Source: a phage. Taken from it: a DNA stretch of 64,000 nucleotides. Shown here piece by piece: positions 1-64,000 of the stretch. The translations under genes and the position numbers were made by a program. The notes under the pieces are model-generated. The model searched no databases. It was not told the origin of the DNA and saw only the letters and a list, made by a program, of their open reading frames with translations. The stretch lies in the sequence record NC_135731.1, one strand, 5' to 3'. Numbering within the stretch: the first letter of the stretch is position 1; each line of letters opens with the position of its first letter.

Positions 1-92
1 TTCAAGGGGGACTTTAAGATATAGCAGCTTATCCCCATCTTTCATATCTCCTGATTCTCCTTGTGTGGCAATTTTCTTTAAAATAGCAGGGA

Positions 93-647
93 TTACTCCC
101 TGCTGTCAATATCAAAACTCATTGCAATACGGTATGCCTCTTCTAATGGTAAGAGTCTCCCCCACACATCCCAACCGACATCAAGCTGCCTGCCAAACAA
201 CTGTTGTGTGGTTCCGTGAGCATGACCGAACAGTTGGACTGATCCGTGAGGCTTTCTGTTCCACTTTGCAAACTGGTAATGGCTCATACAGATCAAATTC
301 TTGTTGTGGCGAAGCTCGTAATAATCTACAACCTCATGACCGAACTCTTTCATAATTCTGACAGTCGTTCTTGTGTCATGGTTGCCACGAACAAGAATAA
401 TATGTCCGTTCAACATATTTAGAATATCTGGAAGTAAGTTGTTGATATTCTTATCATTAGTGCACGCAATATCTCCCAGGTGGAACACAGTGTCTGCAGG
501 TGACACAACAGAGTTCCACTCGGCGATGATTCCAGCATTCATACTATCAAGATTGTGATCATACTGAGATCTGTGTTTTTGACATGACTCAAACTCCATG
601 ACCCGCTGGTGGAGAAAGTGTGTGTCGCTTGTTACAAAGTATTTCAT
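93..647 (-). CDS. Calcineurin-like metallophosphoesterase (putative polynucleotide 3'-phosphatase)
   Basis: ORF 93-749 trimmed to internal ATG at 647 (MKYFVTSDTHF); motifs SDTHF, GDIA, GNHD, GHAHG typical of metallophosphoesterases; starts 5 nt after the upstream kinase stop. Confidence 0.7.
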   Translation of the reverse strand: MKYFVTSDTHFLHQRVMEFESCQKHRSQYDHNLDSMNAGIIAEWNSVVSPADTVFHLGDIACTNDKNINNLLPDILNMLNGHIILVRGNHDTRTTVRIMKEFGHEVVDYYELRHNKNLICMSHYQFAKWNRKPHGSVQLFGHAHGTTQQLFGRQLDVGWDVWGRLLPLEEAYRIAMSFDIDSRE

Positions 648-654
648 ACATTCC

Positions 655-1062
655 TCATTTAAGTTTAATGCAGTTTTTAAGTTGGCGTTCCATACGATCC
701 ACAACCTCGTCTGAAGCATGAATGCTTTTATTACCGTGGCGGTTTTCAACCACGATCACGGTATAACTATACCCATAACTGATTGCCATGTCAACATATT
801 CCTGCACATGTTTTTCTTTTGTAAAAGTATTACTTACCACGATACGGTCGTATCCCATACGCATCATATCTTCTACGTTATCTTTGCACCATTTTGCTGC
901 GAGTGTTAATTTACTTGCATCCCAGTTGTAATTGCCGTCATCGTCATACCAGAACATGTCGTTCTCAAAATGTGGATACAGGCCTTCTAAAGATAGCGCA
1001 TTTGCCAGTGTTGATTTGCCAGACCCCGGCAGACCACGCACGATATATAGCATTTTAGACAT
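655..1062 (-). CDS. P-loop polynucleotide 5'-kinase-like protein
   Basis: Walker A GLPGSGKST near N-terminus, resembling T4 Pnk kinase domain; GGAGG RBS 6 nt upstream of ATG at 1062. Confidence 0.65.
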   Translation of the reverse strand: MSKMLYIVRGLPGSGKSTLANALSLEGLYPHFENDMFWYDDDGNYNWDASKLTLAAKWCKDNVEDMMRMGYDRIVVSNTFTKEKHVQEYVDMAISYGYSYTVIVVENRHGNKSIHASDEVVDRMERQLKNCIKLK

Positions 1063-1162
1063 AGCAATCCTCCGTTTTAATTTTAATGATAGTATACCTA
1101 ACTGTTTTGTTAATTTCAAGTGTTGACACTAGGTTATTTGTGTGGCAGGATAGACTGACAAA

Positions 1163-2098
1163 ATGACAAATGAGGAACGTATGATGAAGTATTTTAATGC
1201 AGATGACCTAGTAGACAAAGGTCTTGTAACCAGTCGGTATTATCCAGATCTTGGATTAAAGATCTATAAATATGCCAGAAAAGTATTCTACAACAATCTG
1301 TGGCATTTGTCTCCGCGTTTACTGGAGTGCCGAGGTATTGTTGTTGGCAATGAGGGGAATGTTGTGGCATGGCCTTTCACAAAAGTATTCAACTTAGGAG
1401 AAAACTCCACCAACCTACCGGACAGTAAACTTGTTACTGCGGTAGAGAAAAAGAACGGATTCCTCGGTGTGGTATCATCTCATAAAGGTGAACTGTTGTT
1501 CTCAACAACCGGGTCTCTTGATTCCCCATATTGTAACCTCGCAAAAGAAACCATCATGGAGCAATGTGGTAATTTAGATCTTATCAAGAAGGTTATGGGC
1601 AATGAAAACATGACATTCATGTTTGAAATTTGCCACCCTTCAGATCCGCATATTGTTCAGGAAGATCATGGCGCATATTTGATAGGTTGCAGATATAATG
1701 ATTCTGGAATAATGCTACCAGAAGCAGCTTTAGACGGGATTGCCAAATACCTTGGTGCAAAACGTCCTCACACTGTGCGTGAAATTCCGTTCAGCTATGC
1801 AAAAGAATTAGCTGCAGAAACAAGAGGTGAAGGGTATATGATTCGTAAGCCTTACTACCCTTATGATCTGCAGCTGAAGATCAAGTCTCCATACTATCTG
1901 GCACGGAAGGCTGTAATGAGGGGTAAAGCTTGGAAGATTTGGGATGATGATATCTTTAAACGTGTTGACGAAGAGTTTTACGGTATGGTAAAATTTATTC
2001 GTAGCAACTATACAGAAGATGTGTGGAATTGCTTATTAGAGCAGGAGCGTCGTGAGATACTGGACTACTATTTCCACAACGAGGACTATATGCAATGA
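1163..2098 (+). CDS. RNA ligase, T4 Rnl1 family
   Basis: Strong motif similarity to T4 RnlA: LLECRGIVV, KVFNLGEN, motif I KKNG (KxNG as in Trl1), LFSTTGSLDS. Confidence 0.85.
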   Translation: MTNEERMMKYFNADDLVDKGLVTSRYYPDLGLKIYKYARKVFYNNLWHLSPRLLECRGIVVGNEGNVVAWPFTKVFNLGENSTNLPDSKLVTAVEKKNGFLGVVSSHKGELLFSTTGSLDSPYCNLAKETIMEQCGNLDLIKKVMGNENMTFMFEICHPSDPHIVQEDHGAYLIGCRYNDSGIMLPEAALDGIAKYLGAKRPHTVREIPFSYAKELAAETRGEGYMIRKPYYPYDLQLKIKSPYYLARKAVMRGKAWKIWDDDIFKRVDEEFYGMVKFIRSNYTEDVWNCLLEQERREILDYYFHNEDYMQ

Positions 2099-2445
2099 AG
2101 AAGTGGATTGTGTGGCTTGATGATTTTAGAGATCCGTCAGATTATGGACTCCCAGACGCTCTGTGGCTAAAGAATTCTTCTGAGTTTATGGATTTTCTTA
2201 ATGATAAGAGAAAGCTCTACAGACGCGTATCTGAGTGGTATTTTGACAATGATCTAGGTGAAGTTCTTGAAGGGTACGACTGCTTCTCTGCGCTAGAGGA
2301 GAAACTTGTATTCGGAAAGCCACCACTTATTGACAACGTGATTATTTTCGTGCATACTTCTAATCCATCGGCAGCTCGTAAATTTATGCTTGCTGCTGAC
2401 TCATTCAAGAAGTTTGGAATAGAGATTAAACAAAACATCTACTGA
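2095..2445 (+). CDS. hypothetical protein (116 aa)
   Basis: ORF with ATGA overlap to ligase stop; no recognisable motif. Confidence 0.5.
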   Translation: MKKWIVWLDDFRDPSDYGLPDALWLKNSSEFMDFLNDKRKLYRRVSEWYFDNDLGEVLEGYDCFSALEEKLVFGKPPLIDNVIIFVHTSNPSAARKFMLAADSFKKFGIEIKQNIY

Positions 2446-2453
2446 GGACACTT

Positions 2454-3215
2454 ATGCGACGACTGATTATTATCTCCGGTGCTGGTTTGAGCGCTGAATC
2501 TGGTATCCCCACCTTCCGATCTGGTAGTACAGCAATGTGGGAGAATTTTAGCATCGATGAGGTATGCAACATCCACACCTTTGCCAAGAACTACGACAAG
2601 GTGCACGCATTCTATAATGCACGCCGTGCAGCTTTAGGGGGTGTTGAACCAAATATTGCCCATCTCCGCATCGCAGAATGGTATTCTCGTTGGTCTGGGC
2701 GTGTGATTAATCTTACAACCAACGTAGATGATCTCTTGGAGCGTGCTGGTGTTAAACATGAAGATATCTTACATGTCCATGGGTATTTGCCTGAAATCAC
2801 CTACGAAGATGCTGAAGGTAACGATGTAATTAAAAATATCGGATACACTGAGGTAGATACAGGCAAGTATATCTGGGTTAAGCCTAATGTGGTGTTCTTC
2901 GGAGAAGTAGCTCCGAAGTATACAGACATGTATGACCTGTTGACTTCTCTCACGAGCAATGATATGGTAATCCTGGTAGGTTGTTCTAACACAGTTATTA
3001 ATTTTAACTGGGAATTGTTTCCTGCTACTTGTAAAGGCACAAAACTGCTGATTGTAAACAAGTATGATTCGCAGAGTGCAGATGGAAGTGGCATTTCACG
3101 TAGCGACCTTTATCAATATGAGGATCGCGGGATCCCTGTATGGTTTAACGGTGCTGTTGACGCTTTCTCTGATAAAGCATTTATTGAAACTGTAGAAAAC
3201 TTTATGGAACTGTAA
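2454..3215 (+). CDS. Sir2-family NAD-dependent deacylase / ADP-ribosyltransferase (sirtuin)
   Basis: GAGLSAESGIPTFR NAD-binding motif, catalytic His in HVHG, CobB-like spacing; no zinc-binding Cys pairs. Confidence 0.8.
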   Translation: MRRLIIISGAGLSAESGIPTFRSGSTAMWENFSIDEVCNIHTFAKNYDKVHAFYNARRAALGGVEPNIAHLRIAEWYSRWSGRVINLTTNVDDLLERAGVKHEDILHVHGYLPEITYEDAEGNDVIKNIGYTEVDTGKYIWVKPNVVFFGEVAPKYTDMYDLLTSLTSNDMVILVGCSNTVINFNWELFPATCKGTKLLIVNKYDSQSADGSGISRSDLYQYEDRGIPVWFNGAVDAFSDKAFIETVENFMEL

Positions 3216-3229
3216 GAGGTGACCTTTTA

Positions 3230-3943
3230 ATGCTAAATACTAAACTGATCGACAACCTGGAAAAACTGTCTCAGCCTGAAAACTACCTTTGGTCTGCCAA
3301 CTGGGTGGAAAACTGGAACCGTGTGGCAGCTAAAGTGAAAAAATCATACACACCATTCGAATTACAGCTTAGCTTCATTGAGGAAGAGTTCAATGAGGTT
3401 TTGGAAGAGCTGGAGAAAGGTGATGGTGGAGATCACCTGCTAAAAGAGGCCTGCGATCTTCACGTTGTCACAAGTTATGCAGCCTATCTCGTTAATGACA
3501 ATCACGAAAAGTGGTCAAACCTGTTTGATAATCCACGAGGTCTTAAGTTCAAGATCGGTGAGTTCTATGATACACTGATCGCTGCGAAAAACACATCCAA
3601 GCAAAGATCGTCAGCTTACCGCTTAGCGGAGTTGTCAACAGCTTTGCTGTTCCAGCTTCGCGGCGATGTGTGCGGGATGATGCGTAAGGTTCTCAAATCG
3701 AATGACAGCAAGTTTGCACGGGTAAACCATCTACGGCATTCACACGGTGCCAGTGCAGATATGCCTGCTGAACAACTCATCGAGTTGGAGATTAAAGATC
3801 TTGAGCGTCGTTTTGGTGGTCGCTACGAAGGTTTCGTTGCTAAAGAGGAGTTCTACAACGGCAATAAAGTTATTATATTCCTTGACAGTAAAGGTAAGAT
3901 TATGAAGCCTTCGAGCTTCAAGGATGTAACAGAGTATATTTAA
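3230..3943 (+). CDS. MazG-like nucleotide pyrophosphohydrolase (putative)
   Basis: EEEFNEVLEELEKGD acidic helix resembling MazG EExxE motif; terminator hairpin follows. Confidence 0.45.
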   Translation: MLNTKLIDNLEKLSQPENYLWSANWVENWNRVAAKVKKSYTPFELQLSFIEEEFNEVLEELEKGDGGDHLLKEACDLHVVTSYAAYLVNDNHEKWSNLFDNPRGLKFKIGEFYDTLIAAKNTSKQRSSAYRLAELSTALLFQLRGDVCGMMRKVLKSNDSKFARVNHLRHSHGASADMPAEQLIELEIKDLERRFGGRYEGFVAKEEFYNGNKVIIFLDSKGKIMKPSSFKDVTEYI

Positions 3944-3949
3944 CAACAT

Positions 3950-3975
3950 AGCCGGGATTACCCGGCTTTACTTAT
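3950..3975 (+). terminator. Rho-independent terminator
   Basis: Hairpin AGCCGGG-ATTA-CCCGGCT followed by TTTACTTATT. Confidence 0.55.
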
Positions 3976-4005
3976 TATGGAAAGTATGCAGTGGGGTAGT
4001 TAGTT

Positions 4006-4314
4006 ATGTACAAGCATTCCAGAGATCTTGAAAAAGATGCTGTGTTTGGCGACCAGATGAAGGAGCTGATCAAACTTATTGGTAGAATGGAAGATAAGTT
4101 TGACACTAAAATCTACATCGATAGCAAGATCTTCAACCACAAAATATGGACAAATGTGTGTGTTGGGCTACATGGTGATAAAGATATTGTAAATTTGGTT
4201 GTAATAAAGTTCATAGTGTGGCAGAATAAGACTATACGTTATTCCGATCCACACTTACTTGTTTATCCTATAAAAGACCTACTACAGAAGGAGGACTGCA
4301 ATGCCGTTATTTAA
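4006..4314 (+). CDS. hypothetical protein (102 aa)
   Basis: ORF in gene array; no motif recognised. Confidence 0.45.
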   Translation: MYKHSRDLEKDAVFGDQMKELIKLIGRMEDKFDTKIYIDSKIFNHKIWTNVCVGLHGDKDIVNLVVIKFIVWQNKTIRYSDPHLLVYPIKDLLQKEDCNAVI

Positions 4315-4570
4315 TCTTGCTAAACCTGTAGAAGCCCACCAGTTTGACGGAAGCTCTTCATCAGTATCTGATCTGCAACGGTGGATTGATACAGGTGTGT
4401 TTACATCGTCACCTGTTCGGACCAGAGATCTTCGTCGCATGTGTGAGCTTGTCGAGCCTTTTGGTAACCTTGTCTTGTACCAGGGAGATTGGCTAGTTGA
4501 CTTTATGGGAGACTGGTTGGTAATGAGTAAAGAAGAGATGTTTAAAATTTTTAAGGAAGAGGACGAGTAA
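4301..4570 (+). CDS. hypothetical protein (89 aa)
   Basis: ORF; stop overlaps next start (ATGA). Confidence 0.45.
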   Translation: MPLFNLAKPVEAHQFDGSSSSVSDLQRWIDTGVFTSSPVRTRDLRRMCELVEPFGNLVLYQGDWLVDFMGDWLVMSKEEMFKIFKEEDE

Positions 4571-5853
4571 TGCATCAGATCAAAACAACACTGTACGCAC
4601 TGAATAAAGATGGCAGCTACCAACAGTGGAAAGTATTCACGGATGGTGATAAGGTTATCGTAGAGTTTGGCAAGCTTGATGGTAAACTGCAATACAAAGA
4701 GACGATCTGCACACCTAAGAACGTGGGTCGTGCCAATGAAACTACAGCTGAGCAACAGGCCGAGCTGGAAGCGATCAGTAAGTGGGAAAAACAAGTCCGT
4801 CTGGGGTATGTTGAAAACATGGAAGATTGCGAGCAGGGTGTTGATCTTTTACCCATGCTGGTGCATGACTACCTGAAGCGTGGCAAGGCACTTAAATTAC
4901 CTTGCTGGATCTTGCGTAAGTTAGATGGCCTTCGTCTGCTTGTTGTTTTCCAAAATGGTGAGCCTAAATTTATTTCCCGTGGTAATAAGTCCTACCCTAT
5001 TCAAGGAAAGCTTTTAGAGCAACTTCGTTCTTTCCATTCTACCACTGGGATTAAACAACTTGATGGGGAACTATACATTCATGGTCTTCCTTTGCAGAAA
5101 ATAGTGTCTCTTGCTAAACGGTGGCGCACACAGGAAGAGATTCAGGCCGAGATCGATAAAGACTATGAGGCAGATAAAAAACGCCGTCATGCCGCAATTA
5201 AGGCAGGCTTATCAACATACAAAAACTTCAACAAGGTAGATATTCCTGTCGATGTTGAGCCTGTTCGTGATGATTTGCGTTACGGTGGGTACTGTAGCTA
5301 CGATCTGGAGTATCACATTTTTGATATTCCTAGCGACAAGGTGTGGTGGGATCCAGAAACAGAGTCTGGACGCTGCAAGGATCTTATGGATGCAGGGGAT
5401 ACCGTTACCACTCTGATGCTTGACCATATCAAGGTTGTTGACGCAGAGCTTGCGTACACAGTTGATCATTGTGAAGAATCTGTTGGTATATTCATGTCCG
5501 AAGGATATGAAGGTACTATCATGCGTAATTTCTGCGGTAAATACGAGTACGGTCAGCGAACATCTGAAGCATTGAAATGGAAAAAGTTCAACGACGCAGA
5601 GGTGAAAGTTATTGACGTTGAGAAAGATAAGAATGACGAAGGTGTTCTTATCTGTGTTGACAAGGAAGGTGTTATTGTTAAAATGAAGATGAAAGGCACG
5701 CACGAGGAGCGTAGCTATGACAGGATGCAGGAAATGATCGGCAAGTTTGTCACCTTCAAATATCAATCAAGGACAGAAGACAACAACTACCAATTCCCTG
5801 TCGGTATCTGCGTCCGAAATGTTAACCCAGATACTTGGGAGGTGCTTGAATGA
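4570..5853 (+). CDS. ATP-dependent DNA ligase (nucleotidyltransferase superfamily)
   Basis: Motif I KLDGLR (KxDG), motif III DGELYIHG, motif IV EGYEGTIMR, motif V KWKKF. Confidence 0.65.
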   Translation: MHQIKTTLYALNKDGSYQQWKVFTDGDKVIVEFGKLDGKLQYKETICTPKNVGRANETTAEQQAELEAISKWEKQVRLGYVENMEDCEQGVDLLPMLVHDYLKRGKALKLPCWILRKLDGLRLLVVFQNGEPKFISRGNKSYPIQGKLLEQLRSFHSTTGIKQLDGELYIHGLPLQKIVSLAKRWRTQEEIQAEIDKDYEADKKRRHAAIKAGLSTYKNFNKVDIPVDVEPVRDDLRYGGYCSYDLEYHIFDIPSDKVWWDPETESGRCKDLMDAGDTVTTLMLDHIKVVDAELAYTVDHCEESVGIFMSEGYEGTIMRNFCGKYEYGQRTSEALKWKKFNDAEVKVIDVEKDKNDEGVLICVDKEGVIVKMKMKGTHEERSYDRMQEMIGKFVTFKYQSRTEDNNYQFPVGICVRNVNPDTWEVLE

Positions 5854-5977
5854 TGTAGGAAGGTTCAGTAGGTAACGGTAGCCAATCGAATGATGGTTTT
5901 TCAATTGGCACCTACATAACCACACTGTGTAGTGTTGTTGATCTGGTTAGTTATGAGTAAACTGGAGAGTATGAAAA

Positions 5978-6475
5978 ATGAAACTTGATAAAAATGTTCA
6001 ACGAAAAGCTTTCTTGGATCTTATTGGCTGGGCAGAGGGAACAACAACCCACCCTGCCACCAAATGTGGAGGATACGATGTTGTAGCATACGGGATGGAC
6101 GGAAAACCTGAAATCTTTACAGATTTTTCTACGCACCCTTTTGCAAACGGTCGCCCTGGTAAAGTGTTTAACTCAAAAGGGCAAAGAACTACAGCCTGCG
6201 GTAAATATCAATTTCTTGTCAAATACTGGGAACACTACAAAAAACAGCTTAAGTTGCCGGATTTTGGACCAGACAGTCAGGATAAGTGGGCGATCCAGTT
6301 GATCAGGGAACGTAAAGCACTTGAAGATATAGATAACGGTCATATTAAATCTGCTATACGTAAGACCTCAAATATTTGGGCTTCGTTCCCCTACAACCAG
6401 TACGACCAAAATCCAAAAACCATTGACAAGTTGCTTAAGAAATTTGTAGAGTTTGGAGGTGTTGTTCTGGATTAA
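5978..6475 (+). CDS. Endolysin, lambda R-type lytic transglycosylase
   Basis: Near-colinear similarity to lambda R: QRKAFLDLIGWAEGT, GYDV, CGKYQFLVKYWEHYKKQLKLPDFGPDSQD, SNIWASFP. Confidence 0.85.
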   Translation: MKLDKNVQRKAFLDLIGWAEGTTTHPATKCGGYDVVAYGMDGKPEIFTDFSTHPFANGRPGKVFNSKGQRTTACGKYQFLVKYWEHYKKQLKLPDFGPDSQDKWAIQLIRERKALEDIDNGHIKSAIRKTSNIWASFPYNQYDQNPKTIDKLLKKFVEFGGVVLD

Positions 6476-6483
6476 TGATTAAA

Positions 6484-6504
6484 AGGTAGGCCACTCGCCT
6501 ACCT
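6484..6504 (+). terminator. possible terminator hairpin
   Basis: AGGTAGGC-CACTC-GCCTACCT hairpin after lysozyme; weak T tract. Confidence 0.35.
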
Positions 6505-6529
6505 TGCTACACCAGAGGTGTGTTGAGAT

Positions 6530-7291
6530 ATGACGATACATTTCTTTTTTAATGATCACTACCCTTATTGGTACAAGGATGGTGATCTAATCTTTTGGAA
6601 ACCTGGCTGCAGTAGGAATGGAAATAGGGCTGGACACTACAACAAAAAGACTGGATATTTCCAAGTGTACAATAAGCTGACAAATGTTAAACGTGGCAGA
6701 CATAGGGAAATTTTTGACATGTTTTACGGATGTGTCACAGATACTTGGCATATTGATCATATTATCTCTAAGAAAAATTCTACTAACGGAGTGCCTGTAG
6801 ACAAGATAGAAAACCTTCAAATGTTGAAGCCTTGGGATAACTACTGTAAGAGAGCCTTGGAAAATGTGCAAAGCAATAACACCTCTACAGTGACTGGTGT
6901 GGTATGGCTGAAAAGAGAGGGTAAGTGGAGGGCAAGTAGAAGGATAAATAGGGTAAATGTTAGGTTGGGAGATTTTGACACTTTCGAAGAGGCTAAGTCT
7001 AGGGTTGAATGGTCAATAGCCAACCCGGAAGAGGCTTTAAAGATAGTTCCAAACCCGCACAAGAATAATATCCTGCCAGGTATTGATTGGTCTAAGAAAG
7101 ATACCTGTTGGAGGGCACGAGATAACAAAGGAAGAAACTTAAGGTGCTTCAACGACAGGAAGTGGCTAAACCCCTGGTGGGAGGCAGTTTGTGCAAGAAA
7201 GTCTTGGGAAGTAAACTGTCTCTACGGAGGAATGTCACTAACTGAGTGGAAGTTATCCAGAGGCTATCCAAGACCTTGTGTTGAGGATTGA
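6530..7291 (+). CDS. HNH homing endonuclease with AP2 DNA-binding domain
   Basis: HNH motif region HIDHIISKKNSTNG and AP2-like GVVWLKREGKWRASRRINRVNVRLGDFDTFEEA. Confidence 0.75.
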   Translation: MTIHFFFNDHYPYWYKDGDLIFWKPGCSRNGNRAGHYNKKTGYFQVYNKLTNVKRGRHREIFDMFYGCVTDTWHIDHIISKKNSTNGVPVDKIENLQMLKPWDNYCKRALENVQSNNTSTVTGVVWLKREGKWRASRRINRVNVRLGDFDTFEEAKSRVEWSIANPEEALKIVPNPHKNNILPGIDWSKKDTCWRARDNKGRNLRCFNDRKWLNPWWEAVCARKSWEVNCLYGGMSLTEWKLSRGYPRPCVED

Positions 7292-7354
7292 TCATTGACA
7301 TAACCACACGGACGTGGTATTGTTGCCTCATAGAATGTTCGAGAGGGTTTAACC

Positions 7355-7561
7355 ATGAAAGATTTTCTGTTGGCAATTTTGTTCATGGCAGCATGTCTGG
7401 CCTGTGGTGTCGTGTTTGCAGGTGAAACAGCGTATCTTGTCGATGTATATCGGGACAATGGTAAACGTATTTGCCTTTATGAGACAAGCCAAGGTGAGCT
7501 CTACGAGCTTGTGAAACAAGGCGAGGCTGGATCTTGTCCTCGCACCCATTTCTTTGAATGA
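7355..7561 (+). CDS. small secreted/membrane protein (68 aa)
   Basis: N-terminal hydrophobic signal-like segment LLAILFMAACLACGVVFA. Confidence 0.4.
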   Translation: MKDFLLAILFMAACLACGVVFAGETAYLVDVYRDNGKRICLYETSQGELYELVKQGEAGSCPRTHFFE

Positions 7562-7570
7562 GGAGAATAC

Positions 7571-8035
7571 GTGGAAGACGGACGTTTAATGAAGTCTGAA
7601 CGCAGGCTTATTGTGCAACTGATCCCAGAAACAGCTTGGTATAATAACCTCCGAAACGCTGTGAAGAAGAGTGAGTGGGATAAGATCCGTAAGAAGTGCT
7701 ACAGAGAAGCCAACTACACTTGTGAGGTGTGCGGAGGTAAAGGCAGCAAACATCCAGTGGAGTGTCATGAACTTTACACTTTCGAAGAGGGAGTGATCCG
7801 GCTTGTCGGACTGATAGCGTTGTGCCCAGATTGTCACACATCTGTGCATCCTGGGTTAGCAAATATCCGTGGAAAGTATGCTCAGGCAGTTAATCAGTTG
7901 GCTAAGGTGAATAAGATCACCAAGGGTATGGCAGAGGCCTATTACCGAGACTGCTTTGCAGAGTGGCGTGAGCTTAGTAAAGTTCCAGAATGGAAGACTG
8001 ACTTTTCGTGGATAGAGGGTTACCTTGATGGCTAA
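7571..8035 (+). CDS. zinc-binding HNH-like nuclease family protein (putative)
   Basis: CEVCG ... HPVECHELY ... CPDCH pattern; GTG start after GAGGAG RBS, or ATG at 7589. Confidence 0.45.
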   Translation: MEDGRLMKSERRLIVQLIPETAWYNNLRNAVKKSEWDKIRKKCYREANYTCEVCGGKGSKHPVECHELYTFEEGVIRLVGLIALCPDCHTSVHPGLANIRGKYAQAVNQLAKVNKITKGMAEAYYRDCFAEWRELSKVPEWKTDFSWIEGYLDG

Positions 8036-8324
8036 GAAACCTGCAAAAGAGAAATTTGATAAGACAGCTTTTGTATTCGATACACCTCTGGACGATATCA
8101 TCAGAGGTATGCAAGCCTTGTATAGGAAGTCTGAATCTGAGCAGTTGTCGGAATCAGAGCTTTACTGGTTGGGTTGGTGGGAGCTTAATCTACCTAAAGC
8201 TGAAAGCTCTAATCTAAAAACCGTTAAAACTTGTGCCCAAGAAAATGCTGCACTTGGAATTTACCACAAAAGAAAAAGATCAACAAAAAGCTCTCCAAGA
8301 AAGACTAAAAGTCTTGACAAATGA
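8025..8324 (+). CDS. hypothetical protein (99 aa)
   Basis: ORF overlapping previous stop; lysine-rich C-terminus. Confidence 0.4.
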   Translation: MMAKKPAKEKFDKTAFVFDTPLDDIIRGMQALYRKSESEQLSESELYWLGWWELNLPKAESSNLKTVKTCAQENAALGIYHKRKRSTKSSPRKTKSLDK

Positions 8325-8376
8325 GTCTATGATCTGATATTATCAGTTAACTATTTATTAACTAGGAGAACTAGGT

Positions 8377-8685
8377 ATGCTTAAAATTTTTATTGTTGAA
8401 GATAAAGATATCGTCCAGTTGTATGCAAATGAGAATCACAAAGGTATGATTCTGAAGAAGGCAAGCAACCTTCATGAAAACACAATTCAACCTGGCGATG
8501 TAATTAAGATCTGTGGCTATCTGATACCAGACTCCTTGATGAAAATAACCCACCACTGGGGGTCTAATCTGTTCCTTTTTGAAAAGTATTGGGATGTTGA
8601 GTCACTTATTGCAGAAAGTGATGATGCATTTCATTACAGCATCCAACCATCTTGCAGAATAACTAACAGGAGGGGCTTTGAGTAA
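8377..8685 (+). CDS. hypothetical protein (102 aa)
   Basis: ORF with AGGAG RBS. Confidence 0.45.
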   Translation: MLKIFIVEDKDIVQLYANENHKGMILKKASNLHENTIQPGDVIKICGYLIPDSLMKITHHWGSNLFLFEKYWDVESLIAESDDAFHYSIQPSCRITNRRGFE

Positions 8686-9817
8686 AGAATATCCACTTAT
8701 TGAATCTGTAGATTGTCTTGCTGATCTTCTCGAACCTGACGCTATAGTTTATTATGACTTCGACCAGGTTGCATATCAAGCTGCGGCAAGTTGTGAAAAA
8801 AGGACAATTGAGGTAACACACAAAGCCTCCGGACGCAAGAAGATGTTTAAAACACGAACAGAGTTCTGGGGGCGGCAGAAAAACACCGTTGGTGGTTGGT
8901 TAAAAGCTGAGAATACCAACCGTGAAGCCGCATGTAAAAAGGCTGGAAAGGAGTTTATTCCGTGGACACGCGAAGATTTCGATGTCTTGGATATCCAAAC
9001 CCCTGATCCTGTAGAGAACTGCTTACACACAATTAAGTGTAAAGCTAATGCAGTTCTTAACTATCTTGGTATTCCGGAAGAGCGATGTGTCGGGGTGTTG
9101 GGAGGCACAGGTAACTTCAGACTAGATCTTCCAATGCCGGAAAGATACAAAGCCAACCGTAACAATACTCTTCGACCACTGCTGCTTGGAGATGCAAGAC
9201 AGTATCTCCAAAAGCAGTATAATGCTCAAGTGATCAACGGTATCGAGGCTGACGACTGGTTAGCTATCCAGCAATTTGAAGGTTGGAACCACTACCAAAA
9301 AACAGGTAAGTTCAACAAGTTTATTATCTCTATTGATAAGGACCAAAGAACACTACCTGGACTTGTGTTCGATCCCATGCGAAACGATAAGGGAGATTTT
9401 GTAAGGGAAACCCCTATGCTGATCGATAACGGCATGGGAAACATCTTCATGAAGCCTAATGGAGAGGTTGGTGGTTACGGAATGCTGTTCTTCGGATACC
9501 AAATGCTGTGTGGTGACTCTGCTGACAACATCAAGCCGTATCAAGGACTTATCGGTAAGGGTAAGTTCGGGGATGCCTCAGCATTCTACCTGCTGTCTCA
9601 GTGCAGCACTCCAAAGGAGATGTGGGTGGCTATTATTGATCAGTACAAGAAGTGGTTCCCGAAAGGTGTTGTTAAGTATACTGACTTCAATGGCATTGAT
9701 CGTAGAATTTCCGTAGGTCAATGGATGAGTATAATTTTTGACTGTTTGTATATGAAGCGAACATTCAATGATCAAACAAAACTTGTTAACGTTCTTAGAA
9801 ATGTTGGAGCAATTTGA
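8678..9817 (+). CDS. 5'-3' exonuclease / flap endonuclease (T5 D15 / T4 RNase H-like)
   Basis: Matches to T5 D15 motifs: ERYKANR, INGIEADDWLA, ISIDKDQ, GDSADNIKPYQGLIGKGKFG. Confidence 0.65.
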   Translation: MSKEYPLIESVDCLADLLEPDAIVYYDFDQVAYQAAASCEKRTIEVTHKASGRKKMFKTRTEFWGRQKNTVGGWLKAENTNREAACKKAGKEFIPWTREDFDVLDIQTPDPVENCLHTIKCKANAVLNYLGIPEERCVGVLGGTGNFRLDLPMPERYKANRNNTLRPLLLGDARQYLQKQYNAQVINGIEADDWLAIQQFEGWNHYQKTGKFNKFIISIDKDQRTLPGLVFDPMRNDKGDFVRETPMLIDNGMGNIFMKPNGEVGGYGMLFFGYQMLCGDSADNIKPYQGLIGKGKFGDASAFYLLSQCSTPKEMWVAIIDQYKKWFPKGVVKYTDFNGIDRRISVGQWMSIIFDCLYMKRTFNDQTKLVNVLRNVGAI

Positions 9818-10149
9818 TGACTAAAAATGCTGTAGATAATGCAATTATGGAAGCTGTTTTTGAGGATGATCATACAACAGGGACACTTAAAACAAAAAAC
9901 ACATTTATTGTTGCCACAGGTATGTGGCGGTTGTACGAAGATGACACTATTGCATACATCTTGTATACTGATGATTACGCAGATGACCGTGTATGGTCTG
10001 CTGTTTTAAAAGAGGATTGTGAGCTGATTGAGGGCGAGCGGTTATGCATGTTCACCAGTGTGGAAACAGATGTTAAGCTTTGCTCTCTCGTCTTGTTCAA
10101 AGATAAGGCTTATGCTCCTGATGAAGGAGAGGAGGATGAGAGAGCATGA
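9814..10149 (+). CDS. hypothetical acidic protein (111 aa)
   Basis: ORF overlapping neighbours by 4 nt. Confidence 0.45.
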   Translation: MMTKNAVDNAIMEAVFEDDHTTGTLKTKNTFIVATGMWRLYEDDTIAYILYTDDYADDRVWSAVLKEDCELIEGERLCMFTSVETDVKLCSLVLFKDKAYAPDEGEEDERA

Positions 10150-10775
10150 GAGAGCGTCTATTATCCATAGACCAGTCGTTGACACACACAGCTTGCGTTG
10201 TATGGGACGATGGAAAGCCTGTTCATAAGGTTGTGTTACGAACTCAAAGCTCATCTGCAAAAGAGAAGAAACCAGGGACGGTTTCTTTTGCAACAGCTGC
10301 TGAGCGCATTGACTGGATCTGCAAACAGGTCAGATATTATATCCACACGCACGGAGTTGACACCGTGGTTATGGAAGGGCTTTCCTTTGGATCACGCGGT
10401 GATGCCACACGTGAGCTGGCTGGGCTGTTTTACGGTCTTGAAATTATGCTTTGGGATGCCTTAGCTGATTGTGAAAATGACGGCCTGTTTAAGGTCCACA
10501 CAGTGACACCAACAACTGCCAAAAAGTTTGCTCGTAGTCATCTTCCTGAAGAACTTGCTTTTGAGGAGAAGAAAAAGCTTGACAAAAAGACAGGTAAAGA
10601 GCATACTGTGAAGAAACCTGTTACAATGGATAAAAAGTTGATGGTTAAGGCCTGCGAAGTATCTGAACCTGGGTTCCTAGATGGGATCAATTTGGTACAA
10701 GGTAAGGCCGATCTCGCAGATGCTTATTGGATAGGCAGGGCTCATCTGGAGGGATTATCGCAAAGCGTAAAATAA
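10146..10775 (+). CDS. RuvC-like Holliday junction resolvase (putative)
   Basis: SIDQSLTHTACVVWDD and VVMEGLSFGSRGD resemble RuvC catalytic motifs. Confidence 0.5.
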   Translation: MRERLLSIDQSLTHTACVVWDDGKPVHKVVLRTQSSSAKEKKPGTVSFATAAERIDWICKQVRYYIHTHGVDTVVMEGLSFGSRGDATRELAGLFYGLEIMLWDALADCENDGLFKVHTVTPTTAKKFARSHLPEELAFEEKKKLDKKTGKEHTVKKPVTMDKKLMVKACEVSEPGFLDGINLVQGKADLADAYWIGRAHLEGLSQSVK

Positions 10776-11332
10776 GAAAGAAAGCTGTCAAAGCCCCAGT
10801 TCATAACGGGTGGTTAAAAGATTCTAAGGACATAGCCAACTTTCGAAAAGAATTGTCAGAGGAGCAGGATGGTCTTGATCCGATCTTGTGCGAGCCACTT
10901 CGTAAGCCTTGTTTAGATCATGATCATCTGACTGGTCGTTGCAGGGGTGTTTTGTCTCAATGCACTAATACCTTTGAGGGATATGTGCTTAAATACTGGA
11001 TGAAATACTGTAACGAGTATACAGATTGCAGTTTATCAGAGGCGTTGCGCCGGATGGCTGACTATTTGGAGAAAGATTACAGCGACTTCCCGCTCCACAA
11101 AAACTACAGAGATGATATGACAAAGTTCTTGAGGAGATGCTCTAAAGCTACGATTATTGCACGAGCAGAATCAGATCTAAATCTTGTCATTAATCCGGAG
11201 TGCACCAAGCATGAGGCTATTGAGTTCTACATGCAGGAGTTTATAAAGAAAACTGAGGAGAGAGATTTCTATGGGGATGAAAAAGGTATTCAATCCTTGC
11301 GACTCAGTCCTGATCAGGATGAAATACCGTAA
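10727..11332 (+). CDS. Recombination endonuclease VII-like (T4 gp49 family)
   Basis: CEPLRKPCLDHDHLTGRCRGVLSQCTN zinc/HN motif typical of EndoVII; start uncertain (49 nt overlap with upstream ORF). Confidence 0.65.
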   Translation: MDRQGSSGGIIAKRKIRKKAVKAPVHNGWLKDSKDIANFRKELSEEQDGLDPILCEPLRKPCLDHDHLTGRCRGVLSQCTNTFEGYVLKYWMKYCNEYTDCSLSEALRRMADYLEKDYSDFPLHKNYRDDMTKFLRRCSKATIIARAESDLNLVINPECTKHEAIEFYMQEFIKKTEERDFYGDEKGIQSLRLSPDQDEIP

Positions 11333-11492
11333 CTGGAAAGGTGTTGTTGCAGATCGCTGCGTTACTGAGCCTAATTTATGGTTTGGCTCTACAGAGTATC
11401 ATAAAGAAGAGCAGTGGTTGATGCGTGCCTTCGATGTAGACAAGGGCGAATATCGTGACTTCGCTTTAAAAGACATTCTTCAGTTTTACTAA
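11319..11492 (+). CDS. hypothetical protein (57 aa)
   Basis: Internal ATG of ORF 11271-11492, overlapping EndoVII tail. Confidence 0.35.
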   Translation: MKYRNWKGVVADRCVTEPNLWFGSTEYHKEEQWLMRAFDVDKGEYRDFALKDILQFY

Positions 11493-11504
11493 GGAATCTT
11501 AACG

Positions 11505-12488
11505 ATGATGACAAAGTTAACTCTTGAGCAAATTTTAACACTAAAGCAACAGGGATACACTAATAGACAAATTGCTCGTGAATTTTTAGGCCGTGAGTCA
11601 CGTGAGAGCTGGATCCGACTACAGCTTAAACGTGCACAAGAGAATATGTCAGAGATTGTAGGAGAAGCAACGGAGCGCTTCCTTGAAGAACACAAAGGTG
11701 CTAAAGTTTGGGTGTATGATACAGAGACATCCCCAACAAACGGCTGGTTCTTTGGGCACTATAAGACCAACATTCAAACCTGTGGTATTGAAGTTATGCC
11801 CTATATGCTAACTTTCGCAGGTAAGTGGTTAGACAGCCCTAGTGTAGTTGACTGCGCTCTTCCCGATTACAAAATGTGGGATGAGGATATTCACAATGAT
11901 CTCGAATTGATTCAGGATTTGTGGTATTATCTGGATAAATGCGATGTCGCAGTAGCCCACAATTCAGGTTTTGACTGCGGGTGGGCCAACCAACGATTTG
12001 CATTTCACGGGTTGCCTCCAACAAGCCCCTACAAAGAGGTTGATACCCTTAAAATGATCAAGAAGGCATTCCGTTTGAATGCAAACACTTTGGAGTATGC
12101 ATGCAAATACTTCCAACTGGCCCGACAGAAACTGATTGATCACACATTTGAAATGTGGATCAAGTGTGTCCATGGCGATCTTGAGGCATTTAAACAGATG
12201 CGGGAGTATAATGTTGGTGATATCCTGTCTCTGGAAGGACTGTATTTGCTGGCTCGCCCGTTTGCTAAGCAGCACCCAAACATGTCATTGTACTACCAGG
12301 ACGAGGAGCCAAAGGTTCGTTGCCCACGCTGTGGTGGAGAACACTTTCACGAGGAAGAAGCTTTGGCATATACTCAGCTGAGTGCATTTAAAACATACCG
12401 CTGCGAAGGTTGTGGATCTGTTGTTCGTGACCGTAACAACATCCGTACCAGAGAAGAAATGAAAAACACCCTGATTCAGATAATCTAA
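11505..12488 (+). CDS. DEDD-family 3'-5' exonuclease with N-terminal HTH and C-terminal zinc ribbon
   Basis: Exo motifs VWVYDTETS, AVAHNSGFD; CPRCGG...CEGCGS at C-terminus. Confidence 0.55.
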   Translation: MMTKLTLEQILTLKQQGYTNRQIAREFLGRESRESWIRLQLKRAQENMSEIVGEATERFLEEHKGAKVWVYDTETSPTNGWFFGHYKTNIQTCGIEVMPYMLTFAGKWLDSPSVVDCALPDYKMWDEDIHNDLELIQDLWYYLDKCDVAVAHNSGFDCGWANQRFAFHGLPPTSPYKEVDTLKMIKKAFRLNANTLEYACKYFQLARQKLIDHTFEMWIKCVHGDLEAFKQMREYNVGDILSLEGLYLLARPFAKQHPNMSLYYQDEEPKVRCPRCGGEHFHEEEALAYTQLSAFKTYRCEGCGSVVRDRNNIRTREEMKNTLIQII

Positions 12489-12492
12489 CAAT

Positions 12493-12525
12493 TATAGGGA
12501 GGCTTGCGCCTCCCTTTTCCTTTTG
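12493..12525 (+). terminator. Rho-independent terminator
   Basis: GGGAGGC-TTGC-GCCTCCC followed by TTTTCCTTTT. Confidence 0.6.
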
Positions 12526-12533
12526 GAGGCACT

Positions 12534-13352
12534 TTGAGCAAGAAAGAGTCCAACGACAAATATTACACAAACCCTGAGTATGCAGAATATCTTGTTGGTA
12601 AAGTAAAAGACAAGTATGGGAATTGTGCATACGTTGAGCCTTCTGCTGGAAGGGGTTCTTTTTCAAAACTATTTTCAGAAATACTGTCGTACGATTTAGT
12701 ACCAGATCCTGAATTTGAAGGGCCAACACCGTGCATTCAGGCAAACTTCTTGGAGGTGCACCCCAAGGCAGATGTCTTCATAGGTAACCCACCATTTGGA
12801 AAGAATTCATCTTTGGCTTGCAAATTCTTCAACCATTGTGCATCATTGCTAGAGCTTGGAGGGGCCATAGCCTTCATCTTGCCACGGACATTTGAAAAAA
12901 TATTTTTTGCAAACAAATTGGACATGTCGATGCACCTTGTCTACAGCGAAAGGTGCCCTAAGAATTCGTTTTTACTTAATGGCAAACCTTATGACGTGCC
13001 GTGTGTTTTCCAAATTTGGGAGAAAAAGGCGTGTAATAGGGATCCTGTAGAGATTGGAGAGAATAAGTTATTTTCTTTTAGCACTCCAGATGACTACGAC
13101 TTCTGTGTAAGACGTGTTGGGTATAATGCTGGAAAAGTATTGGTGGATGATGACCCAAAATCTGAAGAATCTACATATTTCATAAAATCTTTAGTTGACG
13201 GTGTTGACAGAGTGTTTGCTGAATGCTATTCTTCTTTTCAAGAAGAAGCAGGTAAGACTGCTGGAATGAAGAGTATAGGCAAGAAAGAACTACAATACAT
13301 TTTGGAGACCCGGTATGATCAAAAGCATAGACTTGACCAAAGAACTTACTGA
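12534..13352 (+). CDS. DNA N6-adenine methyltransferase (NPPF motif)
   Basis: VEPSAGRGSF (AdoMet motif I) and FIGNPPFG (motif IV); ORF track start 12504 lies inside terminator hairpin, TTG at 12534 after GGAGG preferred. Confidence 0.6.
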   Translation: MSKKESNDKYYTNPEYAEYLVGKVKDKYGNCAYVEPSAGRGSFSKLFSEILSYDLVPDPEFEGPTPCIQANFLEVHPKADVFIGNPPFGKNSSLACKFFNHCASLLELGGAIAFILPRTFEKIFFANKLDMSMHLVYSERCPKNSFLLNGKPYDVPCVFQIWEKKACNRDPVEIGENKLFSFSTPDDYDFCVRRVGYNAGKVLVDDDPKSEESTYFIKSLVDGVDRVFAECYSSFQEEAGKTAGMKSIGKKELQYILETRYDQKHRLDQRTY

Positions 13353-13773
13353 TGCAAAAGCTTTTGGTGAGACAGCGGTACAAAGAGGCCAGGCGATGGG
13401 ACTGGCACTACCTTTCGTCTTAAAAGAGCACTTTACAGATTTTCAACTTATCAAAGGTGATAAGGGAATGCTTATCCTGGAGCATAGGTTGAGTAAGAAA
13501 CGCTACAAAGTTGTTTTTAATTCTAAAGCCCCAACAAAACTTGGATTCAGAACTTACAATCTCAACCCATCCTATACTAAGGGTGTTGGAAGGGTAGAAC
13601 AACAGCATTTCAGTGCTAGAGCTTCTTTAGCCCCTTTGATGCTAAATTTCTCAGGTGTGGCTTTAGGATACCTTGATAAGAAAAGAGTTCTTCATGTCCG
13701 TTTCACAGACTTTGTAACGCTTTTAGCTAACAACGAAGTTGATGAAAAGGGACGTGTAAAAACAAACTTCTAA
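13315..13773 (+). CDS. hypothetical protein (152 aa)
   Basis: ORF in array. Confidence 0.45.
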   Translation: MIKSIDLTKELTDAKAFGETAVQRGQAMGLALPFVLKEHFTDFQLIKGDKGMLILEHRLSKKRYKVVFNSKAPTKLGFRTYNLNPSYTKGVGRVEQQHFSARASLAPLMLNFSGVALGYLDKKRVLHVRFTDFVTLLANNEVDEKGRVKTNF

Positions 13774-13788
13774 TAACGCATAGTATGA

Positions 13789-13992
13789 TTGGAGACCGCA
13801 ATGGCACTAAAGTTAACAATTCCAGACAGCTTTTCAGAAAACTTTATCCCAGAAATGATGGGTAAGATGCGATCATTGCTTGATCAGATTGAGGAAGCTG
13901 TTTGGGAAGACGATGCTGTAGTGGCTAACGAACTGGTAGATAAGTGTAAAAGTATTATTGATGCAGTTGAAGAATACCACGGAGGTTTTTGA
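13789..13992 (+). CDS. hypothetical acidic protein (67 aa)
   Basis: ORF with GGAG RBS; ATGA overlap with next gene. Confidence 0.45.
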   Translation: METAMALKLTIPDSFSENFIPEMMGKMRSLLDQIEEAVWEDDAVVANELVDKCKSIIDAVEEYHGGF

Positions 13993-14606
13993 TGGATATT
14001 ATTGTTCTTAACGCCCCACCCAGCAGTGGTAAGGATCACATTGCAGATCTCTTGTTGGAAGCTATTCCTAACTCACACCACCGTGAGGTTAAGGAGATGC
14101 TCTTCAGCGTGGCAATTAAGGCAGCTGGTGTAACTCCTCAACTCTGGAATGCACTTTATGACCGCCACTACAAAGAAGAGCCTTGCCCTTTCTTAATGAT
14201 AGACGGCAAGCATGTTTCTCCGCGAGAATGGATGATCCATTGTAGTGAAAATCTGATTAAACCTATCTTTGGTGAAGATGCTTTCGGTAAAGCCGCAGTC
14301 GCATCTTTGAAGAAAGATTTCCCTAAAGGTAAAGGGGTTGTTGTTTACTCTGATGGTGGATTCAAAGAGGAGCTGGCATGCCTTAGCGAGTACGCATACA
14401 GCACAGGTGGAGATCTGTTGTTGTTCCGTATTCACCGTGTCGGATATGACTGGGGAAATGATTCCAGAACCTATCTAAGTCTGGAAAAGAACGGAATAAA
14501 AGGGATTGAGTTCGATGTTGTAAATCCTGAAGGTGCACCTTGGGAATGTGCATCGGAGATTGTGTGCAAGTATATTGATGCTAAAGAGGCCCAAGAAGAA
14601 TGTTAA
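13989..14606 (+). CDS. Deoxynucleoside monophosphate kinase (T4 gp1-like)
   Basis: Variant P-loop SSGKD as in T4 Dnk (SGxxRSGKD); nucleotide-metabolism gene neighbourhood. Confidence 0.6.
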   Translation: MMDIIVLNAPPSSGKDHIADLLLEAIPNSHHREVKEMLFSVAIKAAGVTPQLWNALYDRHYKEEPCPFLMIDGKHVSPREWMIHCSENLIKPIFGEDAFGKAAVASLKKDFPKGKGVVVYSDGGFKEELACLSEYAYSTGGDLLLFRIHRVGYDWGNDSRTYLSLEKNGIKGIEFDVVNPEGAPWECASEIVCKYIDAKEAQEEC

Positions 14607-15193
14607 TTGGAATTGATGTAGATTTGACACTGGTAGATTCAGGAACAGCATGGTGGGAGTGGCTGGAGCGTTTGTATGGTCCAGCCAGTAAGACAGTCGT
14701 TAAACCTTCTAATGGGCTGATGTATTACGATCTGTCAAAGTATTGGCCTGATCGCCCCAAAGAAAACATCATAGGACCTTTTGATTTCTGGAGTGATCCG
14801 TTCCTCTACGACTTTCTTAAGCCTGAAGAGGGGGCTATTGAGGTTATGAAAGATTTGGTGGCTCGCGGTCACAAGCTCGCATTTATCTCGGTATGCAAGA
14901 AAGGTCACCTTGCATCTAAATCAAGGTTCTTAAAGCGTTGGACCAGTGATTTTATGGATCTGGATGATCACACCCAGGGCCACGGCTTCTACGCCACACA
15001 TTTCAAAGGAAATGTGGCTGTAGATGTTATAATTGACGACAGGCATGAATACCTAAACCAATTCGCTTCACGACCTGAAGTTATTAAAATCCTAAAAGAT
15101 ACGCCTTATGAGCAATTCGAGGAGTTAAAGGTCAGTGTTGACTATACCGCTAATAGCTGGTATAAAATAGGAAAGTTTTTAGAAGGTATTTGA
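14600..15193 (+). CDS. HAD-superfamily phosphatase / 5'-deoxynucleotidase-like
   Basis: N-terminal DVDLT (DxDxT) HAD motif I. Confidence 0.5.
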   Translation: MLIGIDVDLTLVDSGTAWWEWLERLYGPASKTVVKPSNGLMYYDLSKYWPDRPKENIIGPFDFWSDPFLYDFLKPEEGAIEVMKDLVARGHKLAFISVCKKGHLASKSRFLKRWTSDFMDLDDHTQGHGFYATHFKGNVAVDVIIDDRHEYLNQFASRPEVIKILKDTPYEQFEELKVSVDYTANSWYKIGKFLEGI

Positions 15194-15194
15194 A

Positions 15195-15395
15195 ATGGGT
15201 AGATGTTCTAAAGGTGGCGATCCTGTAGTCAGATACGGTGACTGGCTAGAGGTATATGATCTGGGAGGTAAGCTAGTGTATGCCTCCAGGATCACCCAAG
15301 ACATGTGCTCTGATATGCTTAACAGATACCTTGCATTTAAGGCTAACATAAACCCAGACGAAATTTCCAAAATTAAAACAAGGAGAGCTAAATAA
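15195..15395 (+). CDS. hypothetical protein (66 aa)
   Basis: ORF tightly packed between neighbours. Confidence 0.4.
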   Translation: MGRCSKGGDPVVRYGDWLEVYDLGGKLVYASRITQDMCSDMLNRYLAFKANINPDEISKIKTRRAK

Positions 15396-16378
15396 TGCTA
15401 AAACTGTGCACTGCAAAGATCATTGCTGACAGTATTTCCGAGAAAGGTAAGCGTATCACCACTTTTGAGCTAGAGTATCCTCGAATTATTCACTCAGAGC
15501 TTATGACACATCGAGTGTTCAGCCGAAACGCCATGTCTTCCCGTGCAGTGCCTGTCGGCAAGATGCTACAACAGATTGTGGAGAATCCGGCAATGCCAGT
15601 TCGCTTCGGTGTAAATAAGCGTGGGATGGAAGATGGTGGGGAACACGATCAAAAGATCCGTGTAGAGTACACTGACATGGAGTTAACTCCTGAAGAGTTT
15701 TGGAAAGAAGCTGCAAAAAACGCCGCTTGGCATGCAGAGAAGTTCGCCCTTGCTGGTTACCATAAGCAAGTATGTAACCGCTTGGTGGAGCCGTTTCAGC
15801 GCATGAAAACAGTTGTAACAAGCACAGAGTGGAATAATTTCTTCCATCTCCGTTGCTGGCACGATGCTGACCCTACTATTCAGATGTTGGCTAATTGCAT
15901 GTGGGAGGCTCTTATGAATAGCACTCCTGAAATCCTTAAACCTGGTCAATGGCACACACCATATGTAGAGCACGTTTATTTGGACGGCGAGTTTAACTAT
16001 GCTGTACGTGACACAGAAGGAAAGCTTTGCATTCTCGATACTGGAGAAGCTCTGTCTATTAGTGCTAGTTGCTGTGCACAAGTATCTTATCGAAATATTG
16101 ACAGCACGTTTGAAAAGGCAGACAGTGTGGCTAAAAAATTGATTGGTGGGGATCGTATTCATGCAAGCCCTTACGAGCACCAGGCAACACCTATGGATCA
16201 CGATAACGCAATGGAACGTTTAAACTACTATCTATCTTCATGTGAAATCACACAAGACAGCTGTGTTTGGCAGGAAGGTGTAACCCATCAAGACCGTGAT
16301 GGTAAATTCTGGTCTGCCAACTTTTGTGGGTGGGTTCAGCACAGACAACTGCTTAATAACCACTTCGTGAAAGGTTAA
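15395..16378 (+). CDS. thyX: Flavin-dependent thymidylate synthase
   Basis: ThyX signature region SELMTHRVFSRNAMSSRA; AGGAG RBS. Confidence 0.8.
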   Translation: MLKLCTAKIIADSISEKGKRITTFELEYPRIIHSELMTHRVFSRNAMSSRAVPVGKMLQQIVENPAMPVRFGVNKRGMEDGGEHDQKIRVEYTDMELTPEEFWKEAAKNAAWHAEKFALAGYHKQVCNRLVEPFQRMKTVVTSTEWNNFFHLRCWHDADPTIQMLANCMWEALMNSTPEILKPGQWHTPYVEHVYLDGEFNYAVRDTEGKLCILDTGEALSISASCCAQVSYRNIDSTFEKADSVAKKLIGGDRIHASPYEHQATPMDHDNAMERLNYYLSSCEITQDSCVWQEGVTHQDRDGKFWSANFCGWVQHRQLLNNHFVKG

Positions 16379-16407
16379 TCCTATCACAGCGATAGGTAAC
16401 TTCTGTG

Positions 16408-16436
16408 TTGACTAATAGTATTAGATAGTCTATAAT
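16408..16436 (+). promoter_or_regulatory. sigma70-type promoter
   Basis: TTGACT-17 nt-TATAAT, upstream of ORF 16469. Confidence 0.6.
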
Positions 16437-16468
16437 AATGGCTCACTTTCTTTGTTGGTGAGCCAGAA

Positions 16469-16942
16469 ATGGAGACAGATATGAGTAATGTTATGATTCC
16501 TAAAAAGACATTTATTTCAGTTACTTTAGATTTCCTAGCTACCGTCCCTGGGTTTAACGTTCGCACACGAAACGGTCTCCGAGCTGCACTTTTCGCCGTA
16601 GGGTTTGATTTAAAAAATATTGACGTTCTTCGTGGAAAAAACGTTAGATGCAAAAATAAGCCAACCCATTATCGAAAGGCAGATGTATTTGCTGGTGTCA
16701 TGCGTGCAGACTTTAGATACCCACAAATGTATAACGGTGTGGATATTTTAGATGTAGATAAAGCACCCGGTGAGGCAATGCTTGTTCAAGATCTTCCGTA
16801 TGATATCCCTGTAGAGGATCGTGTTAATGTAAGAAAGTATACAAAACAATCTGAAAAGGCTGAAGATATTCATATTGTTGATGAACCTTTCAATTTTGAA
16901 GATCTGCATCGCCTGGAAAAATTATTCGGTATTGAAAGCTAA
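16469..16942 (+). CDS. hypothetical protein (157 aa)
   Basis: ORF downstream of consensus promoter. Confidence 0.5.
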   Translation: METDMSNVMIPKKTFISVTLDFLATVPGFNVRTRNGLRAALFAVGFDLKNIDVLRGKNVRCKNKPTHYRKADVFAGVMRADFRYPQMYNGVDILDVDKAPGEAMLVQDLPYDIPVEDRVNVRKYTKQSEKAEDIHIVDEPFNFEDLHRLEKLFGIES

Positions 16943-16952
16943 GGTGGTGAAG

Positions 16953-17183
16953 ATGAGTCATAACTCCAAGTGGAAGGATCTTGGTTTTGCAAGTCGGGCA
17001 GAGTATGTTGGTTGGCTTTGGTTCAACGGCCTGACAAACGATATTAAAATGTATGATGATGTTTATTATGACGAGTATACAGGTAAAATTATAAATATCT
17101 CTGTAGAAGAGGATACCTTTATCCAGCAAGATACTGATACCTGCCTTGATAAATACGTTAATGAAGTGGAGGAAGCAAATTGA
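16953..17183 (+). CDS. hypothetical protein (76 aa)
   Basis: Internal ATG of ORF 16875-17183 (MSHNSKW). Confidence 0.4.
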   Translation: MSHNSKWKDLGFASRAEYVGWLWFNGLTNDIKMYDDVYYDEYTGKIINISVEEDTFIQQDTDTCLDKYVNEVEEAN

Positions 17184-19495
17184 TCACTAAGGTAATTAAA
17201 AGCAACGGATGTGAAGTGGCATTCGATCCAGAACGTTTAAATAAGGCAGCTATTTTCGGTGACGACGGTAACGGCAATTGGTCACACATTGCACTGGATG
17301 CATACAAACGACTGTATGATGGATGTACGACCAAAGAAGTTAACCAAGCTATCATAGACTCCTGTGTTAGCCGTAAAGACGAAGCACATTCCCGTATGGC
17401 TGGTCGTGTTCTTATTGGTCAGATTTATAAAGAGGCTTTTGGAGGGTTTACAAAGATCCCTTCCTTACCATCATTTTACAATACCATGGTTGAGAAAGGG
17501 TATTGGGAGGATATGGGTTATAGCTTTACCGAGCTAAATACTTTAGGCGCTGTTATTGACCACAGTAAAGATCTCGGTTACGGCTATGCAGTCCTTAAAC
17601 AGTTTCGCGACAAATACGGGATCAAGGATACTCTTAAAGACACCCTGTTTGAATCTCCCCAGATGATGTTTATGGGGATAGCAATGGCTGTCATGAAGAA
17701 TATGCCGAAAGAACGTCGTATCGACGATGTTGTAAAACTATACAATTATCTGTCCGACTTAAAGATCAATGCTCCGACACCGTACTTAAACGGGCTGCGC
17801 ACAGGTAAGACAGGGTATGCATCTTGTTGTGTAATAAAAGCTGACGATACAGCAAAATCTATTGGTGTGGCACGTGAAGTTGCGTACACGATGACGGTTA
17901 ACCAAGCAGGCATCGGCTACTACTTATCCTCAAGATCTGCAGGCGATGGTGTTCGTGGTAACACTATTAAACATATGGGTAAGATTCCGTATTATCGAGG
18001 TATTGATGCTGGTGTTAAGGAGAACAGACAACAATCACGTGGCGGTTCTGCAACAGTATCATTCCTTGCACTGGACCCGCAGATTGATGAGCTAATCCGT
18101 TTGAGAAACCCTATGACTGTTGCTTCAAAAAGAATCAACACCATGGACTATTCCATCGGTATTAATAGGTCGTTTATCAACCGTGTGGCTAAGAATTTAG
18201 ATTGGATGCTTGTTTCTTATAAGCACGCTCCTCAACTGCATGAGGGTATCTTCACCATGTCTATGGAGGAGTTTGATGCAGAGGTTGATCGTATTGCTAA
18301 AGATGACAGTATTCCTAAAACATGGATCCGAGCCAGAGATCTTGCTGTTGAACTGATCACGCAGCGTACTGAGGTGGGTAGGCTGTATGTATACTGGACA
18401 GATGAGATGAATAGACATACACCTTTTAAAGATGTGATCTATTCAAGTAACCTGTGTGCAGAAATAGCCCTCCCGACAAAAGGCTATTCAGATATGCGTA
18501 ATATCTTCAAGTACGATGCTGATGATGGAGAGGTTGCATTGTGCTTCCTGTCATCCCTTGTAGCTGGAAGGGTTACTCCAGAGGAGTATGAGGATGTTGC
18601 ATACTACACGGTGCTTATGATTGACAATGTTATGGAAATCATGACATATCCGTATGAAAATATGGAAAGCACAGTTAAAAAACGCAGATCCATCGGGGTT
18701 GGCCTTACCAATGTTGCACATTTTATTGCCAGCCACAAGATTACTTACGGATCTCCTGAAAGTAAACAGCTCGTTCACGATCTTGCAGAACTTCACAGCT
18801 ACAGCTTGCATAAGGCAAGTTTACGGTTGGCAAAAGAGCGTGGTGTCTGCGAGTGGATGCATAAAACAAAATATCCAGAAGGTTGGTTACCAATAGACAC
18901 CTATAACAAAGAGGTCGATAGCGTGGTGAAAGATCCTTCTCTTAAACAGGATTGGGAAGGGTTACGTAAAGAAATCATTGAAAATGGTGGGATACGTAAT
19001 AGCGTTCTTGAAGCATATATGCCTAATGAAAGCTCTTCGCTGGCAACAAACACCACTAACGGGGTTTATCCTGTCCGTGAGCACATTATCTTTAAAAAGT
19101 CGCCACAAGGGCAGGTGCTGTTTATCGTTCCTGACTATGATGAGTTGAAAGAGTATTACACTTCGGCTTGGGACGTTGATACTAACGACATGATCGATAT
19201 GTATGCTGTGATTCAAAAATTCACAGGTCAGGCAATCAGCGCGGATTTATACATCGACTACACCAAGTTGAAAGATGGTAAAATTTCAATGAAGGAGCAG
19301 CTAGGGTACCTTATCCGTGCCACTAAATTCGGGATGAAGACATGGTATTATTTAAACTCCAGGGTTGGTGCTGGTGACTCCTTGGCAGAGGAACTTCATG
19401 CCAAGAAACAAGCTGAAGATGAAACCAGAAAGAAATATCCTTTGATTGCAGATAGTTCAGTTGAAGATCCATATTGCGAAAGTTGTGCACTATAA
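17180..19495 (+). CDS. nrdA: Ribonucleotide reductase class Ia large subunit
   Basis: 771 aa, ATP-cone N-terminus (VIKSNGCEVAFDPERLNKA), catalytic Cys/Glu region NLCAEIALP, C-terminal CESCAL; TTG start after GGAGGA. Confidence 0.9.
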   Translation: MITKVIKSNGCEVAFDPERLNKAAIFGDDGNGNWSHIALDAYKRLYDGCTTKEVNQAIIDSCVSRKDEAHSRMAGRVLIGQIYKEAFGGFTKIPSLPSFYNTMVEKGYWEDMGYSFTELNTLGAVIDHSKDLGYGYAVLKQFRDKYGIKDTLKDTLFESPQMMFMGIAMAVMKNMPKERRIDDVVKLYNYLSDLKINAPTPYLNGLRTGKTGYASCCVIKADDTAKSIGVAREVAYTMTVNQAGIGYYLSSRSAGDGVRGNTIKHMGKIPYYRGIDAGVKENRQQSRGGSATVSFLALDPQIDELIRLRNPMTVASKRINTMDYSIGINRSFINRVAKNLDWMLVSYKHAPQLHEGIFTMSMEEFDAEVDRIAKDDSIPKTWIRARDLAVELITQRTEVGRLYVYWTDEMNRHTPFKDVIYSSNLCAEIALPTKGYSDMRNIFKYDADDGEVALCFLSSLVAGRVTPEEYEDVAYYTVLMIDNVMEIMTYPYENMESTVKKRRSIGVGLTNVAHFIASHKITYGSPESKQLVHDLAELHSYSLHKASLRLAKERGVCEWMHKTKYPEGWLPIDTYNKEVDSVVKDPSLKQDWEGLRKEIIENGGIRNSVLEAYMPNESSSLATNTTNGVYPVREHIIFKKSPQGQVLFIVPDYDELKEYYTSAWDVDTNDMIDMYAVIQKFTGQAISADLYIDYTKLKDGKISMKEQLGYLIRATKFGMKTWYYLNSRVGAGDSLAEELHAKKQAEDETRKKYPLIADSSVEDPYCESCAL

Positions 19496-19501
19496 TTTTA
19501 A

Positions 19502-19524
19502 AGGGGCTTCGGCCCCTGTCTTAG
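19502..19524 (+). terminator. hairpin, possible terminator
   Basis: AGGGGC-TTCG-GCCCCT after nrdA; poor T tract. Confidence 0.35.
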
Positions 19525-19534
19525 AGGTAGAATA

Positions 19535-20623
19535 ATGGCTGTATTTAATGCTGAGAACACCGCTCATAAAACTGGTGACTATCCGCTGTTTCTAGGACAG
19601 CAAATGGGTATGTACGACTCTATTAACAAAAAATATCCACAACTGTTCGAACTGTACAAAAAACAAAAAGAACAAGACTGGGCAGAGGATGAAGTGGATT
19701 TGTCGCAATCTATTTCAGATTTTGTAACATGCTCCAAGTCAACTTATGACGTGATGGTGCAAACCTTGATGTGGCAATGGGAGGCTGATAGCGTTGCGGC
19801 AAGATCGATCATCTGCCTCTTTTCACCATTCATCACTAATAGTGAGCTTTTCACTCTATTGATGAAACAGTCGGAGATTGAAGTTCTTCACGCACTAACT
19901 TACTCAGAGATTGTTAGACAATGCCTCCCCAATGCCCGTGAGATTATAGAAGAGATTCAGGAAAACCAAAACGTTCTGAGCAGATCCGGCGTTATTGTCA
20001 AATACATGCAAGAGCTTGAGGTTATTGGTGCAAAATATCGATTGGATCCTTCTAGTGTTGAAGAAGATACTGTGCGGAAATGCATTCTTAGAGCGCTTTT
20101 TGCACTTTTAGCTCTAGAAAGTATTGAGTTTATTGCAAGTTTTGCATGCACTTTCGCAGTAGCTGAGCAAGGTATTTTTGTTCAAGTGGCACAACTTGTT
20201 CAAAAAATTATGCTTGATGAAATGCTGCATTCGAAAGGTGATTTTGCTATCATCGATATCCTGCTTGATGATCCTGCATGGGAGCAAAGCTTCCTTGAGA
20301 TTAAGGGTGAGTTAAAAGAAATTCTTGACGAAGTGCGGACCAAGGAGTACGGTTGGAGTGACTATATTTTCAGCGAAGGAAGAGCGATTATAGGTCTTAA
20401 TTCACCGTTGCTTAAAGAATGGGTTGACTATAACTGCTCACCGATTTATGATTATTACGACATCGACAAAGACTTTGTGCCGCCAACAAAAGACCCGCTA
20501 CCGTTTATGCAGGTGTGGATGAAACCCTCACTGCAACAGACGGCTAACCAGGAAATGTCTAACACAGACTACCGCGTCAACACAACCGTTAACGACGCTG
20601 AAGAAGAAATTTGGGAGTTTTAA
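19535..20623 (+). CDS. nrdB: Ribonucleotide reductase class Ia small subunit
   Basis: 362 aa, di-iron ligand regions (EVLHALTYSEI, ESIEFIASFA) characteristic of NrdB. Confidence 0.85.
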   Translation: MAVFNAENTAHKTGDYPLFLGQQMGMYDSINKKYPQLFELYKKQKEQDWAEDEVDLSQSISDFVTCSKSTYDVMVQTLMWQWEADSVAARSIICLFSPFITNSELFTLLMKQSEIEVLHALTYSEIVRQCLPNAREIIEEIQENQNVLSRSGVIVKYMQELEVIGAKYRLDPSSVEEDTVRKCILRALFALLALESIEFIASFACTFAVAEQGIFVQVAQLVQKIMLDEMLHSKGDFAIIDILLDDPAWEQSFLEIKGELKEILDEVRTKEYGWSDYIFSEGRAIIGLNSPLLKEWVDYNCSPIYDYYDIDKDFVPPTKDPLPFMQVWMKPSLQQTANQEMSNTDYRVNTTVNDAEEEIWEF

Positions 20624-20626
20624 TAT

Positions 20627-20905
20627 ATGAGCTGCGAAAAATCTTTTTTCATCATCATTTACGGTAAGGATAACTGCCCACATTGTGTAAGAGCAAAAGA
20701 ATTTGCAGTCAGCAAAGGCATACCTTTCGTATACAAGACGCTAGGTGAAGGATATACAAAAGAAGAGCTTATCGAGAAGTGTAGCCCATTTGTTCCCAGA
20801 ACGTTGCCTCAGATTTTCTTAGAAAGCGACCTTGACAGTGTCCATATCGGAGGTGCTGACGATTTCATCTCTTTTGTTAAGAATGGTTTTGGAGAGAAAA
20901 AGTGA
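20627..20905 (+). CDS. Glutaredoxin-like protein
   Basis: CPHC active-site motif, thioredoxin-fold size; adjacent to nrd genes. Confidence 0.7.
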   Translation: MSCEKSFFIIIYGKDNCPHCVRAKEFAVSKGIPFVYKTLGEGYTKEELIEKCSPFVPRTLPQIFLESDLDSVHIGGADDFISFVKNGFGEKK

Positions 20906-21762
20906 AAGTTGTAAAACGGGACGGTAGAGAAGAGTTTTATAACGGAATTAAGGTGATCAAGGCGGCAGAGTCCGCCTTACTTGAGTCTGGACATACTGAA
21001 GAAGAAGCTTACCGGATTGCCTGCGCGGTTAATGAAGTTGTTGCCAATAATCTGCCAACCGACCAGTGCACGATTTCTGTAAAAAATATCCATATCCTTG
21101 TTGAAGATGCTCTTATGGATATGGGTTTAAAATGTGCAGCCCGAGAATACATCCAGTATAGACAGACAAGAGATAATAACAGAGAGGCAGGTGGAAAGCT
21201 GCTTGCAGATATTAGTGGCTTCTTGGATCGTACTTGTGATGAATTTACAAAAGAAAACGCAAATAAGCCTACTAATCATGTACACACTCATCGTGACCTG
21301 CTTGCAGGCATCCTTAGCAAACACCTTGCGTCAACACAGATCCTGCCAGATCGTGTCTCAGAAGAGCACAACAAGGGCTTCATCCATGTGCATGATCTTG
21401 ACTACTTGATCAGTCCGTTAACAAACTGTTGTTTGGTAAATTATCCGGATATGCTGGAAAACGGATTCAACATTGGCAACGCCCATGTCAGTAAGCCGAA
21501 GTCAATAGGGGTTGCAACAACAATCCTTAGCCAAATCTCTAGTGCAGTAGCTAGTGCTCAATATGGCGGTCAGACCATGAGCCATATTGATCATTATCTG
21601 GCACAGTATGCTGAAGCAACCTATGAGAAGAACCTTAAATTTTGTCAGGAACATTGGTTGCCAGATGCTGAGACTGTTGCAATGCAAATGACAGATAAAG
21701 ACGTGTTTGATAGTATGCAAACTTTGCTCTACCAAATCAATACGTTAACTTCTGTCAACGGT
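20902..21762 (+). CDS. nrdD: Anaerobic ribonucleotide reductase NrdD, exon 1
   Basis: N-terminus MKVVKRDGREEF matches NrdD; frame runs into a stop 3 nt after a group I 5' splice site (exon ends AACGGT). Confidence 0.8.
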
Positions 21763-21916
21763 TAACAAACTGGCCGTTGTAAAACTCTCCTAACCTCATA
21801 AGAGGGGTCGGTAAATCCGGCTAACGGGGAACGCTAAGGCGAAAGCTATGCCAATCCCGTGACTAGTTCTTACAGGAGTTGGAACGGTTGTAACGACTAA
21901 CGAAAGGCAGAGATGC

Positions 21917-21945
21917 TTGACAAACATTTCTGAACCAAGTAGTGT
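21917..21945 (+). promoter_or_regulatory. candidate promoter for intron-encoded HNH gene
   Basis: TTGACA-17 nt-TAGTGT inside intron. Confidence 0.35.
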
Positions 21946-21986
21946 AGGGGTTAGTTGAAATACTAACTTCGAAATGGAGAGGCTCT

Positions 21987-22520
21987 ATGAAAAAGATCAT
22001 TCTTAATGGTGAAGAATCAAACTATGTGATTGATGAGGTTGGAAACGTATACGGAAAACGTGGAATGCTACACCCAATATTGTGGGGAGGTTATGGAAAA
22101 GGTAACAAGCATGTTAAACGCCGTTATATGTACTCTTTCAACCACAAAGGTAAAAAGATTCGAATCCAAACCTCAAGGATTGTTGCCTTGTATTGTTTGC
22201 CAGATGTCCCAGAAGACCCTGAAAACTGGGAAGTGAATCATAAAGACGGCAATACATTGAATGATCATCCGTCTAACCTAGAGTGGGTTTTGCCGGAAGA
22301 TAATAAGAGACATGCTTTCCGAACAGGGCTTTGCCCAGGTAAGTGCTATAGGAAAGTGCAGGCATACAAAGGGAAAACCTTGGTTGGTGAATATCCTTCA
22401 CTCTATGCCTGTGCAAAAGCCTTAAATTTGAACGTAGGTAACGTTCATAGGGCTATCGAAGGAAATGCCGAAGGTAAGCATCTCACAATAAAGGGTTATT
22501 ATCTTATTGAAGTAGAGTAA
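21987..22520 (+). CDS. HNH homing endonuclease (intron-encoded)
   Basis: VNHKDGNTLNDHPSNLEWV HNH_3-type motif; GGAGAGG RBS. Confidence 0.8.
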   Translation: MKKIILNGEESNYVIDEVGNVYGKRGMLHPILWGGYGKGNKHVKRRYMYSFNHKGKKIRIQTSRIVALYCLPDVPEDPENWEVNHKDGNTLNDHPSNLEWVLPEDNKRHAFRTGLCPGKCYRKVQAYKGKTLVGEYPSLYACAKALNLNVGNVHRAIEGNAEGKHLTIKGYYLIEVE

Positions 22521-22559
22521 GAGATAGTCTGGCCCTGTGGAAACACAGGGAGGAGACAG

Positions 22560-23822
22560 CAGACTCCATTCATCACATTAAGTTTAGGTCTGGACACCTC
22601 AGTATTTGGTAGAATGATTACCAAAAACTACTTGAAAGTCCACAAAATGGGTCTTGGTGAAGAACGTATCACACCTGTGTTCCCTAAAGTGCTGTTCTTC
22701 CTAGAAGAGGGTGTCAACATGAACCCTGGAGATCCTAACTATGATTTGAAACGATTAGCTCTGGAATGCTCTGCAGAGCGGATTTATCCTGACTTTGTTT
22801 CTGTTCCACTAAATCGTAAAGTGACAGGCTCGACAGATGGCAAAGTAACGAGCATGGGTTGCCGGAGTTTTCTTAGCAAATACAATGACTTGGAAACAGG
22901 TGAGGAGAAATACCTCGGCAGATTCAACTTGGGTGTTGTTAGTCTTAACCTACCAATGATTGCGGCAAAAGCTAAGACGGAAGGTGTTGATTTCTTTGCC
23001 GTTCTTGACGAATACCTGGATCTTGCATACGAGGCTCACCTTGTAAGGGTTAACCGTCTAAAAGGAACAAAGGCAGGGCAGAACCCTATCATGTGGTGTG
23101 AAGGCGCTCTTGCTCGCCTGGATCCTGAAGAGAGTATTGATAAACTCTTCTATGACGGGTACGCTTCCATCAGTATTGGGTATATTGGTGTGTATGAAAC
23201 CTGTCAGATTTTGGGCAGGGAGGGTGACAAGGCTTTAGCTCTTGGAATACTCCAGCACATGAGAGATGCTTGTGAGCGATACAAGAAGGAAAGTGGACTA
23301 GCATTTAGCTTGTACGGAACCCCTTCTGAGAGTCTATGCTATAAAGCTGCAACCTGTCTGGATCGTGAATATCCTGAAGTGTTGAAGCACGAGCATGAAT
23401 ATCTCACCAACAGTTTCCATCAGCCAGTATGGATCAATAGCTCTCCTTTTGATAAGTGGAAGTATGAGGAAGGTTTTGCTATGATCTCCTCTGGTGGCAA
23501 CATCGGATATGTAGAGACACCAAATCTGAAAAACAACTTAGATGCTTTAGAGGCTCTTGTTGACTTCGGGTATAAACACATTATGTATTTTGGTATTAAC
23601 CAACCTGTGGATAAATGTCTCAAGTGTGGTTTCTCTGGTGAGTTTAGTGCAACAGCTAAAGGCTTTGTATGCCCAGAGTGTGGAAACCATGAAGAGGGAA
23701 CGATCAGTGTAATTCGACGTGTGTCTGGATACCTTTCCAGTCCTAACTCCCGTCCTTATAATAAAGGTAAGCAAGCGGAAGTTATCGAGAGAGTTAAGCA
23801 CTATGGAAGTTGTAGTTGCTGA
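22560..23822 (+). CDS. nrdD: Anaerobic ribonucleotide reductase NrdD, exon 2
   Basis: Frame encodes QTPFITLSLGLDTS continuing NrdD homology; C-terminal glycyl-radical motif RVSGYL and Cys cluster. Confidence 0.8.
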   Translation, partial: QTPFITLSLGLDTSVFGRMITKNYLKVHKMGLGEERITPVFPKVLFFLEEGVNMNPGDPNYDLKRLALECSAERIYPDFVSVPLNRKVTGSTDGKVTSMGCRSFLSKYNDLETGEEKYLGRFNLGVVSLNLPMIAAKAKTEGVDFFAVLDEYLDLAYEAHLVRVNRLKGTKAGQNPIMWCEGALARLDPEESIDKLFYDGYASISIGYIGVYETCQILGREGDKALALGILQHMRDACERYKKESGLAFSLYGTPSESLCYKAATCLDREYPEVLKHEHEYLTNSFHQPVWINSSPFDKWKYEEGFAMISSGGNIGYVETPNLKNNLDALEALVDFGYKHIMYFGINQPVDKCLKCGFSGEFSATAKGFVCPECGNHEEGTISVIRRVSGYLSSPNSRPYNKGKQAEVIERVKHYGSCSC

Positions 23823-23826
23823 TACT

Positions 23827-23858
23827 TGACAAAAGCCACAAGGATGTGGCATATTATT
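23827..23858 (+). promoter_or_regulatory. sigma70-type promoter with embedded palindrome
   Basis: TTGACA ... CATATT/TATTAT; inverted repeat GCCACA-AGGA-TGTGGC in spacer. Confidence 0.45.
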
Positions 23859-23885
23859 GACACACAGCGAGCTAGGAGGTACAGT

Positions 23886-24002
23886 ATGTCTAAAGGTATT
23901 TATAAAATTTGCAAGTGTGGTTGTCGTTGCAATCTTCGTTGGTGCAAGGCACTGGACGATTTTATTTGGCATTGTCCTGAATGCGACGCGGAGTACTTAT
24001 AA
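23886..24002 (+). CDS. small Cys-rich zinc-ribbon protein (38 aa)
   Basis: AGGAGG RBS 6 nt before ATG; CKCGCRC...CPEC pattern; below ORF-track length cutoff. Confidence 0.45.
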   Translation: MSKGIYKICKCGCRCNLRWCKALDDFIWHCPECDAEYL

Positions 24003-24153
24003 GCATAAGGGGTCGAAATGCGGAAATCTATCAAGAAAATCAAGATAAAATTGTTAGCACTGAAGCGTAAGTATAAAAAGTTATACGGCTTCATCAAATG
24101 GACTTTTATAGGTCTATCTTGAATAGAAGCGCACCACAGAAGAGAGGTTCCTT

Positions 24154-24399
24154 ATGATAGGTGTCTGTGTAAAAGCTAACAGATGGTTTACACTCGGTAA
24201 GGATTACGAAATTATCTTTCATTCGGACAGAGCCACAACAGTAGAAAGCGATGATGGGTGCTACTGGTTCGTTAGTTACCATGGTGATGGGTATTATAGA
24301 TCTACCGATTCCAGAGGGGAAGAAGCTGTTTTCTTAGATCGAGCTTATTGTGGCCTGAATATCCCTACCTCAAAGAGGATAAGGAATGAATGTTGTTAA
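24154..24399 (+). CDS. hypothetical protein (81 aa)
   Basis: ORF with RBS-like GAGGTTCC upstream. Confidence 0.45.
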   Translation: MIGVCVKANRWFTLGKDYEIIFHSDRATTVESDDGCYWFVSYHGDGYYRSTDSRGEEAVFLDRAYCGLNIPTSKRIRNECC

Positions 24400-24859
24400 T
24401 ATTATAGAGTGTAGTATGGTTGACGGCCCAGGCATTAGGACAACGGTGTTCTGTTCTGGTTGCCCACATCACTGCGTCGGTTGCCAAAACAAAAGTGTTT
24501 GGTCACCAGCTAAAGGGGAACCGTTAACAAATGACACTATTGAGAGTATACTTCACTCTGTAGAGCCGAAACATATTACTGGCGTTACATTATGCGGTGG
24601 CGAACCTTTAGCGCCTTATAATATTGATGGTATGTACTCGATTATTCGCGCTATCCGTGAACGCTTCGGCAACACAAAAACTATCTGGGTGTACACAGGG
24701 TATTTGTTTGAAGAGGTTCCCGATCACATTAAAGATAGTGTCGATTACATTATGGATGGTAAGTACGAGAAAGATAACCCAACCAAAAAACCCTTCAGAG
24801 GTAGTGATAACCAAAGAATGTTTAAAAAGACAGCAGGCGGTTGGGTTCAGGTTGACTAA
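24386..24859 (+). CDS. nrdG: Anaerobic ribonucleotide reductase activating protein (radical SAM)
   Basis: Radical SAM-type Cys cluster CSGCPHHCVGC; downstream of nrdD. Confidence 0.8.
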   Translation: MNVVNIIECSMVDGPGIRTTVFCSGCPHHCVGCQNKSVWSPAKGEPLTNDTIESILHSVEPKHITGVTLCGGEPLAPYNIDGMYSIIRAIRERFGNTKTIWVYTGYLFEEVPDHIKDSVDYIMDGKYEKDNPTKKPFRGSDNQRMFKKTAGGWVQVD

Positions 24860-24862
24860 TTG

Positions 24863-24892
24863 TTGACAAAGCTTTGTTAAGTTGGTTATAAT
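24863..24892 (+). promoter_or_regulatory. sigma70-type promoter
   Basis: TTGACA-18 nt-TATAAT. Confidence 0.55.
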
Positions 24893-25031
24893 TAGCGTAA
24901 TGAAAGCAGAGGAGGTGCCAAATGGCTAAAAAAGCCTTGAAGAAGGCGTACAAAAAAGAGATTGCGCTTGAGCTTAAGAAAAAACACAAGCGTGAAAAGA
25001 AACATTATGAGGATGAAGAGGGGGTGCAACA

Positions 25032-25382
25032 GTGACACAAGAACGTATCGATTTAGCTAATAAGTTTGTAGATCTCATTTTGCCACGGTTAGTTACTCAA
25101 CATGCAGACGCTATTTCCACTAATCTTGATGGTTTACGCCTAATGCTGAATCGCACAGATGACCCTCGTATTCGGGCTGATTTAGAAGCCTCTGCCAACA
25201 AACTGGAAAAGTTCTTGCAAGTAGACACGCAAGAAGCCTTGCACAAGATTATGGTGGAGGGTTTCTCTAAAGAATTTACCATTAAAGAGCTTAAGGAGCT
25301 GATCCACCAAGAAGAGATGAATATCCGAGTTCAGGCTGTTGCAAGCAGCATGGAAGCGGCTATTGAAAAACTGTTGCAGTAA
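25032..25382 (+). CDS. hypothetical protein (116 aa)
   Basis: ORF; helical, charged. Confidence 0.45.
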   Translation: MTQERIDLANKFVDLILPRLVTQHADAISTNLDGLRLMLNRTDDPRIRADLEASANKLEKFLQVDTQEALHKIMVEGFSKEFTIKELKELIHQEEMNIRVQAVASSMEAAIEKLLQ

Positions 25383-25420
25383 AAGTTCCAGACACATCTC
25401 AATCTGAAAGGAGTCCCAAC

Positions 25421-26209
25421 ATGGGTCGAGCTAAAGAAACAAAACGCATGCGTGATGAAGCTAAAGAGGCTCGCAAATCTGATCGCCTGCGTAAAGCTGC
25501 TGAGAAATTTGCTGACGAACGAGAGCACACCGCTCCAGCTCTCCGACCGATGAATAAAAAGCAGCAAAAGTATCTTGATTATCTAGGGTCACGTAAGATT
25601 ATTATTGTAAACGGTGTGTTTGGATCCGGTAAGACATTCATGGCATCTGCATATGCAGGTGATCTTCTGCGTAAGAATGAGATTGATAAGATCATTGTTG
25701 CACGTCCTTATGTACAGACCGGAAAATCAAGCGGATACAAACCGGGAACGTCAATGCAGAAGCTTTGGCCTTACCTTCGTAGCATGATGGACACGATTTG
25801 TCGTCGTGTTGGCAAAGGTGCTTTTGCCGCAATGCTGGGAGACGGTCAGAACAGCCGTATCGAGATTTGTGAAGTTGAAAGCATTCGTGGTCGTAGTTTC
25901 GATGAGCGGTGCTTTGTCCTGATTGACGAGGCACAGCAAACTAACCCTGAAGAAATGTTGTCAATTATCACAAGGATCTCTGATCAGGCCACCCTTGTAA
26001 TTATGGGCGATAATAGCCAACGTGACATCCCTGGTAAATCTGGCCTTGCATGGGTGACGGATTTCTTTACTCGTCATCCAGATCCTGAGGTTGGAATGAT
26101 CAGCTTTGATAGTCCAGACGATGTCGTTCGTTCCGGGTTGGGCCGTCAGATCGCACTCAATCTTATTGAGGATCGTGCAAATCATATTTGGACCCCTGTT
26201 TCCGAGTAA
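25421..26209 (+). CDS. phoH: PhoH-like ATPase
   Basis: Walker A GVFGSGKTF and PhoH-type Walker B region FVLIDEAQ. Confidence 0.8.
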   Translation: MGRAKETKRMRDEAKEARKSDRLRKAAEKFADEREHTAPALRPMNKKQQKYLDYLGSRKIIIVNGVFGSGKTFMASAYAGDLLRKNEIDKIIVARPYVQTGKSSGYKPGTSMQKLWPYLRSMMDTICRRVGKGAFAAMLGDGQNSRIEICEVESIRGRSFDERCFVLIDEAQQTNPEEMLSIITRISDQATLVIMGDNSQRDIPGKSGLAWVTDFFTRHPDPEVGMISFDSPDDVVRSGLGRQIALNLIEDRANHIWTPVSE

Positions 26210-26253
26210 TGCAGAAGGGTGGTTATTCCACCCTTAAATATCGAAAACAGTTG

Positions 26254-26283
26254 TTGACAAACAGGTAAAGCTTTAGATATTAT
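26254..26283 (+). promoter_or_regulatory. sigma70-type promoter
   Basis: TTGACA-18 nt-TATTAT. Confidence 0.5.
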
Positions 26284-26307
26284 TATCGGACAAGAGAAGG
26301 AGATAGT

Positions 26308-26619
26308 ATGGCTACAATACAAGAGAGACTGAATAAAATATACTGCCTGTTTGTCTATAACGGCGAGACAATTTTGGCATATAAAGGATCCAAGAATGTA
26401 TGGATCAAGGACAGTGGTGGTAATATAATCAACTTAGCGTTGCTACGTGAGCGCCGACACAGATTCTTTATCGAGTCTCGGATTATTGAAAGCAGCACCT
26501 GCTACAGAACAGGCGATAAAGTAATTGTTGACAATGATACGTGGTATGTGGTAGACTGGCAATCATTGAGCTGTGATGCTTCTGACAATCGTAAGTACTC
26601 TATAGTGATTGCTAAATAA
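26308..26619 (+). CDS. hypothetical protein (103 aa)
   Basis: ORF with GGAGA RBS. Confidence 0.5.
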   Translation: MATIQERLNKIYCLFVYNGETILAYKGSKNVWIKDSGGNIINLALLRERRHRFFIESRIIESSTCYRTGDKVIVDNDTWYVVDWQSLSCDASDNRKYSIVIAK

Positions 26620-26679
26620 AGGTAAATGTGAATCAGGTTTAAATAAATAGCTTTCAACTTCCAATATTAAGGATTTCTC

Positions 26680-27729
26680 ATGAATTTAACACCTCGCAGC
26701 ACCATGGTACACGGCATGAAAGAAAAACAGAATGGTTTCGAACCTATGAGTAATAAAATGTTTGGTATGCCGGGTGGTATTATGGAAACATACAGCTACC
26801 CAACACCTGTTGTTGACCACGTTCTTTATATCGACGATTTGGAGGACCTGCAGGATCATATGTCTCGTCTGCAGACGATCCGTATGGCTCAGCCGGAAGA
26901 AAGCATTCGGGTGATCATCAATAGCCCTGGGGGTTGCGTGCACATTGCAATGGCTTATCTGCAGGCATTCCGAGAGTCTCAGGCAAGCGTTGTTGCACAT
27001 GCTGAAGGGATGTGCTGCTCTGCTGGAACAATCTTATGGCTTGGTTGTAAAGAACGTACTGTGGCTCCGGACACGGAGTTTATGTTCCACTACTATCAAG
27101 GTGGCACTTATGGTAACGGTGTGAACATGAATACTCAGGTCAGCTACTGGAAAAAACGTTTTGAACGCCTGATCGAAAAATACTACGGTGGGGTGCTGAC
27201 AGAAGATGAGATCGCATCCATCACAGCTGGTGGCGAAGTGTGGTTGGACGGAGAAGAGCTGGCAGCACGCACTGGAGCTATTATTCTGGATGAAGGCAAC
27301 ATACAACGCATCCAGAACGGACAAAAACCGAAAAAGCTTCTGGCAAAAGGTGATGAAGAAGGCGTGTTAGGTGAAGCAGGTCTTCCGGAGATTCATCAGT
27401 GCACATCTTTAGATGAGTTAGTTCATGCTGTTGAATCTGCAAAAGCGGGTGGTTCGAAAGGTGATGTTCACACTGTGTTCCTGAATCTGCAGATGGAAAG
27501 TGGCGAGACCGTCCGAATTGCCCTTGGTGAGATTACTTCAGAAGATCTGCAGAGATTCTCTGTCGTCGAACTTCAGGATATTCTGTCTCAATTGAAGACT
27601 ACTCTGAACGGCGGTGAAGAGGTTAAGGTGAAAGACAAGACCCGCAAGCGTCTGATGGACAATATCATTAAAACAGCAAAAGAGCTCAATGAAAAAATCC
27701 TGGGTGCAGGAATTGTCGAAGAAGCTTAA
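26680..27729 (+). CDS. ClpP-like serine protease with C-terminal extension
   Basis: ClpP motifs INSPGG, catalytic Ser in MCCSAGT, His in FMFHYYQGG; about 150 aa extra C-terminal region. Confidence 0.7.
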   Translation: MNLTPRSTMVHGMKEKQNGFEPMSNKMFGMPGGIMETYSYPTPVVDHVLYIDDLEDLQDHMSRLQTIRMAQPEESIRVIINSPGGCVHIAMAYLQAFRESQASVVAHAEGMCCSAGTILWLGCKERTVAPDTEFMFHYYQGGTYGNGVNMNTQVSYWKKRFERLIEKYYGGVLTEDEIASITAGGEVWLDGEELAARTGAIILDEGNIQRIQNGQKPKKLLAKGDEEGVLGEAGLPEIHQCTSLDELVHAVESAKAGGSKGDVHTVFLNLQMESGETVRIALGEITSEDLQRFSVVELQDILSQLKTTLNGGEEVKVKDKTRKRLMDNIIKTAKELNEKILGAGIVEEA

Positions 27730-27741
27730 ACATTAATTCTA

Positions 27742-27768
27742 AAGCCCTCTTCGGAGGGCTTTTATGAT
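27742..27768 (+). terminator. Rho-independent terminator
   Basis: AAGCCCTC-TTCG-GAGGGCTT followed by TTATGAT. Confidence 0.6.
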
Positions 27769-27780
27769 CTGGAGATTTGC

Positions 27781-28314
27781 ATGACTTGTGCTAGAAAACC
27801 TGATGAACAACGTAACGCCTACGATGAGTATGTGACACCGGAGTGGTGTGCAGAAGGGCTGTATGACCTTATTCCGTTCCCAGAAGACTGGACCTACTTA
27901 GAGCCTTGCAGGAATAGTGCCTCAGGTGTGTTCTACTCCCGTATGCCGTTAGGATCTGCATGGGGAGAAATACAAGAAGGTGTTGACTATCTGAATACAG
28001 AATACAACCATGTTGACTGTATTATCACCAACCCACCATACAGCCTGGCTCGTGAGTTTGTAGACAAGGCGTTGAAAGATGCTGACGTAGTTATTATGCT
28101 TTTGCGTCTTAATTTTCTGGAAAGCAAAGCCAGATTTGAATGGTGGCTTGATAATGCACCTACTACTGTGATCACAATATCTAAGCGTCCATCATTTCAA
28201 TCAAACGGCAGAACTGACGGGCAAGCATATGCATATTTTGTGTGGGATAAGAAAAACCGTTTAGACTTGCCGCCGTTTATGTGGTTGGCACCCCCAGAGG
28301 TAGACCTGAAATGA
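27781..28314 (+). CDS. DNA methyltransferase (NPPY motif, N6A/N4C class)
   Basis: DCIITNPPY catalytic motif. Confidence 0.6.
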   Translation: MTCARKPDEQRNAYDEYVTPEWCAEGLYDLIPFPEDWTYLEPCRNSASGVFYSRMPLGSAWGEIQEGVDYLNTEYNHVDCIITNPPYSLAREFVDKALKDADVVIMLLRLNFLESKARFEWWLDNAPTTVITISKRPSFQSNGRTDGQAYAYFVWDKKNRLDLPPFMWLAPPEVDLK

Positions 28315-28595
28315 AAATGAGTGCTAAGGACAAATTACACCAGCTAGCGCTAAAACGCCCTGTAACGCTCCCTGACGAGCTTAACTCCATTTATGATGCG
28401 ATTGTAGGGGAGATACAAAATAAAGCGTTAGCAGGCTTTCTGGGGTGCGGATTTTCGATAAATCTACCCTCGCATCTCTCAGATTACTTCCCGCACATTG
28501 TTGGAGATTTAAGGGCAGGAGGTCTGCAGGTAGATGTTGTTGGCATCTCCCCAGAGAAAAATAATACGGTTGCCTACTTGACAGTAACCTGGTAG
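28311..28595 (+). CDS. hypothetical protein (94 aa)
   Basis: ATG overlapping MTase stop (ATGA); internal start of ORF 28281. Confidence 0.45.
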   Translation: MKMSAKDKLHQLALKRPVTLPDELNSIYDAIVGEIQNKALAGFLGCGFSINLPSHLSDYFPHIVGDLRAGGLQVDVVGISPEKNNTVAYLTVTW

Positions 28596-28633
28596 TTGTG
28601 TATTGTTGTTTTCAACAAGAGGGGGGGTCATTT

Positions 28634-28873
28634 ATGTACAAGTCATTTTCAATCTACTCAAGACAGGCGAAACACTACACAGAGATCCTGATCACTCAGA
28701 AAAAATCTGTGGAAGGTGAGTGGGAATATCACCATAAAATGTTGCGTCCAGACTGGGTTTTTGATAGACTTATTGCTATGATCCCTCTCGGAGAAGTATA
28801 CCCTCTGACAGCCCATCGCGATGCTTGGGATTTAATTGATTACATAGATTCATTTAAGGAGCCTAGATTATGA
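28634..28873 (+). CDS. hypothetical protein (79 aa)
   Basis: Internal ATG preceded by GAGGGGGGG RBS. Confidence 0.45.
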   Translation: MYKSFSIYSRQAKHYTEILITQKKSVEGEWEYHHKMLRPDWVFDRLIAMIPLGEVYPLTAHRDAWDLIDYIDSFKEPRL

Positions 28874-29268
28874 AGATTGAGATTACTAAAGAAGGTAAGA
28901 AAGTGTCCGGCAACTATGCAACAGTAATTCGGGATTTAATGTTTGAAGCCACCAAGATCGGTACATCTAAAGTTGGTCAAACTGTTAGTGTGAAAAGTAA
29001 TATCTCCACAGGAGAGAAGGTATTCATTGTGGTCAAAGGGCAGGATCCCGTGGAAGGAACAGTGGGCCGAGGTGGCTACCTGTGCATTTCTGAAGAGCCG
29101 CGTATGTTAGTGGCTGACGCTACTATGGGTGGGAAACGTGTGTGCGAGGCGGATGAGGTAATGATTATCCAACCTGTTGATCCAGATGACCCAGCAACTT
29201 GGGTGGTAGGAAATGAAATCTTCTCTTTAGAAGAGTTATCCTTCCCAGCACCGCGCTCTGTTCAGTAA
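28870..29268 (+). CDS. small acidic protein, MKIEI/MKVK paralog family
   Basis: Starts MKIEIT like other array members; ATGA overlap. Confidence 0.5.
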   Translation: MKIEITKEGKKVSGNYATVIRDLMFEATKIGTSKVGQTVSVKSNISTGEKVFIVVKGQDPVEGTVGRGGYLCISEEPRMLVADATMGGKRVCEADEVMIIQPVDPDDPATWVVGNEIFSLEELSFPAPRSVQ

Positions 29269-29305
29269 TAATTTATCTTACCAGGGACGGTAGGTAGGAG
29301 GTAGC

Positions 29306-29539
29306 ATGAAAGTTAAATTTCTTACAGATTTAGGGTACCCTTCCTTAGTTGACTGCGTTGGTAAAATTGTGGAAGCAAAACGACTATCTGCAAACGATAA
29401 TGTTGTCATGGTTAAGGGAAAAGATTTACTATCTGCAGGTGCAGAGTCTGGCAGGATCTCTCCTGATTATATGTATTACCTATCTTTAAGTAATCTGCCA
29501 GAGCGAGGCGGTAAAGGCCTTGAAGTTGTGGAGGAGTGA
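29306..29539 (+). CDS. small acidic protein, MKVK paralog family
   Basis: MKVKFL...VKGKDLLSAGA...EVVEE shared with paralogs at 32966, 33183, 35057, 35325. Confidence 0.55.
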   Translation: MKVKFLTDLGYPSLVDCVGKIVEAKRLSANDNVVMVKGKDLLSAGAESGRISPDYMYYLSLSNLPERGGKGLEVVEE

Positions 29540-29544
29540 CAGGT

Positions 29545-30069
29545 ATGCTTCTGATTAACTGGGAAGACCTCTATGGGGACAAAGACCCTGTTGTGTTTGT
29601 TGATCGTAGGTGGAGATACACTGAAGAACAACTGGCGGCAAAAAATTTAACTGCAAAACGCAGAAAGATCATCCAGTGCAAATACAAATACGCACAGTTT
29701 GCTGCAAAAGTGTCTCCACAAATCGAGAGCTTTGTGCTTAAATTGTATGACGAATACCTCGAATTCAAATTGGATTTTGTACAGGTATACCGTGCACAGA
29801 TACGCCCAGATACCAACATATGTAGATGGAAGGTTGTTTGTGACGGTAAAGATTTGCCGCTCAGCTTGACAATTGAGCGGCGTTATGGATATCATGAGTG
29901 TGGTCTGTATGATATTTGGGATGTCATTGTAGATCCTGCTAAGTACCTGAACACAGAGGAGCTGGAATATATCAATAAGGTTATTCTAGATATGTTTTTC
30001 AACTACACCCGTGAAAACTCCGAGAAAGAACGAGATAATTTTCTTGACACCATCAGCAACCGTCTGTAG
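29545..30069 (+). CDS. hypothetical protein (174 aa)
   Basis: ATG after GGAGGA RBS. Confidence 0.5.
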   Translation: MLLINWEDLYGDKDPVVFVDRRWRYTEEQLAAKNLTAKRRKIIQCKYKYAQFAAKVSPQIESFVLKLYDEYLEFKLDFVQVYRAQIRPDTNICRWKVVCDGKDLPLSLTIERRYGYHECGLYDIWDVIVDPAKYLNTEELEYINKVILDMFFNYTRENSEKERDNFLDTISNRL

Positions 30070-30099
30070 TATATAATCTAACCTACAAAGGGAGGACTA

Positions 30100-30336
30100 A
30101 TGAGTATAAATGTTGTGCTAATAGGTTACCTGGTAATAGCCGTTATAACGGCGGTATTCTTGACAGGTGTATGCATCGTGTTCACACGAAGGGTGAAGTT
30201 TGATGATTTTATCATTATCATCACTGCTGCACCTTTTTGGCCTGTTGTTATCCCCATCGTGATAATGTGCCTGGTGGATTACTACAAGAATATCCGTAAG
30301 GAGAAAAAGGAGAGTAGGGATGGAGACCGCACCTAA
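30100..30336 (+). CDS. small membrane protein (78 aa)
   Basis: Two hydrophobic segments; GGAGG RBS. Confidence 0.5.
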   Translation: MSINVVLIGYLVIAVITAVFLTGVCIVFTRRVKFDDFIIIITAAPFWPVVIPIVIMCLVDYYKNIRKEKKESRDGDRT

Positions 30337-30555
30337 AACTGTTTATACTGTTCTTAAAGAGATTGCGTTCTACGCAGATCTTAGCCAGGCACCTTTATGG
30401 GAAAAGAGCATGTATTTAAAATGGTGCGTTAATTTAGGGAGACCTTCCAGTGTTTCAAGCCATGTTTATTGAGATGCTATCTGGGGTATTGTTACTGGTA
30501 GCCATCTTAGGTGGTGCAGTTCTGATGTATAACTATCTTGAAAAAGGAGACAGCA

Positions 30556-30741
30556 ATGGCAAAAAATAAATCTTTAGAGCAGGCTGAAAACCTTCTCCAC
30601 GAGCTGGTAAAGGAGTGGAAAGTTGAATACTCAGATTTTAATGCACGGGAGGGTGAAGATTATTGGCCTACGGAGCGATCAGAGGGCGAATGGTATCAAG
30701 ATTTTATAGAGTGGCTATATCAGACGTGTGATGAGGGGTGA
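30556..30741 (+). CDS. hypothetical acidic protein (61 aa)
   Basis: ATG after AGGAGA RBS. Confidence 0.4.
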   Translation: MAKNKSLEQAENLLHELVKEWKVEYSDFNAREGEDYWPTERSEGEWYQDFIEWLYQTCDEG

Positions 30742-31199
30742 CGATGTTTGTTAAATATGTAAAAACGTGCCTCAACAATCTTGGTAGAGAGCATTGGTAC
30801 ACCTTGCTTGAAAAAGGAGAAATTCTAACAAAATCCGGAAAGATAACTTTGATACCTTTGGACGATAAAGACCCGTCACTCCTTGTCATAGATGATTACG
30901 TTACAGGTGTGTCGTACGAGGTCTCTGTGGAGAGGTTAATACGCAGATCTGGAGGTCCTTATGACCGAAGAGAGTATGTTTTCGATTCTGTTACAGAGAA
31001 GGAAGATCCGTCTCTAATGTTCAGGATGGTAATCAGAGATATGAGGTCATCTATAGACAGGATCGTAAAGGACATTAAGGAGCCTTTTAGGGTAAAAGTT
31101 AAGAAGTTTTTTGATTCTAAGATTAACATACTTGCCGTTGTGCTAGGCGTAATTCAACTTCTGTTAATTTTGCACTATCTTGAACTGTTGTTTAAGTAG
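30738..31199 (+). CDS. hypothetical protein with C-terminal transmembrane anchor
   Basis: C-terminal hydrophobic LAVVLGVIQLLLILHYL. Confidence 0.45.
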   Translation: MTMFVKYVKTCLNNLGREHWYTLLEKGEILTKSGKITLIPLDDKDPSLLVIDDYVTGVSYEVSVERLIRRSGGPYDRREYVFDSVTEKEDPSLMFRMVIRDMRSSIDRIVKDIKEPFRVKVKKFFDSKINILAVVLGVIQLLLILHYLELLFK

Positions 31200-31259
31200 T
31201 GTGCAATAAGGCACAAAGGATGTGCCATAACTAAATAAACTAAGAAAGAGGTAGAGAGA

Positions 31260-31607
31260 ATGCCAAAGATTAAATCGATATTAATGTGGGTAGCTGTTGT
31301 AGCTTTTGTAGGATACTGGACTTGGGAAACTGAATTAAAAGATATTGGATATACCAGTCTTGAGAACAAGGCGTGCATTGGCATAACCGATGCATTCAGG
31401 CAAAATGCTATGGATCACGAATGTGTCGATGCAGACATAGATGAGAAACTGTCTAAGGACAAAGACTTCTACCACGGGTATGCTTTGCTTGATAGTGGGG
31501 ACACTGTAGAGTTCTGGTCGTGGTTCCGTAAAGATGGAACAATAAAAACAGCAGTAAAGATCTCTAACAAAGAGTTAATGCTGTTGCAGCAGAAGGAGGC
31601 TCAATGA
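31260..31607 (+). CDS. hypothetical protein with N-terminal transmembrane segment
   Basis: N-terminal ILMWVAVVAFVGYW; GAGG RBS. Confidence 0.45.
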   Translation: MPKIKSILMWVAVVAFVGYWTWETELKDIGYTSLENKACIGITDAFRQNAMDHECVDADIDEKLSKDKDFYHGYALLDSGDTVEFWSWFRKDGTIKTAVKISNKELMLLQQKEAQ

Positions 31608-31891
31608 TCTGGATATCCTATGCTGATGGCACCATGCTGTATACTGCAGGTACCAGATATGAAGTTCAGGAGAACGATAAAAAATTTATCGTAAGAACAT
31701 TTGACAAGGACGACAACCTTTTGCTAGAATTAACTTACAAGGTTGGGGATGTATCTAGCATCCAATTGGATTGTGGTCATAAAGATAACCCCCTCAAAAA
31801 ACCTGGAATAGGCAAGGCTTCAGAAGAACGTTTGTCTCGTATTGCAGAAAGCGTTTCTAACCAAAAACCCAAAAAGAGGACCAGAAAATGA
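31604..31891 (+). CDS. hypothetical protein (95 aa)
   Basis: ATGA-coupled ORF. Confidence 0.45.
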   Translation: MIWISYADGTMLYTAGTRYEVQENDKKFIVRTFDKDDNLLLELTYKVGDVSSIQLDCGHKDNPLKKPGIGKASEERLSRIAESVSNQKPKKRTRK

Positions 31892-32088
31892 GTGACAAAA
31901 TTCTTAAATTTAATACCTACTACGAGAATGATTTGAACGATCTGTATTATATAGTGCGTAGCGAAAACCCGAATGTAGTGCTGTTTTGCAGAGAACCTTT
32001 CAAAAGAGAGGAGATTGAATCTACCATGGATGTGGATCAGATTTCACACCTGCTGCTCCTTGGATCATTAAAAGAGGCAGTATTCTAA
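31888..32088 (+). CDS. hypothetical protein (66 aa)
   Basis: ATGA-coupled ORF. Confidence 0.4.
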   Translation: MSDKILKFNTYYENDLNDLYYIVRSENPNVVLFCREPFKREEIESTMDVDQISHLLLLGSLKEAVF

Positions 32089-32107
32089 ACCAGGGTGGAG
32101 GGTTTTT

Positions 32108-32293
32108 ATGAAGCACTATTGTCTATCTGGTAGAATGGGTGCAGATTGTGATTGGGTTTTCTTAAAACTTGTCAGCATTCGAGAGTTCATCCCGGAGGAA
32201 GAGCAAGAAAGCGAGCTGATGTCATGGATCAACCATTACGGTAACACTTTTCGGCATGTTAAGGTGGAAGAGTTGCCAAGCGAGGCTGATTGA
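32108..32293 (+). CDS. hypothetical protein (61 aa)
   Basis: ORF with GGAGGG RBS. Confidence 0.4.
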   Translation: MKHYCLSGRMGADCDWVFLKLVSIREFIPEEEQESELMSWINHYGNTFRHVKVEELPSEAD

Positions 32294-32388
32294 CTATGAT
32301 TGCATCAATATTAACGTTTATGGGCGGCGTGGCATTCGGATTCATTGTTTGCCTGTTTATAGTGATTATGTCTATGCGAGGCTGAATT

Positions 32389-32685
32389 ATGAAACTTTTT
32401 GAGTGGTTTAAAAAGTTTAAATATAAAGCTGTAGCCATCGTGCCATGGTCCATTCAATGGGTGGACGATGAGGGATTACCAATTCCAGGTGATAAAGACA
32501 CGGGATACTGGATCATGCTTGAAAACGGGTTTGGAAAGCGAAAATATACGTGCACAAACTCTACTCGATCTGCACTTAATAGAGTGCCTGGTTACAAACT
32601 TATGGTTGTGTGGAAAATGTCAGGCGTGCCTCCAGCTAACGCTCAATTTCTTACTGACAATCCAACCACGGTGGAGGGAGATTGA
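32389..32685 (+). CDS. hypothetical protein (98 aa)
   Basis: ORF with RBS. Confidence 0.45.
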   Translation: MKLFEWFKKFKYKAVAIVPWSIQWVDDEGLPIPGDKDTGYWIMLENGFGKRKYTCTNSTRSALNRVPGYKLMVVWKMSGVPPANAQFLTDNPTTVEGD

Positions 32686-32969
32686 CAATGAAAAAGATTA
32701 ACAGTGGTGAAGTTGAGTTTAAACTTGTCGGGAAAGGCACTTACTGGGAAGTTCGTCAAAAGGTATATTTGTTCGGTCTTATTCCCTATTGGTCTAAATT
32801 CTACTGGGGAGCTAACGAGTGGGGAAGATACGCCACCAAATCAATGGCACTTATTGGTATAGCAGAGTACATTGCAGCCAGAGATAGGGTTGGAGACACT
32901 TATTACTATACTGCGGACGATATTCGTAACAGTGTTTACGTCCCACAACCACCTGATGGAGACCGTTGA
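32682..32969 (+). CDS. hypothetical protein (95 aa)
   Basis: ATGA-coupled ORF. Confidence 0.45.
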   Translation: MTMKKINSGEVEFKLVGKGTYWEVRQKVYLFGLIPYWSKFYWGANEWGRYATKSMALIGIAEYIAARDRVGDTYYYTADDIRNSVYVPQPPDGDR

Positions 32970-33193
32970 TGAAAGTTAAAGTTTTAGATTCAAGCTTCTA
33001 TATTGGTCAGGAGCCTTTAGTAGGAAAAGTGTTTACTGCTATCCCTAACGAAGATTACCCTGACCTTTTAAAAATAAAAGGAGCAGATCTTATTGCCGCT
33101 GGTGCATCTCAGGACTGCTTTGACAGTCAGTGGACCTACAACTTTGCCCTAGGCGAGGATGTAGAGGTAGTGGAGGACGATCATGAAGGTTAA
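32966..33193 (+). CDS. small acidic protein, MKVK paralog family
   Basis: MKVKVLDS...KIKGADLIAAGA...EVVEDD. Confidence 0.55.
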   Translation: MMKVKVLDSSFYIGQEPLVGKVFTAIPNEDYPDLLKIKGADLIAAGASQDCFDSQWTYNFALGEDVEVVEDDHEG

Positions 33194-33437
33194 AATTCTT
33201 GATTCTAACGTCTACTTGGGACAATCCTTCCTGAAGGGAAAGGTCGTTCCTGCGGTATACTTTGAAGGGTTGCCGTGGGATGATCCTGTGCGGCAACATC
33301 ACAGTTATGTAGGCCACAACGTGGTGTTTATCTTGGGATCAGACCTGATCACCGTTGGTGCACCTGAATATTATTTCGGGGAAGAGTCCTATTATGCCTT
33401 TGGGGTAGGGTCAGATGCGGATATTGTAGAGCTGTGA
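33183..33437 (+). CDS. small acidic protein, MKVK paralog family
   Basis: MKVKILDS...LGSDLITVGA...IVEL. Confidence 0.55.
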   Translation: MKVKILDSNVYLGQSFLKGKVVPAVYFEGLPWDDPVRQHHSYVGHNVVFILGSDLITVGAPEYYFGEESYYAFGVGSDADIVEL

Positions 33438-33449
33438 TGGGTAACTGTT

Positions 33450-33848
33450 GTGAAAAATAAACTGTTTAAAGTTACAATGAAAATTCGCGGAGCTTGGAGC
33501 GTAAAGCAAGGGCGTATTCCGGAATTTGAGAAAGACTTCTACGTAGTCTCCACCTCGGAGGAGGCTGCATGCTGGCAGGCTGGCTATGCCTATGCAAGAA
33601 CCTGGTACGAAGGATACCAGACTGGGGGCTATGACGGAGAAATTATCAGCAAGGGTGTAGAAGAAATTAATGTGTTGACAAGTGAAAAAGTTTTTGTTAT
33701 AGTGCATCCAGATTCCAGAGTGAAGCATTACTGGAATGCCAGAACAAAAACTTGGACACCGTTTGCAGATTCTGCTACACCACTTTTAAACCAAAAAGCT
33801 CTTGACTCTGCCCCAAGCTATGGGGTTGTTGAAGAAAAGCTAAACTGA
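33450..33848 (+). CDS. hypothetical protein, paralog of 35657-36052
   Basis: Shares HYWNARTKTWTP / YYWDVLNNEWTP region with paralog; GTG start supported by paralog alignment. Confidence 0.5.
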   Translation: MKNKLFKVTMKIRGAWSVKQGRIPEFEKDFYVVSTSEEAACWQAGYAYARTWYEGYQTGGYDGEIISKGVEEINVLTSEKVFVIVHPDSRVKHYWNARTKTWTPFADSATPLLNQKALDSAPSYGVVEEKLN

Positions 33849-33865
33849 AACAGTGAGGTGTCACT

Positions 33866-34156
33866 ATGATGGATTTAGTTCTGAATATTGATAACGCAGG
33901 AGAGGTTAAAGACGATGGTGTAACAAGCATGGACCAACCATGCCCTGCCAAGATTGACTCAAAATGGACATATAAGTTTGACGGAGAGATCTTTGCAAAT
34001 GATGAAAAGGTTGTAGATGCTGCAGCCATTTTGAACGCTCTAGGGTACGACCCTGTGAATTCTTTGATCAAGGATCCTGTTGAGTTTGCAGAGTATGTTC
34101 GAAAAATGGCAGATCTTGCTGTAGATATTTTAAGAACTATCGACAACAAGCTGTAA
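33866..34156 (+). CDS. hypothetical acidic protein (96 aa)
   Basis: ORF with GAGGTG RBS. Confidence 0.45.
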   Translation: MMDLVLNIDNAGEVKDDGVTSMDQPCPAKIDSKWTYKFDGEIFANDEKVVDAAAILNALGYDPVNSLIKDPVEFAEYVRKMADLAVDILRTIDNKL

Positions 34157-34161
34157 AACTG

Positions 34162-34190
34162 TTGACACAACGCTTCAGATTTAGTATCAT
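34162..34190 (+). promoter_or_regulatory. sigma70-type promoter
   Basis: TTGACA-17 nt-TATCAT, followed by hairpin AAGAGGG...CCCTCTT. Confidence 0.5.
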
Positions 34191-34237
34191 TGTTTTCAAA
34201 GAGGGTTTGGTTCCCTCTTCTTTAAAAGGAACACGTT

Positions 34238-34555
34238 ATGCAAATTGAAATCACTGGCAACGTAGAAATCACTGAAGGTATGGTGTCTTTCATTTCCCAC
34301 AAAATGTCTAAGCTGGAGCGTTTGCACCCATCTGCCAACTATGCACGTGTGAGTGTAAAAGTTGAAAATGATCACCAGGAAGTTATGGCGTTCATTTTTG
34401 ACAATTCTGGAAAAGAAGTTATTGCCAAGGCTAAAGGCAGTGATGCTTACGAGGCAACTGACCGTATGGTAGATGTTGCAGCACGTCAGCTGGCTAAATG
34501 CGGTGGAAAGAAAGGTAAGGGGAAAGGCAAAGTAAAGATTGACTTTGGAGAATGA
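34238..34555 (+). CDS. Ribosome hibernation promoting factor homolog (HPF/RaiA/YfiA family)
   Basis: MQIEITGNVEITEGM...KLERL...VKVEN...AKGSDAYEATDRMVDVAARQLAK aligns with E. coli HPF MQLNITGNNVEITEAL...KLEQY...LKVEK...AEGQDMYAAIDGLIDKLARQLTK; lysine-rich tail. Confidence 0.7.
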   Translation: MQIEITGNVEITEGMVSFISHKMSKLERLHPSANYARVSVKVENDHQEVMAFIFDNSGKEVIAKAKGSDAYEATDRMVDVAARQLAKCGGKKGKGKGKVKIDFGE

Positions 34556-34692
34556 GGTGCTACAATGGGTGTGATTAAGAAATTAGTCCCAAATGTAGAG
34601 ATTGCATGCTTTGAAATTATGTTTGCAATCGCAGTTGTAGTTAATGTGTTAGGTTACGGCTATTAATATCAAATAATTGAGGAGACCTCTAA

Positions 34693-34962
34693 ATGAAAAT
34701 TAAATTATTCAAAACCGAGCTGGCAGACAAAAACTGTGGACTGGTTGAAGGCATGATCGTTGAAGCACAACCAGTAGACTACATGAAGGTAGTTCGTGAT
34801 GCCTTGGGTGAAGGTTTTGATCTGATGGAACCAGCTCTGCGAGAAGATGTTATCGAGATGGCTAAAAAGCACACACCTGAAGGCATGGTGGTGTTTGTTG
34901 CACCGGGTAACGGAGAAGAGTTGATTGTAACCCCTGATGTGTATAAGATTGTAGAAGAGTAA
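34693..34962 (+). CDS. small acidic protein, MKIK paralog family
   Basis: MKIKLFK start, ends KIVEE; GAGGAG RBS. Confidence 0.5.
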   Translation: MKIKLFKTELADKNCGLVEGMIVEAQPVDYMKVVRDALGEGFDLMEPALREDVIEMAKKHTPEGMVVFVAPGNGEELIVTPDVYKIVEE

Positions 34963-35056
34963 TCCTGCTTGGATTAGCATGCTTCCTCAATAAAAAGAGA
35001 AGTTTGTAATTATTTGTGGGAAAGGAATCCCAATCTCTTACCAGAGGTGATACTAT

Positions 35057-35320
35057 ATGATTGTTTATTTTAAAACTTCAGGTGGATACCCTGATTCTCA
35101 AAGCTTGATTGGAAAAACGTGCACAGCATACTCGCCTCTAGATGATGAGGTAAGTGATACCCTACGAAATATGTACCGGATTGATCCACAAGAAGCTTTT
35201 GATCAAAACCTTGTATTTGTTAAAGGCTCAGACATGAAGGCTTTGGGGGCATTTCCTGAAGCAGATGATGATGCTGTTTATTCGTTTATGACTCCTTTTG
35301 AAGCTATGGTTGTTGGGTGA
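35057..35320 (+). CDS. small acidic protein, MKVK paralog family
   Basis: GYPDSQSLIGK...VKGSDMKALGA motif shared with paralogs. Confidence 0.5.
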   Translation: MIVYFKTSGGYPDSQSLIGKTCTAYSPLDDEVSDTLRNMYRIDPQEAFDQNLVFVKGSDMKALGAFPEADDDAVYSFMTPFEAMVVG

Positions 35321-35324
35321 TAAT

Positions 35325-35657
35325 ATGAAAGTACGCTTTATTGGTGAAACAATTCCTGTGCATCTTCGGTCGCCTGAGGATTCTGCAGATCTTGCATCTC
35401 AAAAGGCCAGAGGGTATGATAAGAAAGTAACCTCAACCGATGTAGTGCTTGAGGCTACTAGTCTGCCCGACCCTGCTGCATTCTTTAATCATTATGGATA
35501 CTATTTCAGCAATCTGATGAATATCGGTGAGCTTGTGTTTATTAGCGGTGGAGAAATTGTTAGCAAGCTTGGCGGCGATCCGGATGTCTTTCATGAAACC
35601 TGTCCTTTTGCATTTGTGGTTGGTTCAGATGTGGAAGTTATTGAGGAGGTGCGGTAA
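35325..35657 (+). CDS. small acidic protein, MKVK paralog family
   Basis: Internal ATG (MKVRFIGE) of ORF 35298; ends EVIEEVR. Confidence 0.5.
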   Translation: MKVRFIGETIPVHLRSPEDSADLASQKARGYDKKVTSTDVVLEATSLPDPAAFFNHYGYYFSNLMNIGELVFISGGEIVSKLGGDPDVFHETCPFAFVVGSDVEVIEEVR

Positions 35658-36052
35658 TGGTAAGCCTATACCGTGTTGAGTATAGCTCAGATACTGTGTA
35701 CAACGTAAGAAGCAAAGATCGCAGCGACAGAGTGCAAGAAATGTATGTTCTTGCCGACAGTCCGTTATCTGCAGCGTTCAAGGCAGGGGCTCTTGCATCT
35801 CGTTGGAAATTTGAAGGCGGATCTTTCTATGAAGAAACCCTTGAAGATTCTGTTGTTATTTCTTCTGTAGAGGTTTCAGATGACTACGAAGGGAAAAAGT
35901 TCGTAATGCGGCACCCGCACAGCAACATTGCGTACTACTGGGATGTTCTTAACAACGAGTGGACCCCAGATCTTCAGAAGGCTACTGTGCTAACACCGTT
36001 TTTGGCAGATAAGTTCCCACCAGAAGGTAATTTATCCGCACTGTTTCAGTAA
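35657..36052 (+). CDS. hypothetical protein, paralog of 33450-33848
   Basis: ATGA-coupled; paralog similarity. Confidence 0.5.
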   Translation: MVSLYRVEYSSDTVYNVRSKDRSDRVQEMYVLADSPLSAAFKAGALASRWKFEGGSFYEETLEDSVVISSVEVSDDYEGKKFVMRHPHSNIAYYWDVLNNEWTPDLQKATVLTPFLADKFPPEGNLSALFQ

Positions 36053-36070
36053 TTTTCTTGCACACAGGTG

Positions 36071-36099
36071 TTGACAACGCCAACCCTGTGTGAAATAAT
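36071..36099 (+). promoter_or_regulatory. candidate promoter flanked by inverted repeat
   Basis: TTGACA-17 nt-AATAAT; CACACAGG ... CCTGTGTG inverted repeat brackets the -35. Confidence 0.4.
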
Positions 36100-36128
36100 A
36101 CCTTCATCTTAACAAGACAGGAGACCGA

Positions 36129-36389
36129 TTGATGAAGATTAAATTGAAAAACCTTGAAACGGCAGAGATTCAGGACGGTGTTGATTTCCGTTCTAAAGAT
36201 GGTGACATCTTAGAGGTAAATATTCCAACCTACGAGCTGATCAAAGGTTTTGGCAACGTCCCAGAGGAAGGTATCGCAGACGTTCTTCTAATGTTAATCG
36301 TTAGTGGGACAGTGTTCTTGGGTGAAGGTGAGAACGCTATTGCAATCCCAAGCCATTTTTATGAAGTAGTTGACGAAGAGGTGCTGTAA
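36129..36389 (+). CDS. small acidic protein, MKIK paralog family
   Basis: MMKIKLKN start, ends EVVDEEVL; AGGAGA RBS. Confidence 0.5.
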   Translation: MMKIKLKNLETAEIQDGVDFRSKDGDILEVNIPTYELIKGFGNVPEEGIADVLLMLIVSGTVFLGEGENAIAIPSHFYEVVDEEVL

Positions 36390-36740
36390 ATGAAAGTAGA
36401 AATTACTGGTTTTGATGTTAGTGTGGTTCCGGAAGATATTTTAGCTAACTTGCCGGAAGGTTTTGGTAATGGTGTTGTGGTGGATGCTGTTCCTCCTACC
36501 AAAGACATTCTGCTGCAGTATGGTGTAGCAGAGGAGGATGTCGATAAAGTTCTTACAATGATGGCAATCGATCGTGTTGTCGTTGTTAAAGGTCTCGATA
36601 ATTTTGAGAGTGATCCTCTGATTATTCGCGGGGATGACTACCGAATCATTGATAATGAAGGCCAGGAGTTCTATGAGCCTTGTGCAGAAGATATTCTTAA
36701 CTTGTTACTGGAAGCAGGCACCGCAGAGGAGAACGAATAA
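36390..36740 (+). CDS. small acidic protein, MKVEI paralog family
   Basis: MKVEITG start; tightly coupled. Confidence 0.5.
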   Translation: MKVEITGFDVSVVPEDILANLPEGFGNGVVVDAVPPTKDILLQYGVAEEDVDKVLTMMAIDRVVVVKGLDNFESDPLIIRGDDYRIIDNEGQEFYEPCAEDILNLLLEAGTAEENE

Positions 36741-37069
36741 TGAAGATTGACCAGTTACTGAAGGCTCGTGCAGAAAAAGCGTACACCATTAAGCTGACCA
36801 ACCTGGTTCCTACTTGTCATCCAGATGTAGGTTGGCCCGAAGGTTTGGTGGAGGGAACTGTAACAGCTGCATATCTTCCTAACATCAAATACCTTATGGA
36901 AATCTTGGAGCTGGATGAGGAAACGGCAGAAGAGTTCCAGTTGGACATGAAACAAAGTGGGACTCTGGTTATTCATGGGTGGTACAATACTAAAGATGCA
37001 GAAGATCCTCTGGTAACTTCTAATCTGGCATATGAAATCTTAGGGCCTTTGAACCTGGAGGAAGACTAA
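36740..37069 (+). CDS. small acidic protein (109 aa)
   Basis: ATGA-coupled ORF. Confidence 0.5.
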   Translation: MKIDQLLKARAEKAYTIKLTNLVPTCHPDVGWPEGLVEGTVTAAYLPNIKYLMEILELDEETAEEFQLDMKQSGTLVIHGWYNTKDAEDPLVTSNLAYEILGPLNLEED

Positions 37070-37356
37070 TGAAAGATCTGGTTAAGATTAAGATTAAAGA
37101 TACCAATGGAGAACTCAGCCATTTTGGAATTAATGATGGTGACGAGCTGATCGCACACCTGCCTACCAAGGAGGTTGTAAGCAAAGCAGTTGCCGGAGAA
37201 GAAGCTGCAATGCAGGCTGCAGGTGTGGATGAAAACTATGTAGCTATGTGCATGTGCCGAGATCAGGTTGTTCTGTACAAAGCGTATCGACCAAACGGAG
37301 CCACGGAGTGGCTTGTATTCCGACCCGAAGGATATGAAATCTTAGAGGCACTATGA
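37069..37356 (+). CDS. small acidic protein (95 aa)
   Basis: ATGA-coupled ORF. Confidence 0.5.
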   Translation: MKDLVKIKIKDTNGELSHFGINDGDELIAHLPTKEVVSKAVAGEEAAMQAAGVDENYVAMCMCRDQVVLYKAYRPNGATEWLVFRPEGYEILEAL

Positions 37357-37445
37357 TAAATCTTGCCAAGGTTGCAACGGCACTGTTAATTATTTGCTGG
37401 TCAGTAACCTTAACACTGTGTCTTGTATTTCAGTAAGGTGCTTGT

Positions 37446-37709
37446 ATGAACATCCTGATGTGGGTTATAGCAGTGGCGTTTGTTGCATGTTTTTGCTGCT
37501 GGGTTGCGGTGAGGATTTCTGTAGCTACCCTTCGGAAGTTGGGGTTCTCAGAATGGGATATTAATATCCTTTCTTTTCGCAATGAAACAATCTCAGCCGC
37601 CCTGCTTTGTAAGAAATTCAAGTGGGAACCTTGTGAGGTCATGAACTATCTAAGAACAGGTGATATTCCTGAAAGATTTAAAAAAGTTCTTGACGGCAAG
37701 GATAAATGA
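37446..37709 (+). CDS. hypothetical protein with N-terminal transmembrane segment
   Basis: N-terminal ILMWVIAVAFVACFCCWV. Confidence 0.45.
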   Translation: MNILMWVIAVAFVACFCCWVAVRISVATLRKLGFSEWDINILSFRNETISAALLCKKFKWEPCEVMNYLRTGDIPERFKKVLDGKDK

Positions 37710-37864
37710 CAGTATAGTGACTAACAAGAGGTGAGGAGTGACTGATTTTACTGAAGCTTTAATGATGGCCTTGTCTGTTTTAGCGCTATCGGTGTGTTTT
37801 GGGGCGTTATTCACATCTCTGGTTAAAGTTTTACATACAGTATTATTACCCAAGGAGCGCAGTA

Positions 37865-38116
37865 ATGACGAAGATTGACTTGAATGCTGGCGACCATGTT
37901 GTTGTCAAATGCATCGGAGATTATCTTGGATTCACAATCGGCAATACTTACGAGGCGGTAGTGGCGAAGGTTTATCATGATAAAGTCCTCAGTCTTGTAT
38001 TTGACTGCGATGATGATGGGGATGACCGATACGTCTGTGAGGTGCTGGCACGAGACGATAGTGAAGACCAGAAATTCCTGGTTATTGAACTGAACGGTAT
38101 TTTTGTAGAACGTTAA
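37865..38116 (+). CDS. hypothetical protein (83 aa)
   Basis: Internal ATG (MTKIDL) after AAGGAG RBS. Confidence 0.45.
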   Translation: MTKIDLNAGDHVVVKCIGDYLGFTIGNTYEAVVAKVYHDKVLSLVFDCDDDGDDRYVCEVLARDDSEDQKFLVIELNGIFVER

Positions 38117-38144
38117 TTTAAAACAACATAAGGAGACTCTTACT

Positions 38145-38450
38145 ATGGCTAAATCTAAAGTTGAACTGTTCACCTCTCTTCCTTCTGACACTGCAGAACG
38201 TGATCGCCTTCGCAAAACAATCGAAGAACTGGTGGAACTCCAGCTTCAGATTAAAGATCTGAAAGATGCCATCAAGGATATCATTCTTGTTGAGAAGCAG
38301 GATCATCTGTATTCTCCTAAATTCATCAAATCTTTGGTGGCTACAGAGTTTGATATCCGCTACGAAGCTGAAAAACGTCGCGCTAAGATTGAAGAAGAGG
38401 TTGAGCACATGTCTGAGGCAGACATTCTGTTCAAACGCTCTGTAGAATAA
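38145..38450 (+). CDS. hypothetical coiled-coil protein (101 aa)
   Basis: AAGGAGA RBS; followed by terminator hairpin. Confidence 0.5.
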   Translation: MAKSKVELFTSLPSDTAERDRLRKTIEELVELQLQIKDLKDAIKDIILVEKQDHLYSPKFIKSLVATEFDIRYEAEKRRAKIEEEVEHMSEADILFKRSVE

Positions 38451-38456
38451 TATGGC

Positions 38457-38480
38457 AGAGGGGCTACGGCCCCTCTTTCA
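38457..38480 (+). terminator. Rho-independent terminator
   Basis: AGAGGGGC-TACG-GCCCCTCT then TTTCACTATTT; lies inside the 5' end of ORF-track ORF 38452, arguing for a later start. Confidence 0.55.
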
Positions 38481-38505
38481 CTATTTGCAAAAGGAACCAG
38501 CTATG

Positions 38506-38829
38506 AGAATGCCAATCACTGTGAAAGAGCTAAATGAACGTGATGCAGGTGGTCTATGGCCTGCACGAAAAATCCGCTGCGTCTATATGAAAGAGAATCT
38601 TGAACATCTTGATCAACAGATCAAGGTCGGTGATATTTTCGAGGTCTTCTATTCCAATCGTCGCAACTGGGAAACCATTCAGCCTTCTGGTTTTGTTCTT
38701 GCCAAACTTGACACTGGAGAAGTGATTATCCCTGGGTTGGATATTGTCTTCGAAATTATCCAGGAGTGGGATCCGGATAAGATTAGATACGAAGAATTAT
38801 TCGGTAAAGGTATTATCAAACCTGTGTGA
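38506..38829 (+). CDS. hypothetical protein (107 aa)
   Basis: ATG (MRMPITV) after AAGGAA RBS, downstream of terminator. Confidence 0.45.
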   Translation, partial: RMPITVKELNERDAGGLWPARKIRCVYMKENLEHLDQQIKVGDIFEVFYSNRRNWETIQPSGFVLAKLDTGEVIIPGLDIVFEIIQEWDPDKIRYEELFGKGIIKPV

Positions 38830-39137
38830 GGTGGATTATGTCTACAAAGGCGGCTAAATACTCATATATGCCATCAACCTCTGCAGAGGTAGACTTTAGT
38901 TTCGATGTATTTCCACTGTTTGAGGTGGTTCTGGCATACCCTGCAATACTATCTACTCCTGAATCACTTGTGCCTGTTAAGTTGCAGAACGCTATGCATT
39001 CCATGCACTACAACAATAAATGTAGGCACAGATGGTGTCAGGACGAGGGAAAAGATTTGGATAGTTTGAGGGATTTTGACAGTCACCTTTTGACACCTTT
39101 CAGCTACTCCAACCTTGATAAGCCCTCATGGGTATAG
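38826..39137 (+). CDS. hypothetical protein (103 aa)
   Basis: Coupled ORF. Confidence 0.4.
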   Translation: MRWIMSTKAAKYSYMPSTSAEVDFSFDVFPLFEVVLAYPAILSTPESLVPVKLQNAMHSMHYNNKCRHRWCQDEGKDLDSLRDFDSHLLTPFSYSNLDKPSWV

Positions 39138-39160
39138 AAAATATCAAATTTAAGACACCT

Positions 39161-39190
39161 AGGACGCTCTGTGGCGTCCTTTTCTTTATC
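39161..39190 (+). terminator. Rho-independent terminator
   Basis: AGGACGC-TCTGTG-GCGTCCT followed by TTTCTTTATC. Confidence 0.65.
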
Positions 39191-39496
39191 TGGTGCACGA
39201 TTGCATACCTTGGACAGATAATCTCATTACAGAGCGTTTAAGAGCTTCCTACAAACAACTCCATATTTCGAGCGTAGCGAGAACGCACGTCCGTTTTGAC
39301 CCAAATCACCATACGCTCGGATTTTAACCAAACCCTCGCGGCGTTTCTGTTGACACATTGCCACTCTCGTGATAGTATCCACACATAGTTTGGAGAATAT
39401 GAGGTACACAATGAGAACATTGTCCGAAGTTTTGGTGGTGATCCTGATGATCATTATGTCCATAGCGGCTGTTGCCGGAATACTCACGGGTGGAAC

Positions 39497-39709
39497 ATGA
39501 TAAACACACATGCATCTGAAGATACATCCAAAGGAGTGACTATATGTCCCTTGGCTGAGCCAGTGAAAGAGGAAAACTTCGATTCTGAAGATTCTCCATC
39601 TTCGCTCCAGGTAGATCCTGAGGCTGACGACCTAACGTGGGAAGACATCGTAGATATCTGGTTCTCTATTATGCCTGAGCACGAAGAGTTCAGGGGTGGT
39701 AGACTATGA
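39497..39709 (+). CDS. hypothetical acidic protein (70 aa)
   Basis: ATGA overlap with preceding 29-aa membrane peptide ORF (39411-39500). Confidence 0.35.
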   Translation: MINTHASEDTSKGVTICPLAEPVKEENFDSEDSPSSLQVDPEADDLTWEDIVDIWFSIMPEHEEFRGGRL

Positions 39710-39830
39710 AGCACCGAGCCCACACAGGTTCCTCATGCTAAAGCATGGCCTGAAGAGGCAAACGTGTATAATTCTAGCGTATTGGAACGTATAAAACCCT
39801 GTTCACACTCTCATTCCCAGAGGAGATTTC

Positions 39831-40046
39831 ATGAAGATAGAAATATTTGGTGGAGCTGACAACACTCGTGGCCTGATTTACCTTGAATTCGATGAATCAT
39901 ACCTGCCAGAGGTGTTAAATATAGACTCTGTTGCTGAGGCTTTGGGAGTAAACCCTAAAGAACTTCACTCTTGTGCTGAGATTGATGGTTGGGAGGAGAC
40001 CATGAACATCGATTTTAGTGAAGTAGGGGATGAACCACTGGACTGA
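39831..40046 (+). CDS. small acidic protein, MKIEI paralog family
   Basis: MKIEIFGG start; last + strand gene before non-coding hub. Confidence 0.5.
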   Translation: MKIEIFGGADNTRGLIYLEFDESYLPEVLNIDSVAEALGVNPKELHSCAEIDGWEETMNIDFSEVGDEPLD

Positions 40047-40395
40047 CACACAATTAGCTGCCTGGCTAAAGTGCTGGAGCACCTATAGCACATCTTTCAA
40101 CTAAATTTCCTACCACCACAATCACTTACCTCCCACACATGACTGTTTGCTTGTTTAGTGAGCAGTCATGCCTTGACATTCTTGTCTATCCTGATAAAAT
40201 TAAGTTCTTCTCTTTTCTTTTACCGAGTAATTCGGGTTTTCTGTTCTCTTCGGTTTGAAGGGGTATGGAGATACACCTGAGTGAACAGGGTGAACAACCG
40301 AACCATTGGCTATGGCATTAGCATGGCGAAGCGGACGGGTGACGAAAGAGGGGCCGGAGGACACTAGTCACTGCCATATGATATATGGGTGATAA

Positions 40396-40958
40396 CCTGA
40401 AGAGTCTGAATAAGTGTTTAAGTACCAGTCAGAGGAAAAGGTGAATGGTAGCCGAAGGGGGAGGGGGGTTTCTTGTATCTTTAATTTGTATATTATGCAT
40501 ACACTTGTAAACCAATCTCATCTGAATCTGTTTACCACACAAAGTGGATTGAGACAAATATTACCTATTAAACCTGAATTATTTATAGAAAATACCACAA
40601 CACCACTTAAGTCTTTGATTTTACACATAAATCCTACAGATATTCACCCTCCATATTTAACATACTTGTAACATATCCCATACTCTACCTGTCTGATCAA
40701 TTTCCCCAACCACATCCCCATATTTTCCCTTCCTGTACTACCCCTGCCCCGCCGGGAGTCCCGTCATATCTGGCTTTCCAGCAAATATCACACCCACAAA
40801 TATCATTGCCTGAAGAGGGTTTCATCCCATAATACATGCCTTACCTGAAGAGCGCTTCATATACCCCGTAAATTTTTTAATTGACCCCCCTCCCCGCCGC
40901 CGGAGAGGTTGGCTTTTCCCACACAGACCTGAAGAGTCAGCCAGAAATATCTGAAGAG
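40396..40958. repeat. five dispersed YCTGAAGAG direct repeats
   Basis: Copies at 40396, 40809, 40844, 40928, 40950 in non-coding DNA. Confidence 0.6.
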
Positions 40959-41240
40959 GGTCCAGTTCTACCCTGTCAGGAGCCGGTAGCGACTGGAGTG
41001 CTGCCAGGCGGACGAAATGGGAATACTTCTCATTCTTATAACAATTCTCAAATATCGAGGCAGTGAGGCAAATTAATAGGTTAGGCCGTTCACACAGTGG
41101 CACAACATTTGCAACCTATCTTGTGGGAGTGAATGAGAATACCTATCATTGTGAGAATAGTTATCATTACGGGCAATTTAACATAATACCCATTATGCGC
41201 ACCACTGGCGATACATACAGGGATTGATAACATGAGTTAC

Positions 41241-42102
41241 TGTTTACACACATAACAATTATATTTCTTACTATTTGTGTGGGATATAGTTAGCAGCCGA
41301 TAGATTAGATATTGACCTGCGGACTTCTGACCATCTAGACGTCTAAACGCCCACACAACAAGGCTTATACATACATCGCTGAATGTAAACAGGGCCGCAA
41401 AAATGCTACCATACAAGCTTGTAAATTTTTCATGCAGCACTTGACAAAGAGGAGAAAAACTTGTCTGACACAATATGACTTAATTGCCACAACATGACAC
41501 TTTTGCACACCTGATTGTTTGCATATCTAATAGTTTACATGGATAACTGTTCACATACTTATCATTTACATGATTGACTGTTTACACAGAGATGATAAGC
41601 CATGCCATTCGTTTGCATGATAACAATTAACCAGTTTACAATTAACAAGTTAATAATCTTTCGCTGGCTATGCCAGGTGACTAGGTCACCCCTTCAGGTG
41701 TTTCTATGACATAATATAAAAGCAGGGCAACTATTAGCAGATCTATAGTTGCCTTGCTTGTCATGTCATGATTAACTAAATACAAGGCAACTATGATCTG
41801 ATTAATAGTTTGCAGACAAACTATCACGGGGGTGATGGTTACTGCTTTTATATTATGTCGCGACTCCGTCGCGCCATGCCATTCGTTTGCATAGTTGCCT
41901 TATTGTTACGAATAAAACAATTGCATTGTTAATGATTTCTTATCTTTCTCTTAGTCATCTAATGATTCCAGTCAGTATAGTAATGTACAGTAAACATTAG
42001 ACGACTAAAGATTTCTCTGTTTATTATAACTTACCGTTACAATTTCGGACTGTTTACCAAGAATGTTGACACATAAGCTGATTTATGTTATGCAGTTTAC
42101 AC
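41241..42102. repeat. iteron cluster, at least 8 copies of GTTTACA-type motif
   Basis: Copies at 41241, 41534, 41548, 41565, 41580, 41633, 42051, 42095; plus duplicated CCATGCCATTCGTTTGCAT at 41590 and 41864. Confidence 0.6.
41656..41839. repeat. nested palindrome / cruciform-capable region
   Basis: 18-bp perfect inverted repeat GACATAATATAAAAGCAG (41688-41705 and 41822-41839) enclosing palindrome GGCAACTAT...ATAGTTGCC (41706-41733); GGTGAC-TAG-GTCACC at 41656. Confidence 0.65.
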
Positions 42103-42517
42103 GAATAATTATTTTATGCAGGTATTGACTATTCCGTTATTCCATGGTTGGAATAAATACTTAGCAGACTATAGAATGGTGAGCGTACGTAAATTCTGAG
42201 ATCTGGCGGCTATAGTTATACTCGATTTTTCACGTAGAACACGCTTTTGTGAGTGTGTAAGTGTATGACTTATAAAGATTTTTAGTTGTTGACAAGATAT
42301 TGAAGATGTGCATCAGGTTAAATTTTGTGCAATAGCGGCATTACGTGCAATCTTGAGAGAGAAAACGGGTAAAAATGGCCCTGCTACCACACAATGAAAA
42401 ATTATGCAATAGTTATTTTACATGTATGTTTGTACAGTGTGTGGGATTGATGGCTAGTCAATTATTCCACTTGCCAGGCTGGGCCGTTTGTGGTAGGAGA
42501 AATACAGACAAAAAGAA

Positions 42518-42537
42518 AGGGGCCTTTTAAAGCCCCT
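42518..42537 (-). terminator. Rho-independent terminator for minus-strand block
   Basis: AGGGGC...GCCCCT hairpin followed on minus strand by TTCTTTTTGTC. Confidence 0.55.
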
Positions 42538-42555
42538 GATAGTTTAGTTAAGAAA

Positions 42556-42975
42556 TTATAATGATTCGTATATTTCATAGATTCGATTTGCCAGGTCGTT
42601 ACGGTAGCGGAATTTTTCCTCACGTTTGATCATCAGATCTTTAAAGCCATATTCTTTAAGCACTTCATTAACTTTATGGCGGCATACCTTCATATTATCC
42701 TGTGCGTCACCAATAAACCTGTTGCTATGGTGCATGGCTTTAATTTCTTCTTCCAGGACCAGGGCAACTATGCGGACCGGATCAAGCTGATAGGCGGTAA
42801 CATCAATGCGGCATTGTAAACGGCTTTTTACGTCTGCCACCGGATATACTGCAACCTCTTCCCCGTCAACATTGACAATAATTAGTTTACCATCGATTTC
42901 GAATCCTTTCGCCGCCGGACCGTGACAAAAAGCGTTATCAAAGCTATATGCCGGATTATTAGATTTAATGTTCAT
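42556..42975 (-). CDS. hypothetical protein (139 aa)
   Basis: ORF with GAGG RBS; sigma70-type promoter upstream. Confidence 0.55.
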   Translation of the reverse strand: MNIKSNNPAYSFDNAFCHGPAAKGFEIDGKLIIVNVDGEEVAVYPVADVKSRLQCRIDVTAYQLDPVRIVALVLEEEIKAMHHSNRFIGDAQDNMKVCRHKVNEVLKEYGFKDLMIKREEKFRYRNDLANRIYEIYESL

Positions 42976-43024
42976 GGTGTTTTTACCTCTTAGTTAATTT
43001 TCTTACAACTTCCCTTCAAAAAAG

Positions 43025-43053
43025 AATATAGCAAAACTGCCGATCCTTGTCAA
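43025..43053 (-). promoter_or_regulatory. sigma70-type promoter (minus strand)
   Basis: TTGACA-17 nt-TATATT on minus strand. Confidence 0.5.
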
Positions 43054-43120
43054 CCAAGGATAGCATAATTTTTATGTGATCAAGGGGCTTTATTGCCCCC
43101 TGATCGTGCAACTTGTTGTA

Positions 43121-43384
43121 TTATTTGTTGCTCATCCAGTTTTCCCAGGCTGCCTGATAATCTGCCTCACTGCGGCGGATCTCTTCTTGCTCTTCAAGTC
43201 GGATCTCTTCTTCCAGGTACCCCAAGATATCGGCTTTTTTGGTCTGGCGTAACATCCAATCATCTTTTTTACGGGTAAAGATCTTGTACGCTTTCTCGCA
43301 AACCTCTTTTTTGCTACCTTTTTGGACTTCAAGAACTTTGTAGGCCATGTACTGAACTAGTTTAAGCTGATCAAGACGTTTCAT
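43121..43384 (-). CDS. hypothetical charged protein (87 aa)
   Basis: ORF with AAGAGG RBS. Confidence 0.5.
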   Translation of the reverse strand: MKRLDQLKLVQYMAYKVLEVQKGSKKEVCEKAYKIFTRKKDDWMLRQTKKADILGYLEEEIRLEEQEEIRRSEADYQAAWENWMSNK

Positions 43385-43444
43385 GATGTTTACCTCTTTG
43401 TGTGGTTCTGATTAGTGGGCCTCCCGGCCCGTGTCATTATCTTA

Positions 43445-43717
43445 TTACTTACGGCGGCAGAATTCAAGCGTTTTTAATTGATAATCTTCCTCAGCCTGGA
43501 GTACAACCGCCTCGATCATTTCGTTGGCATTGTTGAAGCCATACCCTTTAGCGAACTCGTCCGCACCACCTTCGTGATCATGTTCTGCGTTCATCGCTTC
43601 CACAAAATGGAATTCCAAATTGTTGAGGTAGGGGCTTGATGTGCCGTCTTCTTTTTCGATGAGATCCCAAATAGCATTAAAACGTGATTCGACTTCTTGA
43701 TTAATCCAGCTTGACAT
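43445..43717 (-). CDS. hypothetical acidic protein (90 aa)
   Basis: ORF with GAGAGG RBS; promoter/hairpin element in 5' UTR. Confidence 0.5.
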   Translation of the reverse strand: MSSWINQEVESRFNAIWDLIEKEDGTSSPYLNNLEFHFVEAMNAEHDHEGGADEFAKGYGFNNANEMIEAVVLQAEEDYQLKTLEFCRRK

Positions 43718-43825
43718 AGTGTTTTCCTCTCTTCTGGTTGTTGTGTGGGCACCTTTGCCCCTTCAAGATAAATGTTACCCCACCCCCCTGGCAGATGTCA
43801 ACGGTTTTTATAGTTCTTATATGAC

Positions 43826-43906
43826 AGGCAGGCCCGGTGATTGTCTCCCCCTGTTCCCAAGTGCCGCCCGTTTAATAAGAATAGCAAAAGGGGCCGAACA
43901 AGTCAA
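43826..43906 (-). promoter_or_regulatory. promoter plus conserved GC-rich hairpin leader (copy A)
   Basis: TTGACT-17 nt-TATTCT (43878-43906) followed by GGGAGACAATCACCGGGCCTGCC core (43826-43852); homologous to copies at 52847 and 52983. Confidence 0.5.
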
Positions 43907-43935
43907 CCCCAAAATCAGTACCAAAACACTTTTAT

Positions 43936-44247
43936 TTATACGGTCCGATCATTGGCCTTTGTCCAGGACCTGGCGATCCGTTTCCCGGTCACCTGGAACG
44001 GAGGCTGCATTGTGTGTAATGAGTCCAGAGTAAGGGAGGACCGTTTACGGCGTATCTTCAGGATCGCCAATGTATTGTCCATCTCACGGCCAGGTCCTGG
44101 GCGGTATGGTGTGCCTCCAGCGTTAAGGTTGATGATCTCATGTATTGAGATCCGGCGTTGTTTTGCTTCCGCATCTTTGAAGATAGCCAGCGGAGGCGCT
44201 ATGCGTTGCCGATACCAATCTAAAACGGTTGGCGTAATAGCGATCAT
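43936..44247 (-). CDS. hypothetical protein (103 aa), doubtful
   Basis: ATGA-coupled to upstream gene but 3' half overlaps GC-rich repeat-like DNA. Confidence 0.3.
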   Translation of the reverse strand: MIAITPTVLDWYRQRIAPPLAIFKDAEAKQRRISIHEIINLNAGGTPYRPGPGREMDNTLAILKIRRKRSSLTLDSLHTMQPPFQVTGKRIARSWTKANDRTV

Positions 44248-44435
44248 ATTTTACCCCCTATGTAGTCCGGTCGGTTTTTCTCTGTCATACGCTTAAGCAA
44301 TTCTTGCATGTTGCTTATGGCTTGTAGTGTATCCTCTTCAAGGGATGAATCAAGATAATCAGGATCATTCTTCACCTTGCAATGATTATGATAACGCAGT
44401 ACCGCCAGTACTTTTTTAACTTCTTCCGCTGTCAT
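44244..44435 (-). CDS. hypothetical protein (63 aa)
   Basis: ORF. Confidence 0.4.
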   Translation of the reverse strand: MTAEEVKKVLAVLRYHNHCKVKNDPDYLDSSLEEDTLQAISNMQELLKRMTEKNRPDYIGGKI

Positions 44436-44580
44436 TATCGCGCCTAAAACAATGAGTTAATATATAACACCAGATCGCTGACTACCAGGACAACATTAAT
44501 CAGCACATACCTAACCATAAAGGGAAAGATCGCCAGCATTGCCGCCACGATCCCCATGGTAATAATTATCTTTCTTATGG

Positions 44581-44865
44581 TTAACGGTTCACGTAAGTTT
44601 TCCCGTTCACGGTTATGGGCAGATCCTCCAGGTCTGGATCTTCCTTAAGGTCGCGAGCAAGCTCACCGCACCGGATACCCTCGAATCCGTAGTACTCTGT
44701 TGTGCCGTCCTTAAAAGTTTTAGCGGCAAGGCATAAGCGATAAGTAACCCCGATTTGATTGACGGCATGAATATCCGTTAGATTAACCTCTTTTGCCAGC
44801 TCTTTAGCCATTACAGGCGCATTAAGTCCAACAACCAGGGTAACCACTGCGATCATCTTTTTCAT
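44581..44865 (-). CDS. small secreted protein with signal peptide (94 aa)
   Basis: N-terminal MKKMIAVVTLVVGLNAPVMA signal-like sequence; AAGAGG RBS. Confidence 0.55.
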   Translation of the reverse strand: MKKMIAVVTLVVGLNAPVMAKELAKEVNLTDIHAVNQIGVTYRLCLAAKTFKDGTTEYYGFEGIRCGELARDLKEDPDLEDLPITVNGKTYVNR

Positions 44866-44956
44866 TGTGTCTATCCTCTTTCTGCTACGTTTAAGGCGGC
44901 GGTAACCGCCTGTTTATGCTTTGTTGGTTAATTTTCAGGTATCTGTATAAATTAAA

Positions 44957-45277
44957 CTATGCTGTACGCTCAACTATAACAACGGTTTGGGGGATCTCCC
45001 CTTCCACCACTAGTAAGGCCTTTTTCTGCGTGATAGATATCTTTACCCGTTGCAGCGTGGCGGTGAAGTCTTTCATTTCGTCACGCGGTGTTTTAGTGCA
45101 GTACCAGATCTCAGGCTTGCCGATCTGTAAGTTGCGTAAAAATTCCGTTTTGCCTGTTTTGTTTTTGTAACCGTTATAACCTTTATTGCTTTTCATGGTG
45201 TTTACCTCTTCTTTGTTCCAGGTGGCGGACCATTCCACCGCCTTATGTATTATGCTTTGTAAGATGGCTGTTGTCAA
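44957..45277 (-). CDS. hypothetical lysine-rich protein
   Basis: ORF; start uncertain (internal MKSNKGY possible). Confidence 0.4.
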   Translation of the reverse strand: MTTAILQSIIHKAVEWSATWNKEEVNTMKSNKGYNGYKNKTGKTEFLRNLQIGKPEIWYCTKTPRDEMKDFTATLQRVKISITQKKALLVVEGEIPQTVVIVERTA

Positions 45278-45538
45278 ACTATTTTAACGATAATCATCGT
45301 ACGCTTTATTAACCTGGCGGATATAACATTCAAAAGCCAGATCAATAGATTTATATTCACGGCTATACTCACCATAGGAAACCACATACATTTCTATAGC
45401 TTCCTCATATGCGAGGAGAATAGAATCTAAGCCTACGATCTCGGTCTTTGCAATAATAGCCATGATTTTTATCCTCTTTGTGGTTGGTGGGGCTTGTTGC
45501 TCCCTTTGATTTATATATTACAGTTTTATATGGTCATG

Positions 45539-45772
45539 TCAACTATTTTCAAAAAATTTTTCTGCTGTGATATTCTTCCCGGTAGGGTTCGCTACTTTCA
45601 AAATTCTATCATGCACCGGACGCCCGAAAGAATAAGATCCGTATACAGTAAACCAATAATCACCGTCAGGCTGTACTATTACCGCCGCATATGGTACGCC
45701 TTTCTCGTTATTGCTAACAAAATAGATCACATTGCCATTAATAGCCTCGGTGCGTTTAATTTGTTCCATCAT
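45539..45772 (-). CDS. hypothetical protein (77 aa)
   Basis: ORF with AGAGAGG RBS. Confidence 0.45.
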   Translation of the reverse strand: MMEQIKRTEAINGNVIYFVSNNEKGVPYAAVIVQPDGDYWFTVYGSYSFGRPVHDRILKVANPTGKNITAEKFFENS

Positions 45773-45836
45773 GATGATTTACCTCTCTTTATTTTCATAA
45801 TTTTATGCTGTAGGGGCCTTTTCGGCCCCGCCAGGT

Positions 45837-46121
45837 TTATTTATTGATAGCGTGCAGCGGGAAAGCTACGCCAGGTTGATAAATAACCTTTACAACCTCA
45901 TCAGGACAAAAGAAGTTGCAGAACTCACCGCAGTAGGCCTCATCCTCTTTCAACTCTTCATTAACATACTCAAAAAAGTAGTCGATGCTTGGATAATCCT
46001 GGCCGGGATTATAGTCAACCATCGTTAATAATAACTCTTGATCATTCCGTAGGATATGCATACCCGCTTTTAAGTATTTTGCTTCCATTTCTACTACATC
46101 GCCAGCGGTAACAATAGCCAT
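45837..46121 (-). CDS. hypothetical acidic protein (94 aa)
   Basis: ORF with GGAG RBS. Confidence 0.45.
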   Translation of the reverse strand: MAIVTAGDVVEMEAKYLKAGMHILRNDQELLLTMVDYNPGQDYPSIDYFFEYVNEELKEDEAYCGEFCNFFCPDEVVKVIYQPGVAFPLHAINK

Positions 46122-46322
46122 GATTTTAACTCCTATCTATCTGGTCAATGATTGGGGGCCTCCCCCTCGACAACTCTTATTATCCATATTGTCGGGAATG
46201 ATGCAAGTACTTCTTTAAAAATTTTTTAAGCTCCTTAGGGCCGTTGTAACGTCAAAACAATAAAGGCTATGCGATTGCATAGCCTGCTAGTGTTTAGGTC
46301 GCTGTAGGCCCTGCCTGGGGCC

Positions 46323-46673
46323 TTATTTTGCATTCTTGCCTGTATTGCCGCCACGGTACCAGCGTTTGCGGTGAAAATGGTAATAATCACCCTCGGCATT
46401 AAACATCAGATGATTTTCAATAACCAGCTTACGAAGGTGGGCCGGATCTTGTTCCATTCTTGCCAGATTCCGGCGGCTGTTACGTAAACGGATAAATTCC
46501 ATATTCAGGCCGTTGATTGCAGCATGGATGTTAAAGTAACCACCTTTGAGACGTTCACGCATGGTGTTAAGCTCAACACAATATACAGATTTCTCACAAA
46601 TCAAGGTATTAGCTAGGGCGCGGACCTGGGCAAGGTGGTTAAGCTCATTAAGGTAATATAATTTAACTTTCAT
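46323..46673 (-). CDS. hypothetical basic protein (116 aa)
   Basis: ORF with RBS. Confidence 0.45.
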   Translation of the reverse strand: MKVKLYYLNELNHLAQVRALANTLICEKSVYCVELNTMRERLKGGYFNIHAAINGLNMEFIRLRNSRRNLARMEQDPAHLRKLVIENHLMFNAEGDYYHFHRKRWYRGGNTGKNAK

Positions 46674-46690
46674 AAAATCACCTGTTGAAA

Positions 46691-46999
46691 TTAGTTTGAG
46701 AAAACATCGTTCACAATAGCGATCACAATGCCGCCCACCTTGTCACGGTCAACAATGCACAAATCACCATAGATCATGTGGTAGTCTGGATGATCTTTCA
46801 CAGAATAGTCAATAAGTGTTTTCTTGTCATCCAGCTTCGTAACTTCCATTCTCATAACGATATGAGAATCATCAAAGGCATTATTCCGAAAAGTCATAGC
46901 CTGACCGCCAGGGCACCCAGTGATCTCCACTTCCACACCATCTACGATCTGACCATCAAAGAAATAAAGATTATTAGCCTGGATAAACATGTCTATCAC
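46691..46999 (-). CDS. hypothetical protein (102 aa)
   Basis: GGAGTGA RBS; preceded by repeated hairpin-promoter element. Confidence 0.5.
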   Translation of the reverse strand: MIDMFIQANNLYFFDGQIVDGVEVEITGCPGGQAMTFRNNAFDDSHIVMRMEVTKLDDKKTLIDYSVKDHPDYHMIYGDLCIVDRDKVGGIVIAIVNDVFSN

Positions 47000-47047
47000 T
47001 CCTTGTTAACTGCGTGGTATTTTAACAGGGTTTAAATTTACTTTATT

Positions 47048-47098
47048 GATGGCCCTGGAGTCAAGGCCATCTAAAAATAAATTTTACAGGCCTACAAT
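47048..47098 (-). promoter_or_regulatory. repeated hairpin-promoter element, copy 1
   Basis: Conserved about 50-bp element with palindrome GATGGCC...GGCCATC; on minus strand reads TTGACT-17 nt-GTAAAT. Confidence 0.45.
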
Positions 47099-47274
47099 CT
47101 CTTTGATTCGTTTAACCGCTGCTGGGGGTAAAAATTATGGTAACCAATCACGCGAGTGATACTAATCGCCGTTTGATGATCTTCATAGTCGCCCTTGAAG
47201 ATTTCTTGACCGTCAAGCAGCACGGCAATTTTTTCTTCTTTTTTGAAGTTAATAACGCGGATATTGTTGCTCAT
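47092..47274 (-). CDS. hypothetical protein (60 aa)
   Basis: ORF with GGAG RBS. Confidence 0.4.
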   Translation of the reverse strand: MSNNIRVINFKKEEKIAVLLDGQEIFKGDYEDHQTAISITRVIGYHNFYPQQRLNESKRL

Positions 47275-47520
47275 TTTGTTTCTCCTTTCTGGTTTTTGTG
47301 GTGGTGGGGATTAGCTCCACCGTTGATTGTTATTATCCACATTCCGGACCGGATTGCAACACCCCGGAAGAAAAAATTTTTTTTTAAAAGATAGGCCCCC
47401 ATGATCGGGGGCCGTTATCAGTTACTTACAGCGATAAAATACATCCCTACGCCTAACAATATTTCAAGGGCGATGATCTCAAGCCATACCATAGCACGGC
47501 GCGCCTTATCGGTGCGGGGC

Positions 47521-47706
47521 TTATCCTTGGTTGTCATCGTCTCCCTCTTCCCTCCTGTTAGCAGTTACGTGGTTTGCAATGGCCCCCAGGAGTATTATCA
47601 CCACGCACATTGCAAGAAAAATTATCTCTGTCGTTGTTCGATCCATTGTTATAAAATTCCTCAAGATCAGGCCTGAAAATAAAGCGTTCGTTATTGAATC
47701 CGTCAC
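47521..47706 (-). CDS. small membrane protein (61 aa), tentative
   Basis: Hydrophobic core LAMCVVIILLGAIA; overlaps alternative-frame ORF. Confidence 0.3.
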   Translation of the reverse strand: MTDSITNALFSGLILRNFITMDRTTTEIIFLAMCVVIILLGAIANHVTANRREEGDDDNQG

Positions 47707-47756
47707 GCCAGGCGGCTGGCTTCAAATCTTCACTAAAGGGATTAATTAACGTGGCA

Positions 47757-48161
47757 TTATTTAAACGGTTGGCCCACATATTTTCTATTCCTCTCAAATA
47801 GGCGATCCGCCTCAGTTAAACATATCTCATGGGCTTGATCTCTGGTTTTAGCCTCATCAAAAACCTGTTGTGCCAGGCTGCAGCGTAGGGAGACTGGAAG
47901 ATCACTATAATAGGCGTTGACAAACGTTTGAGCGTCGTACAGGTCTGAAAATACTTTACCCTTTCTATTATTCCCCTTGTCAACAATTGCAAGGATAACC
48001 AATACAGTAGTTGCGACTACCCCCAGGAAAATAGATATAATAAACCATAAAAAGGCGGATCTTCCCATCTTGCCAGCGATCCAGGCGTTAAACAAGGCAA
48101 CCAATACAGCCAAAATAATAAATTCCATTCTATGTACCTCTTTTACAGTTCTGATTAACAA
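47757..48161 (-). CDS. membrane protein (134 aa)
   Basis: Two hydrophobic helices near N-terminus. Confidence 0.5.
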   Translation of the reverse strand: MLIRTVKEVHRMEFIILAVLVALFNAWIAGKMGRSAFLWFIISIFLGVVATTVLVILAIVDKGNNRKGKVFSDLYDAQTFVNAYYSDLPVSLRCSLAQQVFDEAKTRDQAHEICLTEADRLFERNRKYVGQPFK

Positions 48162-48192
48162 TAAGGCGGCAAATATGCCGCCTGTTACCTGA

Positions 48193-48573
48193 TTAAAAAT
48201 TATCGCCGTAAATCTTTCCGCTTTCTACCCATACCACCACGCGAGGCATACTATCCCACACGTCTTGTTTTAGATTGAGCGCGTGCAATTCTTCGGTGGT
48301 GCTCATACCGGGCACGGGCTGATTGTATACTGCAAAACGACCGCCTGCATAATCATAGGCCAGGGTTAAATCACACTGGATCATCTTTTTGATCATGGCA
48401 TTAAGCATGGCGTTAGCCGCATATTGATCACGTTTTAAAGGCAACTCTTTGATTAGTTTGCGATAGTTTTCGATATGGTCGCACACTGTTTCACGTGGAA
48501 GATCTTTCATATCCTCGCGAAAGGTAACCAGGTTAAACATAACGGTGTCAATAGCTTTAGTAGTGTTTTTCAT
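48193..48573 (-). CDS. hypothetical protein (126 aa)
   Basis: ORF with AGAGG RBS. Confidence 0.5.
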   Translation of the reverse strand: MKNTTKAIDTVMFNLVTFREDMKDLPRETVCDHIENYRKLIKELPLKRDQYAANAMLNAMIKKMIQCDLTLAYDYAGGRFAVYNQPVPGMSTTEELHALNLKQDVWDSMPRVVVWVESGKIYGDNF

Positions 48574-48662
48574 AATGTTTACCTCTTTGTTTTGTGTGGG
48601 GGCAAACGTCTTGCCCCTTGAGTTTTAATATAGCAGGTTTTTAGATTATTGCAACACTTTAT

Positions 48663-49286
48663 TTATGAAAAACTCATCTCTCCATATTCATCCACATCAA
48701 ACCGCCAATCATTGGCCTCAATAAGGCCGATCAGGTTTTCGGTAGAGAACTGTTCTAGATAGGCCTCCTCCAGGTCTACGTAAACCTTGCGGGATAGCTC
48801 CCGTACCGTCTCGGTGATCAGCTCTTCCAGATCTTCCACTTTATTTTCTTGTTTGGCGGTCAGGTATAGCCATGTAGTATCGATGTACCCGCTTACAGTG
48901 TTTTCGTGACTATAGCGGCTATATGGATCACGCTCAACGCTTGCGGATAGTTCGCCATCGTGCATTGTGCCGAACAAGTGACGAATTGATCGGAACTTGG
49001 TCAGGGCCTTTACTTTACGCAAGAATTTTTCTAAATCCACGTTTTCCGCACTGATTGACGCGCCGTCACCCTGGCACCAAAAGCCTGACCAATGTACTTC
49101 GGTATCTTCAAGGCCATACTCTGGAAAAACATATTCTTTATAGTATTCAATTACACTTTCTGCAAAAAAGTTATCCCCGCTGTGTTCTTCTCTTTCGCGT
49201 ACCATTTCAATGGCTTTTTCTTTTTGTTCGTCGGTCAGCACGTCGAAAGATAAATTGTAACCTGTGGTAATGTTAACGGTGGTCAT
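48663..49286 (-). CDS. hypothetical acidic protein (207 aa)
   Basis: ORF with AGGAGAA RBS; consensus promoter upstream. Confidence 0.55.
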   Translation of the reverse strand: MTTVNITTGYNLSFDVLTDEQKEKAIEMVREREEHSGDNFFAESVIEYYKEYVFPEYGLEDTEVHWSGFWCQGDGASISAENVDLEKFLRKVKALTKFRSIRHLFGTMHDGELSASVERDPYSRYSHENTVSGYIDTTWLYLTAKQENKVEDLEELITETVRELSRKVYVDLEEAYLEQFSTENLIGLIEANDWRFDVDEYGEMSFS

Positions 49287-49343
49287 GATATTTTCTCCTG
49301 TTTTCTTTGTTAGTGGCGGGAAGTTTTCCCGCCTATGTTTTTA

Positions 49344-49371
49344 ATTATACTTATTGAGATTTACTTGTCAA
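49344..49371 (-). promoter_or_regulatory. sigma70-type promoter (minus strand)
   Basis: TTGACA-16 nt-TATAAT on minus strand. Confidence 0.55.
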
Positions 49372-49373
49372 CA

Positions 49374-49622
49374 CTATTTTTTTAAATTATTGTGGCGCAA
49401 AATGTTTAAAATCTCCTCAACGTCATCAACACGGCGGCAATTTTTAAACGCTACCAATTGCCCCATGATTTTAATCACTGGGCGGCCTTGCCAGTGCCCC
49501 TGAAGAAAGCGCGCCTTGACTTTATCGGTGGAACTATCGCGCCACCAAATAGCCTTGTTGTTGCAGCAGTAAAAATTATTCAGGATAACATCAACTTTAT
49601 CAAAATTTTTTAATTTACGCAT
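49374..49622 (-). CDS. hypothetical protein (82 aa)
   Basis: ORF with GGAG RBS. Confidence 0.45.
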   Translation of the reverse strand: MRKLKNFDKVDVILNNFYCCNNKAIWWRDSSTDKVKARFLQGHWQGRPVIKIMGQLVAFKNCRRVDDVEEILNILRHNNLKK

Positions 49623-49841
49623 GGCGTTTACTCCTTTCTCTCTTTGATGTGGTTAGTATAGCTAACCTGTTGACGATGTCAATGATATTTTTAACGCCAT
49701 AAAACGGCCCTGGGCGATGTTTTCAGGTTAAAGGGGGGCGATTGCATAGGTGGGGGCCTTTTTGGCACTTATAGGGCCAACCAGGGGCGCTATTCGTAGG
49801 ATAGAAATAAAAAGCCCCGCCATTGTGCGGGGCGTTGGTTG

Positions 49842-50039
49842 TTATTTGTCTTTATGGCGGTATCGTTCCGCCTGTCGTTCACGTTCCAAAAGCAGGCCCG
49901 GTAATTTGCGATCATAGTGATTCCTCCAGATCTTCCCGAACCTTTTCGGCTTATTCAGTTTATTGTTACGCTGGCGGCGTTCCGGCAGCTCTTCGGAATC
50001 GTGGGGGCGCTTTACAATTTTTTCGAAATTAATTTTCAT
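49842..50039 (-). CDS. hypothetical highly basic protein (65 aa)
   Basis: Arg/Lys-rich; ATGA-coupled to upstream gene. Confidence 0.4.
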   Translation of the reverse strand: MKINFEKIVKRPHDSEELPERRQRNNKLNKPKRFGKIWRNHYDRKLPGLLLERERQAERYRHKDK

Positions 50040-50383
50040 AAATTTCCCCCTTTACTGATTTCAATATTTGCCTGAATCGCCCGGATACGCCGTTTTATAA
50101 CCTCCTGATCCTTGCAATCATATCCCCAAAAGTCTACGATCTTTGCGCCTCCGGCCTTTAGGCGGTATAGTGTTTCTTGCATCTTGTAAGCTGGGATCGG
50201 TCGCGGTGTTACCTGGTCGCCTCTCTCATCTTTGTACTTGATTATGCAGTCTTCGTTGTCGTTGAATACCCAAAATGGGTATTCTGTGAGCGCGTTGCTA
50301 TCTTTTTCGTTTTTAGATTGGATCTTGTTTACAATTAAAGCCGTAGCAATAGCGCCAATAATAAAACTAGCCCCGCTGATCAT
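50036..50383 (-). CDS. hypothetical protein with N-terminal membrane anchor
   Basis: N-terminal ISGASFIIGAIATALIV. Confidence 0.5.
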   Translation of the reverse strand: MISGASFIIGAIATALIVNKIQSKNEKDSNALTEYPFWVFNDNEDCIIKYKDERGDQVTPRPIPAYKMQETLYRLKAGGAKIVDFWGYDCKDQEVIKRRIRAIQANIEISKGGNL

Positions 50384-50456
50384 GTACTTTCTCCTTTCAT
50401 GGTGTTAATAAATTATCTTTATAGACGGCCCTGCAGCCAGGACCACCGAAAAATAA

Positions 50457-50702
50457 CTATTTCACAATGCCTACAAAACAGATCCCGCCTTCACCTATAT
50501 AAGCAATGTCGGTAATTTTATAATTTGTTAAGATCCGCGTATTCAGCTCGTTAATAAAATCGGTCATCGCGTTGGTGTAGTTGTCTTCCATGTCCAGGGA
50601 ATAATCCCAGGTGTAAACCTTTTTACGTCCGAAGCCTTTTACCATGATCCGGGCGCTTTTGGTGTTGGTGGGCGCATAATATTTTGTGATTAGTGCTGCC
50701 AT
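50457..50702 (-). CDS. hypothetical protein (81 aa)
   Basis: GAGGAG RBS; preceded by repeated element copy 2. Confidence 0.5.
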   Translation of the reverse strand: MAALITKYYAPTNTKSARIMVKGFGRKKVYTWDYSLDMEDNYTNAMTDFINELNTRILTNYKITDIAYIGEGGICFVGIVK

Positions 50703-50743
50703 GGTTTTAACTCCTCATTAGTTCAGTGTTAACAGTGTAAAGT

Positions 50744-50794
50744 TTACTTTATTGATGGCCATGGAGTCAAGGCCATCTGAAAATAAATTTTACT
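50744..50794 (-). promoter_or_regulatory. repeated hairpin-promoter element, copy 2
   Basis: Same conserved element as 47048 and 51365. Confidence 0.45.
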
Positions 50795-51131
50795 CGTTTT
50801 CTTCCAGCTCTGAAAGCTCTTCTTTCACTTCTTCCAGCTCTGTCTGCAATTCCTGGTATTCTTCATCGTCCTCAATATCCAGGCTGTCGATGTAGTCGCT
50901 AAATCCGCAGCGGTAAGCGATAGGATCTAACTCCTTGAGGATACGCGACGGAAGAAAAGAAATGTTTCCGATCATAATTTCGCCGTAGATCTCGTCTAAC
51001 CATTCATCATAGTTTTCGTCGTACTTGTCCTCGTCGATTTCAAAGTTATCGATCTTGTTCTCAAGGTCTGCGATCTGTTTTTTCAGCGCGGCGATCTGCA
51101 TAGCTTTTTCTGCGGCGGTCATAGTAGTCAT
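50790..51131 (-). CDS. hypothetical highly acidic coiled-coil protein (113 aa)
   Basis: Asp/Glu-rich; GGAGAA RBS; promoter at 51183-51210. Confidence 0.5.
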   Translation of the reverse strand: MTTMTAAEKAMQIAALKKQIADLENKIDNFEIDEDKYDENYDEWLDEIYGEIMIGNISFLPSRILKELDPIAYRCGFSDYIDSLDIEDDEEYQELQTELEEVKEELSELEENE

Positions 51132-51182
51132 GGTGTTTTCTCCTTTTGTGTGTTCTGGGAAGTTTTCCCGTTTACGTGTTTA

Positions 51183-51210
51183 AGTATACCGATTTGGGTT
51201 AGCTTGTCAA
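51183..51210 (-). promoter_or_regulatory. sigma70-type promoter (minus strand)
   Basis: TTGACA-16 nt-TATACT on minus strand. Confidence 0.5.
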
Positions 51211-51364
51211 TTAAAAATTTAAGAAAAATTTTGCAAAACTGTTGGCGCTACTCATTAACATTTGCGCCAGGATGTAACCGACAATGCAAACGATAATAGT
51301 TACCTTTGTGTATTGGCGTGCAGTGCTCATCTTAAAGCCCCCTTTTTCGCTTAGTTGAGACTAG

Positions 51365-51410
51365 TTTACTTTATTGATGGCCCTGGAGTCAAGGCCATCT
51401 GAAAATAAAC
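51365..51410 (-). promoter_or_regulatory. repeated hairpin-promoter element, copy 3
   Basis: Same conserved element; precedes a 39-aa membrane peptide ORF. Confidence 0.45.
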
Positions 51411-51815
51411 TTAATAAGTTTTCAGTACTTTCCCGTCCAACCTGTCAAGCTGGATCTCGATAGCTGTAGAAAACCTATTGTACACCACGTCGCCCATAGA
51501 ATCCAACCAGTCTATGACATTATACACTTGCTCTTTGTTCTTGCAGGTCCGGATCCGTTTCATGATGTAAGCCGGATCAATATTGGTACTCTCGTTGGTG
51601 TTCCCCTGTACCTGGTTTGCCGTATTAGTTACATCTTTAATGGCCTTTACCACCACCTGGAATGGCTTTAAGGTGCCTTTTGCGTTCATCTCACGCGCTT
51701 TTGCGGCGCGGTTGTTATATGTTACACAACGGCGGCAAATGTTGATCAAATGCATGTCAATAATTTTTTCATCGTTTGCCAGTTCGTTCATGATGCGGCG
51801 TACGTTCTTATTCAT
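51411..51815 (-). CDS. hypothetical protein (134 aa)
   Basis: ORF with AAGGAAA RBS; promoter at 51864-51891. Confidence 0.5.
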   Translation of the reverse strand: MNKNVRRIMNELANDEKIIDMHLINICRRCVTYNNRAAKAREMNAKGTLKPFQVVVKAIKDVTNTANQVQGNTNESTNIDPAYIMKRIRTCKNKEQVYNVIDWLDSMGDVVYNRFSTAIEIQLDRLDGKVLKTY

Positions 51816-51863
51816 GATCTTTTTCCTTCGTGTTGGCGGGAAACATTCCCGCCTTTTGTGTAT

Positions 51864-51891
51864 AGTTTACTTAAATTTTGCAGCGTGTCAA
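51864..51891 (-). promoter_or_regulatory. sigma70-type promoter (minus strand)
   Basis: TTGACA-16 nt-TAAACT on minus strand. Confidence 0.45.
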
Positions 51892-51897
51892 CAATTT

Positions 51898-52296
51898 TTA
51901 TTCGTGGGCGCATGTTACAATGTGCTTTTTATAGCCCAGGCGGTCAGCAAGTGCCGACAAAAACTCTTCTTCATAGATCCAGCCGTTGGCAGTGATCCCC
52001 ATAGCATTTAATGCGCTCTCAAGTGCTGCGTTAGCTTTATCATAACCGTGACCGCTCGCCTTCCCGCCAGTATAGCCGTACTTATTGTTCTTGTTGTCGT
52101 GTATCCAAAAAACGCAGTAGTGAGTGTTCCCGCTGGCGGCGGCATAATACCGGATCTCAGCTACTTCGTGCAAATTATTGTCATCGTCCAGGCCCACCAG
52201 ATTATAAGCCTTATAAAATCCACGATCACGGCGGCAGTTCTTGACATCAGAAAAAGAAAAGTCCGCATTATCAAAATTAAAGGTGGTGGTTTTCAT
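51898..52296 (-). CDS. hypothetical protein (132 aa)
   Basis: ORF with AGAGGA RBS. Confidence 0.5.
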   Translation of the reverse strand: MKTTTFNFDNADFSFSDVKNCRRDRGFYKAYNLVGLDDDNNLHEVAEIRYYAAASGNTHYCVFWIHDNKNNKYGYTGGKASGHGYDKANAALESALNAMGITANGWIYEEEFLSALADRLGYKKHIVTCAHE

Positions 52297-52360
52297 GATT
52301 TTATCCTCTTGGTGTCTTTTGTGCTTTTAGTGTATTTGGTGTCGTACTATATGTCAATAC

Positions 52361-52558
52361 TTATTTTTTATTAAACCAGTGGTTGATCTGGCCTTTTGTC
52401 AGGGCGCAACGATTAAGCTGTTGCCGGGTATAGCTCTGACCACGACGGAATTTATAAAGGCCTTGCCCGTTGTTGATGGTTACATCCACCCGGCAAATCA
52501 CTTGATCCGTGACCACCTGGCGAGTGTTGCGACGTACTTTGATTCCGTAGGCGTTCAT
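52361..52558 (-). CDS. hypothetical basic protein (65 aa)
   Basis: ORF with AGAGGA RBS; minus-strand TTGACA-17 nt-TATTCT promoter upstream. Confidence 0.45.
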   Translation of the reverse strand: MNAYGIKVRRNTRQVVTDQVICRVDVTINNGQGLYKFRRGQSYTRQQLNRCALTKGQINHWFNKK

Positions 52559-52802
52559 GATTTTTTATCCTCTTTGTTAATTAGTGCGGTGTTGTTCACC
52601 TTGCGATAATAAGAATAACAAGAACTGCCCGAGCTGTCAACCATTATGTAAAATTATTTTTTGGGTAGAATTCTCCAGCCGCCACCCCCTGCCAGGTTTG
52701 CAAGCTTTCACTCTCCCACCTGGTCAGTTAGGTCCTGCTAGGGCTGGCCCCGCCAGGTTGCAGCGGTTGACGCACTATGTTAGAAAAATTTTTTGAAAAG
52801 TG

Positions 52803-52925
52803 TTGACAACGGCCCCACCAGGTGGCACAATATACATATCGAAAGGACGGCAGGCACCGGTGACGGGGGAGACAACCACCGGGGATGGGCGCTGCATAAA
52901 ATGAGAACGGTTATCATTATCATTT
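52803..52925 (+). promoter_or_regulatory. promoter plus conserved GC-rich hairpin element (copy C), possible small RNA
   Basis: TTGACA with CCACCAGGTGG palindrome, then GGCAGGCACCGGTGACGGGGGAGACAACCACCGGGG core; no + strand ORF follows. Confidence 0.4.
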
Positions 52926-52946
52926 AAAAATTTATGCAAAAAGTCC

Positions 52947-53040
52947 TTGCTTTCTTTGTCCTGTGTGATACTATAATAACAAGCCGGGGCAGTAGGGGCC
53001 GGGAGACAATCACCGGGCCTGCCCGTTATTCTGCAAACGA
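52947..53040 (+). promoter_or_regulatory. TATAAT box plus conserved GC-rich hairpin element (copy B), possible small RNA
   Basis: TATAAT at 52973; core GGGGCAGTAGGGGCCGGGAGACAATCACCGGGCCTGCCC then GTTATTCTGC. Confidence 0.4.
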
Positions 53041-53180
53041 GAATGATTATCATTCAAAATTCTAAATGAGAACTCCTCGCATTTAATAAATTTAATTAGC
53101 ATGCTAATTACCCTCCGTAACAATTTCCTATAAAACAGTATCCCATAAAATATTCCCATATAGAAATTTTAAAAATCCAT

Positions 53181-53557
53181 TTCTGAAAACGAAAAATCGA
53201 TTTCGTCCCCAAAAATTTTAGGTCGAGAGCCGGAACGATTTCCAGAAAATCCGATTCAGAAAACGAAAAACAAATCGAGTACTGAGAAATTTATCGAGAA
53301 AAATTTTCAGAAAATTCAATCTTTGAAACGAAAAACAGATCGAGTACCTGGAAAGCTGCACCGCAACTTCAAGATAGTGGTTAGATTGTTACCATAGAAG
53401 GTCAAGGGTAAGTGGAGGGAGTTATAGTAGAAGGATGTGAGTATGTGCAGGAAATCTGTAATGGTAGTCTGGAATATGGTGCAAACGATAGGATGAGTTG
53501 TTCAGCTCATCGTGTCTACCCTGAAAAATCCATTTTAGTTTTCGATCCGTTTTCTGA
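53181..53557. repeat. iteron array (3 direct and 1 inverted copy) in 1.1 kb non-coding region
   Basis: TTCnGAAAACGAAAAAnnnATCGA at 53181, 53255, 53322 and inverted at 53539. Confidence 0.6.
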
Positions 53558-53660
53558 TTTTCTAAGAATTTTAAAATATCTGTCCTGGTGAAATATCAAA
53601 AAGGAGGAAATCCATTTTAGAAATCCTCCTTATACTTGGTATGTCAGAAATTTTCAAGTA

Positions 53661-53990
53661 TCAGCTATCTTTATTTTTAGGTTTATACATGCGGAGAGGT
53701 ATAGTCTTTGTAACATTCCACTTCCTCAACCCTTCCCAGCTCCAATTGTGGGCGTGGTATCCGGTTATGCATGCACTGCTAGAGTGATCGTAAGCATAAG
53801 AGAAAGCTAAGCGCACCAGGTGAGGCCAGTCCTTCCACGGCTGTGGCCCGTAAGCCTTTCTCCAACACCGACACAAACTAAATGTCTCAAGAATAGGCAG
53901 AATAACAAATCCATACACTATCACCAGAATGGTCAGTGCAATGATCGTCAGGAATACATACCCTGCAGTTGAAATGATGATCTCCGTCAT
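53661..53990 (-). CDS. membrane protein (109 aa)
   Basis: N-terminal hydrophobic segments. Confidence 0.5.
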   Translation of the reverse strand: MTEIIISTAGYVFLTIIALTILVIVYGFVILPILETFSLCRCWRKAYGPQPWKDWPHLVRLAFSYAYDHSSSACITGYHAHNWSWEGLRKWNVTKTIPLRMYKPKNKDS

Positions 53991-54184
53991 TTGTCATCCC
54001 CTTTCTTATGAATATAGATGTGTGAGCCTGCCTGTATATAAATTTCTCGACCATCTTCTGCAAAGATGTGGAATACACGGTCACCTTCATACTCGATACG
54101 AGATATCTTCATAATAGTTTTTCCACCTGGAATACGGATCTCGTCACCTACAGCAATGTTCCATGCGGATTTAAGCTTAAACAT
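53987..54184 (-). CDS. hypothetical protein (65 aa)
   Basis: Internal ATG (MFKLKS) after AAGGAGGG RBS. Confidence 0.45.
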   Translation of the reverse strand: MFKLKSAWNIAVGDEIRIPGGKTIMKISRIEYEGDRVFHIFAEDGREIYIQAGSHIYIHKKGDDK

Positions 54185-54422
54185 CAGCACCCTCCTTTGG
54201 GAACTTAAACTCTGGCATAGCCATATACGCCACAACAGGGTTGTGATCAAAGTAGAACTGACCGTTAATTATCCCGGTTTTACTCACATAGTTACCAGAT
54301 CCTGCAAGAACAACCTCGCAAGCTCCGAAATCTACATTGCCATCCTCATCAGCCATGGCTACGATATACTTTCCAAGAGGCATGTTTTTAACGCCGTCTA
54401 CAAATGTCCACTCTGTGTTCAT
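54177..54422 (-). CDS. hypothetical protein (81 aa)
   Basis: ORF in coupled array. Confidence 0.45.
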   Translation of the reverse strand: MNTEWTFVDGVKNMPLGKYIVAMADEDGNVDFGACEVVLAGSGNYVSKTGIINGQFYFDHNPVVAYMAMPEFKFPKEGADV

Positions 54423-54431
54423 ACTTTACCC

Positions 54432-54764
54432 TTAAGGTAGCCAGTAAACAATCTCGCCTTTCAGCTTCATGTCGTTTCCAACATAAATTTGCCAGCCATC
54501 CATTTTAGCAACTGTAGGCCCAAAGTCATCCGCACCCCTTACCTCTTTCCAGGCTCCGTAGTCAGGTTGCCAGATATAGAATCCACCTTCTTTGTCCCAT
54601 GCTCCGTACACTACGTTCAACAGGTTTCCCATTGCAACAATGGTGGGCCGTGGGAATAATACATCTACAGATGCGCCACAATTTCGAGTATCTTTTAAGT
54701 TGCAATCCCAAAAGATGTCTGCCAGTGTGGCGGCGATAGCTTTACGTCTTTCTAGTGTTACCAT
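54432..54764 (-). CDS. hypothetical protein (110 aa)
   Basis: ORF in coupled array. Confidence 0.45.
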   Translation of the reverse strand: MVTLERRKAIAATLADIFWDCNLKDTRNCGASVDVLFPRPTIVAMGNLLNVVYGAWDKEGGFYIWQPDYGAWKEVRGADDFGPTVAKMDGWQIYVGNDMKLKGEIVYWLP

Positions 54765-54773
54765 ATATCATAC

Positions 54774-54965
54774 TCACTTGTTGTTAATAAGTTCTAAAAC
54801 TTTCTGTCTTACTTTGTCAAGGTCTGTTGATTCAAAAACTGTGCGATATCCCCAACTTTGCCCATAGGAGTGACTGCAATCACCGTAGCACCATTGCTCA
54901 ATTTGATAGTATTCAAGGAACGGGTGCTGTCTAACTATGATACCATCCCGGTTAAAAATTACCAT
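54774..54965 (-). CDS. hypothetical protein (63 aa)
   Basis: ORF. Confidence 0.4.
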   Translation of the reverse strand: MVIFNRDGIIVRQHPFLEYYQIEQWCYGDCSHSYGQSWGYRTVFESTDLDKVRQKVLELINNK

Positions 54966-55028
54966 AATACATCGCTCTCTTTTAGTTTATGCGTATACTA
55001 TACACTGCAGTTTTCAGATGTCAACCTC

Positions 55029-55223
55029 TTATAGATTGCTCCAGTACAATCGGCATTTACATTTTGGGCAATGAGGTTCTTTTATATAATAACCATCAGT
55101 CTTTGGAACACTTTTTGGTGCAGTTTTAAGATTGTACCGAGTAAAACACCGGAAGCAGGTTACCTCTCCGACTTGTTGATCGTTGATCCACTCGCCAGAG
55201 TAAAGCTCTTTCTTGTTTCTCAT
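55029..55223 (-). CDS. small zinc-ribbon protein (64 aa)
   Basis: CFRC...CPKCKC; ATG after GGGGAGAG RBS; ATGA overlap with upstream gene. Confidence 0.45.
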   Translation of the reverse strand: MRNKKELYSGEWINDQQVGEVTCFRCFTRYNLKTAPKSVPKTDGYYIKEPHCPKCKCRLYWSNL

Positions 55224-55420
55224 AATTCTCTCCCCAATCCTCTGCAATCTTCTACCAGAATCTCCAGCCAGAAAGCACAAGGGAACACTTTAAGGATTGA
55301 ATCTTTACTCGGTTCGGAAGTTCTTTTTCCGTATGGCAGGTAGAAATACCCTCCTGCAGATTCGAACACGGCCCCTTCGGTCGTATCTATCACAGCCAGA
55401 ATTAAGATTTTAGTCTCCAT
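55220..55420 (-). CDS. hypothetical protein (66 aa)
   Basis: ATGA-coupled ORF. Confidence 0.4.
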   Translation of the reverse strand: METKILILAVIDTTEGAVFESAGGYFYLPYGKRTSEPSKDSILKVFPCAFWLEILVEDCRGLGREL

Positions 55421-55473
55421 AGTGCTCCCTCTCTCAATCGTTGTGGTGACTATACCATCTCAAAAGTCAGCTG

Positions 55474-55932
55474 TCAACACTCTTTGTATTCCACCACGAT
55501 AATATCTATATCAAAAGTGGCAAGGTTAATAACGTCCTCTACGTGCTCCCACTTCAAACCGCCTATGCCGCACCCGATTTTGGGGACGTAGAATGGTAAA
55601 GTCGATCCACCGAATACCTTATTGACCAGCTCAAAGCCTTTCAGGATTGAGAAATATTCAGCATTAGGCCCTGGGTAGAACTGAGTATACAGATTGATTC
55701 CGTAGACAATACCTCCCGGAGATAAGTGCTCCCATCGGGAGAACGCACCTAGTTTACTTAGGCAACCGTGCCTCGTCTCTTTGTCGGCTGCCAATGCTTG
55801 AGGGAACTCACTGGCAATCTGTTTTGCTATACCCTTACCCATTGTGTGGAAGCAGTTACAACCGTGGATCAGGTGACCAGCACCGCTCTTAAAAAGGGAG
55901 ATTAAATCTCCCTCTACAGTATCAATAATCAC
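55474..55932 (-). CDS. Macro-domain-like protein (putative ADP-ribose binding/processing)
   Basis: HGCNCFHTMGKGIAKQIA and GCGIGG glycine-rich motifs resembling phage macro-domain family. Confidence 0.45.
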   Translation of the reverse strand: MIIDTVEGDLISLFKSGAGHLIHGCNCFHTMGKGIAKQIASEFPQALAADKETRHGCLSKLGAFSRWEHLSPGGIVYGINLYTQFYPGPNAEYFSILKGFELVNKVFGGSTLPFYVPKIGCGIGGLKWEHVEDVINLATFDIDIIVVEYKEC

Positions 55933-56347
55933 GGTGTGCTAGCTCCTCTTCCGCAATTTCAAAAAACTCATCCCAACCTTGTGGCATATTTGAGTTGCCG
56001 AAGTGGCTTTCATAGTAAAGGTTCTCACCACTTGGAAGATAGAAATCTGTTACCTCGTAGAATCCACAATCGTCGCACTCGCCTTCTTCAAACTTGGCCT
56101 CAACCTTAATACCGAGGAAGGTGAAAAGTTTATGTATATCTTCAGTTTCGAACTCCCAGTGAATGTTGTTTTCCGCATCGGTGTAGAACTGGATCAGCAG
56201 ACCATTGTCCAGTTTACCAAAATACTCTGTGAAGTAACTCCCTTCCCAGAAATCTTTATGACAAATAATATCCATGCGCTTACCCATAATAATGGTGTGA
56301 GCGTTTTGGGCATCGTCATGAATCAGTTTTGGCATTTCATAGATCAT
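55922..56347 (-). CDS. hypothetical acidic protein (141 aa)
   Basis: ORF with GGAGAA RBS. Confidence 0.5.
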   Translation of the reverse strand: MIYEMPKLIHDDAQNAHTIIMGKRMDIICHKDFWEGSYFTEYFGKLDNGLLIQFYTDAENNIHWEFETEDIHKLFTFLGIKVEAKFEEGECDDCGFYEVTDFYLPSGENLYYESHFGNSNMPQGWDEFFEIAEEELAHRDY

Positions 56348-56415
56348 CTTAGTTCTCCGGGTTCAACAGGTGGTGGTGCTACAGGAAGATCATAAAACAT
56401 AGCTATCACAGTCTC

Positions 56416-56613
56416 TTACACAGGAATTGCTTCAAACAGGCCGTTATCTATACCGTCCTTCAGATAGAGATTATATTCTATGTCGGTATCTGTATAAAGG
56501 GCAGCATCCAGCATTCTATCTGTGAGTCCATCCATTGGGTGGAGAAACCACCACCCACGCCAGTCAAAGTAACAACCTGGTGCATCTTCTCTTACACGGA
56601 TTCGATAAATCAT
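56416..56613 (-). CDS. hypothetical protein (65 aa)
   Basis: ORF with AGGAGG RBS. Confidence 0.45.
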   Translation of the reverse strand: MIYRIRVREDAPGCYFDWRGWWFLHPMDGLTDRMLDAALYTDTDIEYNLYLKDGIDNGLFEAIPV

Positions 56614-56708
56614 GGGTAGTGGCCTCCTGTTAGTTATACATCCCAGTTTTCTTCGTTCATCGCGTCCTCCAGCCTATGAAGTTATAATTGCACACCTTTC
56701 AACCTGTG

Positions 56709-57125
56709 TCAACAGAAAACTTCAACAAACTCTTCCACAGTTTTAATGTCGTGGGAAAAAGGTTTACGGCTATAACGGGCAATAGCACTATCAACCACCG
56801 CCCGGTACTCCAAATCTTCAGAATATTTCATGAAGCATTGCAGTGTTTCTGGACAGATAGCTAGATAGCTCCACCACCCTTCATCAGATTGATAGTCAAA
56901 GCCCATGCTCTCCAACCATGAAGCATATACTCCAGCACCCTCAAGCCAGTGGGTATTTTCATCCAGAAACTTGTTAACAGACATGTGAGCTTCTAAGCAC
57001 TTGTCCAGCTCTTTTCCGTTAACCAGCCACGCACTGACTGTGGCACATCCAAGGTCTACAGATTGAGTTGACAGGTTGTATTGGTCATAGTTCTCAGGTT
57101 TAACAATGATATCTTCTAATGTCAT
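56709..57125 (-). CDS. hypothetical protein (138 aa)
   Basis: ORF with AAGGAGA RBS. Confidence 0.5.
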   Translation of the reverse strand: MTLEDIIVKPENYDQYNLSTQSVDLGCATVSAWLVNGKELDKCLEAHMSVNKFLDENTHWLEGAGVYASWLESMGFDYQSDEGWWSYLAICPETLQCFMKYSEDLEYRAVVDSAIARYSRKPFSHDIKTVEEFVEVFC

Positions 57126-57187
57126 TTTTCAGATCTCCTTATACAAAAATGCCCCACCCTTTCGGGCAGGGCTATGTTAACTAGATG

Positions 57188-58414
57188 TTAGAAGGGGATG
57201 TCATCATCAAAGGCGTACTGTGCTGGATTCTGATCCATCGGGTCGTCTTCCCCATCATTTACAGGAGGAGCGTCTACAGTGTTTTGCTGTGGAGCTGCTT
57301 CCTGTTTGGCAGCCTGAGGTTCTTGATGGTCAGTTGACCCAGCACCGTTCTTGATCCAATCGTACAACGGCTCAGCCAGATTAGTCAACACATCTTTTGC
57401 TTCTGCAGTAATTGCCGCTGCAAAATCATCAACTTTCGTTTTCTTGTCAATACGGCGACAAGCGTTCAACACCGCATTACCGACACTGGCACCTACTTCA
57501 TCTTCAGTTCGGTTGGTGGCTTGAGCATACTCTTTCTTAAGCTCAATGGTGACTACGTGCAGTGCTTTAGCCACACCTAGTGGGTCGTCTACCTTAAAAC
57601 CGCGATCCAGGATGATTTGCAACGCATTGATGCTATGCCCCGTCTCCACACCAATAGGGTCGTAAGAGGATTTACGCTTGCCACCAGAGCCTTGAGTGCC
57701 GTTCTCTGCCTTAGGTGGGTAGGCTTTGAAACCACTGATAATGTTTCCGGTGTCTTTGTCAACAATGGCTGCAACACGACCACCTACCACCAGGTCTTTA
57801 AGCTGCTCATCAGTGACAACCATAGCACCTTCGCCAATCTTGTGGTCATTAACAGTAACCACGTTGCCAACAATCTGAGTCACATCGCCATAGATGCGTA
57901 AAACGTCCTGATTGGCATTCTGCTGAGGTTTCTGCTTCTGGCCTTGTGATTGTGCACCTTGTTGCTGTTTTTGCTGCTGAGTCGCTGCTGGAGCCTCTCC
58001 TGCACCCAGCTTAACCATCTTAGCCAGTGAGCCTTTGTAATAGGTCTTACCGTTATGCTCGTTTGCCTTCAAAGGGATATTTACGATCCATCCTGGCGTT
58101 ACGGTTTCCCACTTGTCATCAATCTTAACAGAGACAGAGTCTTGATGACCAGGTTTAAGCAGCTTATCACCCATACTGATCCAGACTTCTTCACCGCCTT
58201 GGAGCAGGTTATCAGAGGAGTCCAGTTCAGAAATCAGCAAAGAGATGGTGTGGCTGGATTCAATTTTCTTACCTTGCCACACGGTGGTTTTAATACCTGT
58301 TGCAGGATCAGCTCCTTTAATAGGTTTGATGCTAACACGCTTGATCATACCGTGAGCCAGTAAGACAGTTTCACGCGGATTCATCGGGTTAGCAAATTGT
58401 TGAATAACGCTCAT
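57188..58414 (-). CDS. ssb: Single-stranded DNA-binding protein-like (C-terminal DDDIPF tip)
   Basis: C-terminus ends DDDIPF exactly like bacterial SSB; Gln-rich low-complexity linker; 408 aa. Confidence 0.55.
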   Translation of the reverse strand: MSVIQQFANPMNPRETVLLAHGMIKRVSIKPIKGADPATGIKTTVWQGKKIESSHTISLLISELDSSDNLLQGGEEVWISMGDKLLKPGHQDSVSVKIDDKWETVTPGWIVNIPLKANEHNGKTYYKGSLAKMVKLGAGEAPAATQQQKQQQGAQSQGQKQKPQQNANQDVLRIYGDVTQIVGNVVTVNDHKIGEGAMVVTDEQLKDLVVGGRVAAIVDKDTGNIISGFKAYPPKAENGTQGSGGKRKSSYDPIGVETGHSINALQIILDRGFKVDDPLGVAKALHVVTIELKKEYAQATNRTEDEVGASVGNAVLNACRRIDKKTKVDDFAAAITAEAKDVLTNLAEPLYDWIKNGAGSTDHQEPQAAKQEAAPQQNTVDAPPVNDGEDDPMDQNPAQYAFDDDIPF

Positions 58415-58779
58415 TATTTATCTCCTTGTTCTTCGTTAGTGTTTGCCGTGTGTGCAAACCCTGCTTGAATTAATTTGTCCTGAACTTGAGCCAATAGGCC
58501 CATTGCAAAACTTGTGGTCCCAGAGAGGGCCATTAGCATATCTCGTTGTTGAGCTACCCAACCTAAGGCATAGTCCAAACGACGATATTTTTCTTCTTCG
58601 CGCAGAGCCTGAAATAATTGTTCAGCCTCCGGTTGTTGTGTGAGCTCCTGAAGTCTTCCCATGAAAGAAGAAAGCACTAGCAAAAGAGACACTTGATCTT
58701 TACTTAACCCTAAGAAAAATTCTTGAGGTTGTTCTTGCTCGTTCATCGCAACCGACTCTTGATCGTTCATTTGTTCCAT
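58414..58779 (-). CDS. hypothetical acidic protein (121 aa)
   Basis: ORF; overlaps ssb start. Confidence 0.45.
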   Translation of the reverse strand: MEQMNDQESVAMNEQEQPQEFFLGLSKDQVSLLLVLSSFMGRLQELTQQPEAEQLFQALREEEKYRRLDYALGWVAQQRDMLMALSGTTSFAMGLLAQVQDKLIQAGFAHTANTNEEQGDK

Positions 58780-58862
58780 TATGGAATCTCCGATTTTATT
58801 TGAACAACATAGAAGGAGACACTATTTTAGCATCCCCTTCTGTAAATTACAATAGGTATTTG

Positions 58863-59108
58863 TTAGCCAATCACTTCGAAAGTTCCCCAATTCCCGTCCA
58901 GCAGGCAGGTGATCGGGTCCCCATCGTCGTCAAAGATTTCAAAGTTCTCAGCATCCAGGATGTGGCCCTCAAACACAATACTTTCGTCGCCACCACCAGA
59001 AATAACAGCGTATTCCTTACCTTGAGTCAAGTTTTGACACCCTTTGCCACCAAAACCTACTTCAACACAACGTACTTTCTGTCCTGCGCGAGCAACTGCT
59101 TCAATCAT
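58863..59108 (-). CDS. hypothetical protein (81 aa)
   Basis: ORF with GGAGA RBS. Confidence 0.45.
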   Translation of the reverse strand: MIEAVARAGQKVRCVEVGFGGKGCQNLTQGKEYAVISGGGDESIVFEGHILDAENFEIFDDDGDPITCLLDGNWGTFEVIG

Positions 59109-59125
59109 CTTAAGGTCTCCTGATA

Positions 59126-59446
59126 TTAATCTTCAAGTTCAAAATAGATTTTAACAGCTTCATCGAAGATTGGAACCCCGATGTTGTTGATAAGCTGCCA
59201 AACTACCATATCTTTACCTGGATCTGGGAGAATGTCAACCTTTCTCCATGCGCTGTATACCCAGTTCGGACCGCCTTCTGCACTAACTGGCAGATTTTCA
59301 CCAGCTTCTTGTAGATACTTATACAGCAAAAGATATTCTGGATACTCTAGAACACTGTCCTCTGTAGTATATAGTAGTTCACGGTATACTTTTAAGAATC
59401 CTGCTGGGGTGATGTTTTCAGTCTTCATTTGCTGCTTCTCCTGCAT
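59126..59446 (-). CDS. hypothetical protein (106 aa)
   Basis: ORF with GGAGAAG RBS. Confidence 0.45.
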   Translation of the reverse strand: MQEKQQMKTENITPAGFLKVYRELLYTTEDSVLEYPEYLLLYKYLQEAGENLPVSAEGGPNWVYSAWRKVDILPDPGKDMVVWQLINNIGVPIFDEAVKIYFELED

Positions 59447-59810
59447 TCATCAGATCTGCCATAGCGTCGCCCGCGAAGAGAACAACCACATCGTTGACCG
59501 CGTCAGCATCATCTTTGTTGACGTTGCTGAATTTAGGACACACAGCAATAATCATATAGACACCGTTACCCACCTGAACTGTCCGTGTGGTGCACATCAT
59601 GGCTGTATTTGTACCTTCTTTGAAAGCGAATCCTTGAAGACGCTCCTCCAAAGTGTTACCAGTAGATTTCAGAAGTGCCAGCTCGTCCAATGCATAGATG
59701 ATATCTCCGGAAGTTAGTGTTGCCTTGCCATCAGACACCATAATCACTCCATCAGCACCATCAAGCTTAGAGGCTTTAAAGATATCAATATCCCAAATAT
59801 TTTTCATCAC
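59418..59810 (-). CDS. hypothetical protein (130 aa)
   Basis: ORF with GAGGAAG RBS. Confidence 0.45.
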   Translation of the reverse strand: MMKNIWDIDIFKASKLDGADGVIMVSDGKATLTSGDIIYALDELALLKSTGNTLEERLQGFAFKEGTNTAMMCTTRTVQVGNGVYMIIAVCPKFSNVNKDDADAVNDVVVLFAGDAMADLMNAGEAANED

Positions 59811-60139
59811 GCTTCCTCATCATCTAAGTAATCATCAAGAGAGGTGAAGATTTCACCGAAGTATTCTAAGATTTCTAGCTCACGTGTGGTGCAGCAAACA
59901 TAATCGCCTTGGTCGTCCTTAATAGTTGCCTCTTTACCCAGAATATCTACTTCAAGTTCATCGTTCAACAGGACGGCCCCTGTGTAAACTTTGTCAGCTG
60001 TGCAGTCCCGAAAAGCAGAGTCTTTCTCCAGATAGTCTGGCTTAACCTTGGCTTTAATTCGTTGATATTGTTTGGTCATTGCTGTGGTCCCCTTTCGTTT
60101 TGATAGGGCCATTATATTAGGCCCCATCACTGTTGTCAA
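59807..60139 (-). CDS. hypothetical acidic protein, paralog of 60143-60397
   Basis: Shares AFRDCT...DDQGDYVCCT pattern with neighbour (AFKDCT...DDEGDSVWCT). Confidence 0.5.
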   Translation of the reverse strand: MTTVMGPNIMALSKRKGTTAMTKQYQRIKAKVKPDYLEKDSAFRDCTADKVYTGAVLLNDELEVDILGKEATIKDDQGDYVCCTTRELEILEYFGEIFTSLDDYLDDEEA

Positions 60140-60142
60140 GTA

Positions 60143-60397
60143 TTAATGTTCAGGTTTTACAAAAACTACTTCATTAACAGTGCACCAGACAGAGTCTCCT
60201 TCATCATCTTTAAAGGTAAGGCACTGTGCTGAGTTTTCCAGCTCATCAATCTCTTCTTGTGATAAAGGGGCCCCTTCTTCCAAAAGGGCTTTTACCAAAG
60301 GGTTCTCACAAAACTCTGCTTCATAAATAGTGCCAAGTGTGCAATCTTTAAAAGCTCGGTCGTTTGCAACGCATTCTGGTTTCAACATGATTTTCAT
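60143..60397 (-). CDS. hypothetical acidic protein, paralog of 59807-60139
   Basis: Paralog similarity; GGAGACC RBS. Confidence 0.5.
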   Translation of the reverse strand: MKIMLKPECVANDRAFKDCTLGTIYEAEFCENPLVKALLEEGAPLSQEEIDELENSAQCLTFKDDEGDSVWCTVNEVVFVKPEH

Positions 60398-60473
60398 CTT
60401 GGAGGTCTCCTTAATTATTTAACAATCAATACTCTGTTTGTGGGGAGTATCTTACATCTAACCTTACTTCTTG

Positions 60474-60872
60474 TCAACGACTATTTTCAATCATCCACCA
60501 AGGATCAAGGTAGGTTTGTTGACTTTTTGCCCACTGGCAAACATCTTCGTACATCTGAATCTCTTTGTCCGTCAGTTCACGAATAGGCTCATCTATACCC
60601 TCATTTTTGTGGTAATCCCAGTCGGCATCGATCTCCCACAACCACGACTTGTTGTCACCACGCTTACGCACACAGAAGTCACCGGGACGGCCTGCCAATG
60701 CATTTAAGAACTCGTTCTCCGCTCGCTCCTGAAGAATACTAAGGAGCAAAACGTTGGAGCATGACCGTAAAATATGCTTCAGCTCACAATCATCAATCTC
60801 AACTTCAATACGTTGTTTGACTGTGTGGGTACCTTTTACTAACATCCTACCTCCTCTAAACGAACTCTGCAA
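60474..60872 (-). CDS. hypothetical protein (132 aa)
   Basis: ORF with GAGGAGG RBS. Confidence 0.45.
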   Translation of the reverse strand: MQSSFRGGRMLVKGTHTVKQRIEVEIDDCELKHILRSCSNVLLLSILQERAENEFLNALAGRPGDFCVRKRGDNKSWLWEIDADWDYHKNEGIDEPIRELTDKEIQMYEDVCQWAKSQQTYLDPWWMIENSR

Positions 60873-61050
60873 GAGTTGTGTTGTTCACTGCACCGCAGTA
60901 AATGGAGTATCCCAGCCCATTAGAGTGCAGAAACCACGGCGTGCCGAAATTATCTTTCACGTAGACATCGCCGTTGTTTGTAAAGGGCCAATATTCTTCA
61001 CCAAGGGTAAAATACCTATTCATACCTTCAGCAAGATACTTTACTTTCAT
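60856..61050 (-). CDS. hypothetical protein (64 aa)
   Basis: ORF with GAAGAGG RBS. Confidence 0.4.
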   Translation of the reverse strand: MKVKYLAEGMNRYFTLGEEYWPFTNNGDVYVKDNFGTPWFLHSNGLGYSIYCGAVNNTTLAEFV

Positions 61051-61274
61051 AGGTCCTCTTCAACAACTACAAACTTGGCAAGCAAAGTGGTTCCGTAGAT
61101 ATGATACTCACCGTTTGCCAGGTGAGAGATATACCAGTCAACCCCTTCCTCGTCTTTAATCATTTTGTTTGCACGAGCTTTATCGTAATAAACCTCGTAG
61201 GTCTTTCCTTCTTTAAAGAATGACAGGTCTGTCATCTTTTCTTCTACAAAAGTAGCTTTAACCAAAGTTGTCAT
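61047..61274 (-). CDS. hypothetical protein (75 aa)
   Basis: ORF with AGGAGA RBS. Confidence 0.45.
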   Translation of the reverse strand: MTTLVKATFVEEKMTDLSFFKEGKTYEVYYDKARANKMIKDEEGVDWYISHLANGEYHIYGTTLLAKFVVVEEDL

Positions 61275-61645
61275 TGATCGGTCTCCTTCTTGTTAAGTCT
61301 GAATACTGCAATAATAGCATTCCCAAGGTGCAGTGTCAAATCATTTCCAAGATACCACAACATTCCACGGTCATCTTTAATGAAAGGGTAACAATCCGGT
61401 GCCTTCCAGACATTGTACACTTTCCCAACCTGAAAGAAATCAGGCCCTGTTGGGATTTTGGTGCCAGGCCACACTTGAGATACCTGAACACACTCCACCT
61501 GCATAATAACAGGAATAGTCATGGATGTAAATGTTTTTGTTGGTTCTACTACCATAAAAGTCTCCTCTTTGCTTAACAGCACCTCCCTGTGCTGATAGTT
61601 TACATTAGTGACAATCACCCCAGTTACTACCACACAAGTATTCAC
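61271..61645 (-). CDS. hypothetical protein (124 aa)
   Basis: ORF with GGAGG RBS. Confidence 0.45.
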   Translation of the reverse strand: MNTCVVVTGVIVTNVNYQHREVLLSKEETFMVVEPTKTFTSMTIPVIMQVECVQVSQVWPGTKIPTGPDFFQVGKVYNVWKAPDCYPFIKDDRGMLWYLGNDLTLHLGNAIIAVFRLNKKETDQ

Positions 61646-61958
61646 CTGTGATCTGGAACGGGACTCCCATCATTTTAGAAGCTTGCCAGAAGCAATGTAC
61701 CACCATCTCGCCCACAGGGCTCCAGATAAGTTCAAGCTTTCCGTCATCGTTCAGGATAGGATCGTACACCGTGTTTCCGTCTCTGTCAACCACTTCGTTT
61801 CCGTTTTCATCCTTGCGTGCCTTTTTGTACTTATGACCGTCGAACACATGAAGTTTGGCCTCCTGCTCTGCCTTAAATGCTTCCAATTCTTCAATTGTGT
61901 CGAAGGTGTACACAGTCTTATACTTAGGCGTGTCAGGGACTTGAAGTTGGTACTCATC
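61605..61958 (-). CDS. DNA polymerase (family A, T7-like), 3' exon
   Basis: Begins DEYQLQV completing motif C (YYH|DEYQLQV vs T7 WVHDEIQV) and ends GSNWGDCH (T7 ends GPNWAICH); preceded by intron terminal G at 61959; no ATG needed. Confidence 0.7.
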   Translation of the reverse strand, partial: DEYQLQVPDTPKYKTVYTFDTIEELEAFKAEQEAKLHVFDGHKYKKARKDENGNEVVDRDGNTVYDPILNDDGKLELIWSPVGEMVVHCFWQASKMMGVPFQITGEYLCGSNWGDCH

Positions 61959-62800
61959 CAATAGTTCAGGTAGGTCGTTAAGCTACCCCGCACCATTACG
62001 TGCACAGCCATACAGTTTCCTGTATGGATCGGACTATCTCACTACCTTGTTACCAAGGCACCTCCCATTTCGACCGCACTTGCTGGCCTACTCTACTCGC
62101 TTCTTCGCACCAATTTATGTTGGCGCTATGCTTTCGATAGTCTCTGAACGTTACTACCAGGTGTAGTTTTTAGAGATATGTTTCCACTGTCTTCTTTGCT
62201 TTATGGCTCTGACCGTCTCATAAGGATATCCAAGATCCCTAATCTCGCATTGTCGTAGACCACTCTGTAACAGTTCGCAAATCTCCGTTACCTCATCCTC
62301 GGTCAGTACAGCGTTGGCATTATACTCACCGACTGGCCTTACTCTGAGGTCATTATCATAAGCGTGTTTGATATTTCCACCAGGGGTGGTCCATTCAAGG
62401 TTCCAGTATGCATTGTTGTATTTGTTTCCGTCCTTATGGTTCACCCATGTGAGCCTTTCAGGATCAGGGTTTGATACAAAGCATTCAGCAACCAAGTGGT
62501 GGACACCTTTTGTGCACTGCTTCCCCTCGATGAACATGGTTACGCAAAGGTAACCTCGACCATTATCAAAACAAAACATTGTTGTATGATCACGTTTCGA
62601 TAAAGGTATTGTTCCATCATCAAACACGGTATATCCGTGATAATCAACTGATCTAGCCATTTTAACTACACCCCTTTAGTCTTCGCTGCGGATTAGCATA
62701 TTGAGCTTTTACCATATTTAGGTGTAAAAGTCAACTTAGCCTTCCCGTCAATTAAAGAGGTTTTCGACGTGCATCACTGCACGAAGCCACAATGTTATTT
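61959..62800 (-). mobile_element. Group I intron in DNA polymerase gene carrying an HNH homing endonuclease gene
   Basis: 5' splice site after U of CAT (His); IGS GTGG 10 nt downstream; P10 GAT/ATT; terminal G; shares GAGATAGTC plus GAAA-tetraloop hairpin and GACTAAAGG elements with the nrdD intron. Confidence 0.7.
62154..62660 (-). CDS. HNH homing endonuclease (intron-encoded)
   Basis: VNHKDGNKYNNAYWNLEW HNH_3-type motif, paralogous to the nrdD intron endonuclease. Confidence 0.8.
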   Translation of the reverse strand: MARSVDYHGYTVFDDGTIPLSKRDHTTMFCFDNGRGYLCVTMFIEGKQCTKGVHHLVAECFVSNPDPERLTWVNHKDGNKYNNAYWNLEWTTPGGNIKHAYDNDLRVRPVGEYNANAVLTEDEVTEICELLQSGLRQCEIRDLGYPYETVRAIKQRRQWKHISKNYTW

Positions 62801-64000
62801 ATGGTAATAAATAATACGGCGAACACCTTCATCGTACCACCCACGCTTCACCATTTGATGGTGCATGAGTATCCCAACTAAGTCACACAACGATGCGCCG
62901 CCATTTTGTTGGTATGCATTAAGTAAAGAGTGTTTAGATCGGGTCCAGATAGCATGACCATCAAAAGAGTAGATAAACTTCTTACCCGTTGCTTCCCAGA
63001 ATTTCTCCAGATCTTCTTTACGCCCCTTAAGACCGGGGTTGGCATCCCAAAGTGCATCTATTACCCTTTGCCCCAACTCTGGAGAGATGTCCAGCATATC
63101 TGCAACTTTATCTTTTTGTGCCCCGTACATAACACCATACGTGATAGGTTTACCGTCGTTACGGGACACCTCTCTGCCTGCTACTTTTGTATATGCCTCA
63201 GCATTGTTTTGGTGTGCGTCTCCGTTACTTACAACATCATAATACAGGCCGTTGTCGAACTCAAAGGCACCCCAAGCCCCGATAAGCTGCTCTAAGTTGG
63301 ACCCGTCAATACCGATCTGAAAGTATCCAGGAGGAACACCCCATAGACTACGCATCTCTTTACCCATAACCACTTTAGGAGATGGTTTAGGCATGTTTGC
63401 ACAAATACTGTGTTTCTGTCTGGAAGTGTTTGTTAGCCCAGAACTTTTAGCAGGAAGCTTATGGTCAATCTTCAAACGTGGGTGATTAAGAAGACCAGTA
63501 TCAACCTTATCCTCCTTGATTGGGTCAAGGACCGATCTGCGGTTTCGCAATGATAACCACAAGACGATATCTTTAGCCATCTCTCCGTTCAATTTTTCAA
63601 GATTCGGACACAGGTGTCCAAACGTATCTTTCAGTTGCGGAGAAGTAATAAGTGCCCTGGCTTTTCTACGTATTTTCCCGAACACTTCCTTTTTAATCCT
63701 TTCGGAGTTAGGAAAGCTTCGGAACTTGTGCACGGTTGTCTGGAACTTAGCATCAGTTTTGTTCCAGAAGTTGATAATTAGGTCACAATACTCTGACTCT
63801 AAAAGCTCGTCCATATAAGCATATACTCGTGCATCAACATCTGCATCAGGTAGAGCTTTCTTCTTGCTGTCTTTAGTTACATCCTTAGTTCTCCACATTG
63901 TCGGGAGCCAGCCAGCGCTGATCAGATACCGCTTAATGTCGTCCTGATTGCTGATTTTCATAGGTATCTTGCAGTCCGGCATTCGCTTCTGCTGTAGATC
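62801..64000 (-). CDS. DNA polymerase (family A, T7-like), upstream exon, 5'-partial at window edge
   Basis: Motif A IGIDGSNLEQL, motif B RNDGKPITYGVMYGAQKDKVADML colinear with T7 gp5; frame hits stop 2 codons after the splice site, before motif C. Confidence 0.75.

Follow-up and report, generated by a model that had tools for sequence, protein, structure and literature searches.

The gene array of phiWec196 and its three families

The window analyzed here is a 64,000-nucleotide stretch (record NC_135731.1) of Escherichia phage phiWec196, a virulent, rV5-like E. coli phage of the genus Vequintavirus with a genome of 138.7 kb. Between positions 29306 and 37356 it carries twelve neighboring small genes that fall, by leave-one-out HMM analysis, into three paralogous families, which we call A, B and C (Table 1; genes are named by their first position). 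The array encloses a gene for an HPF/RaiA-like phage ribosome hibernation factor (34238-34555). A preliminary description of this DNA had reported small + strand genes at this locus, and these are present; in the identical record LC739542.1 they are annotated as hypothetical proteins.

Table 1. Genes and promoter-like sites in and around the array
Feature	Position	Strand	Product or sequence	Equivalents and remarks
Proposed member, not supported	28870..29268	+	132 aa	phrog_5748
A member 1	29306..29539	+	77 aa, pI 5.4	rV5 gp122, bas54_0166
A member 2	32969..33193	+	74 aa, pI 4.05	rV5 gp135, bas54_0159; protein used for A model
A member 3	33183..33437	+	84 aa	rV5 gp136, bas54_0158; 11 nt overlap with 32969 gene
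C member 1	33450..33848	+	132 aa	rV5 gp137, bas54_0157
Sigma-70-like promoter match	34539..34566	+	TTGACT, 16 nt spacer, TACAAT, TG	10/12; consensus only
B member 1	34693..34962	+	89 aa, pI 4.6	rV5 gp141, bas54_0153; protein used for B model
A member 4	35057..35320	+	87 aa, predicted insert between strands 2 and 3	rV5 gp142, bas54_0152
A member 5	35325..35657	+	110 aa, predicted insert and extra N-terminal loop	rV5 gp143, bas54_0151
C member 2	35657..36052	+	131 aa	rV5 gp144, bas54_0150; start overlaps stop of 35325 gene
Sigma-70-like promoter	36071..36099	+	TTGACA, 17 nt spacer, AATAAT, TG	11/12 consensus matches
B member 2	36132..36389	+	85 aa	rV5 gp145, bas54_0149
B member 3	36390..36740	+	116 aa, acidic C-terminal extension	rV5 gp146, bas54_0148
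B member 4	36740..37069	+	109 aa	rV5 gp147, bas54_0147
B member 5	37069..37356	+	95 aa	bas54_0146; two ORFs (gp148, gp149) in rV5 record
Neighbor, non-member	38838..39137	+		Orthologue of bas54_0140, 97% identical
Proposed member, not supported	39831..40046	+	71 aa	phrog_12108

Membership was assessed by leaving out each protein in turn, building an HMM from the remaining members of its family and ranking the omitted protein among the 416 six-frame ORFs of the window, and additionally by comparison with 500 composition-preserving shuffles per member. All five A proteins ranked first of 416, with E-values from 2e-5 to 6e-14 (29306, 1.2e-5; 33183, 6e-14; 35057, 1.4e-6; 35325, 1.9e-5), and for every one of them none of the 500 shuffles scored as high as the real sequence. 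The five proteins that the preliminary description had taken as its core (29306, 32966/32969, 33183, 35057 and 35325) thus form a true family, within which 33183 and the 32966 ORF are 37% identical (BLASTP, E 1e-13). The five B proteins also ranked first of 416, at E-values from 2e-6 to 5e-3 (36390, 1.9e-6; 37069, 3.4e-5; 36740, 1.1e-3), including 36132, the weakest member at 5e-3, and their scores were unmatched in 500 shuffles each, those of 36132 and 36740 among them. Family C is the duplicated, interleaved pair noticed earlier: 33450 and 35657 are 28% identical (BLASTP, E 2e-8) and both belong to phrog_7379.

The array is therefore not the single family of eleven that had been proposed. 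Four of the looser members put forward (34693, 36129, 36390 and 37069) are indeed paralogous, but as the separate family B, from which 36740 had been overlooked. The other two fail in the HMM and hhalign comparisons. The 28870 protein ranked 14th in the leave-one-out test (E 8.5; hhalign P 0.03-0.09), and 39831 ranked 108th, its hhalign P of 0.006 over 40 columns of the B profile being non-significant given 28 tests. Their sole likeness to the families is the N-terminal MK[IV][KE][IVFL] start, which is enriched in the array region (eight of the ten such ORFs in the 138.7 kb genome). Similarity between the A and B profiles was not significant (hhalign P 0.03-0.06, probability <2%, with only the first 12-31 columns aligned), and a joint A+B HMM performed worse than the separate models, 35057, 35325, 36740 and 37069 falling to ranks 5-44. 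No additional A, B or C member was found elsewhere among the 803 six-frame ORFs of the genome.

All A and B proteins are acidic (pI 4.05-5.4), as had been stated, but this is not distinctive, since unrelated neighboring proteins are acidic as well. Close coupling is partial: of the 11 junctions that separate consecutive family genes, 6 show an overlap or a gap of no more than 12 nt. The order A-A-C occurs twice, in 32969-33183-33450 and in 35057-35325-35657, and in both groups neighboring genes either overlap or have a gap of 12 nt or less. Pairwise BLASTP similarities give no resolution as to whether one segmental duplication produced the two groups, and the words paralog and duplication are absent from the text of the rV5 genome paper. 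The start of 35325 is fixed by its match to PHROG 13661, and for 33450 an alternative start is possible at 33477, according to the Bas54 annotation.

In a consensus scan of 27.5-43 kb, twelve promoter-like sites reached 10 or more of the 12 possible matches; every one lay on the + strand, and two coincide with annotated promoters of rV5. One of these, at 36071..36099, is P150 in rV5 (NC_011041) and precedes four consecutive B genes. The promoter match at 34539..34566 precedes the group 34693-35057-35325-35657.

Predicted fold and distribution

AlphaFold models of A (32969) and B (34693), with pLDDT values of 90 and 92, predict for both a five-strand SH3-like barrel that appears to have the same strand order; in the B model a helical segment is inserted after strand 2 and before strand 3. 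Both match the same SH3, KOW and PsaE structures (e.g., 2vkn_A, 7ud6_A, 1w6x_A, 4zn3_A, 8z11_e and 2akl_A) and superpose on solved domains of these kinds. From these models we infer that each A or B protein folds into one SH3-like beta-barrel with five strands and a core of about 60 residues. Variation would be concentrated in loop 1-2, in the acidic C-terminal end and in the connection from strand 2 to strand 3, where the insert would range from 0 to about 35 residues and be helical in B. The resemblance is confined to predicted structure, and no Pfam family, SH3_1 and its relatives included, was matched at E-values up to 0.1. A BFVD fold search with the B model (Foldseek) matched the ECP32 orthologue of 37069 (E 2.4e-3); it returned only a paralogue or orthologue and nothing annotated.

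Searches of Pfam, NCBIfam and PDB sequences gave nothing meaningful and no Pfam or NCBIfam model; the single NCBIfam match, of 36740 to RluB, is noise, as it scored 16.7 bits where the cutoff is 290. Three A proteins match phrog_5009 (29306, E 8e-36; 32966, E 5e-38; 33183, E 3e-31), 35057 belongs to phrog_13920 with a weak match to phrog_5009 (E 2.8e-5), and 35325 matches only its own phrog_13661. Because 35057, 35325 and all B proteins sit in separate single-genus PHROGs, the two five-member families are unrecorded in that resource, where phrog_5009 (with 13367, 7345 and 8603) and phrog_7379 carry no function or description.

Distant relatives of A, of which 30 of 31 diverse examples match phrog_5009, occur in accessory regions of unrelated phages, both virulent and temperate. 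In lambdoid E. coli prophages, a homologue (P0030) with 49% identity to 29306 is flanked by the genes for the Q antiterminator and the holin; of 5426 complete E. coli genomes, 13 carry this rare prophage form. Another temperate phage carries a relative between recombination genes (RecT/YqaJ) and xis/int, a Tlsvirus encodes the domain among its first genes, and in Krischvirus it occurs within clusters of small genes. A scan of IMG/VR with an A subgroup alignment returned four loci. Some relatives contain two or three tandem copies of the domain in a single protein (P0104, P0114 and P0115), which may be likened to the habit of binding modules. The exhaustive profile search covered family A. For B and C, no relative outside Vequintavirus was found in a 5.8-billion-protein index or in GenBank phages, and C was found only in Vequintavirus-like contigs.

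Conservation and host-specific requirement

All twelve genes are under purifying selection, with pN/pS values of 0.03-0.19 (33450, 0.05; 35657, 0.03), as low as those of the nearby HPF-like and regulator genes. The comparison of copy number across related phages proposed in the preliminary description showed both number and order to be unchanged in six other Vequintavirus genomes (rV5, FV3, V18, NHEP1, EcoIv14a_Aya and Bas54), the orthologues in Bas54 (= MaxBurger) being 86-100% identical. Exceptions to intactness are found in rV5, whose record splits the 37069 orthologue, and in V18, where the orthologues of 35057 and 35325 are fragmented. Natural fusions that remove one copy also occur (P0013 and P0016).

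Transposon insertion data (HIDEN-SEQ) are available for Bas54. On K-12 all twelve orthologues are non-essential or intermediate, with bas54_0151 to 0153 in the intermediate class (bioRxiv 10.1101/2025.11.20.689424). On CFE311, a uropathogenic clinical isolate, insertions in bas54_0152, 0151 and 0150 fell to zero reads (bioRxiv 10.1101/2025.11.20.689424), with log2FC of -7.16 (35057), -6.17 (35325) and -6.77 (35657), respectively, and an adjusted P of 0 each. The C gene of the first group, bas54_0157 (33450), showed a four-fold drop (log2FC -2.14, adjusted P 0), and the eight other family genes had no significant effect on this host; insertions in the four genes downstream of the depleted trio were not lost (bioRxiv 10.1101/2025.11.20.689424). 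At least one gene of the trio 35057-35325-35657 is thus needed on CFE311. The CFE303 sheet in the same supplement duplicates the CFE311 numbers. A search of the preprint text found no comment on these data for the trio genes.

The validated anti-defense gene bas54_0140, which together with bas54_0063 is needed against the predicted defense system DS-28, was also depleted on CFE311 (log2FC -5.48; bioRxiv 10.1101/2025.11.20.689424). Its orthologue follows the array after 1.5 kb in the same orientation, and BLASTP gave no pair linking it with any of the three families. Conditional behavior on CFE311 extends to many further Bas54 genes, those for tail fibers and a helicase among them (bioRxiv 10.1101/2025.11.20.689424), and a host-specific need does not have to imply a role in defense.

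Proposed counter-defense or host adaptation, and the alternatives

The best reading, to which we give about an even chance of being right, is that the array consists of accessory genes for host-specific counter-defense or host adaptation, acting through a common binder scaffold. The products would be small, soluble, mostly acidic proteins, expressed from host-type sigma-70 promoters within a long, presumably early or middle, transcription unit and often by coupled translation. Each may bind a host protein of its own in stoichiometric fashion, the barrel serving as scaffold and the loops and insert providing specificity. At least the A-A-C trio 35057-35325-35657 would then neutralize a host factor that some E. 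coli strains, such as CFE311, possess and K-12 lacks, most likely a component of an anti-phage defense. For part of the array, the transposon data point toward the putative host-takeover or anti-defense arsenal suggested in the preliminary description. Counting against the counter-defense or adaptation reading are the lack of a significant CFE311 effect for eight of the twelve genes, the possibility that depletion of bas54_0152 and 0151 reflects polarity on 0150, the many other genes conditional on CFE311, and within-genus pN/pS values that show plain purifying selection without a whole-gene sign of an ongoing arms race.

A more specific version, which we offer tentatively and think somewhat unlikely, is that Vequintavirus has duplicated an SH3-like barrel ten times and given it new loops, every copy being directed at its own immune or stress protein of the host, and that the A-A-C groups are multi-part inhibitors of a defense system in strains such as CFE311. 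If this were true, family A would be a widespread anti-defense domain of virulent and temperate phages.

Alternatively, the proteins could be general takeover factors that bind conserved machinery such as the ribosome, RNA polymerase or nucleoid proteins rather than strain-specific defenses. The enclosed HPF/RaiA-like gene, the presence of ribosomal proteins and NusG/Spt5 among the SH3-like/KOW/PsaE fold matches, and the intermediate rather than wholly dispensable class of bas54_0151 to 0153 on K-12 are in line with this idea. However, no family gene is essential on K-12, the strong phenotype is confined to one host strain, and direct RNA or DNA binding is improbable at a pI of about 4-4.8. 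We regard this explanation as unlikely.

It is also conceivable, with a lower probability still, that each A-A-C group encodes a small complex (an inhibitor with an adaptor, or a toxin-neutralizer set) and that B is a separate system. The repeated order and tight spacing of the two groups fit such a unit, as does the CFE311 profile, in which depletion affected all of the second group and, in the first, the C gene, but none of the B genes. Against it, bas54_0158 and 0159, which are the first group's A genes, showed no CFE311 effect, and A occurs without C in lambdoid prophages and other phages, C having been found only in Vequintavirus-like contigs.

Dispensability of all twelve genes on K-12, together with the split, fragmented and fused orthologues described above, might instead indicate evolutionary leftovers that hitch-hike with little present function, the CFE311 signal being a polar or other local effect of the transposon. 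The authors of the HIDEN-SEQ study argue against widespread polar effects but admit local ones, and report that the phage mostly tolerates insertions placed ahead of essential genes (bioRxiv 10.1101/2025.11.20.689424). Total loss of insertions over three consecutive genes, and not over the next four, is hard to explain without a needed product, and the low pN/pS, as low as that of the HPF-like and regulator neighbors, and the order kept in six other genomes likewise speak against leftovers; we consider this explanation improbable. Finally, acidic DNA mimics of the Ocr/ArdA anti-restriction type, shielding incoming DNA from restriction-modification, would suit the small size, low pI and accessory location, but are highly improbable given a compact predicted beta-barrel instead of an elongated helical mimic, the absence of any match to a known anti-restriction family in Pfam, NCBIfam or PDB sequences, and the BASEL study's report that Vequintavirinae are "exceptionally susceptible" to restriction-modification, seemingly without effective protection (PMC8594841).

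The genes of large virulent phages are mostly "dark matter", and twelve anonymous ones are now placed in three families, two of them with a confident predicted fold. The rV5-like phages are a common therapeutic group, and family A is spread across unrelated phages. The transposon link of the trio to CFE311 makes the array a directly testable candidate for a host-range or counter-defense function, a point of relevance to the choice or engineering of rV5-like phages for therapy.

Among known proteins, the nearest in predicted structure are the SH3-like small beta-barrels of eukaryotic SH3 domains, NusG/Spt5 KOW, PsaE and the C-terminal domain of PhnA-like proteins. Sequence identity to these is 4-24%, with no sequence-level relationship, and the phage proteins differ in being free-standing and acidic and, in B and the longer A members, in the insert between strands 2 and 3. 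In genomic setting they resemble the moron or accessory genes of lambdoid prophages, where A homologues occupy the Q-lysis and early-left regions. The lambdoid prophages and temperate phages, however, have a single A copy, in contrast to the five A and five B genes of a Vequintavirus genome. A further parallel is bas54_0140, which was matched to DS-28 by plating a knockout on a strain with the cloned system, whereas no knockout or matching is reported for bas54_0150-0152 and 0157. Like bas54_0140 and the T4 and Bas37 anti-defense genes that the HIDEN-SEQ preprint recognized through conditional essentiality, these are small accessory genes that the phage can do without on K-12 but needs on a single clinical strain.

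Three families of small paralogues

The preliminary description proposed a single family of about eleven acidic proteins between 28870 and 40046. Paralogy was borne out by profile searches and shuffles, although by sequence there are three families and not one (genes are named by start coordinate). An all-versus-all protein comparison covering 33 plus-strand ORFs directly linked 32966 with 33183 (E 1e-13, 37% identity), 33450 with 35657 (E 2e-8), 29306 with 32966 (E 1e-6) and 35298/35325 with 32966 (E 1e-4). For weaker links, an HMM built from the remaining members was run against the window's full set of 416 six-frame ORFs. Every left-out member ranked first, both in family A (29306, 32969, previously placed at 32966, 33183, 35057 and 35325; 5/5, E 2e-5 to 6e-14) and in family B (34693, 36132, previously 36129, 36390, 36740 and 37069; 5/5, E 2e-6 to 5e-3). 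Acidity alone does not explain these matches, because none of 500 composition-preserving shuffles per member reached the real score. A single pooled A+B model recovered the members less well than separate models, and the A and B profiles did not match significantly in profile-profile comparison (P 0.03-0.06), hence the division into three.

The five core members originally named therefore stand together as family A, and the similarity of the duplicated pair 33450/35657 (family C) is real. The looser members fared unequally: 34693, 36132, 36390 and 37069 form family B together with 36740, which had been overlooked, whereas 28870 and 39831 fall outside. The latter two ranked 14 and 108 among the 416 window ORFs, and their hhalign P values against the family profiles (0.03 and 0.006) were not significant after 28 tests. 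They share with family members the N-terminal start M-K-[IV]-[KE]-[IVFL], and eight of the ten ORFs with this start in the 138.7 kb genome fall in the array region. No additional A, B or C member was found elsewhere in the genome among 803 ORFs.

Confident AlphaFold2 models were obtained for 32969 (A; pLDDT 89.7, pTM 0.77) and 34693 (B; pLDDT 91.5, pTM 0.71), with 20 and 19 family sequences in the underlying alignments. Predicted strands span residues 2-5, 21-23, 33-37, 56-61 and 65-69 in the former and 2-5, 22-27, 66-69, 76-79 and 84-88 in the latter, where three helices at 30-60 form an insert between strands 2 and 3. The extra residues of the longer A members 33183, 35057 and 35325 sit at this same position, which fits a distant kinship between A and B. 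An SH3-like barrel predicted in both families is weak proof of common descent, which seems to us moderately probable. A Foldseek search of the family B model against viral models matched only another B paralogue or orthologue.

Conservation and genome setting

The array region (11.2 kb) matches Escherichia phage phiWec196 (LC739542.1; genus Vequintavirus, rV5-like myoviruses) at 100% identity, and most of some 120 further Vequintavirus records at 90-97%. Copy number was compared across the related phages rV5, FV3, V18, NHEP1, EcoIv14a_Aya and Bas54, and all six carry five A, five B and two C genes in the same order. Individual records show exceptions: in the rV5 record the orthologue of 37069 is split, and V18 has fragmented orthologues of 35057 and 35325. 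Among orthologues in these genomes, pN/pS was 0.03-0.19 for all twelve genes, with the strongest constraint in the two C genes (0.03 and 0.05). Natural hybrids also occur. Two relatives from public assemblies (P0013 and P0016) join a 32969-type N-terminal half to a 33183-type C-terminal half, the product that unequal crossover between these neighbours would give, and in a third (P0028) a prophage-type N-terminal half is followed by the C-terminal half of a 32969-type protein. The conserved G-x-D-L-I-x-A-G-A motif is the site of all three junctions.

Between 27.5 and 43 kb, twelve promoter-like sites match the consensus at 10/12 positions or more, and all 12 are on the plus strand; two of them (34162-34190 and 36071-36099) correspond to the annotated rV5 promoters P144 and P150. 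Many sigma-70-type promoters across the rV5 genome are described in the published account of that phage (PMC3606486). Successive family genes overlap or are separated by at most 12 nt at 6 of 11 junctions.

A long plus-strand unit of small genes, with the array region close to its far end, converges on a minus-strand unit; about 2.4 kb without genes separates the two. An Rfam search of this gap gave no match. The published rV5 genome map carries a box marked 'non-coding' (PMC3606486), and the transposon-insertion study HIDEN-SEQ reports zero insertions in the matching Bas54 stretch of about 2 kb (10.1101/2025.11.20.689424). The gap may serve as a replication origin or as some other essential element in cis.

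Features of the array and its surroundings (log2FC, K-12 versus CFE311)
Feature	Position	Strand	Details
Accessory-region difference	30738-32685		about 2 kb present/absent versus Bas54 (Bas54 locus 5208-5296); about six small genes common to phiWec196, rV5 and FV3, absent from Bas54; includes a 153-aa protein annotated in rV5 and FV3 as 'virion structural protein'
33450 (C), bas54_0157	33450	+	log2FC -2.14, adjusted P 0
HPF/RaiA-like ribosome hibernation factor gene	34238-34555	+	mid-array; own annotated sigma-70 promoter 34162-34190; pN/pS 0.01; non-essential on K-12
Promoter-like site	34539-34566	+	consensus match; upstream of 34693-35057-35325-35657 group
34693 (B), bas54_0153	34693	+	log2FC -2.78, not significant
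35057 (A), bas54_0152	35057	+	log2FC -7.16, adjusted P 0
35325 (A), bas54_0151	35325	+	log2FC -6.17, adjusted P 0
35657 (C), bas54_0150	35657	+	log2FC -6.77, adjusted P 0
Other seven orthologues (three A, four B)		+	log2FC -0.3 to +1.0, not significant
bas54_0140 orthologue (97% identical)	38838-39137	+	within 28870-40046, 1.5 kb downstream of array
Terminator-like hairpin, strong	39161-39180		follows 38838-39137 gene
ORF-poor gap	40100-42550		between converging units; about 2.4 kb, no convincing ORF, repeat-rich
21-nt direct repeat ACATGAnTnACTGTTTACACA	41230, 41537, 41568		three copies, inside gap
Perfect 18-nt inverted repeat	41708-41725, 41842-41859		inside gap
Inverted-repeat units GGCAACTAT/ATAGTTGCC	41720-41908		inside gap

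Distribution beyond the genus

In a word-indexed set of 5.8 billion proteins, families B (53 clusters) and C (6 clusters) were found only in Vequintavirus-like contigs or E. coli samples. The single B member searched against GenBank phages, 36390, matched only within Vequintavirus, with identities of at least 89%. Family A ranges more widely. When 1.84 billion representatives were searched exhaustively with its profile, 38 clusters emerged; about 25 of them consist of distant proteins, 63-108 aa long, that show the same motifs (MKVKLL, GKVV.A, G.ELI.AGA, Y.F..G.E.E.VEE), and other relatives carry two or three domain copies per protein (P0104, P0114 and P0115). Among 31 family A relatives, 30 matched phrog_5009 and none matched Pfam.

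A form 49% identical to 29306 sits in lambdoid E. coli prophages between the Q antiterminator and holin genes, the interval that in lambdoid phages holds morons such as stx, and is present in 13 of 5426 complete E. coli genomes. In one such prophage locus (GCA_014904275.2, locus positions 6200-9000) eleven consecutive small genes without a recorded Pfam hit run from Q to holin, one of them encoding the family A homologue P0030. A further relative lies between RecT/YqaJ genes and xis/int in another temperate phage. In Tlsvirus LL5 the relative is one of the first genes, in Krischvirus KFS-EC it belongs to a cluster of small genes, and in an Aeromonas phage it adjoins the RNA ligase. All these are sites where phages keep accessory genes. 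Outside Vequintavirus, family A is single-copy at each locus examined, with one matching place listed per record, in contrast to the five A genes of phiWec196.

Host-dependent phenotypes and interpretation

Bas54 (Escherichia phage MaxBurger), used in HIDEN-SEQ (10.1101/2025.11.20.689424), carries orthologues of all twelve genes (bas54_0146 to 0153, 0157 to 0159 and 0166; 89-100% protein identity). On K-12, nine were scored 'non-essential' and bas54_0151, 0152 and 0153 'intermediate'. When the uropathogenic isolate CFE311 was compared with K-12, insertions in four A or C genes were significantly depleted, and zero reads were left on CFE311 for bas54_0150, 0151 and 0152. The effects of insertions in bas54_0152 and 0151 could act through 0150; the authors argue against widespread polarity and allow local effects (10.1101/2025.11.20.689424). 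The preprint text, as searched, makes no mention of the twelve orthologues, and pursues bas54_0063 and bas54_0140, reported there as required against DS-28, a predicted defence system of CFE311. No family outside its own genus matches the bas54_0140 orthologue. DS-28 and Gao_Tmn are the only CFE311 systems listed as cloned in the supplementary plasmid and strain tables.

In total, 27 Bas54 genes are conditional on CFE311, tail fibres among them (10.1101/2025.11.20.689424). The facing minus-strand unit of small genes (window 42556-64000, bas54_0134 downwards) also holds genes conditional on CFE311: bas54_0132, 0133 and 0134 (log2FC -2.9 to -5.2) and bas54_0123, 0126 and 0127 (about -2.3 to -2.9). 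In the copy of Extended Data Table 8 examined, the sheet 'resampling_K-12_vs_CFE303' has a command line that names the 311 sample, and its numbers repeat those of the CFE311 sheet; the conditional phenotypes used here are those of CFE311.

On the best reading, the array is an accessory set of small putative binder proteins, and at least its 35057-35325-35657 group supports growth on certain host strains. It is possible that A and C proteins act together, as suggested by the repeated A-A-C order (32969-33183-33450 and 35057-35325-35657) and by A and C genes being depleted together. A more general role in host takeover, for example on the ribosome, is also possible, and the HPF-like gene at 34238 would be consistent with it. 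An Ocr-like anti-restriction role is unlikely, given the compact barrel predicted for these proteins and the exceptional susceptibility of Vequintavirinae to restriction-modification systems reported in the BASEL study (PMC8594841). Purifying selection, conserved gene order and the fact that mutants are lost on one host contradict a pure 'junk' reading.

PHROGs already contain two of the groupings implicitly and without function: phrog_5009 holds three A members, with a fourth matching it weakly, and phrog_7379 the C pair. Judged by the sources searched, four points are new: family B as a defined group, the SH3-like fold predicted for A and B, the broad distribution of family A, and the tie of the array to an unremarked HIDEN-SEQ phenotype. 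A virulent-phage accessory-gene array with host-specific importance is itself of an already known kind.

Follow-up and report, generated by a model that had tools for sequence, protein, structure and literature searches.

A phage-borne HPF/YfiA-family protein in rV5-like Escherichia coli phages, with altered ribosome contacts and a possible role as competitor of host hibernation factors

The open reading frame at 34238-34555 of the window (the whole 64,000-nucleotide stretch of phage DNA analysed here, record NC_135731.1) encodes a member of the HPF/YfiA family of ribosome hibernation factors, which combines an HPF-type predicted fold, conservation under selection and a promoter sequence of its own with a pattern of kept and replaced ribosome contacts. 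From these features we infer ribosome binding, competition with host factors and a benefit to the phage; in our tentative reading, to which we give somewhat less than an even chance, the protein would occupy the vacant A/P channel of the 30S in a salt-labile manner, compete with host RaiA/HPF(+RMF) and keep idle ribosomes within reach of the phage. GenBank annotation and a published proposal (Mizuno et al. 2019) already cover the gene, its homology and the main hypothesis, and the discovery value is small for that reason; what the present analysis adds is the interface at residue level, the charge of the tail, the age of the lineage, the selection acting on it, the absence of RMF, and a lead concerning host RaiA. 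The features of the locus are as follows.

34162..34190, + strand: σ70-type promoter TTGACA-17 nt-TATCAT (putative), equivalent of rV5 P144; 11/12 consensus match
34226..34230, + strand: Shine-Dalgarno-like AAGGA, 7 nt upstream of the ATG; read from the sequence
34238..34555, + strand: hpf-like open reading frame, ATG start, 105 aa
34238..34501, + strand: S30AE / HPF-type core domain (β-α-β-β-β-α), codons 1-88; from Pfam and AlphaFold2
34502..34552, + strand: basic Gly/Lys-rich tail, predicted disordered, codons 89-105 (GGKKGKGKGKVKIDFGE); from charge count and pLDDT
34553..34555, + strand: stop codon TGA; read from the sequence

The protein of 105 residues begins with MQIEITGNVEITEGM and ends with KCGGKKGKGKGKVKIDFGE (translation of 34238-34555, + strand), exactly as quoted in an earlier sequence-only reading of this DNA. 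The equivalent of the Shine-Dalgarno-like site carries a ribosome_binding_site annotation in phage Murica. The GC content of the gene (0.428) is close to that of the window (0.427), and its GC3 falls inside the range of the neighbouring genes. The window is phage DNA and belongs to a Vequintavirus, an rV5-like E. coli myovirus; over 33000-36000 it matched Escherichia phage phiWec196 at 100% identity, and rV5 and some 115 further genomes at ~97%.

We searched the protein against profile collections, and it matched Pfam PF02482 (Ribosomal_S30AE) over residues 3-88 with 48.3 bits (cutoff 23.7, E = 1.8e-12); similarly, TIGR00741, the NCBIfam model of the HPF/YfiA family, gave 45.9 bits against a 40.9-bit cutoff. 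A phmmer search of PDB chains returned 2rql, 4v8h and 6h4n (E = 5e-12 to 2.5e-11, residues 1-89), ranking E. coli HPF first and recovering the alignment to that protein quoted beforehand. The AlphaFold2 model, computed from a 21-sequence alignment, had a mean pLDDT of 85, with a core above 90, and a predicted β-α-β-β-β-α topology (E2-7, H13-29, E33-43, E46-55, E60-67, H70-89). When this model was compared with the PDB by Foldseek, all 36 matches with E ≤ 1e-3 were HPF/YfiA/pY/RafH chains; the top match was Vibrio cholerae HPF (4hei; TM 0.93, rmsd 1.0 Å), and chain 6h4n_x, the E. coli HPF of a 100S ribosome, was matched at 41% identity with an rmsd of 1.1 Å. The structure prediction thus recovered an HPF-type fold, with E. 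coli and Vibrio HPF matched at ~1 Å, and the claim of HPF/RaiA homology made from the sequence stands in full, as profile, fold and alignment all agree.

Membership of the family does not extend to either named subgroup. The protein scored higher against the γ-proteobacterial short HPF equivalog model (NF007780, 55.8 bits) than against the RaiA/YfiA equivalog model (NF007654, 17.6 bits), but both scores were far below the respective cutoffs of 125 and 158 bits; judged by these profiles, it is therefore an ortholog of neither HPF nor RaiA. Long HPFs (Firmicutes-type, self-dimerising) carry a dimerisation domain after a linker and reach ~180-190 aa in total, whereas this C-terminal domain is absent from the phage protein, which has 105 aa, one Pfam domain, and predicted disorder at residues 89-105. 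With the short HPF of E. coli and other γ-proteobacteria (YhbH; 2rql, 6h4n, 4hei) it shares the single-domain fold (rmsd ~1 Å, 40-44% identity) and the N-terminal MQ(I/L)xITGN(N)VEIT and α2 RQLxK motifs; it is, however, 10 residues longer, has a Gly/Lys tail where HPF has KHKDKLKQH, has a pI of 8.7 as opposed to 6.5, and is encoded outside any rpoN operon. With E. coli RaiA (YfiA / protein Y) it shares the fold, presumably the binding site, and a C-terminal extension past HPF length, but the two are only 21% identical; furthermore, the RaiA tail is unrelated in sequence and carries a charge of -4, compared with +4 for the phage tail, so the acidic extension of RaiA is absent.

The lysine-rich tail described from the sequence was borne out: residues 89-105 have a net charge of +4, and residues 92-100 have pLDDT <50 in the AlphaFold2 model, indicating predicted disorder. 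In a second phage lineage, 64% identical over the protein, the tail differs yet is also basic (SKSKGIDKRTAKWDY, net +3). The DNA that encodes the tail (34502-34552; loci L006, L007, L009) is an indel hotspot, through indels in repeat DNA, and protein length among alleles is 99, 103, 105 or 106 aa; the YN3 allele lacks 'VK' and encodes 103 aa, and a 1-nt deletion in GGGGAAAGGC cuts the Murica protein to 99 aa. At the other end of the protein, the V18 and Murica alleles have an additional Asn (GNNVEIT), which gives the same spacing as in E. coli HPF, and the Typing phage 4 allele has a GTG start codon. In YfiA the tail extends in the direction of the RMF site, and it is linked to 70S, not 100S, hibernation.

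We then examined the residues through which HPF contacts the ribosome, using the contact list for E. hormaechei, P. aeruginosa and E. coli HPF in a recent preprint (10.1101/2025.10.07.680626). The phage protein keeps K26, E44, E60, D75, R83, K87 and K91, together with all near-invariant columns of the family, and replaces six contacts (Y30→L, R33→S, T53→F, H55→F, K80→V, K89→G). H55 pairs with E60 and holds the uS9 C-terminus (10.1101/2025.10.07.680626), and the two replaced lysines are strongly conserved elsewhere: K80 in 103/103 Enterobacterales HPFs and 14/18 diverse homologs, and K89 in 102/103 and 14/18, respectively. The second phage lineage likewise has L30 and F55 and lacks a basic residue at positions 80 and 89, most replacements being common to both lineages. 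Judged from the residues alone, loss of K80 and K89 could abolish ribosome binding altogether; the tail lysines, for their part, might make up for the replaced contacts. As for the partner with which HPF forms 100S ribosomes, a tblastn search with E. coli RMF as query (E ≤ 1) gave no RMF homolog in 50,697 phage records. Formation of 100S dimers by the phage protein on its own is unlikely, because RMF is not encoded by the phage and a dimerisation domain is missing from the protein.

The assertion that the gene has its own promoter also held, on the grounds of the sequence, its conservation across genomes, and the annotation of rV5. The hexamers TTGACA (34162-34167) and TATCAT (34185-34190) are separated by a 17-nt spacer, and the rV5 record DQ832317 lists the same element as 'Sigma70-type promoter; P144'. 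Both hexamers are kept in six Vequintavirus genomes, and YN3 has TATTAT; in the 64%-identical lineage an equivalent site (TTGACA-17-AATTAT with an extended -10 TG) occupies the same position. Counting sites that fit the consensus at 11 or 12 positions, we found 11 on the + strand and 10 on the - strand of the window, ~10-fold more than the 0.9 ± 1.05 per strand expected from a first-order Markov model. All 11 matches on the + strand lie within 5.6-40.2 kb, where genes run rightward, and 9 of the 10 on the - strand lie within 43-61 kb, where genes run leftward. Enriched and co-oriented with the genes as they are, these matches represent a real promoter class and more than chance. Promoter type and genome position are our sole guide to when the gene would be expressed during infection. 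A hairpin in the 5'-UTR (AAGAGGG-N7-CCCTCTT, 34200-34220) was considered as a further element and rejected; despite a ΔG of -9.9 kcal/mol it had z = -1.0 against shuffles, and it is unconserved, the stem having decayed in the V18, YN3 and L002 alleles.

The gene has been annotated since 2006, when the rV5 GenBank record appeared: the protein is 100% identical to rV5 ORF144 (ABI79209), named 'sigma 54 modulation factor' in DQ832317, and other records use HPF, RaiA (RefSeq), 'ribosome hibernation factor' or S30AE. Several records misannotate it as 'ATP-dependent protease La Type I' (OR062525, OR062528, OR062530, MT884008-MT884011), and PHROGs assigns it to phrog_12469 ('unknown function'), apart from the S30EA family phrog_8990. 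Mizuno et al. (bioRxiv 2017; Nat Commun 2019, PMC6375957) listed an HPF gene for six rV5-like phages and also for Cronobacter phage GAP32, and were the first to propose competition with host factors. In that study the rV5 gene was synthesised and expressed from pBAD24 in E. coli NM522 up to OD 1, and ribosomes were purified via a 500 mM NH4Cl / 1.1 M sucrose cushion before mass spectrometry (PMC6375957). Three peptides of the viral HPF (GSDAYEATDR, VENDHQEVMAFIFDNSGK and VKIDFGE), all of which occur in the open reading frame of our window, were detected in the crude extract only, with none in the 70S/100S fractions; 70S stability and 100S formation were unchanged by expression (PMC6375957). 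The literature yielded no later experimental work on phage HPF besides that of Mizuno et al.

For this outcome the authors named three possible causes: an unsuitable growth phase, a true loss of binding, or dissociation by salt (PMC6375957). The same study provides comparisons, as viral bS21, bL12 and the GAP32 HPF are likewise phage-borne homologs of the translation machinery under purifying selection, with a proposed tuning of host ribosomes, as for rV5 HPF; E. coli ribosomes took up viral bS21 and bL12, but not rV5 HPF (PMC6375957). The sequence-only reading proposed silencing, reprogramming or protection of host ribosomes; the sole experiment on record, being negative, does not support this (PMC6375957). 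That reading had named two observations that would count against it, and they came out on opposite sides: the profile match was positive, while ribosome binding and effect were negative in the published assay (PMC6375957). Genuine loss of ribosome binding is a live alternative, since the viral peptides were absent from 70S/100S and the profile was unchanged; binding may instead be weaker or condition-dependent, because the ribosomes came from end-of-exponential cells and had been washed with 500 mM NH4Cl. The partly remodelled interface, the opposite charge of the tail and the missing RMF may account, at residue level, for the negative outcome of the published binding assay.

The supplementary tables of the same paper contain a further lead. 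Host RaiA (P0AD49) is listed in salt-washed ribosomes of the bS21 strain with one peptide (Supplementary Data 2) and of the bL12 strain with two peptides and six spectra (Supplementary Data 3), but is missing from the list of 71 proteins, reaching down to single-peptide level, for ribosomes of the viral-HPF strain (Supplementary Data 4); RaiA, HPF and RMF were all present in the crude extract of that strain (Supplementary Data 5, PMC6375957). These presences and absences come from single shotgun-MS samples with no listed uninduced control, and RaiA was borderline in one of the comparison samples. We therefore treat it as a lead, not a result, that the missing RaiA may reflect displacement by the viral protein, itself then stripped by 500 mM NH4Cl. 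Together with the pattern of interface, tail and RMF, this lead makes the competition hypothesis directly testable.

In the reading that we favour, host σ70 RNA polymerase would transcribe the gene from its own near-consensus promoter, inside the rV5-like block of small genes, and the core domain would still dock where host HPF and RaiA do, in the empty A/P-site channel of the 30S subunit. Binding would probably be weaker and salt-labile, because several contacts are replaced and a flexible basic tail is substituted. The protein would compete with host RaiA/HPF(+RMF) for idle ribosomes, so that reusable 70S/30S particles would be kept instead of passing into deep hibernation, and phage translation would thereby be favoured in slow-growing or stationary hosts. 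That host RaiA is missing from the ribosomes of cells expressing the viral HPF fits displacement and lends support to a competitor (PMC6375957 tables). A more pointed version, which we consider rather unlikely, is that of an anti-hibernation decoy: a weak, fast-exchanging occupant that would evict RaiA/HPF and block RMF-driven 100S formation, leaving the ribosomes of starved or stationary hosts recruitable for phage mRNAs. If true, it would constitute a viral countermeasure to hibernation, of which the absence of RaiA in the mass-spectrometry tables would be the first trace. Were a function established, it would bear on how common lytic E. coli phages, some of them used in biocontrol or therapy, handle dormant host ribosomes, and on phage efficacy against stationary-phase or slow-growing bacteria.

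A classical hibernation or silencing factor, as proposed in the sequence-only reading, which would bind vacant ribosomes tightly for early shut-off of host translation or for protection of rRNA (the decoding centre and the 16S 3' end) during infection, is in our judgement also unlikely. Such a factor would have the fold of HPF/RaiA and would keep R83, K87, K91, K26, D75 and E60, as the phage protein does; the additional basic tail could raise its affinity for rRNA, and the σ70 promoter suggests expression by unmodified host polymerase. However, five or six conserved contacts are replaced, the protein was lost in the 500 mM NH4Cl wash that retained host RaiA in parallel samples, and its expression left the 70S/100S profile unaffected (PMC6375957). 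Furthermore, a tight blocker of the A/P site would inhibit phage translation too, and no mechanism of escape is evident.

Quite improbable, in our estimate, is a repurposed fold, in which the protein would have given up the ribosome and its dsRBD-like fold and basic tail would bind some other RNA or protein, such as phage or host mRNA, tRNA or a defence component. The negative binding experiment (PMC6375957) is in keeping with it, as is the loss of K80, K89 and the T53/H55 motif in both phage lineages, while strong purifying selection shows that the protein still has a function; below the HPF matches, at ranks 37-49, Foldseek also gave weak matches to dsRNA-binding domains. On the other hand, the residues retained (R83, K87, K91, K26, D75, E60) are exactly ribosome contacts, the near-invariant columns persist, and the neighbouring genes point to no other partner.

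The distribution of the gene bears on its age. Some 118 phage genomes carry it, with presence in essentially all of the ~118 Vequintavirus records, and a single-protein scan of viral contigs gave two near-identical IMG/VR loci only. An exhaustive phmmer search of 1.84 billion representative proteins (E ≤ 1e-3) returned 22 matches; P0004, the phage lineage at 64% identity, is one of them, and among the proteins searched the cellular relatives did not exceed 45% identity; the second-best match (P0006, 1160 aa, matched over 8 stretches) was set aside as a repeat protein unrelated to S30AE. Identity to 103 Enterobacterales HPFs (95 aa) was 35-43%, while those HPFs are at least 76% identical to E. 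coli HPF. Among six Vequintavirus alleles dN/dS was 0.05-0.11 with dS up to 0.36 (Nei-Gojobori), indicating strong purifying selection; against the P0004 lineage, whose gene lies in the same small-ORF block, with synteny kept, on contigs up to 126 kb, dS was saturated and dN was 0.31.

These results suggest that the phage HPF lineage is old and isolated and no recent copy of a host gene. A relatively recent transfer had been suggested from conservation in the alignment (PMC6375957); low cellular identity and the phage-like GC and GC3 argue against it. A neutral passenger, that is, a host hpf captured not long ago and playing no part in infection, could draw on that suggestion by Mizuno et al., but is highly improbable and effectively refuted by selection and divergence, given the low dN/dS, the conserved promoter, the match of GC and GC3 to the phage, the cellular maximum of 45% identity, and the presence of the gene both in essentially all Vequintavirus records and in a lineage at saturated dS.

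S30AE genes of GAP32 and of a few Listeria, Enterococcus and Xanthomonas phages are separate lineages, assigned to PHROG 8990 and not 12469, and tblastn gave no close match between them and the rV5-type gene. A tblastn match labelled 'Salmonella' was discarded, as it lies on a bacterial contig within the phage collection (AGRM01000002) and is no phage HPF; this record is a 691-kb chromosomal contig of Salmonella houtenae filed among phages. Separately, 18 records MG0656xx ('Campylobacter phage C7, C9, A112b...') labelled as Campylobacter jejuni phages shared ~97% identity with rV5-like E. coli phages, which points to wrong host labels or to contaminating phages.

Neighbouring genes had no Pfam matches, and all their PHROG matches were of 'unknown function'; neither tRNA genes nor Rfam families were found in the window. 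A conserved 33-aa hydrophobic ORF (MGVIKKLVPNVEIACFEIMFAIAVVVNVLGYGY; rV5 ORF145, phrog_15151) lies at 34565-34666, 10 nt past the hpf stop codon, and is probably co-transcribed with hpf; a promoter-like site with a 10/12 match (34539-34566) overlaps the 3' end of hpf. Paralogous small genes of phrog_7379 stand on either side of hpf (33450-33848 and 35657-36052; 28% identical, E = 4e-8), and a trio of related proteins of 75-84 aa is encoded at 29306-29539, 32966-33193 and 33183-33437. Further downstream, where the + and - transcription units converge, an ORF-poor stretch of ~2.5 kb (40050-42550) has a GC content down to 0.36 and matches the region 104013-106618 with 'no observable ORFs' of the rV5 paper. 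This stretch may be a replication origin or a regulatory/ncRNA region; a 21-nt motif (ACATGAnTnACTGTTTACACA) occurs in it three times, and it has two perfect repeats, one direct of 20 nt (41599, 41873) and one inverted of 18 nt (41708, 41842).

Follow-up and report, generated by a model that had tools for sequence, protein, structure and literature searches.

The window analysed here, a stretch of 64,000 nucleotides from phage record NC_135731.1, belongs to a Vequintavirus. Its two gene blocks converge on a gap (positions 40047-42555) that appears as an unexplained "non-coding" box in the 2013 rV5 paper; the gap is 100% identical to that of phiWec196 and is present in 120 further rV5-like phage records at 88-96% identity. 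A first reading of the DNA (hereafter, the original prediction) had described six sequence features in this gap, all 6 of which were located in the sequence, with two details off. The features are listed below by window coordinates, with a slash marking a boundary within a motif.

40138-40170, + strand: hairpin with a 14-bp stem, between the last + strand gene and the promoter (fold z=-4.4)
40173-40200, + strand: sigma-70 promoter TTGACA-16-TAAAAT with TG extension, predicted strong, reading toward the predicted right chromosome end
40207-40470, + strand: ultra-conserved non-coding block downstream of the promoter
40396, 40809, 40844 and 40928, + strand: CCTGAAGAG copies, invariant, pointing toward the repeat
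40620-40905, + strand: tract rich in C and poor in G, carrying CCCC(T)NCCCCGCCG twice (40741, 40886) together with AAATATCA repeats (repeat family D19)
40950, + strand: TCTGAAGAG, the fifth YCTGAAGAG copy, pointing toward the repeat, kept in only 3/18 genomes
40960-40996, no strand: hypervariable junction left of the repeat, in which ..C(T)ACAGGAG(T)GCT.. units differ in number
40998-41013, + strand: left boundary motif GTGCTGCCA/GGCGGAC, putative terminase cut site
41007-41465, no strand: predicted direct terminal repeat of 459 bp, 41007 being the left virion DNA end and 41465 the right end
41441-41466, + strand: right boundary motif TTGACAAAGAGGAGAAAAACTTGTC/T, putative terminase cut site
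41466-41510, + strand: TGACAC-type array with ~9-10 bp spacing, immediately 3' of the right boundary
41511-41645, + strand: (C)TGTTYAC(A)-core array of 15-16 bp units (families D1-D3), the iterons of the original prediction
41599-41892, no strand: module flanked by the 20-mer direct repeat GCCATGCCATTCGTTTGCAT, with copies at 41599-41618 and 41873-41892
41708-41859, no strand: palindromic core, with a - strand hairpin running 41759 to 41720 and a + strand hairpin at 41812-41845
42518-42537, - strand: intrinsic terminator of the last - strand gene, from terminator scan and fold

Conserved and variable elements of the gap

The hairpin that follows the last + strand gene probably terminates the + strand gene block or stabilises its 3' end, and in the sister clade a hairpin occupies the same place with a wholly different stem (CATGACTG with CAGTCATG versus ATACCTAC with GTAGGTAT). 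The promoter next to it has 11/12 consensus matches; both hexamers are kept in the relative L029 with an altered spacer (18 nt), and the sister-clade promoter reads TTGCAA-17-TATAAT. Together with its surroundings (40097-40470), the promoter block is 99-100% identical in 17 relatives, versus ~0.90 for the flanking genes. The ultra-conserved block has a pyrimidine tract on its 5' side and a short hairpin with a U-run (40223-40235). It also contains the invariant core CTGAGTGAACAGGGTGAACAAC, whose two inverted TGTTCAC sites span 40281-40296, as well as GTTTAAGTACCAG and, at 40458-40469, a G5AG6 tract. The clades differ by a 2-nt indel within it and hence share no reading frame. A host-derived origin of the block was ruled out by the absence of any match in 5,426 E. 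coli genomes. Searches of IMG/VR through the flanking 139-aa gene recovered only 3 related loci; a DNA pattern derived from the block performed better, about half of its metagenome matches being chance matches to the 20-base pattern alone.

The five predicted YCTGAAGAG repeats sit exactly at the listed positions, all on the + strand, whereas chance would give ~0.01 copies in 563 bp (P about 8e-13 by Poisson). Of the 18 genomes, 17-18 retain the four CCTGAAGAG copies, the divergent L009 gap also carries five + strand copies, and the KPP-1 counterpart reads CCTGAAGTGTCAGCC versus CCTGAAGAGTCAGCC in the window. Five more YCTGAAGAG copies occur elsewhere in the window, all within long + strand ORFs, a location on which we rejected the motif as a genome-wide promoter or signal. 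Read in frame, CCT-GAA-GAG would encode Pro-Glu-Glu in those ORFs. Hammerhead ribozymes were likewise considered and rejected: CUGAAGA does match the CUGANGA core, but the stem II/GAAA context that a hammerhead requires is missing or is not maintained in L009, and the Rfam hammerhead models gave no match. The pyrimidine-rich tract was also as described (40650-40749, Y=0.71, G=5, C=38), and both KPP-1 and L009 have similar C-tracts with AAATATCA units left of the repeat.

The claim of at least eight GTTTACA-type iterons was partly borne out, exact GTTTACA occurring only 6 times in 41241-42102 and the degenerate core NGTTYAC 9 times. Over the whole window, GTTTACA is not significantly enriched (17 found vs 11.3 expected), whereas TGTTYAC occurs in the gap 9 times vs 0.81 expected (P=2e-7, ~11-fold). 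Outside the array, TGTTYAC copies lie at 41241, 41385 (- strand), 41990 (- strand), 42051 and 42094; the rV5 array has eight + strand copies. Copy number in the TGTTYAC array is hypervariable. The arrays are the least conserved part of the gap and differ in copy number even among near-identical phages, which is unusual for an essential recognition site. Copy number in the adjoining TGACAC-type array varies among genomes as well, and L009 has AGGCATAC units in its place. GTTTACA was dismissed as a promoter -35 element, since by eye no suitable -10 lies at 16-18 bp and the promoter scan found no strong promoters in the arrays.

Farther to the left-arm side, what had been taken for a duplicated 19-mer is really the 20-mer GCCATGCCATTCGTTTGCAT, which flanks a module with the same layout, and a different 18-mer, in the sister clade. 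Exactly positions 41619-41872 are missing from FV3. The module core was found in 117/121 records and only FV3 is without the module; the view that it is dispensable was rejected. The 18-bp perfect inverted repeat exists and encloses further palindromes as predicted, and its coordinates had been misplaced: the arms are at 41708-41725 and 41842-41859, 20 bp farther right. The likeliest reading of these nested palindromes is a pair of intrinsic terminators that face each other. The 18-bp arms provide the U-rich tails of both hairpins, UUUUAUAUUAU follows each of them, and their fold z-scores are -6.3 (- strand) and -2.7 (+ strand). The + strand site is listed by the terminator scan, and a terminator is annotated at the palindromic core in the Murica record. 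The hairpins at 40138-40170, 41720-41759 (-), 41812-41845 (+) and 42518-42537 (-) would keep convergent transcription off the chromosome ends.

The probable terminal repeat and chromosome ends

Comparison with related genomes placed the repeat at 41007-41465, from the ends of the HdK5 record and the edges of conservation. The HdK5 GenBank record starts at the base corresponding to window position 41007 and ends at that corresponding to 41465; its first and last 459 bp are 100% identical, with the first 40 nt matching window 41007-41046 and the last 40 nt matching 41426-41465. The window itself holds the repeat as a collapsed single copy. Four records start at query position 961 (window 41007) and three break at position 1419 (window 41465), and ECP2303 ends at 41465 and restarts at the next base, that is, with the TGACAC-type array. 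Some of these records may have copied their start from the HdK5 convention. The end positions are supported independently by the collapse of conservation just outside both boundaries and by the boundary motifs of KPP-1. Across 18 aligned genomes, identity is 0.9-0.99 within 40997-41471. Immediately to the left of this stretch, in the junction at 40960-40996, it is only 0.51, and immediately to the right 0.4-0.66, with indels of repeat units.

In KPP-1 (genus Mydovirus), the ends of which were mapped from reads, the repeat lies in the equivalent convergent gap. Its mapped start reads GTGCTA/GACGGAC and its end TTGACAAGGAGAGAGAATTGTGTT/, at the same distance from TTGACA to within 1 nt. In the divergent L009, similarity to the window resumes at 41006, and the right boundary TTGACAAAAAGAGCGTAATTTGTT/ is followed by a repeat array. 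The sequence-specific boundaries are conserved among relatives, the mapped ends of KPP-1 and the predicted ends of L009 carrying the same motifs. The repeat also holds three TGAGAATA..TCATT units (41018, 41134 and 41152; family D4), and similar AATGAGAAT units are found in the KPP-1 repeat. The ultra-conserved block is missing from the KPP-1 gap and so does not belong to the core machinery of the ends.

Published data on related phages bear on the same point. Terminal repeats of 458/459 bp have been reported for the genus (PMC6563267, PMC7471380), KPP-1 has a 514-bp direct terminal repeat classified as T7-type by PhageTerm (PMC9862379), and fixed, non-permuted ends have been published for the congener Gotham and for KPP-1 (for the latter, PMC9862379). 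At odds with fixed ends, headful packaging with partial permutation was inferred for another Vequintavirus (PMC13211470).

On this comparative evidence, we consider the gap, with a probability of roughly 87%, to be the chromosome-end (concatemer-junction) region of a phage whose DNA is packaged in unit lengths, in the manner of T7, with short direct repeats at its termini, the ends in the window being placed by homology to relatives that are 91-94% identical. Packaging was one of four options in the original prediction, alongside a replication origin, DNA injection and structured RNAs, and it is the part that has now become specific, as a 459-bp direct terminal repeat with both physical ends at 41007-41465. 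The linear virion genome would start at 41007 and end one genome length later at 41465, which would place 41007-41465 at both ends, and both gene blocks are transcribed toward the ends. The comparisons show where the ends lie and that the boundary motifs are conserved; the steps that follow are inferred. In replicating concatemers, a single repeat copy would be flanked by the right arm (40047-41006) on one side and the left arm (41466-42555) on the other. Terminase would recognise the region and cut at GTGCTGCCA/GGCGGAC and TTGACAAAGAGGAGAAAAACTTGTC/TGACAC, and the repeat would then be duplicated by strand-displacement synthesis, by analogy with T7 and T3. The phased boundary arrays and the four invariant CCTGAAGAG copies are the likeliest candidates for a protein-binding platform in end processing. 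The promoter would transcribe the invariant, non-coding 260-nt block toward the right end; its transcript may be needed in priming or in processing of the junction, or the block may act as a DNA-binding platform. The gap is a known kind of locus.

Other readings of the gap

A replication origin, which the gap may also hold or may mainly be, is compatible with the terminus explanation and is possible, if on balance doubtful. It could take either of two forms. In the first, of the iteron or DnaA type, the TGTTYAC arrays would be initiator sites. The ~11-fold enrichment of the motif, as 15-16 bp tandem units near an AT-rich left-arm stretch (GC 0.32-0.35 at 41450-41650), favours this form, as do the two inverted copies of a TGTTYAC-type motif in the invariant core of the promoter block; common-core tandem units of this length in an AT-rich neighbourhood are shared with iteron-type origins such as lambda ori and plasmid iterons. 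In the sister clade, 2-3 perfect DnaA boxes are clustered in the predicted repeat, the triplet resembling oriC-like clusters. Unlike in origins of either type, however, no initiator gene adjoins the gap, no DnaA box (TTATNCACA, with <=1 mismatch) occurs in 39384-46179, and the arrays show the poorest conservation in the gap, their copy number and sequence varying among close relatives. In the second form, replication would be transcription-primed: the promoter at 40173 would produce an RNA rich in G, and this RNA would form an R-loop at the G5AG6 tract. R-loop formation or transcription priming has parallels in ColE1 RNA II, T4 oriF and mitochondrial CSBII. The RNA-sense strand of the block is purine-rich (G=35 and 31 per 100 nt), but the block is absent from KPP-1. 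Cumulative GC skew peaks at the gap, yet the switch coincides with the change of transcription direction, as the rV5 authors already remarked in the 2013 paper. In the literature searched on the subfamily, we found no experimental origin mapping and no transcriptome.

The structured-RNA option of the original prediction was not supported. It is improbable that the gap is chiefly a group of structured non-coding RNAs in which the 260-nt block is a stable functional RNA. Such an RNA would fit a strong promoter that is kept in both clades with a spacer free to vary, and a block that is non-coding and conserved above the level of the genes. The small hairpin at +17 keeps its pairing with different bases (CCGA with TCGG vs CCAGA with TCTGG), and one 7-bp helix in the RNAalifold consensus shows a G:C to C:G exchange. 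Against this, the fold energy of the block does not differ from that of shuffled sequences (+ strand, z=-0.76; - strand, z=+0.31), the clades, when folded independently, have only 2 base pairs and no helices in common, and no defined 3' end is conserved between the clades; on the z-scores and the 2 shared pairs we rejected the block as a structured RNA. The RNAalifold covariation in the block arises partly from misaligned pyrimidine tracts, with compensatory pairs isolated only. Long-range pairing of GGGGAGGGGGGT (40458) with ACCCCCCTCCCC (40884), a 12-nt complement, was also rejected, since the C-arm has two alleles and the G-arm is fixed, giving no covariation. The proposed Rfam scan returned no match in the conserved block. 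Across the gap, Rfam 15 gave no family at E<=1 except a suhB-like match at 42503-42571 (22.5 bits vs a gathering score of 41), which is the terminator hairpin at 42518-42537, and neither tRNA nor tmRNA was found.

The two TGTTCAC sites of the block are oriented opposite to the TGTTYAC array across the repeat, so that the same motif would be present with the same polarity relative to the end at both ends. The promoter block (40097-40470) and the array might constitute one undescribed end-specific system, in which a phage or host protein binding both sites would mediate synapsis of the cut sites or end-initiated replication, with the G-rich transcript as activator or primer; we regard this as a speculative and rather unlikely proposal.

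By analogy with the injection-stop region of T5, the gap could be a subterminal region for control of DNA entry or end-anchoring, at which host or phage proteins would bind the nested repeats during entry, but this seems quite unlikely. The T5 region is conserved above its neighbouring ORFs, carries DnaA boxes paired 3 bp apart and has an HNH gene between its repeat regions (bioRxiv 10.1101/866236). The likeness lies in the general look, that of a large non-coding subterminal region more conserved than the ORFs around it, and in members of the group that tolerate a homing HNH gene inside: the L009 gap contains an HNH endonuclease gene, and two of its DnaA boxes (6845-6853 and 6857-6865) are separated by 3 bp, one such pair being present in the sister clade. 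By contrast, the clade of the window has no DnaA boxes and T5-style pairs are absent from the window; the T5 region lies inside a 10-kb repeat with pre-early genes and serves two-step injection, whereas the repeat here is 459 bp and gene-free, and two-step injection has not been reported for this phage group.

Least probable is that the gap hides small protein-coding genes. The 1-13 hypothetical CDS annotated there in phiWec196, Mangalyan, PMBT16 and other records are mutually inconsistent, the rV5 reference and most records have no gene in the gap, and we rejected such genes because the ORFs present (30-93 aa) are mostly broken in 17 aligned relatives and none of those tested has the third-position bias of a flanking control gene (6, 4 and 16 variable sites by codon position), in agreement with the earlier view that no credible ORF lies here.

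Relation to known packaging systems and implications

The chromosome-end reading places the gap closest to T7 and T3, on established knowledge of T7 and the PhageTerm class 'DTR short'. In common are predicted fixed ends with a few hundred bp repeated at both, a repeat in a gene-free stretch with short arrays alongside, and a promoter that, comparably to T7 phiOR, reads to the junction from a few hundred bp to the left of the repeat at the right end; KPP-1, of the same subfamily, is 'T7-type' by PhageTerm (PMC9862379). Unlike T7, this is a 138-kb myovirus transcribed by the host RNA polymerase, both gene blocks run to the ends whereas the T7 early genes run away from the left end, and the boundary motifs, CCTGAAGAG and the TGACAC and TGTTYAC arrays have no T7 sequence counterpart.

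In lambda cosB and in the pac sites of P1 and SPP1, arrays of small-terminase binding sites lie beside the cut. Short motifs phased at about one helical turn (TGACAC, 9-10 bp) beside a putative sequence-specific cut may be analogous, but here the unit sequence and number vary among close relatives, and the ends are direct repeats rather than cohesive ends or products of headful packaging.

Current concepts would be unchanged unless the promoter block proves to be an origin or an end-synapsis element. The assignment would explain a region that annotations have left empty since rV5 was published in 2013 and would provide base-level end coordinates for a group of E. coli phages that are widely isolated and are candidates for therapy, useful for orienting genomes, for detecting assemblies that duplicate or collapse the repeat, and for picking safe engineering sites. 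The promoter block, the four invariant CCTGAAGAG copies and the two cross-genus boundary motifs would offer constrained targets for studying how ends are cut and copied in large myoviruses with short terminal repeats.

Chromosome ends and the terminal repeat

GenBank records of relatives break at two recurring points within the gene-free gap at 40047–42555, between the convergent + and - strand gene blocks, with 4 records starting at window position 41007 and 3 breaking at 41465. The HdK5 record starts at 41007 and ends at 41465, with an identical 459-bp segment at both termini, and the 40 nt at either end of this record are identical to the window; the ECP2303 record ends at 41465 and resumes with the very next base. 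Collectively, the recurrent breaks, the identical ends of HdK5 and the ECP2303 junction indicate that the physical ends of the chromosome lie in the gap, consistent with the packaging option of the original prediction. Judged from these records, 41007–41465 is evidently a direct terminal repeat, collapsed into a single copy in the NC_135731.1 assembly. We consider it very likely (probability of about 0.87) that this is where a DTR-packaging phage has its terminal repeat and concatemer junction, so that known biology accounts for the finding.

Comparison with other genomes provides independent support for the repeat boundaries. In an alignment of the gap from 18 genomes, identity is 0.9–0.99 within 40997–41471 and falls to 0.51 over the 25 bp to its left and to 0.4–0.66 over the 230 bp to its right, because short units beside the repeat vary in number. 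The left units are of the ..CAGGAG(T)GCT.. type, and the right ones are TGACAC-type units spaced 9–10 bp apart, followed by 15–16-bp units with a TGTTYAC core. The iterons had been predicted as GTTTACA, which in its exact form is not significantly enriched window-wide, whereas the TGTTYAC core occurs 9 times in the gap versus 0.8 expected. Klebsiella phage KPP-1, from a different genus, has a 514-bp repeat of the T7 type, mapped by coverage and PhageTerm (PMC9862379). Its layout matches that of the window, with the repeat lying in the gap between two convergent gene blocks, and the motifs at its mapped ends are those of the window, at equal offsets:

Boundary motifs of the terminal repeat (the slash marks the end)
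Left boundary: GTGCTA/GACGGAC in KPP-1 versus GTGCTGCCA/GGCGGAC in the window
Right boundary: TTGACAAGGAGAGAGAATTGTGTT/ in KPP-1 versus TTGACAAAGAGGAGAAAAACTTGTC/ in the window

L009, a divergent contig, becomes similar to the window again from 41006, and in it a TTGACAAAAAGAGCGTAATTTGTT motif is directly followed by an AGGCATAC repeat array. The end positions and the conserved boundary motifs are shown; the rest of the mechanism is inferred from T7/T3: by analogy, concatemers would carry one repeat copy at each junction, terminase would cut specifically at both repeat boundaries, and the repeat would be duplicated via strand-displacement synthesis.

Two relatives carry duplications. In Shigella phage CM1 (MK962749; 1780–1900), the terminal repeat is present twice, with 63 nt of TGACAY array between the copies, the second of which begins exactly at the left-end base. 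Phage I29 (ON286975; 1475–1530) carries another tandem duplication, of 545 bp (window 40679–41223), whose inverted join measures 53 bp. Both resemble artefacts of assembling the repeat or ends, yet could be real.

Distribution of the gap and the origin question

Over the whole gap, Escherichia phage phiWec196 is 100% identical to the window and 120 other rV5-like records (genus Vequintavirus) are 88–96% identical; all matching Vequintavirus records carry the gap between the + and - strand gene blocks. Nineteen of these 120, unannotated and UNVERIFIED, are titled 'Campylobacter phage'; they are 88–94% identical over the gap and are probably mislabelled or contaminant genomes. The rV5 reference record has no annotation here; the rV5 genome paper draws the gap as a grey box, "non-coding ... 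contained no ORFs", and attributes the GC/AT-skew change at this point, which we also computed for the window, to the switch of transcription direction (PMC3606486). Consistent with the predicted lack of credible ORFs, those in the gap are mostly broken in relatives, and the ones tested lack codon-position bias, unlike a flanking control gene. Terminal repeats of 458/459 bp are already on record for Vequintavirus (PMC6563267, PMC7471380); our literature search found no description tying it to the gap or giving the gap's anatomy.

A role as replication origin or in DNA-entry control, also proposed originally, is possible but unproven, because DnaA boxes occur in the sister clade, a divergent rV5-like group, and none, even with one mismatch allowed, in the window's gap. 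The sister clade has 2–3 perfect boxes (TTATCCACA) within approximately 45 bp, inside the predicted terminal repeat (L009:6845–6884, - strand; also L026, L027, L033, L034, L043, and L046). Two of them sit 3 bp apart, a spacing also known from the injection-stop region of T5 (bioRxiv 10.1101/866236); the window's clade has no such boxes. The literature search returned nothing on either role for the gap.

The ultra-conserved promoter block

Predicted elements within and beside the terminal repeat
40138–40170, + strand: hairpin closing the + strand gene block (z = -4.4)
40173–40200, + strand: near-consensus sigma-70 promoter, TTGACA-16-TAAAAT with TG, at the start of the conserved block
41018–41034, 41134–41150, and 41152–41168: three TGAGAATA(N)TTATCATT units inside the terminal repeat
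41759 to 41720, - strand: hairpin with a 15-bp stem, then UUUUAUAUUAU (z = -6.3)
41812–41845, + strand: hairpin, then the same tail UUUUAUAUUAU (z = -2.7)
42518–42537, - strand: hairpin closing the - strand gene block (terminator scan/fold)

The block at 40097–40470 is 99–100% identical in 17 relatives, versus approximately 90% for their flanking genes. Its identity to the sister clade, found by pattern search (L025–L027, L030, L033, L034, L036, L043, and L046), is approximately 75%, with locus L038 being intermediate. The promoter hexamers are conserved in both clades and the spacer is variable; segments invariant in both include CTGAGTGAACAGNGTGAACA and GTTTAAGTACCAG, and a 2-nt indel between the clades abolishes any shared reading frame. 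The structured-RNA option is not supported for the block, with fold z-scores of -0.76 and +0.31, no Rfam match, no covariation of the G-tract/C-tract complement, and only 2 base pairs common to independent folds of the two clades' blocks. The array motif TGTTCAC recurs in the invariant core in reverse complement, as 2 copies of GTGAACA; therefore, block and array carry the same motif mirrored across the repeat.

The block is absent from the KPP-1 gap, and in L009 an inserted HNH gene separates the block from the repeat-proximal part of the gap, which argues that the block is a separable module outside the core end machinery. The inserted gene (L009:7716–8486, + in the locus) encodes a 256-aa HNH_3 homing endonuclease (Pfam E = 1.6e-18). 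No counterpart of the block was found in the E. coli genomes searched.

Palindromes, gap edge, and candidate binding sites

All features listed in the original prediction are present in the sequence, some with corrected dimensions. The perfect 18-bp inverted repeat lies at 41708–41725/41842–41859, 20 bp away from where it had been placed, and the duplicated 19-mer is a 20-mer, at 41599 and 41873. The inverted-repeat arms are the tails of the two central hairpins, and since each strand has a hairpin and tail, the "nested palindromes" are best read as a pair of face-to-face intrinsic terminators, which would keep leftward transcription out of the repeat and rightward transcription out of the - strand genes. 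The Murica record annotates a terminator at the palindromic core, which is retained in 117 of 121 records. The copies of the 20-mer direct repeat flank the palindrome module, and FV3 lacks exactly the segment between them. A GGGG-loop hairpin is retained at this site in the sister clade, but its stems differ and it has no U-tail, suggesting that termination may not be the sole role of the palindromes.

The last - strand gene (42556–42975, 139 aa, no Pfam match) is an accessory gene bordering the gap: HdK5 lacks it, its similarity to the window skipping from 42539 to 43082, and FV3, SYGMH1, and APCEc02 instead have a 264-nt gene adjoining the gap. The 380 bp downstream of it (42176–42555) are approximately 75% similar to L009, as part of a single alignment (42176–42995) that extends into the flanking gene and includes ATAGTTGTTGACA...ATGTGCATCA. 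The sole ORF there (42375–42530) is interrupted in 14 of 17 relatives; with similarity kept while the ORF is broken, this may be another non-coding element.

Three sets of sequences are candidate protein-binding sites: the phased arrays that adjoin the right boundary, the four CCTGAAGAG copies that are invariant, and, within the repeat, the TGAGAATA..TCATT units. The latter resemble a Fur box by eye (approximately 13/19 versus GATAATGATAATCATTATC); the KPP-1 repeat has similar AATGAGAAT units. The predicted pyrimidine-rich tract is real, being C-rich and G-poor (5 G and 38 C in 40650–40749). The five predicted YCTGAAGAG repeats (40396–40958) are likewise there, at exactly the predicted places and all on the + strand, versus approximately 0.01 expected over that span. 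Four of these copies (CCTGAAGAG) are conserved in 17–18 of 18 genomes, and the fifth is found only in the window and 2 relatives. Counterparts occur in KPP-1 (CCTGAAG[A/T]GTCAGCC) and, in five copies, in L009. Outside the gap, the window has five YCTGAAGAG copies, all within long + strand ORFs, where CCT-GAA-GAG would encode Pro-Glu-Glu provided that the reading frame matches. Strongly constrained elements of the gap are the promoter block, both boundary motifs, and the CCTGAAGAG sites.
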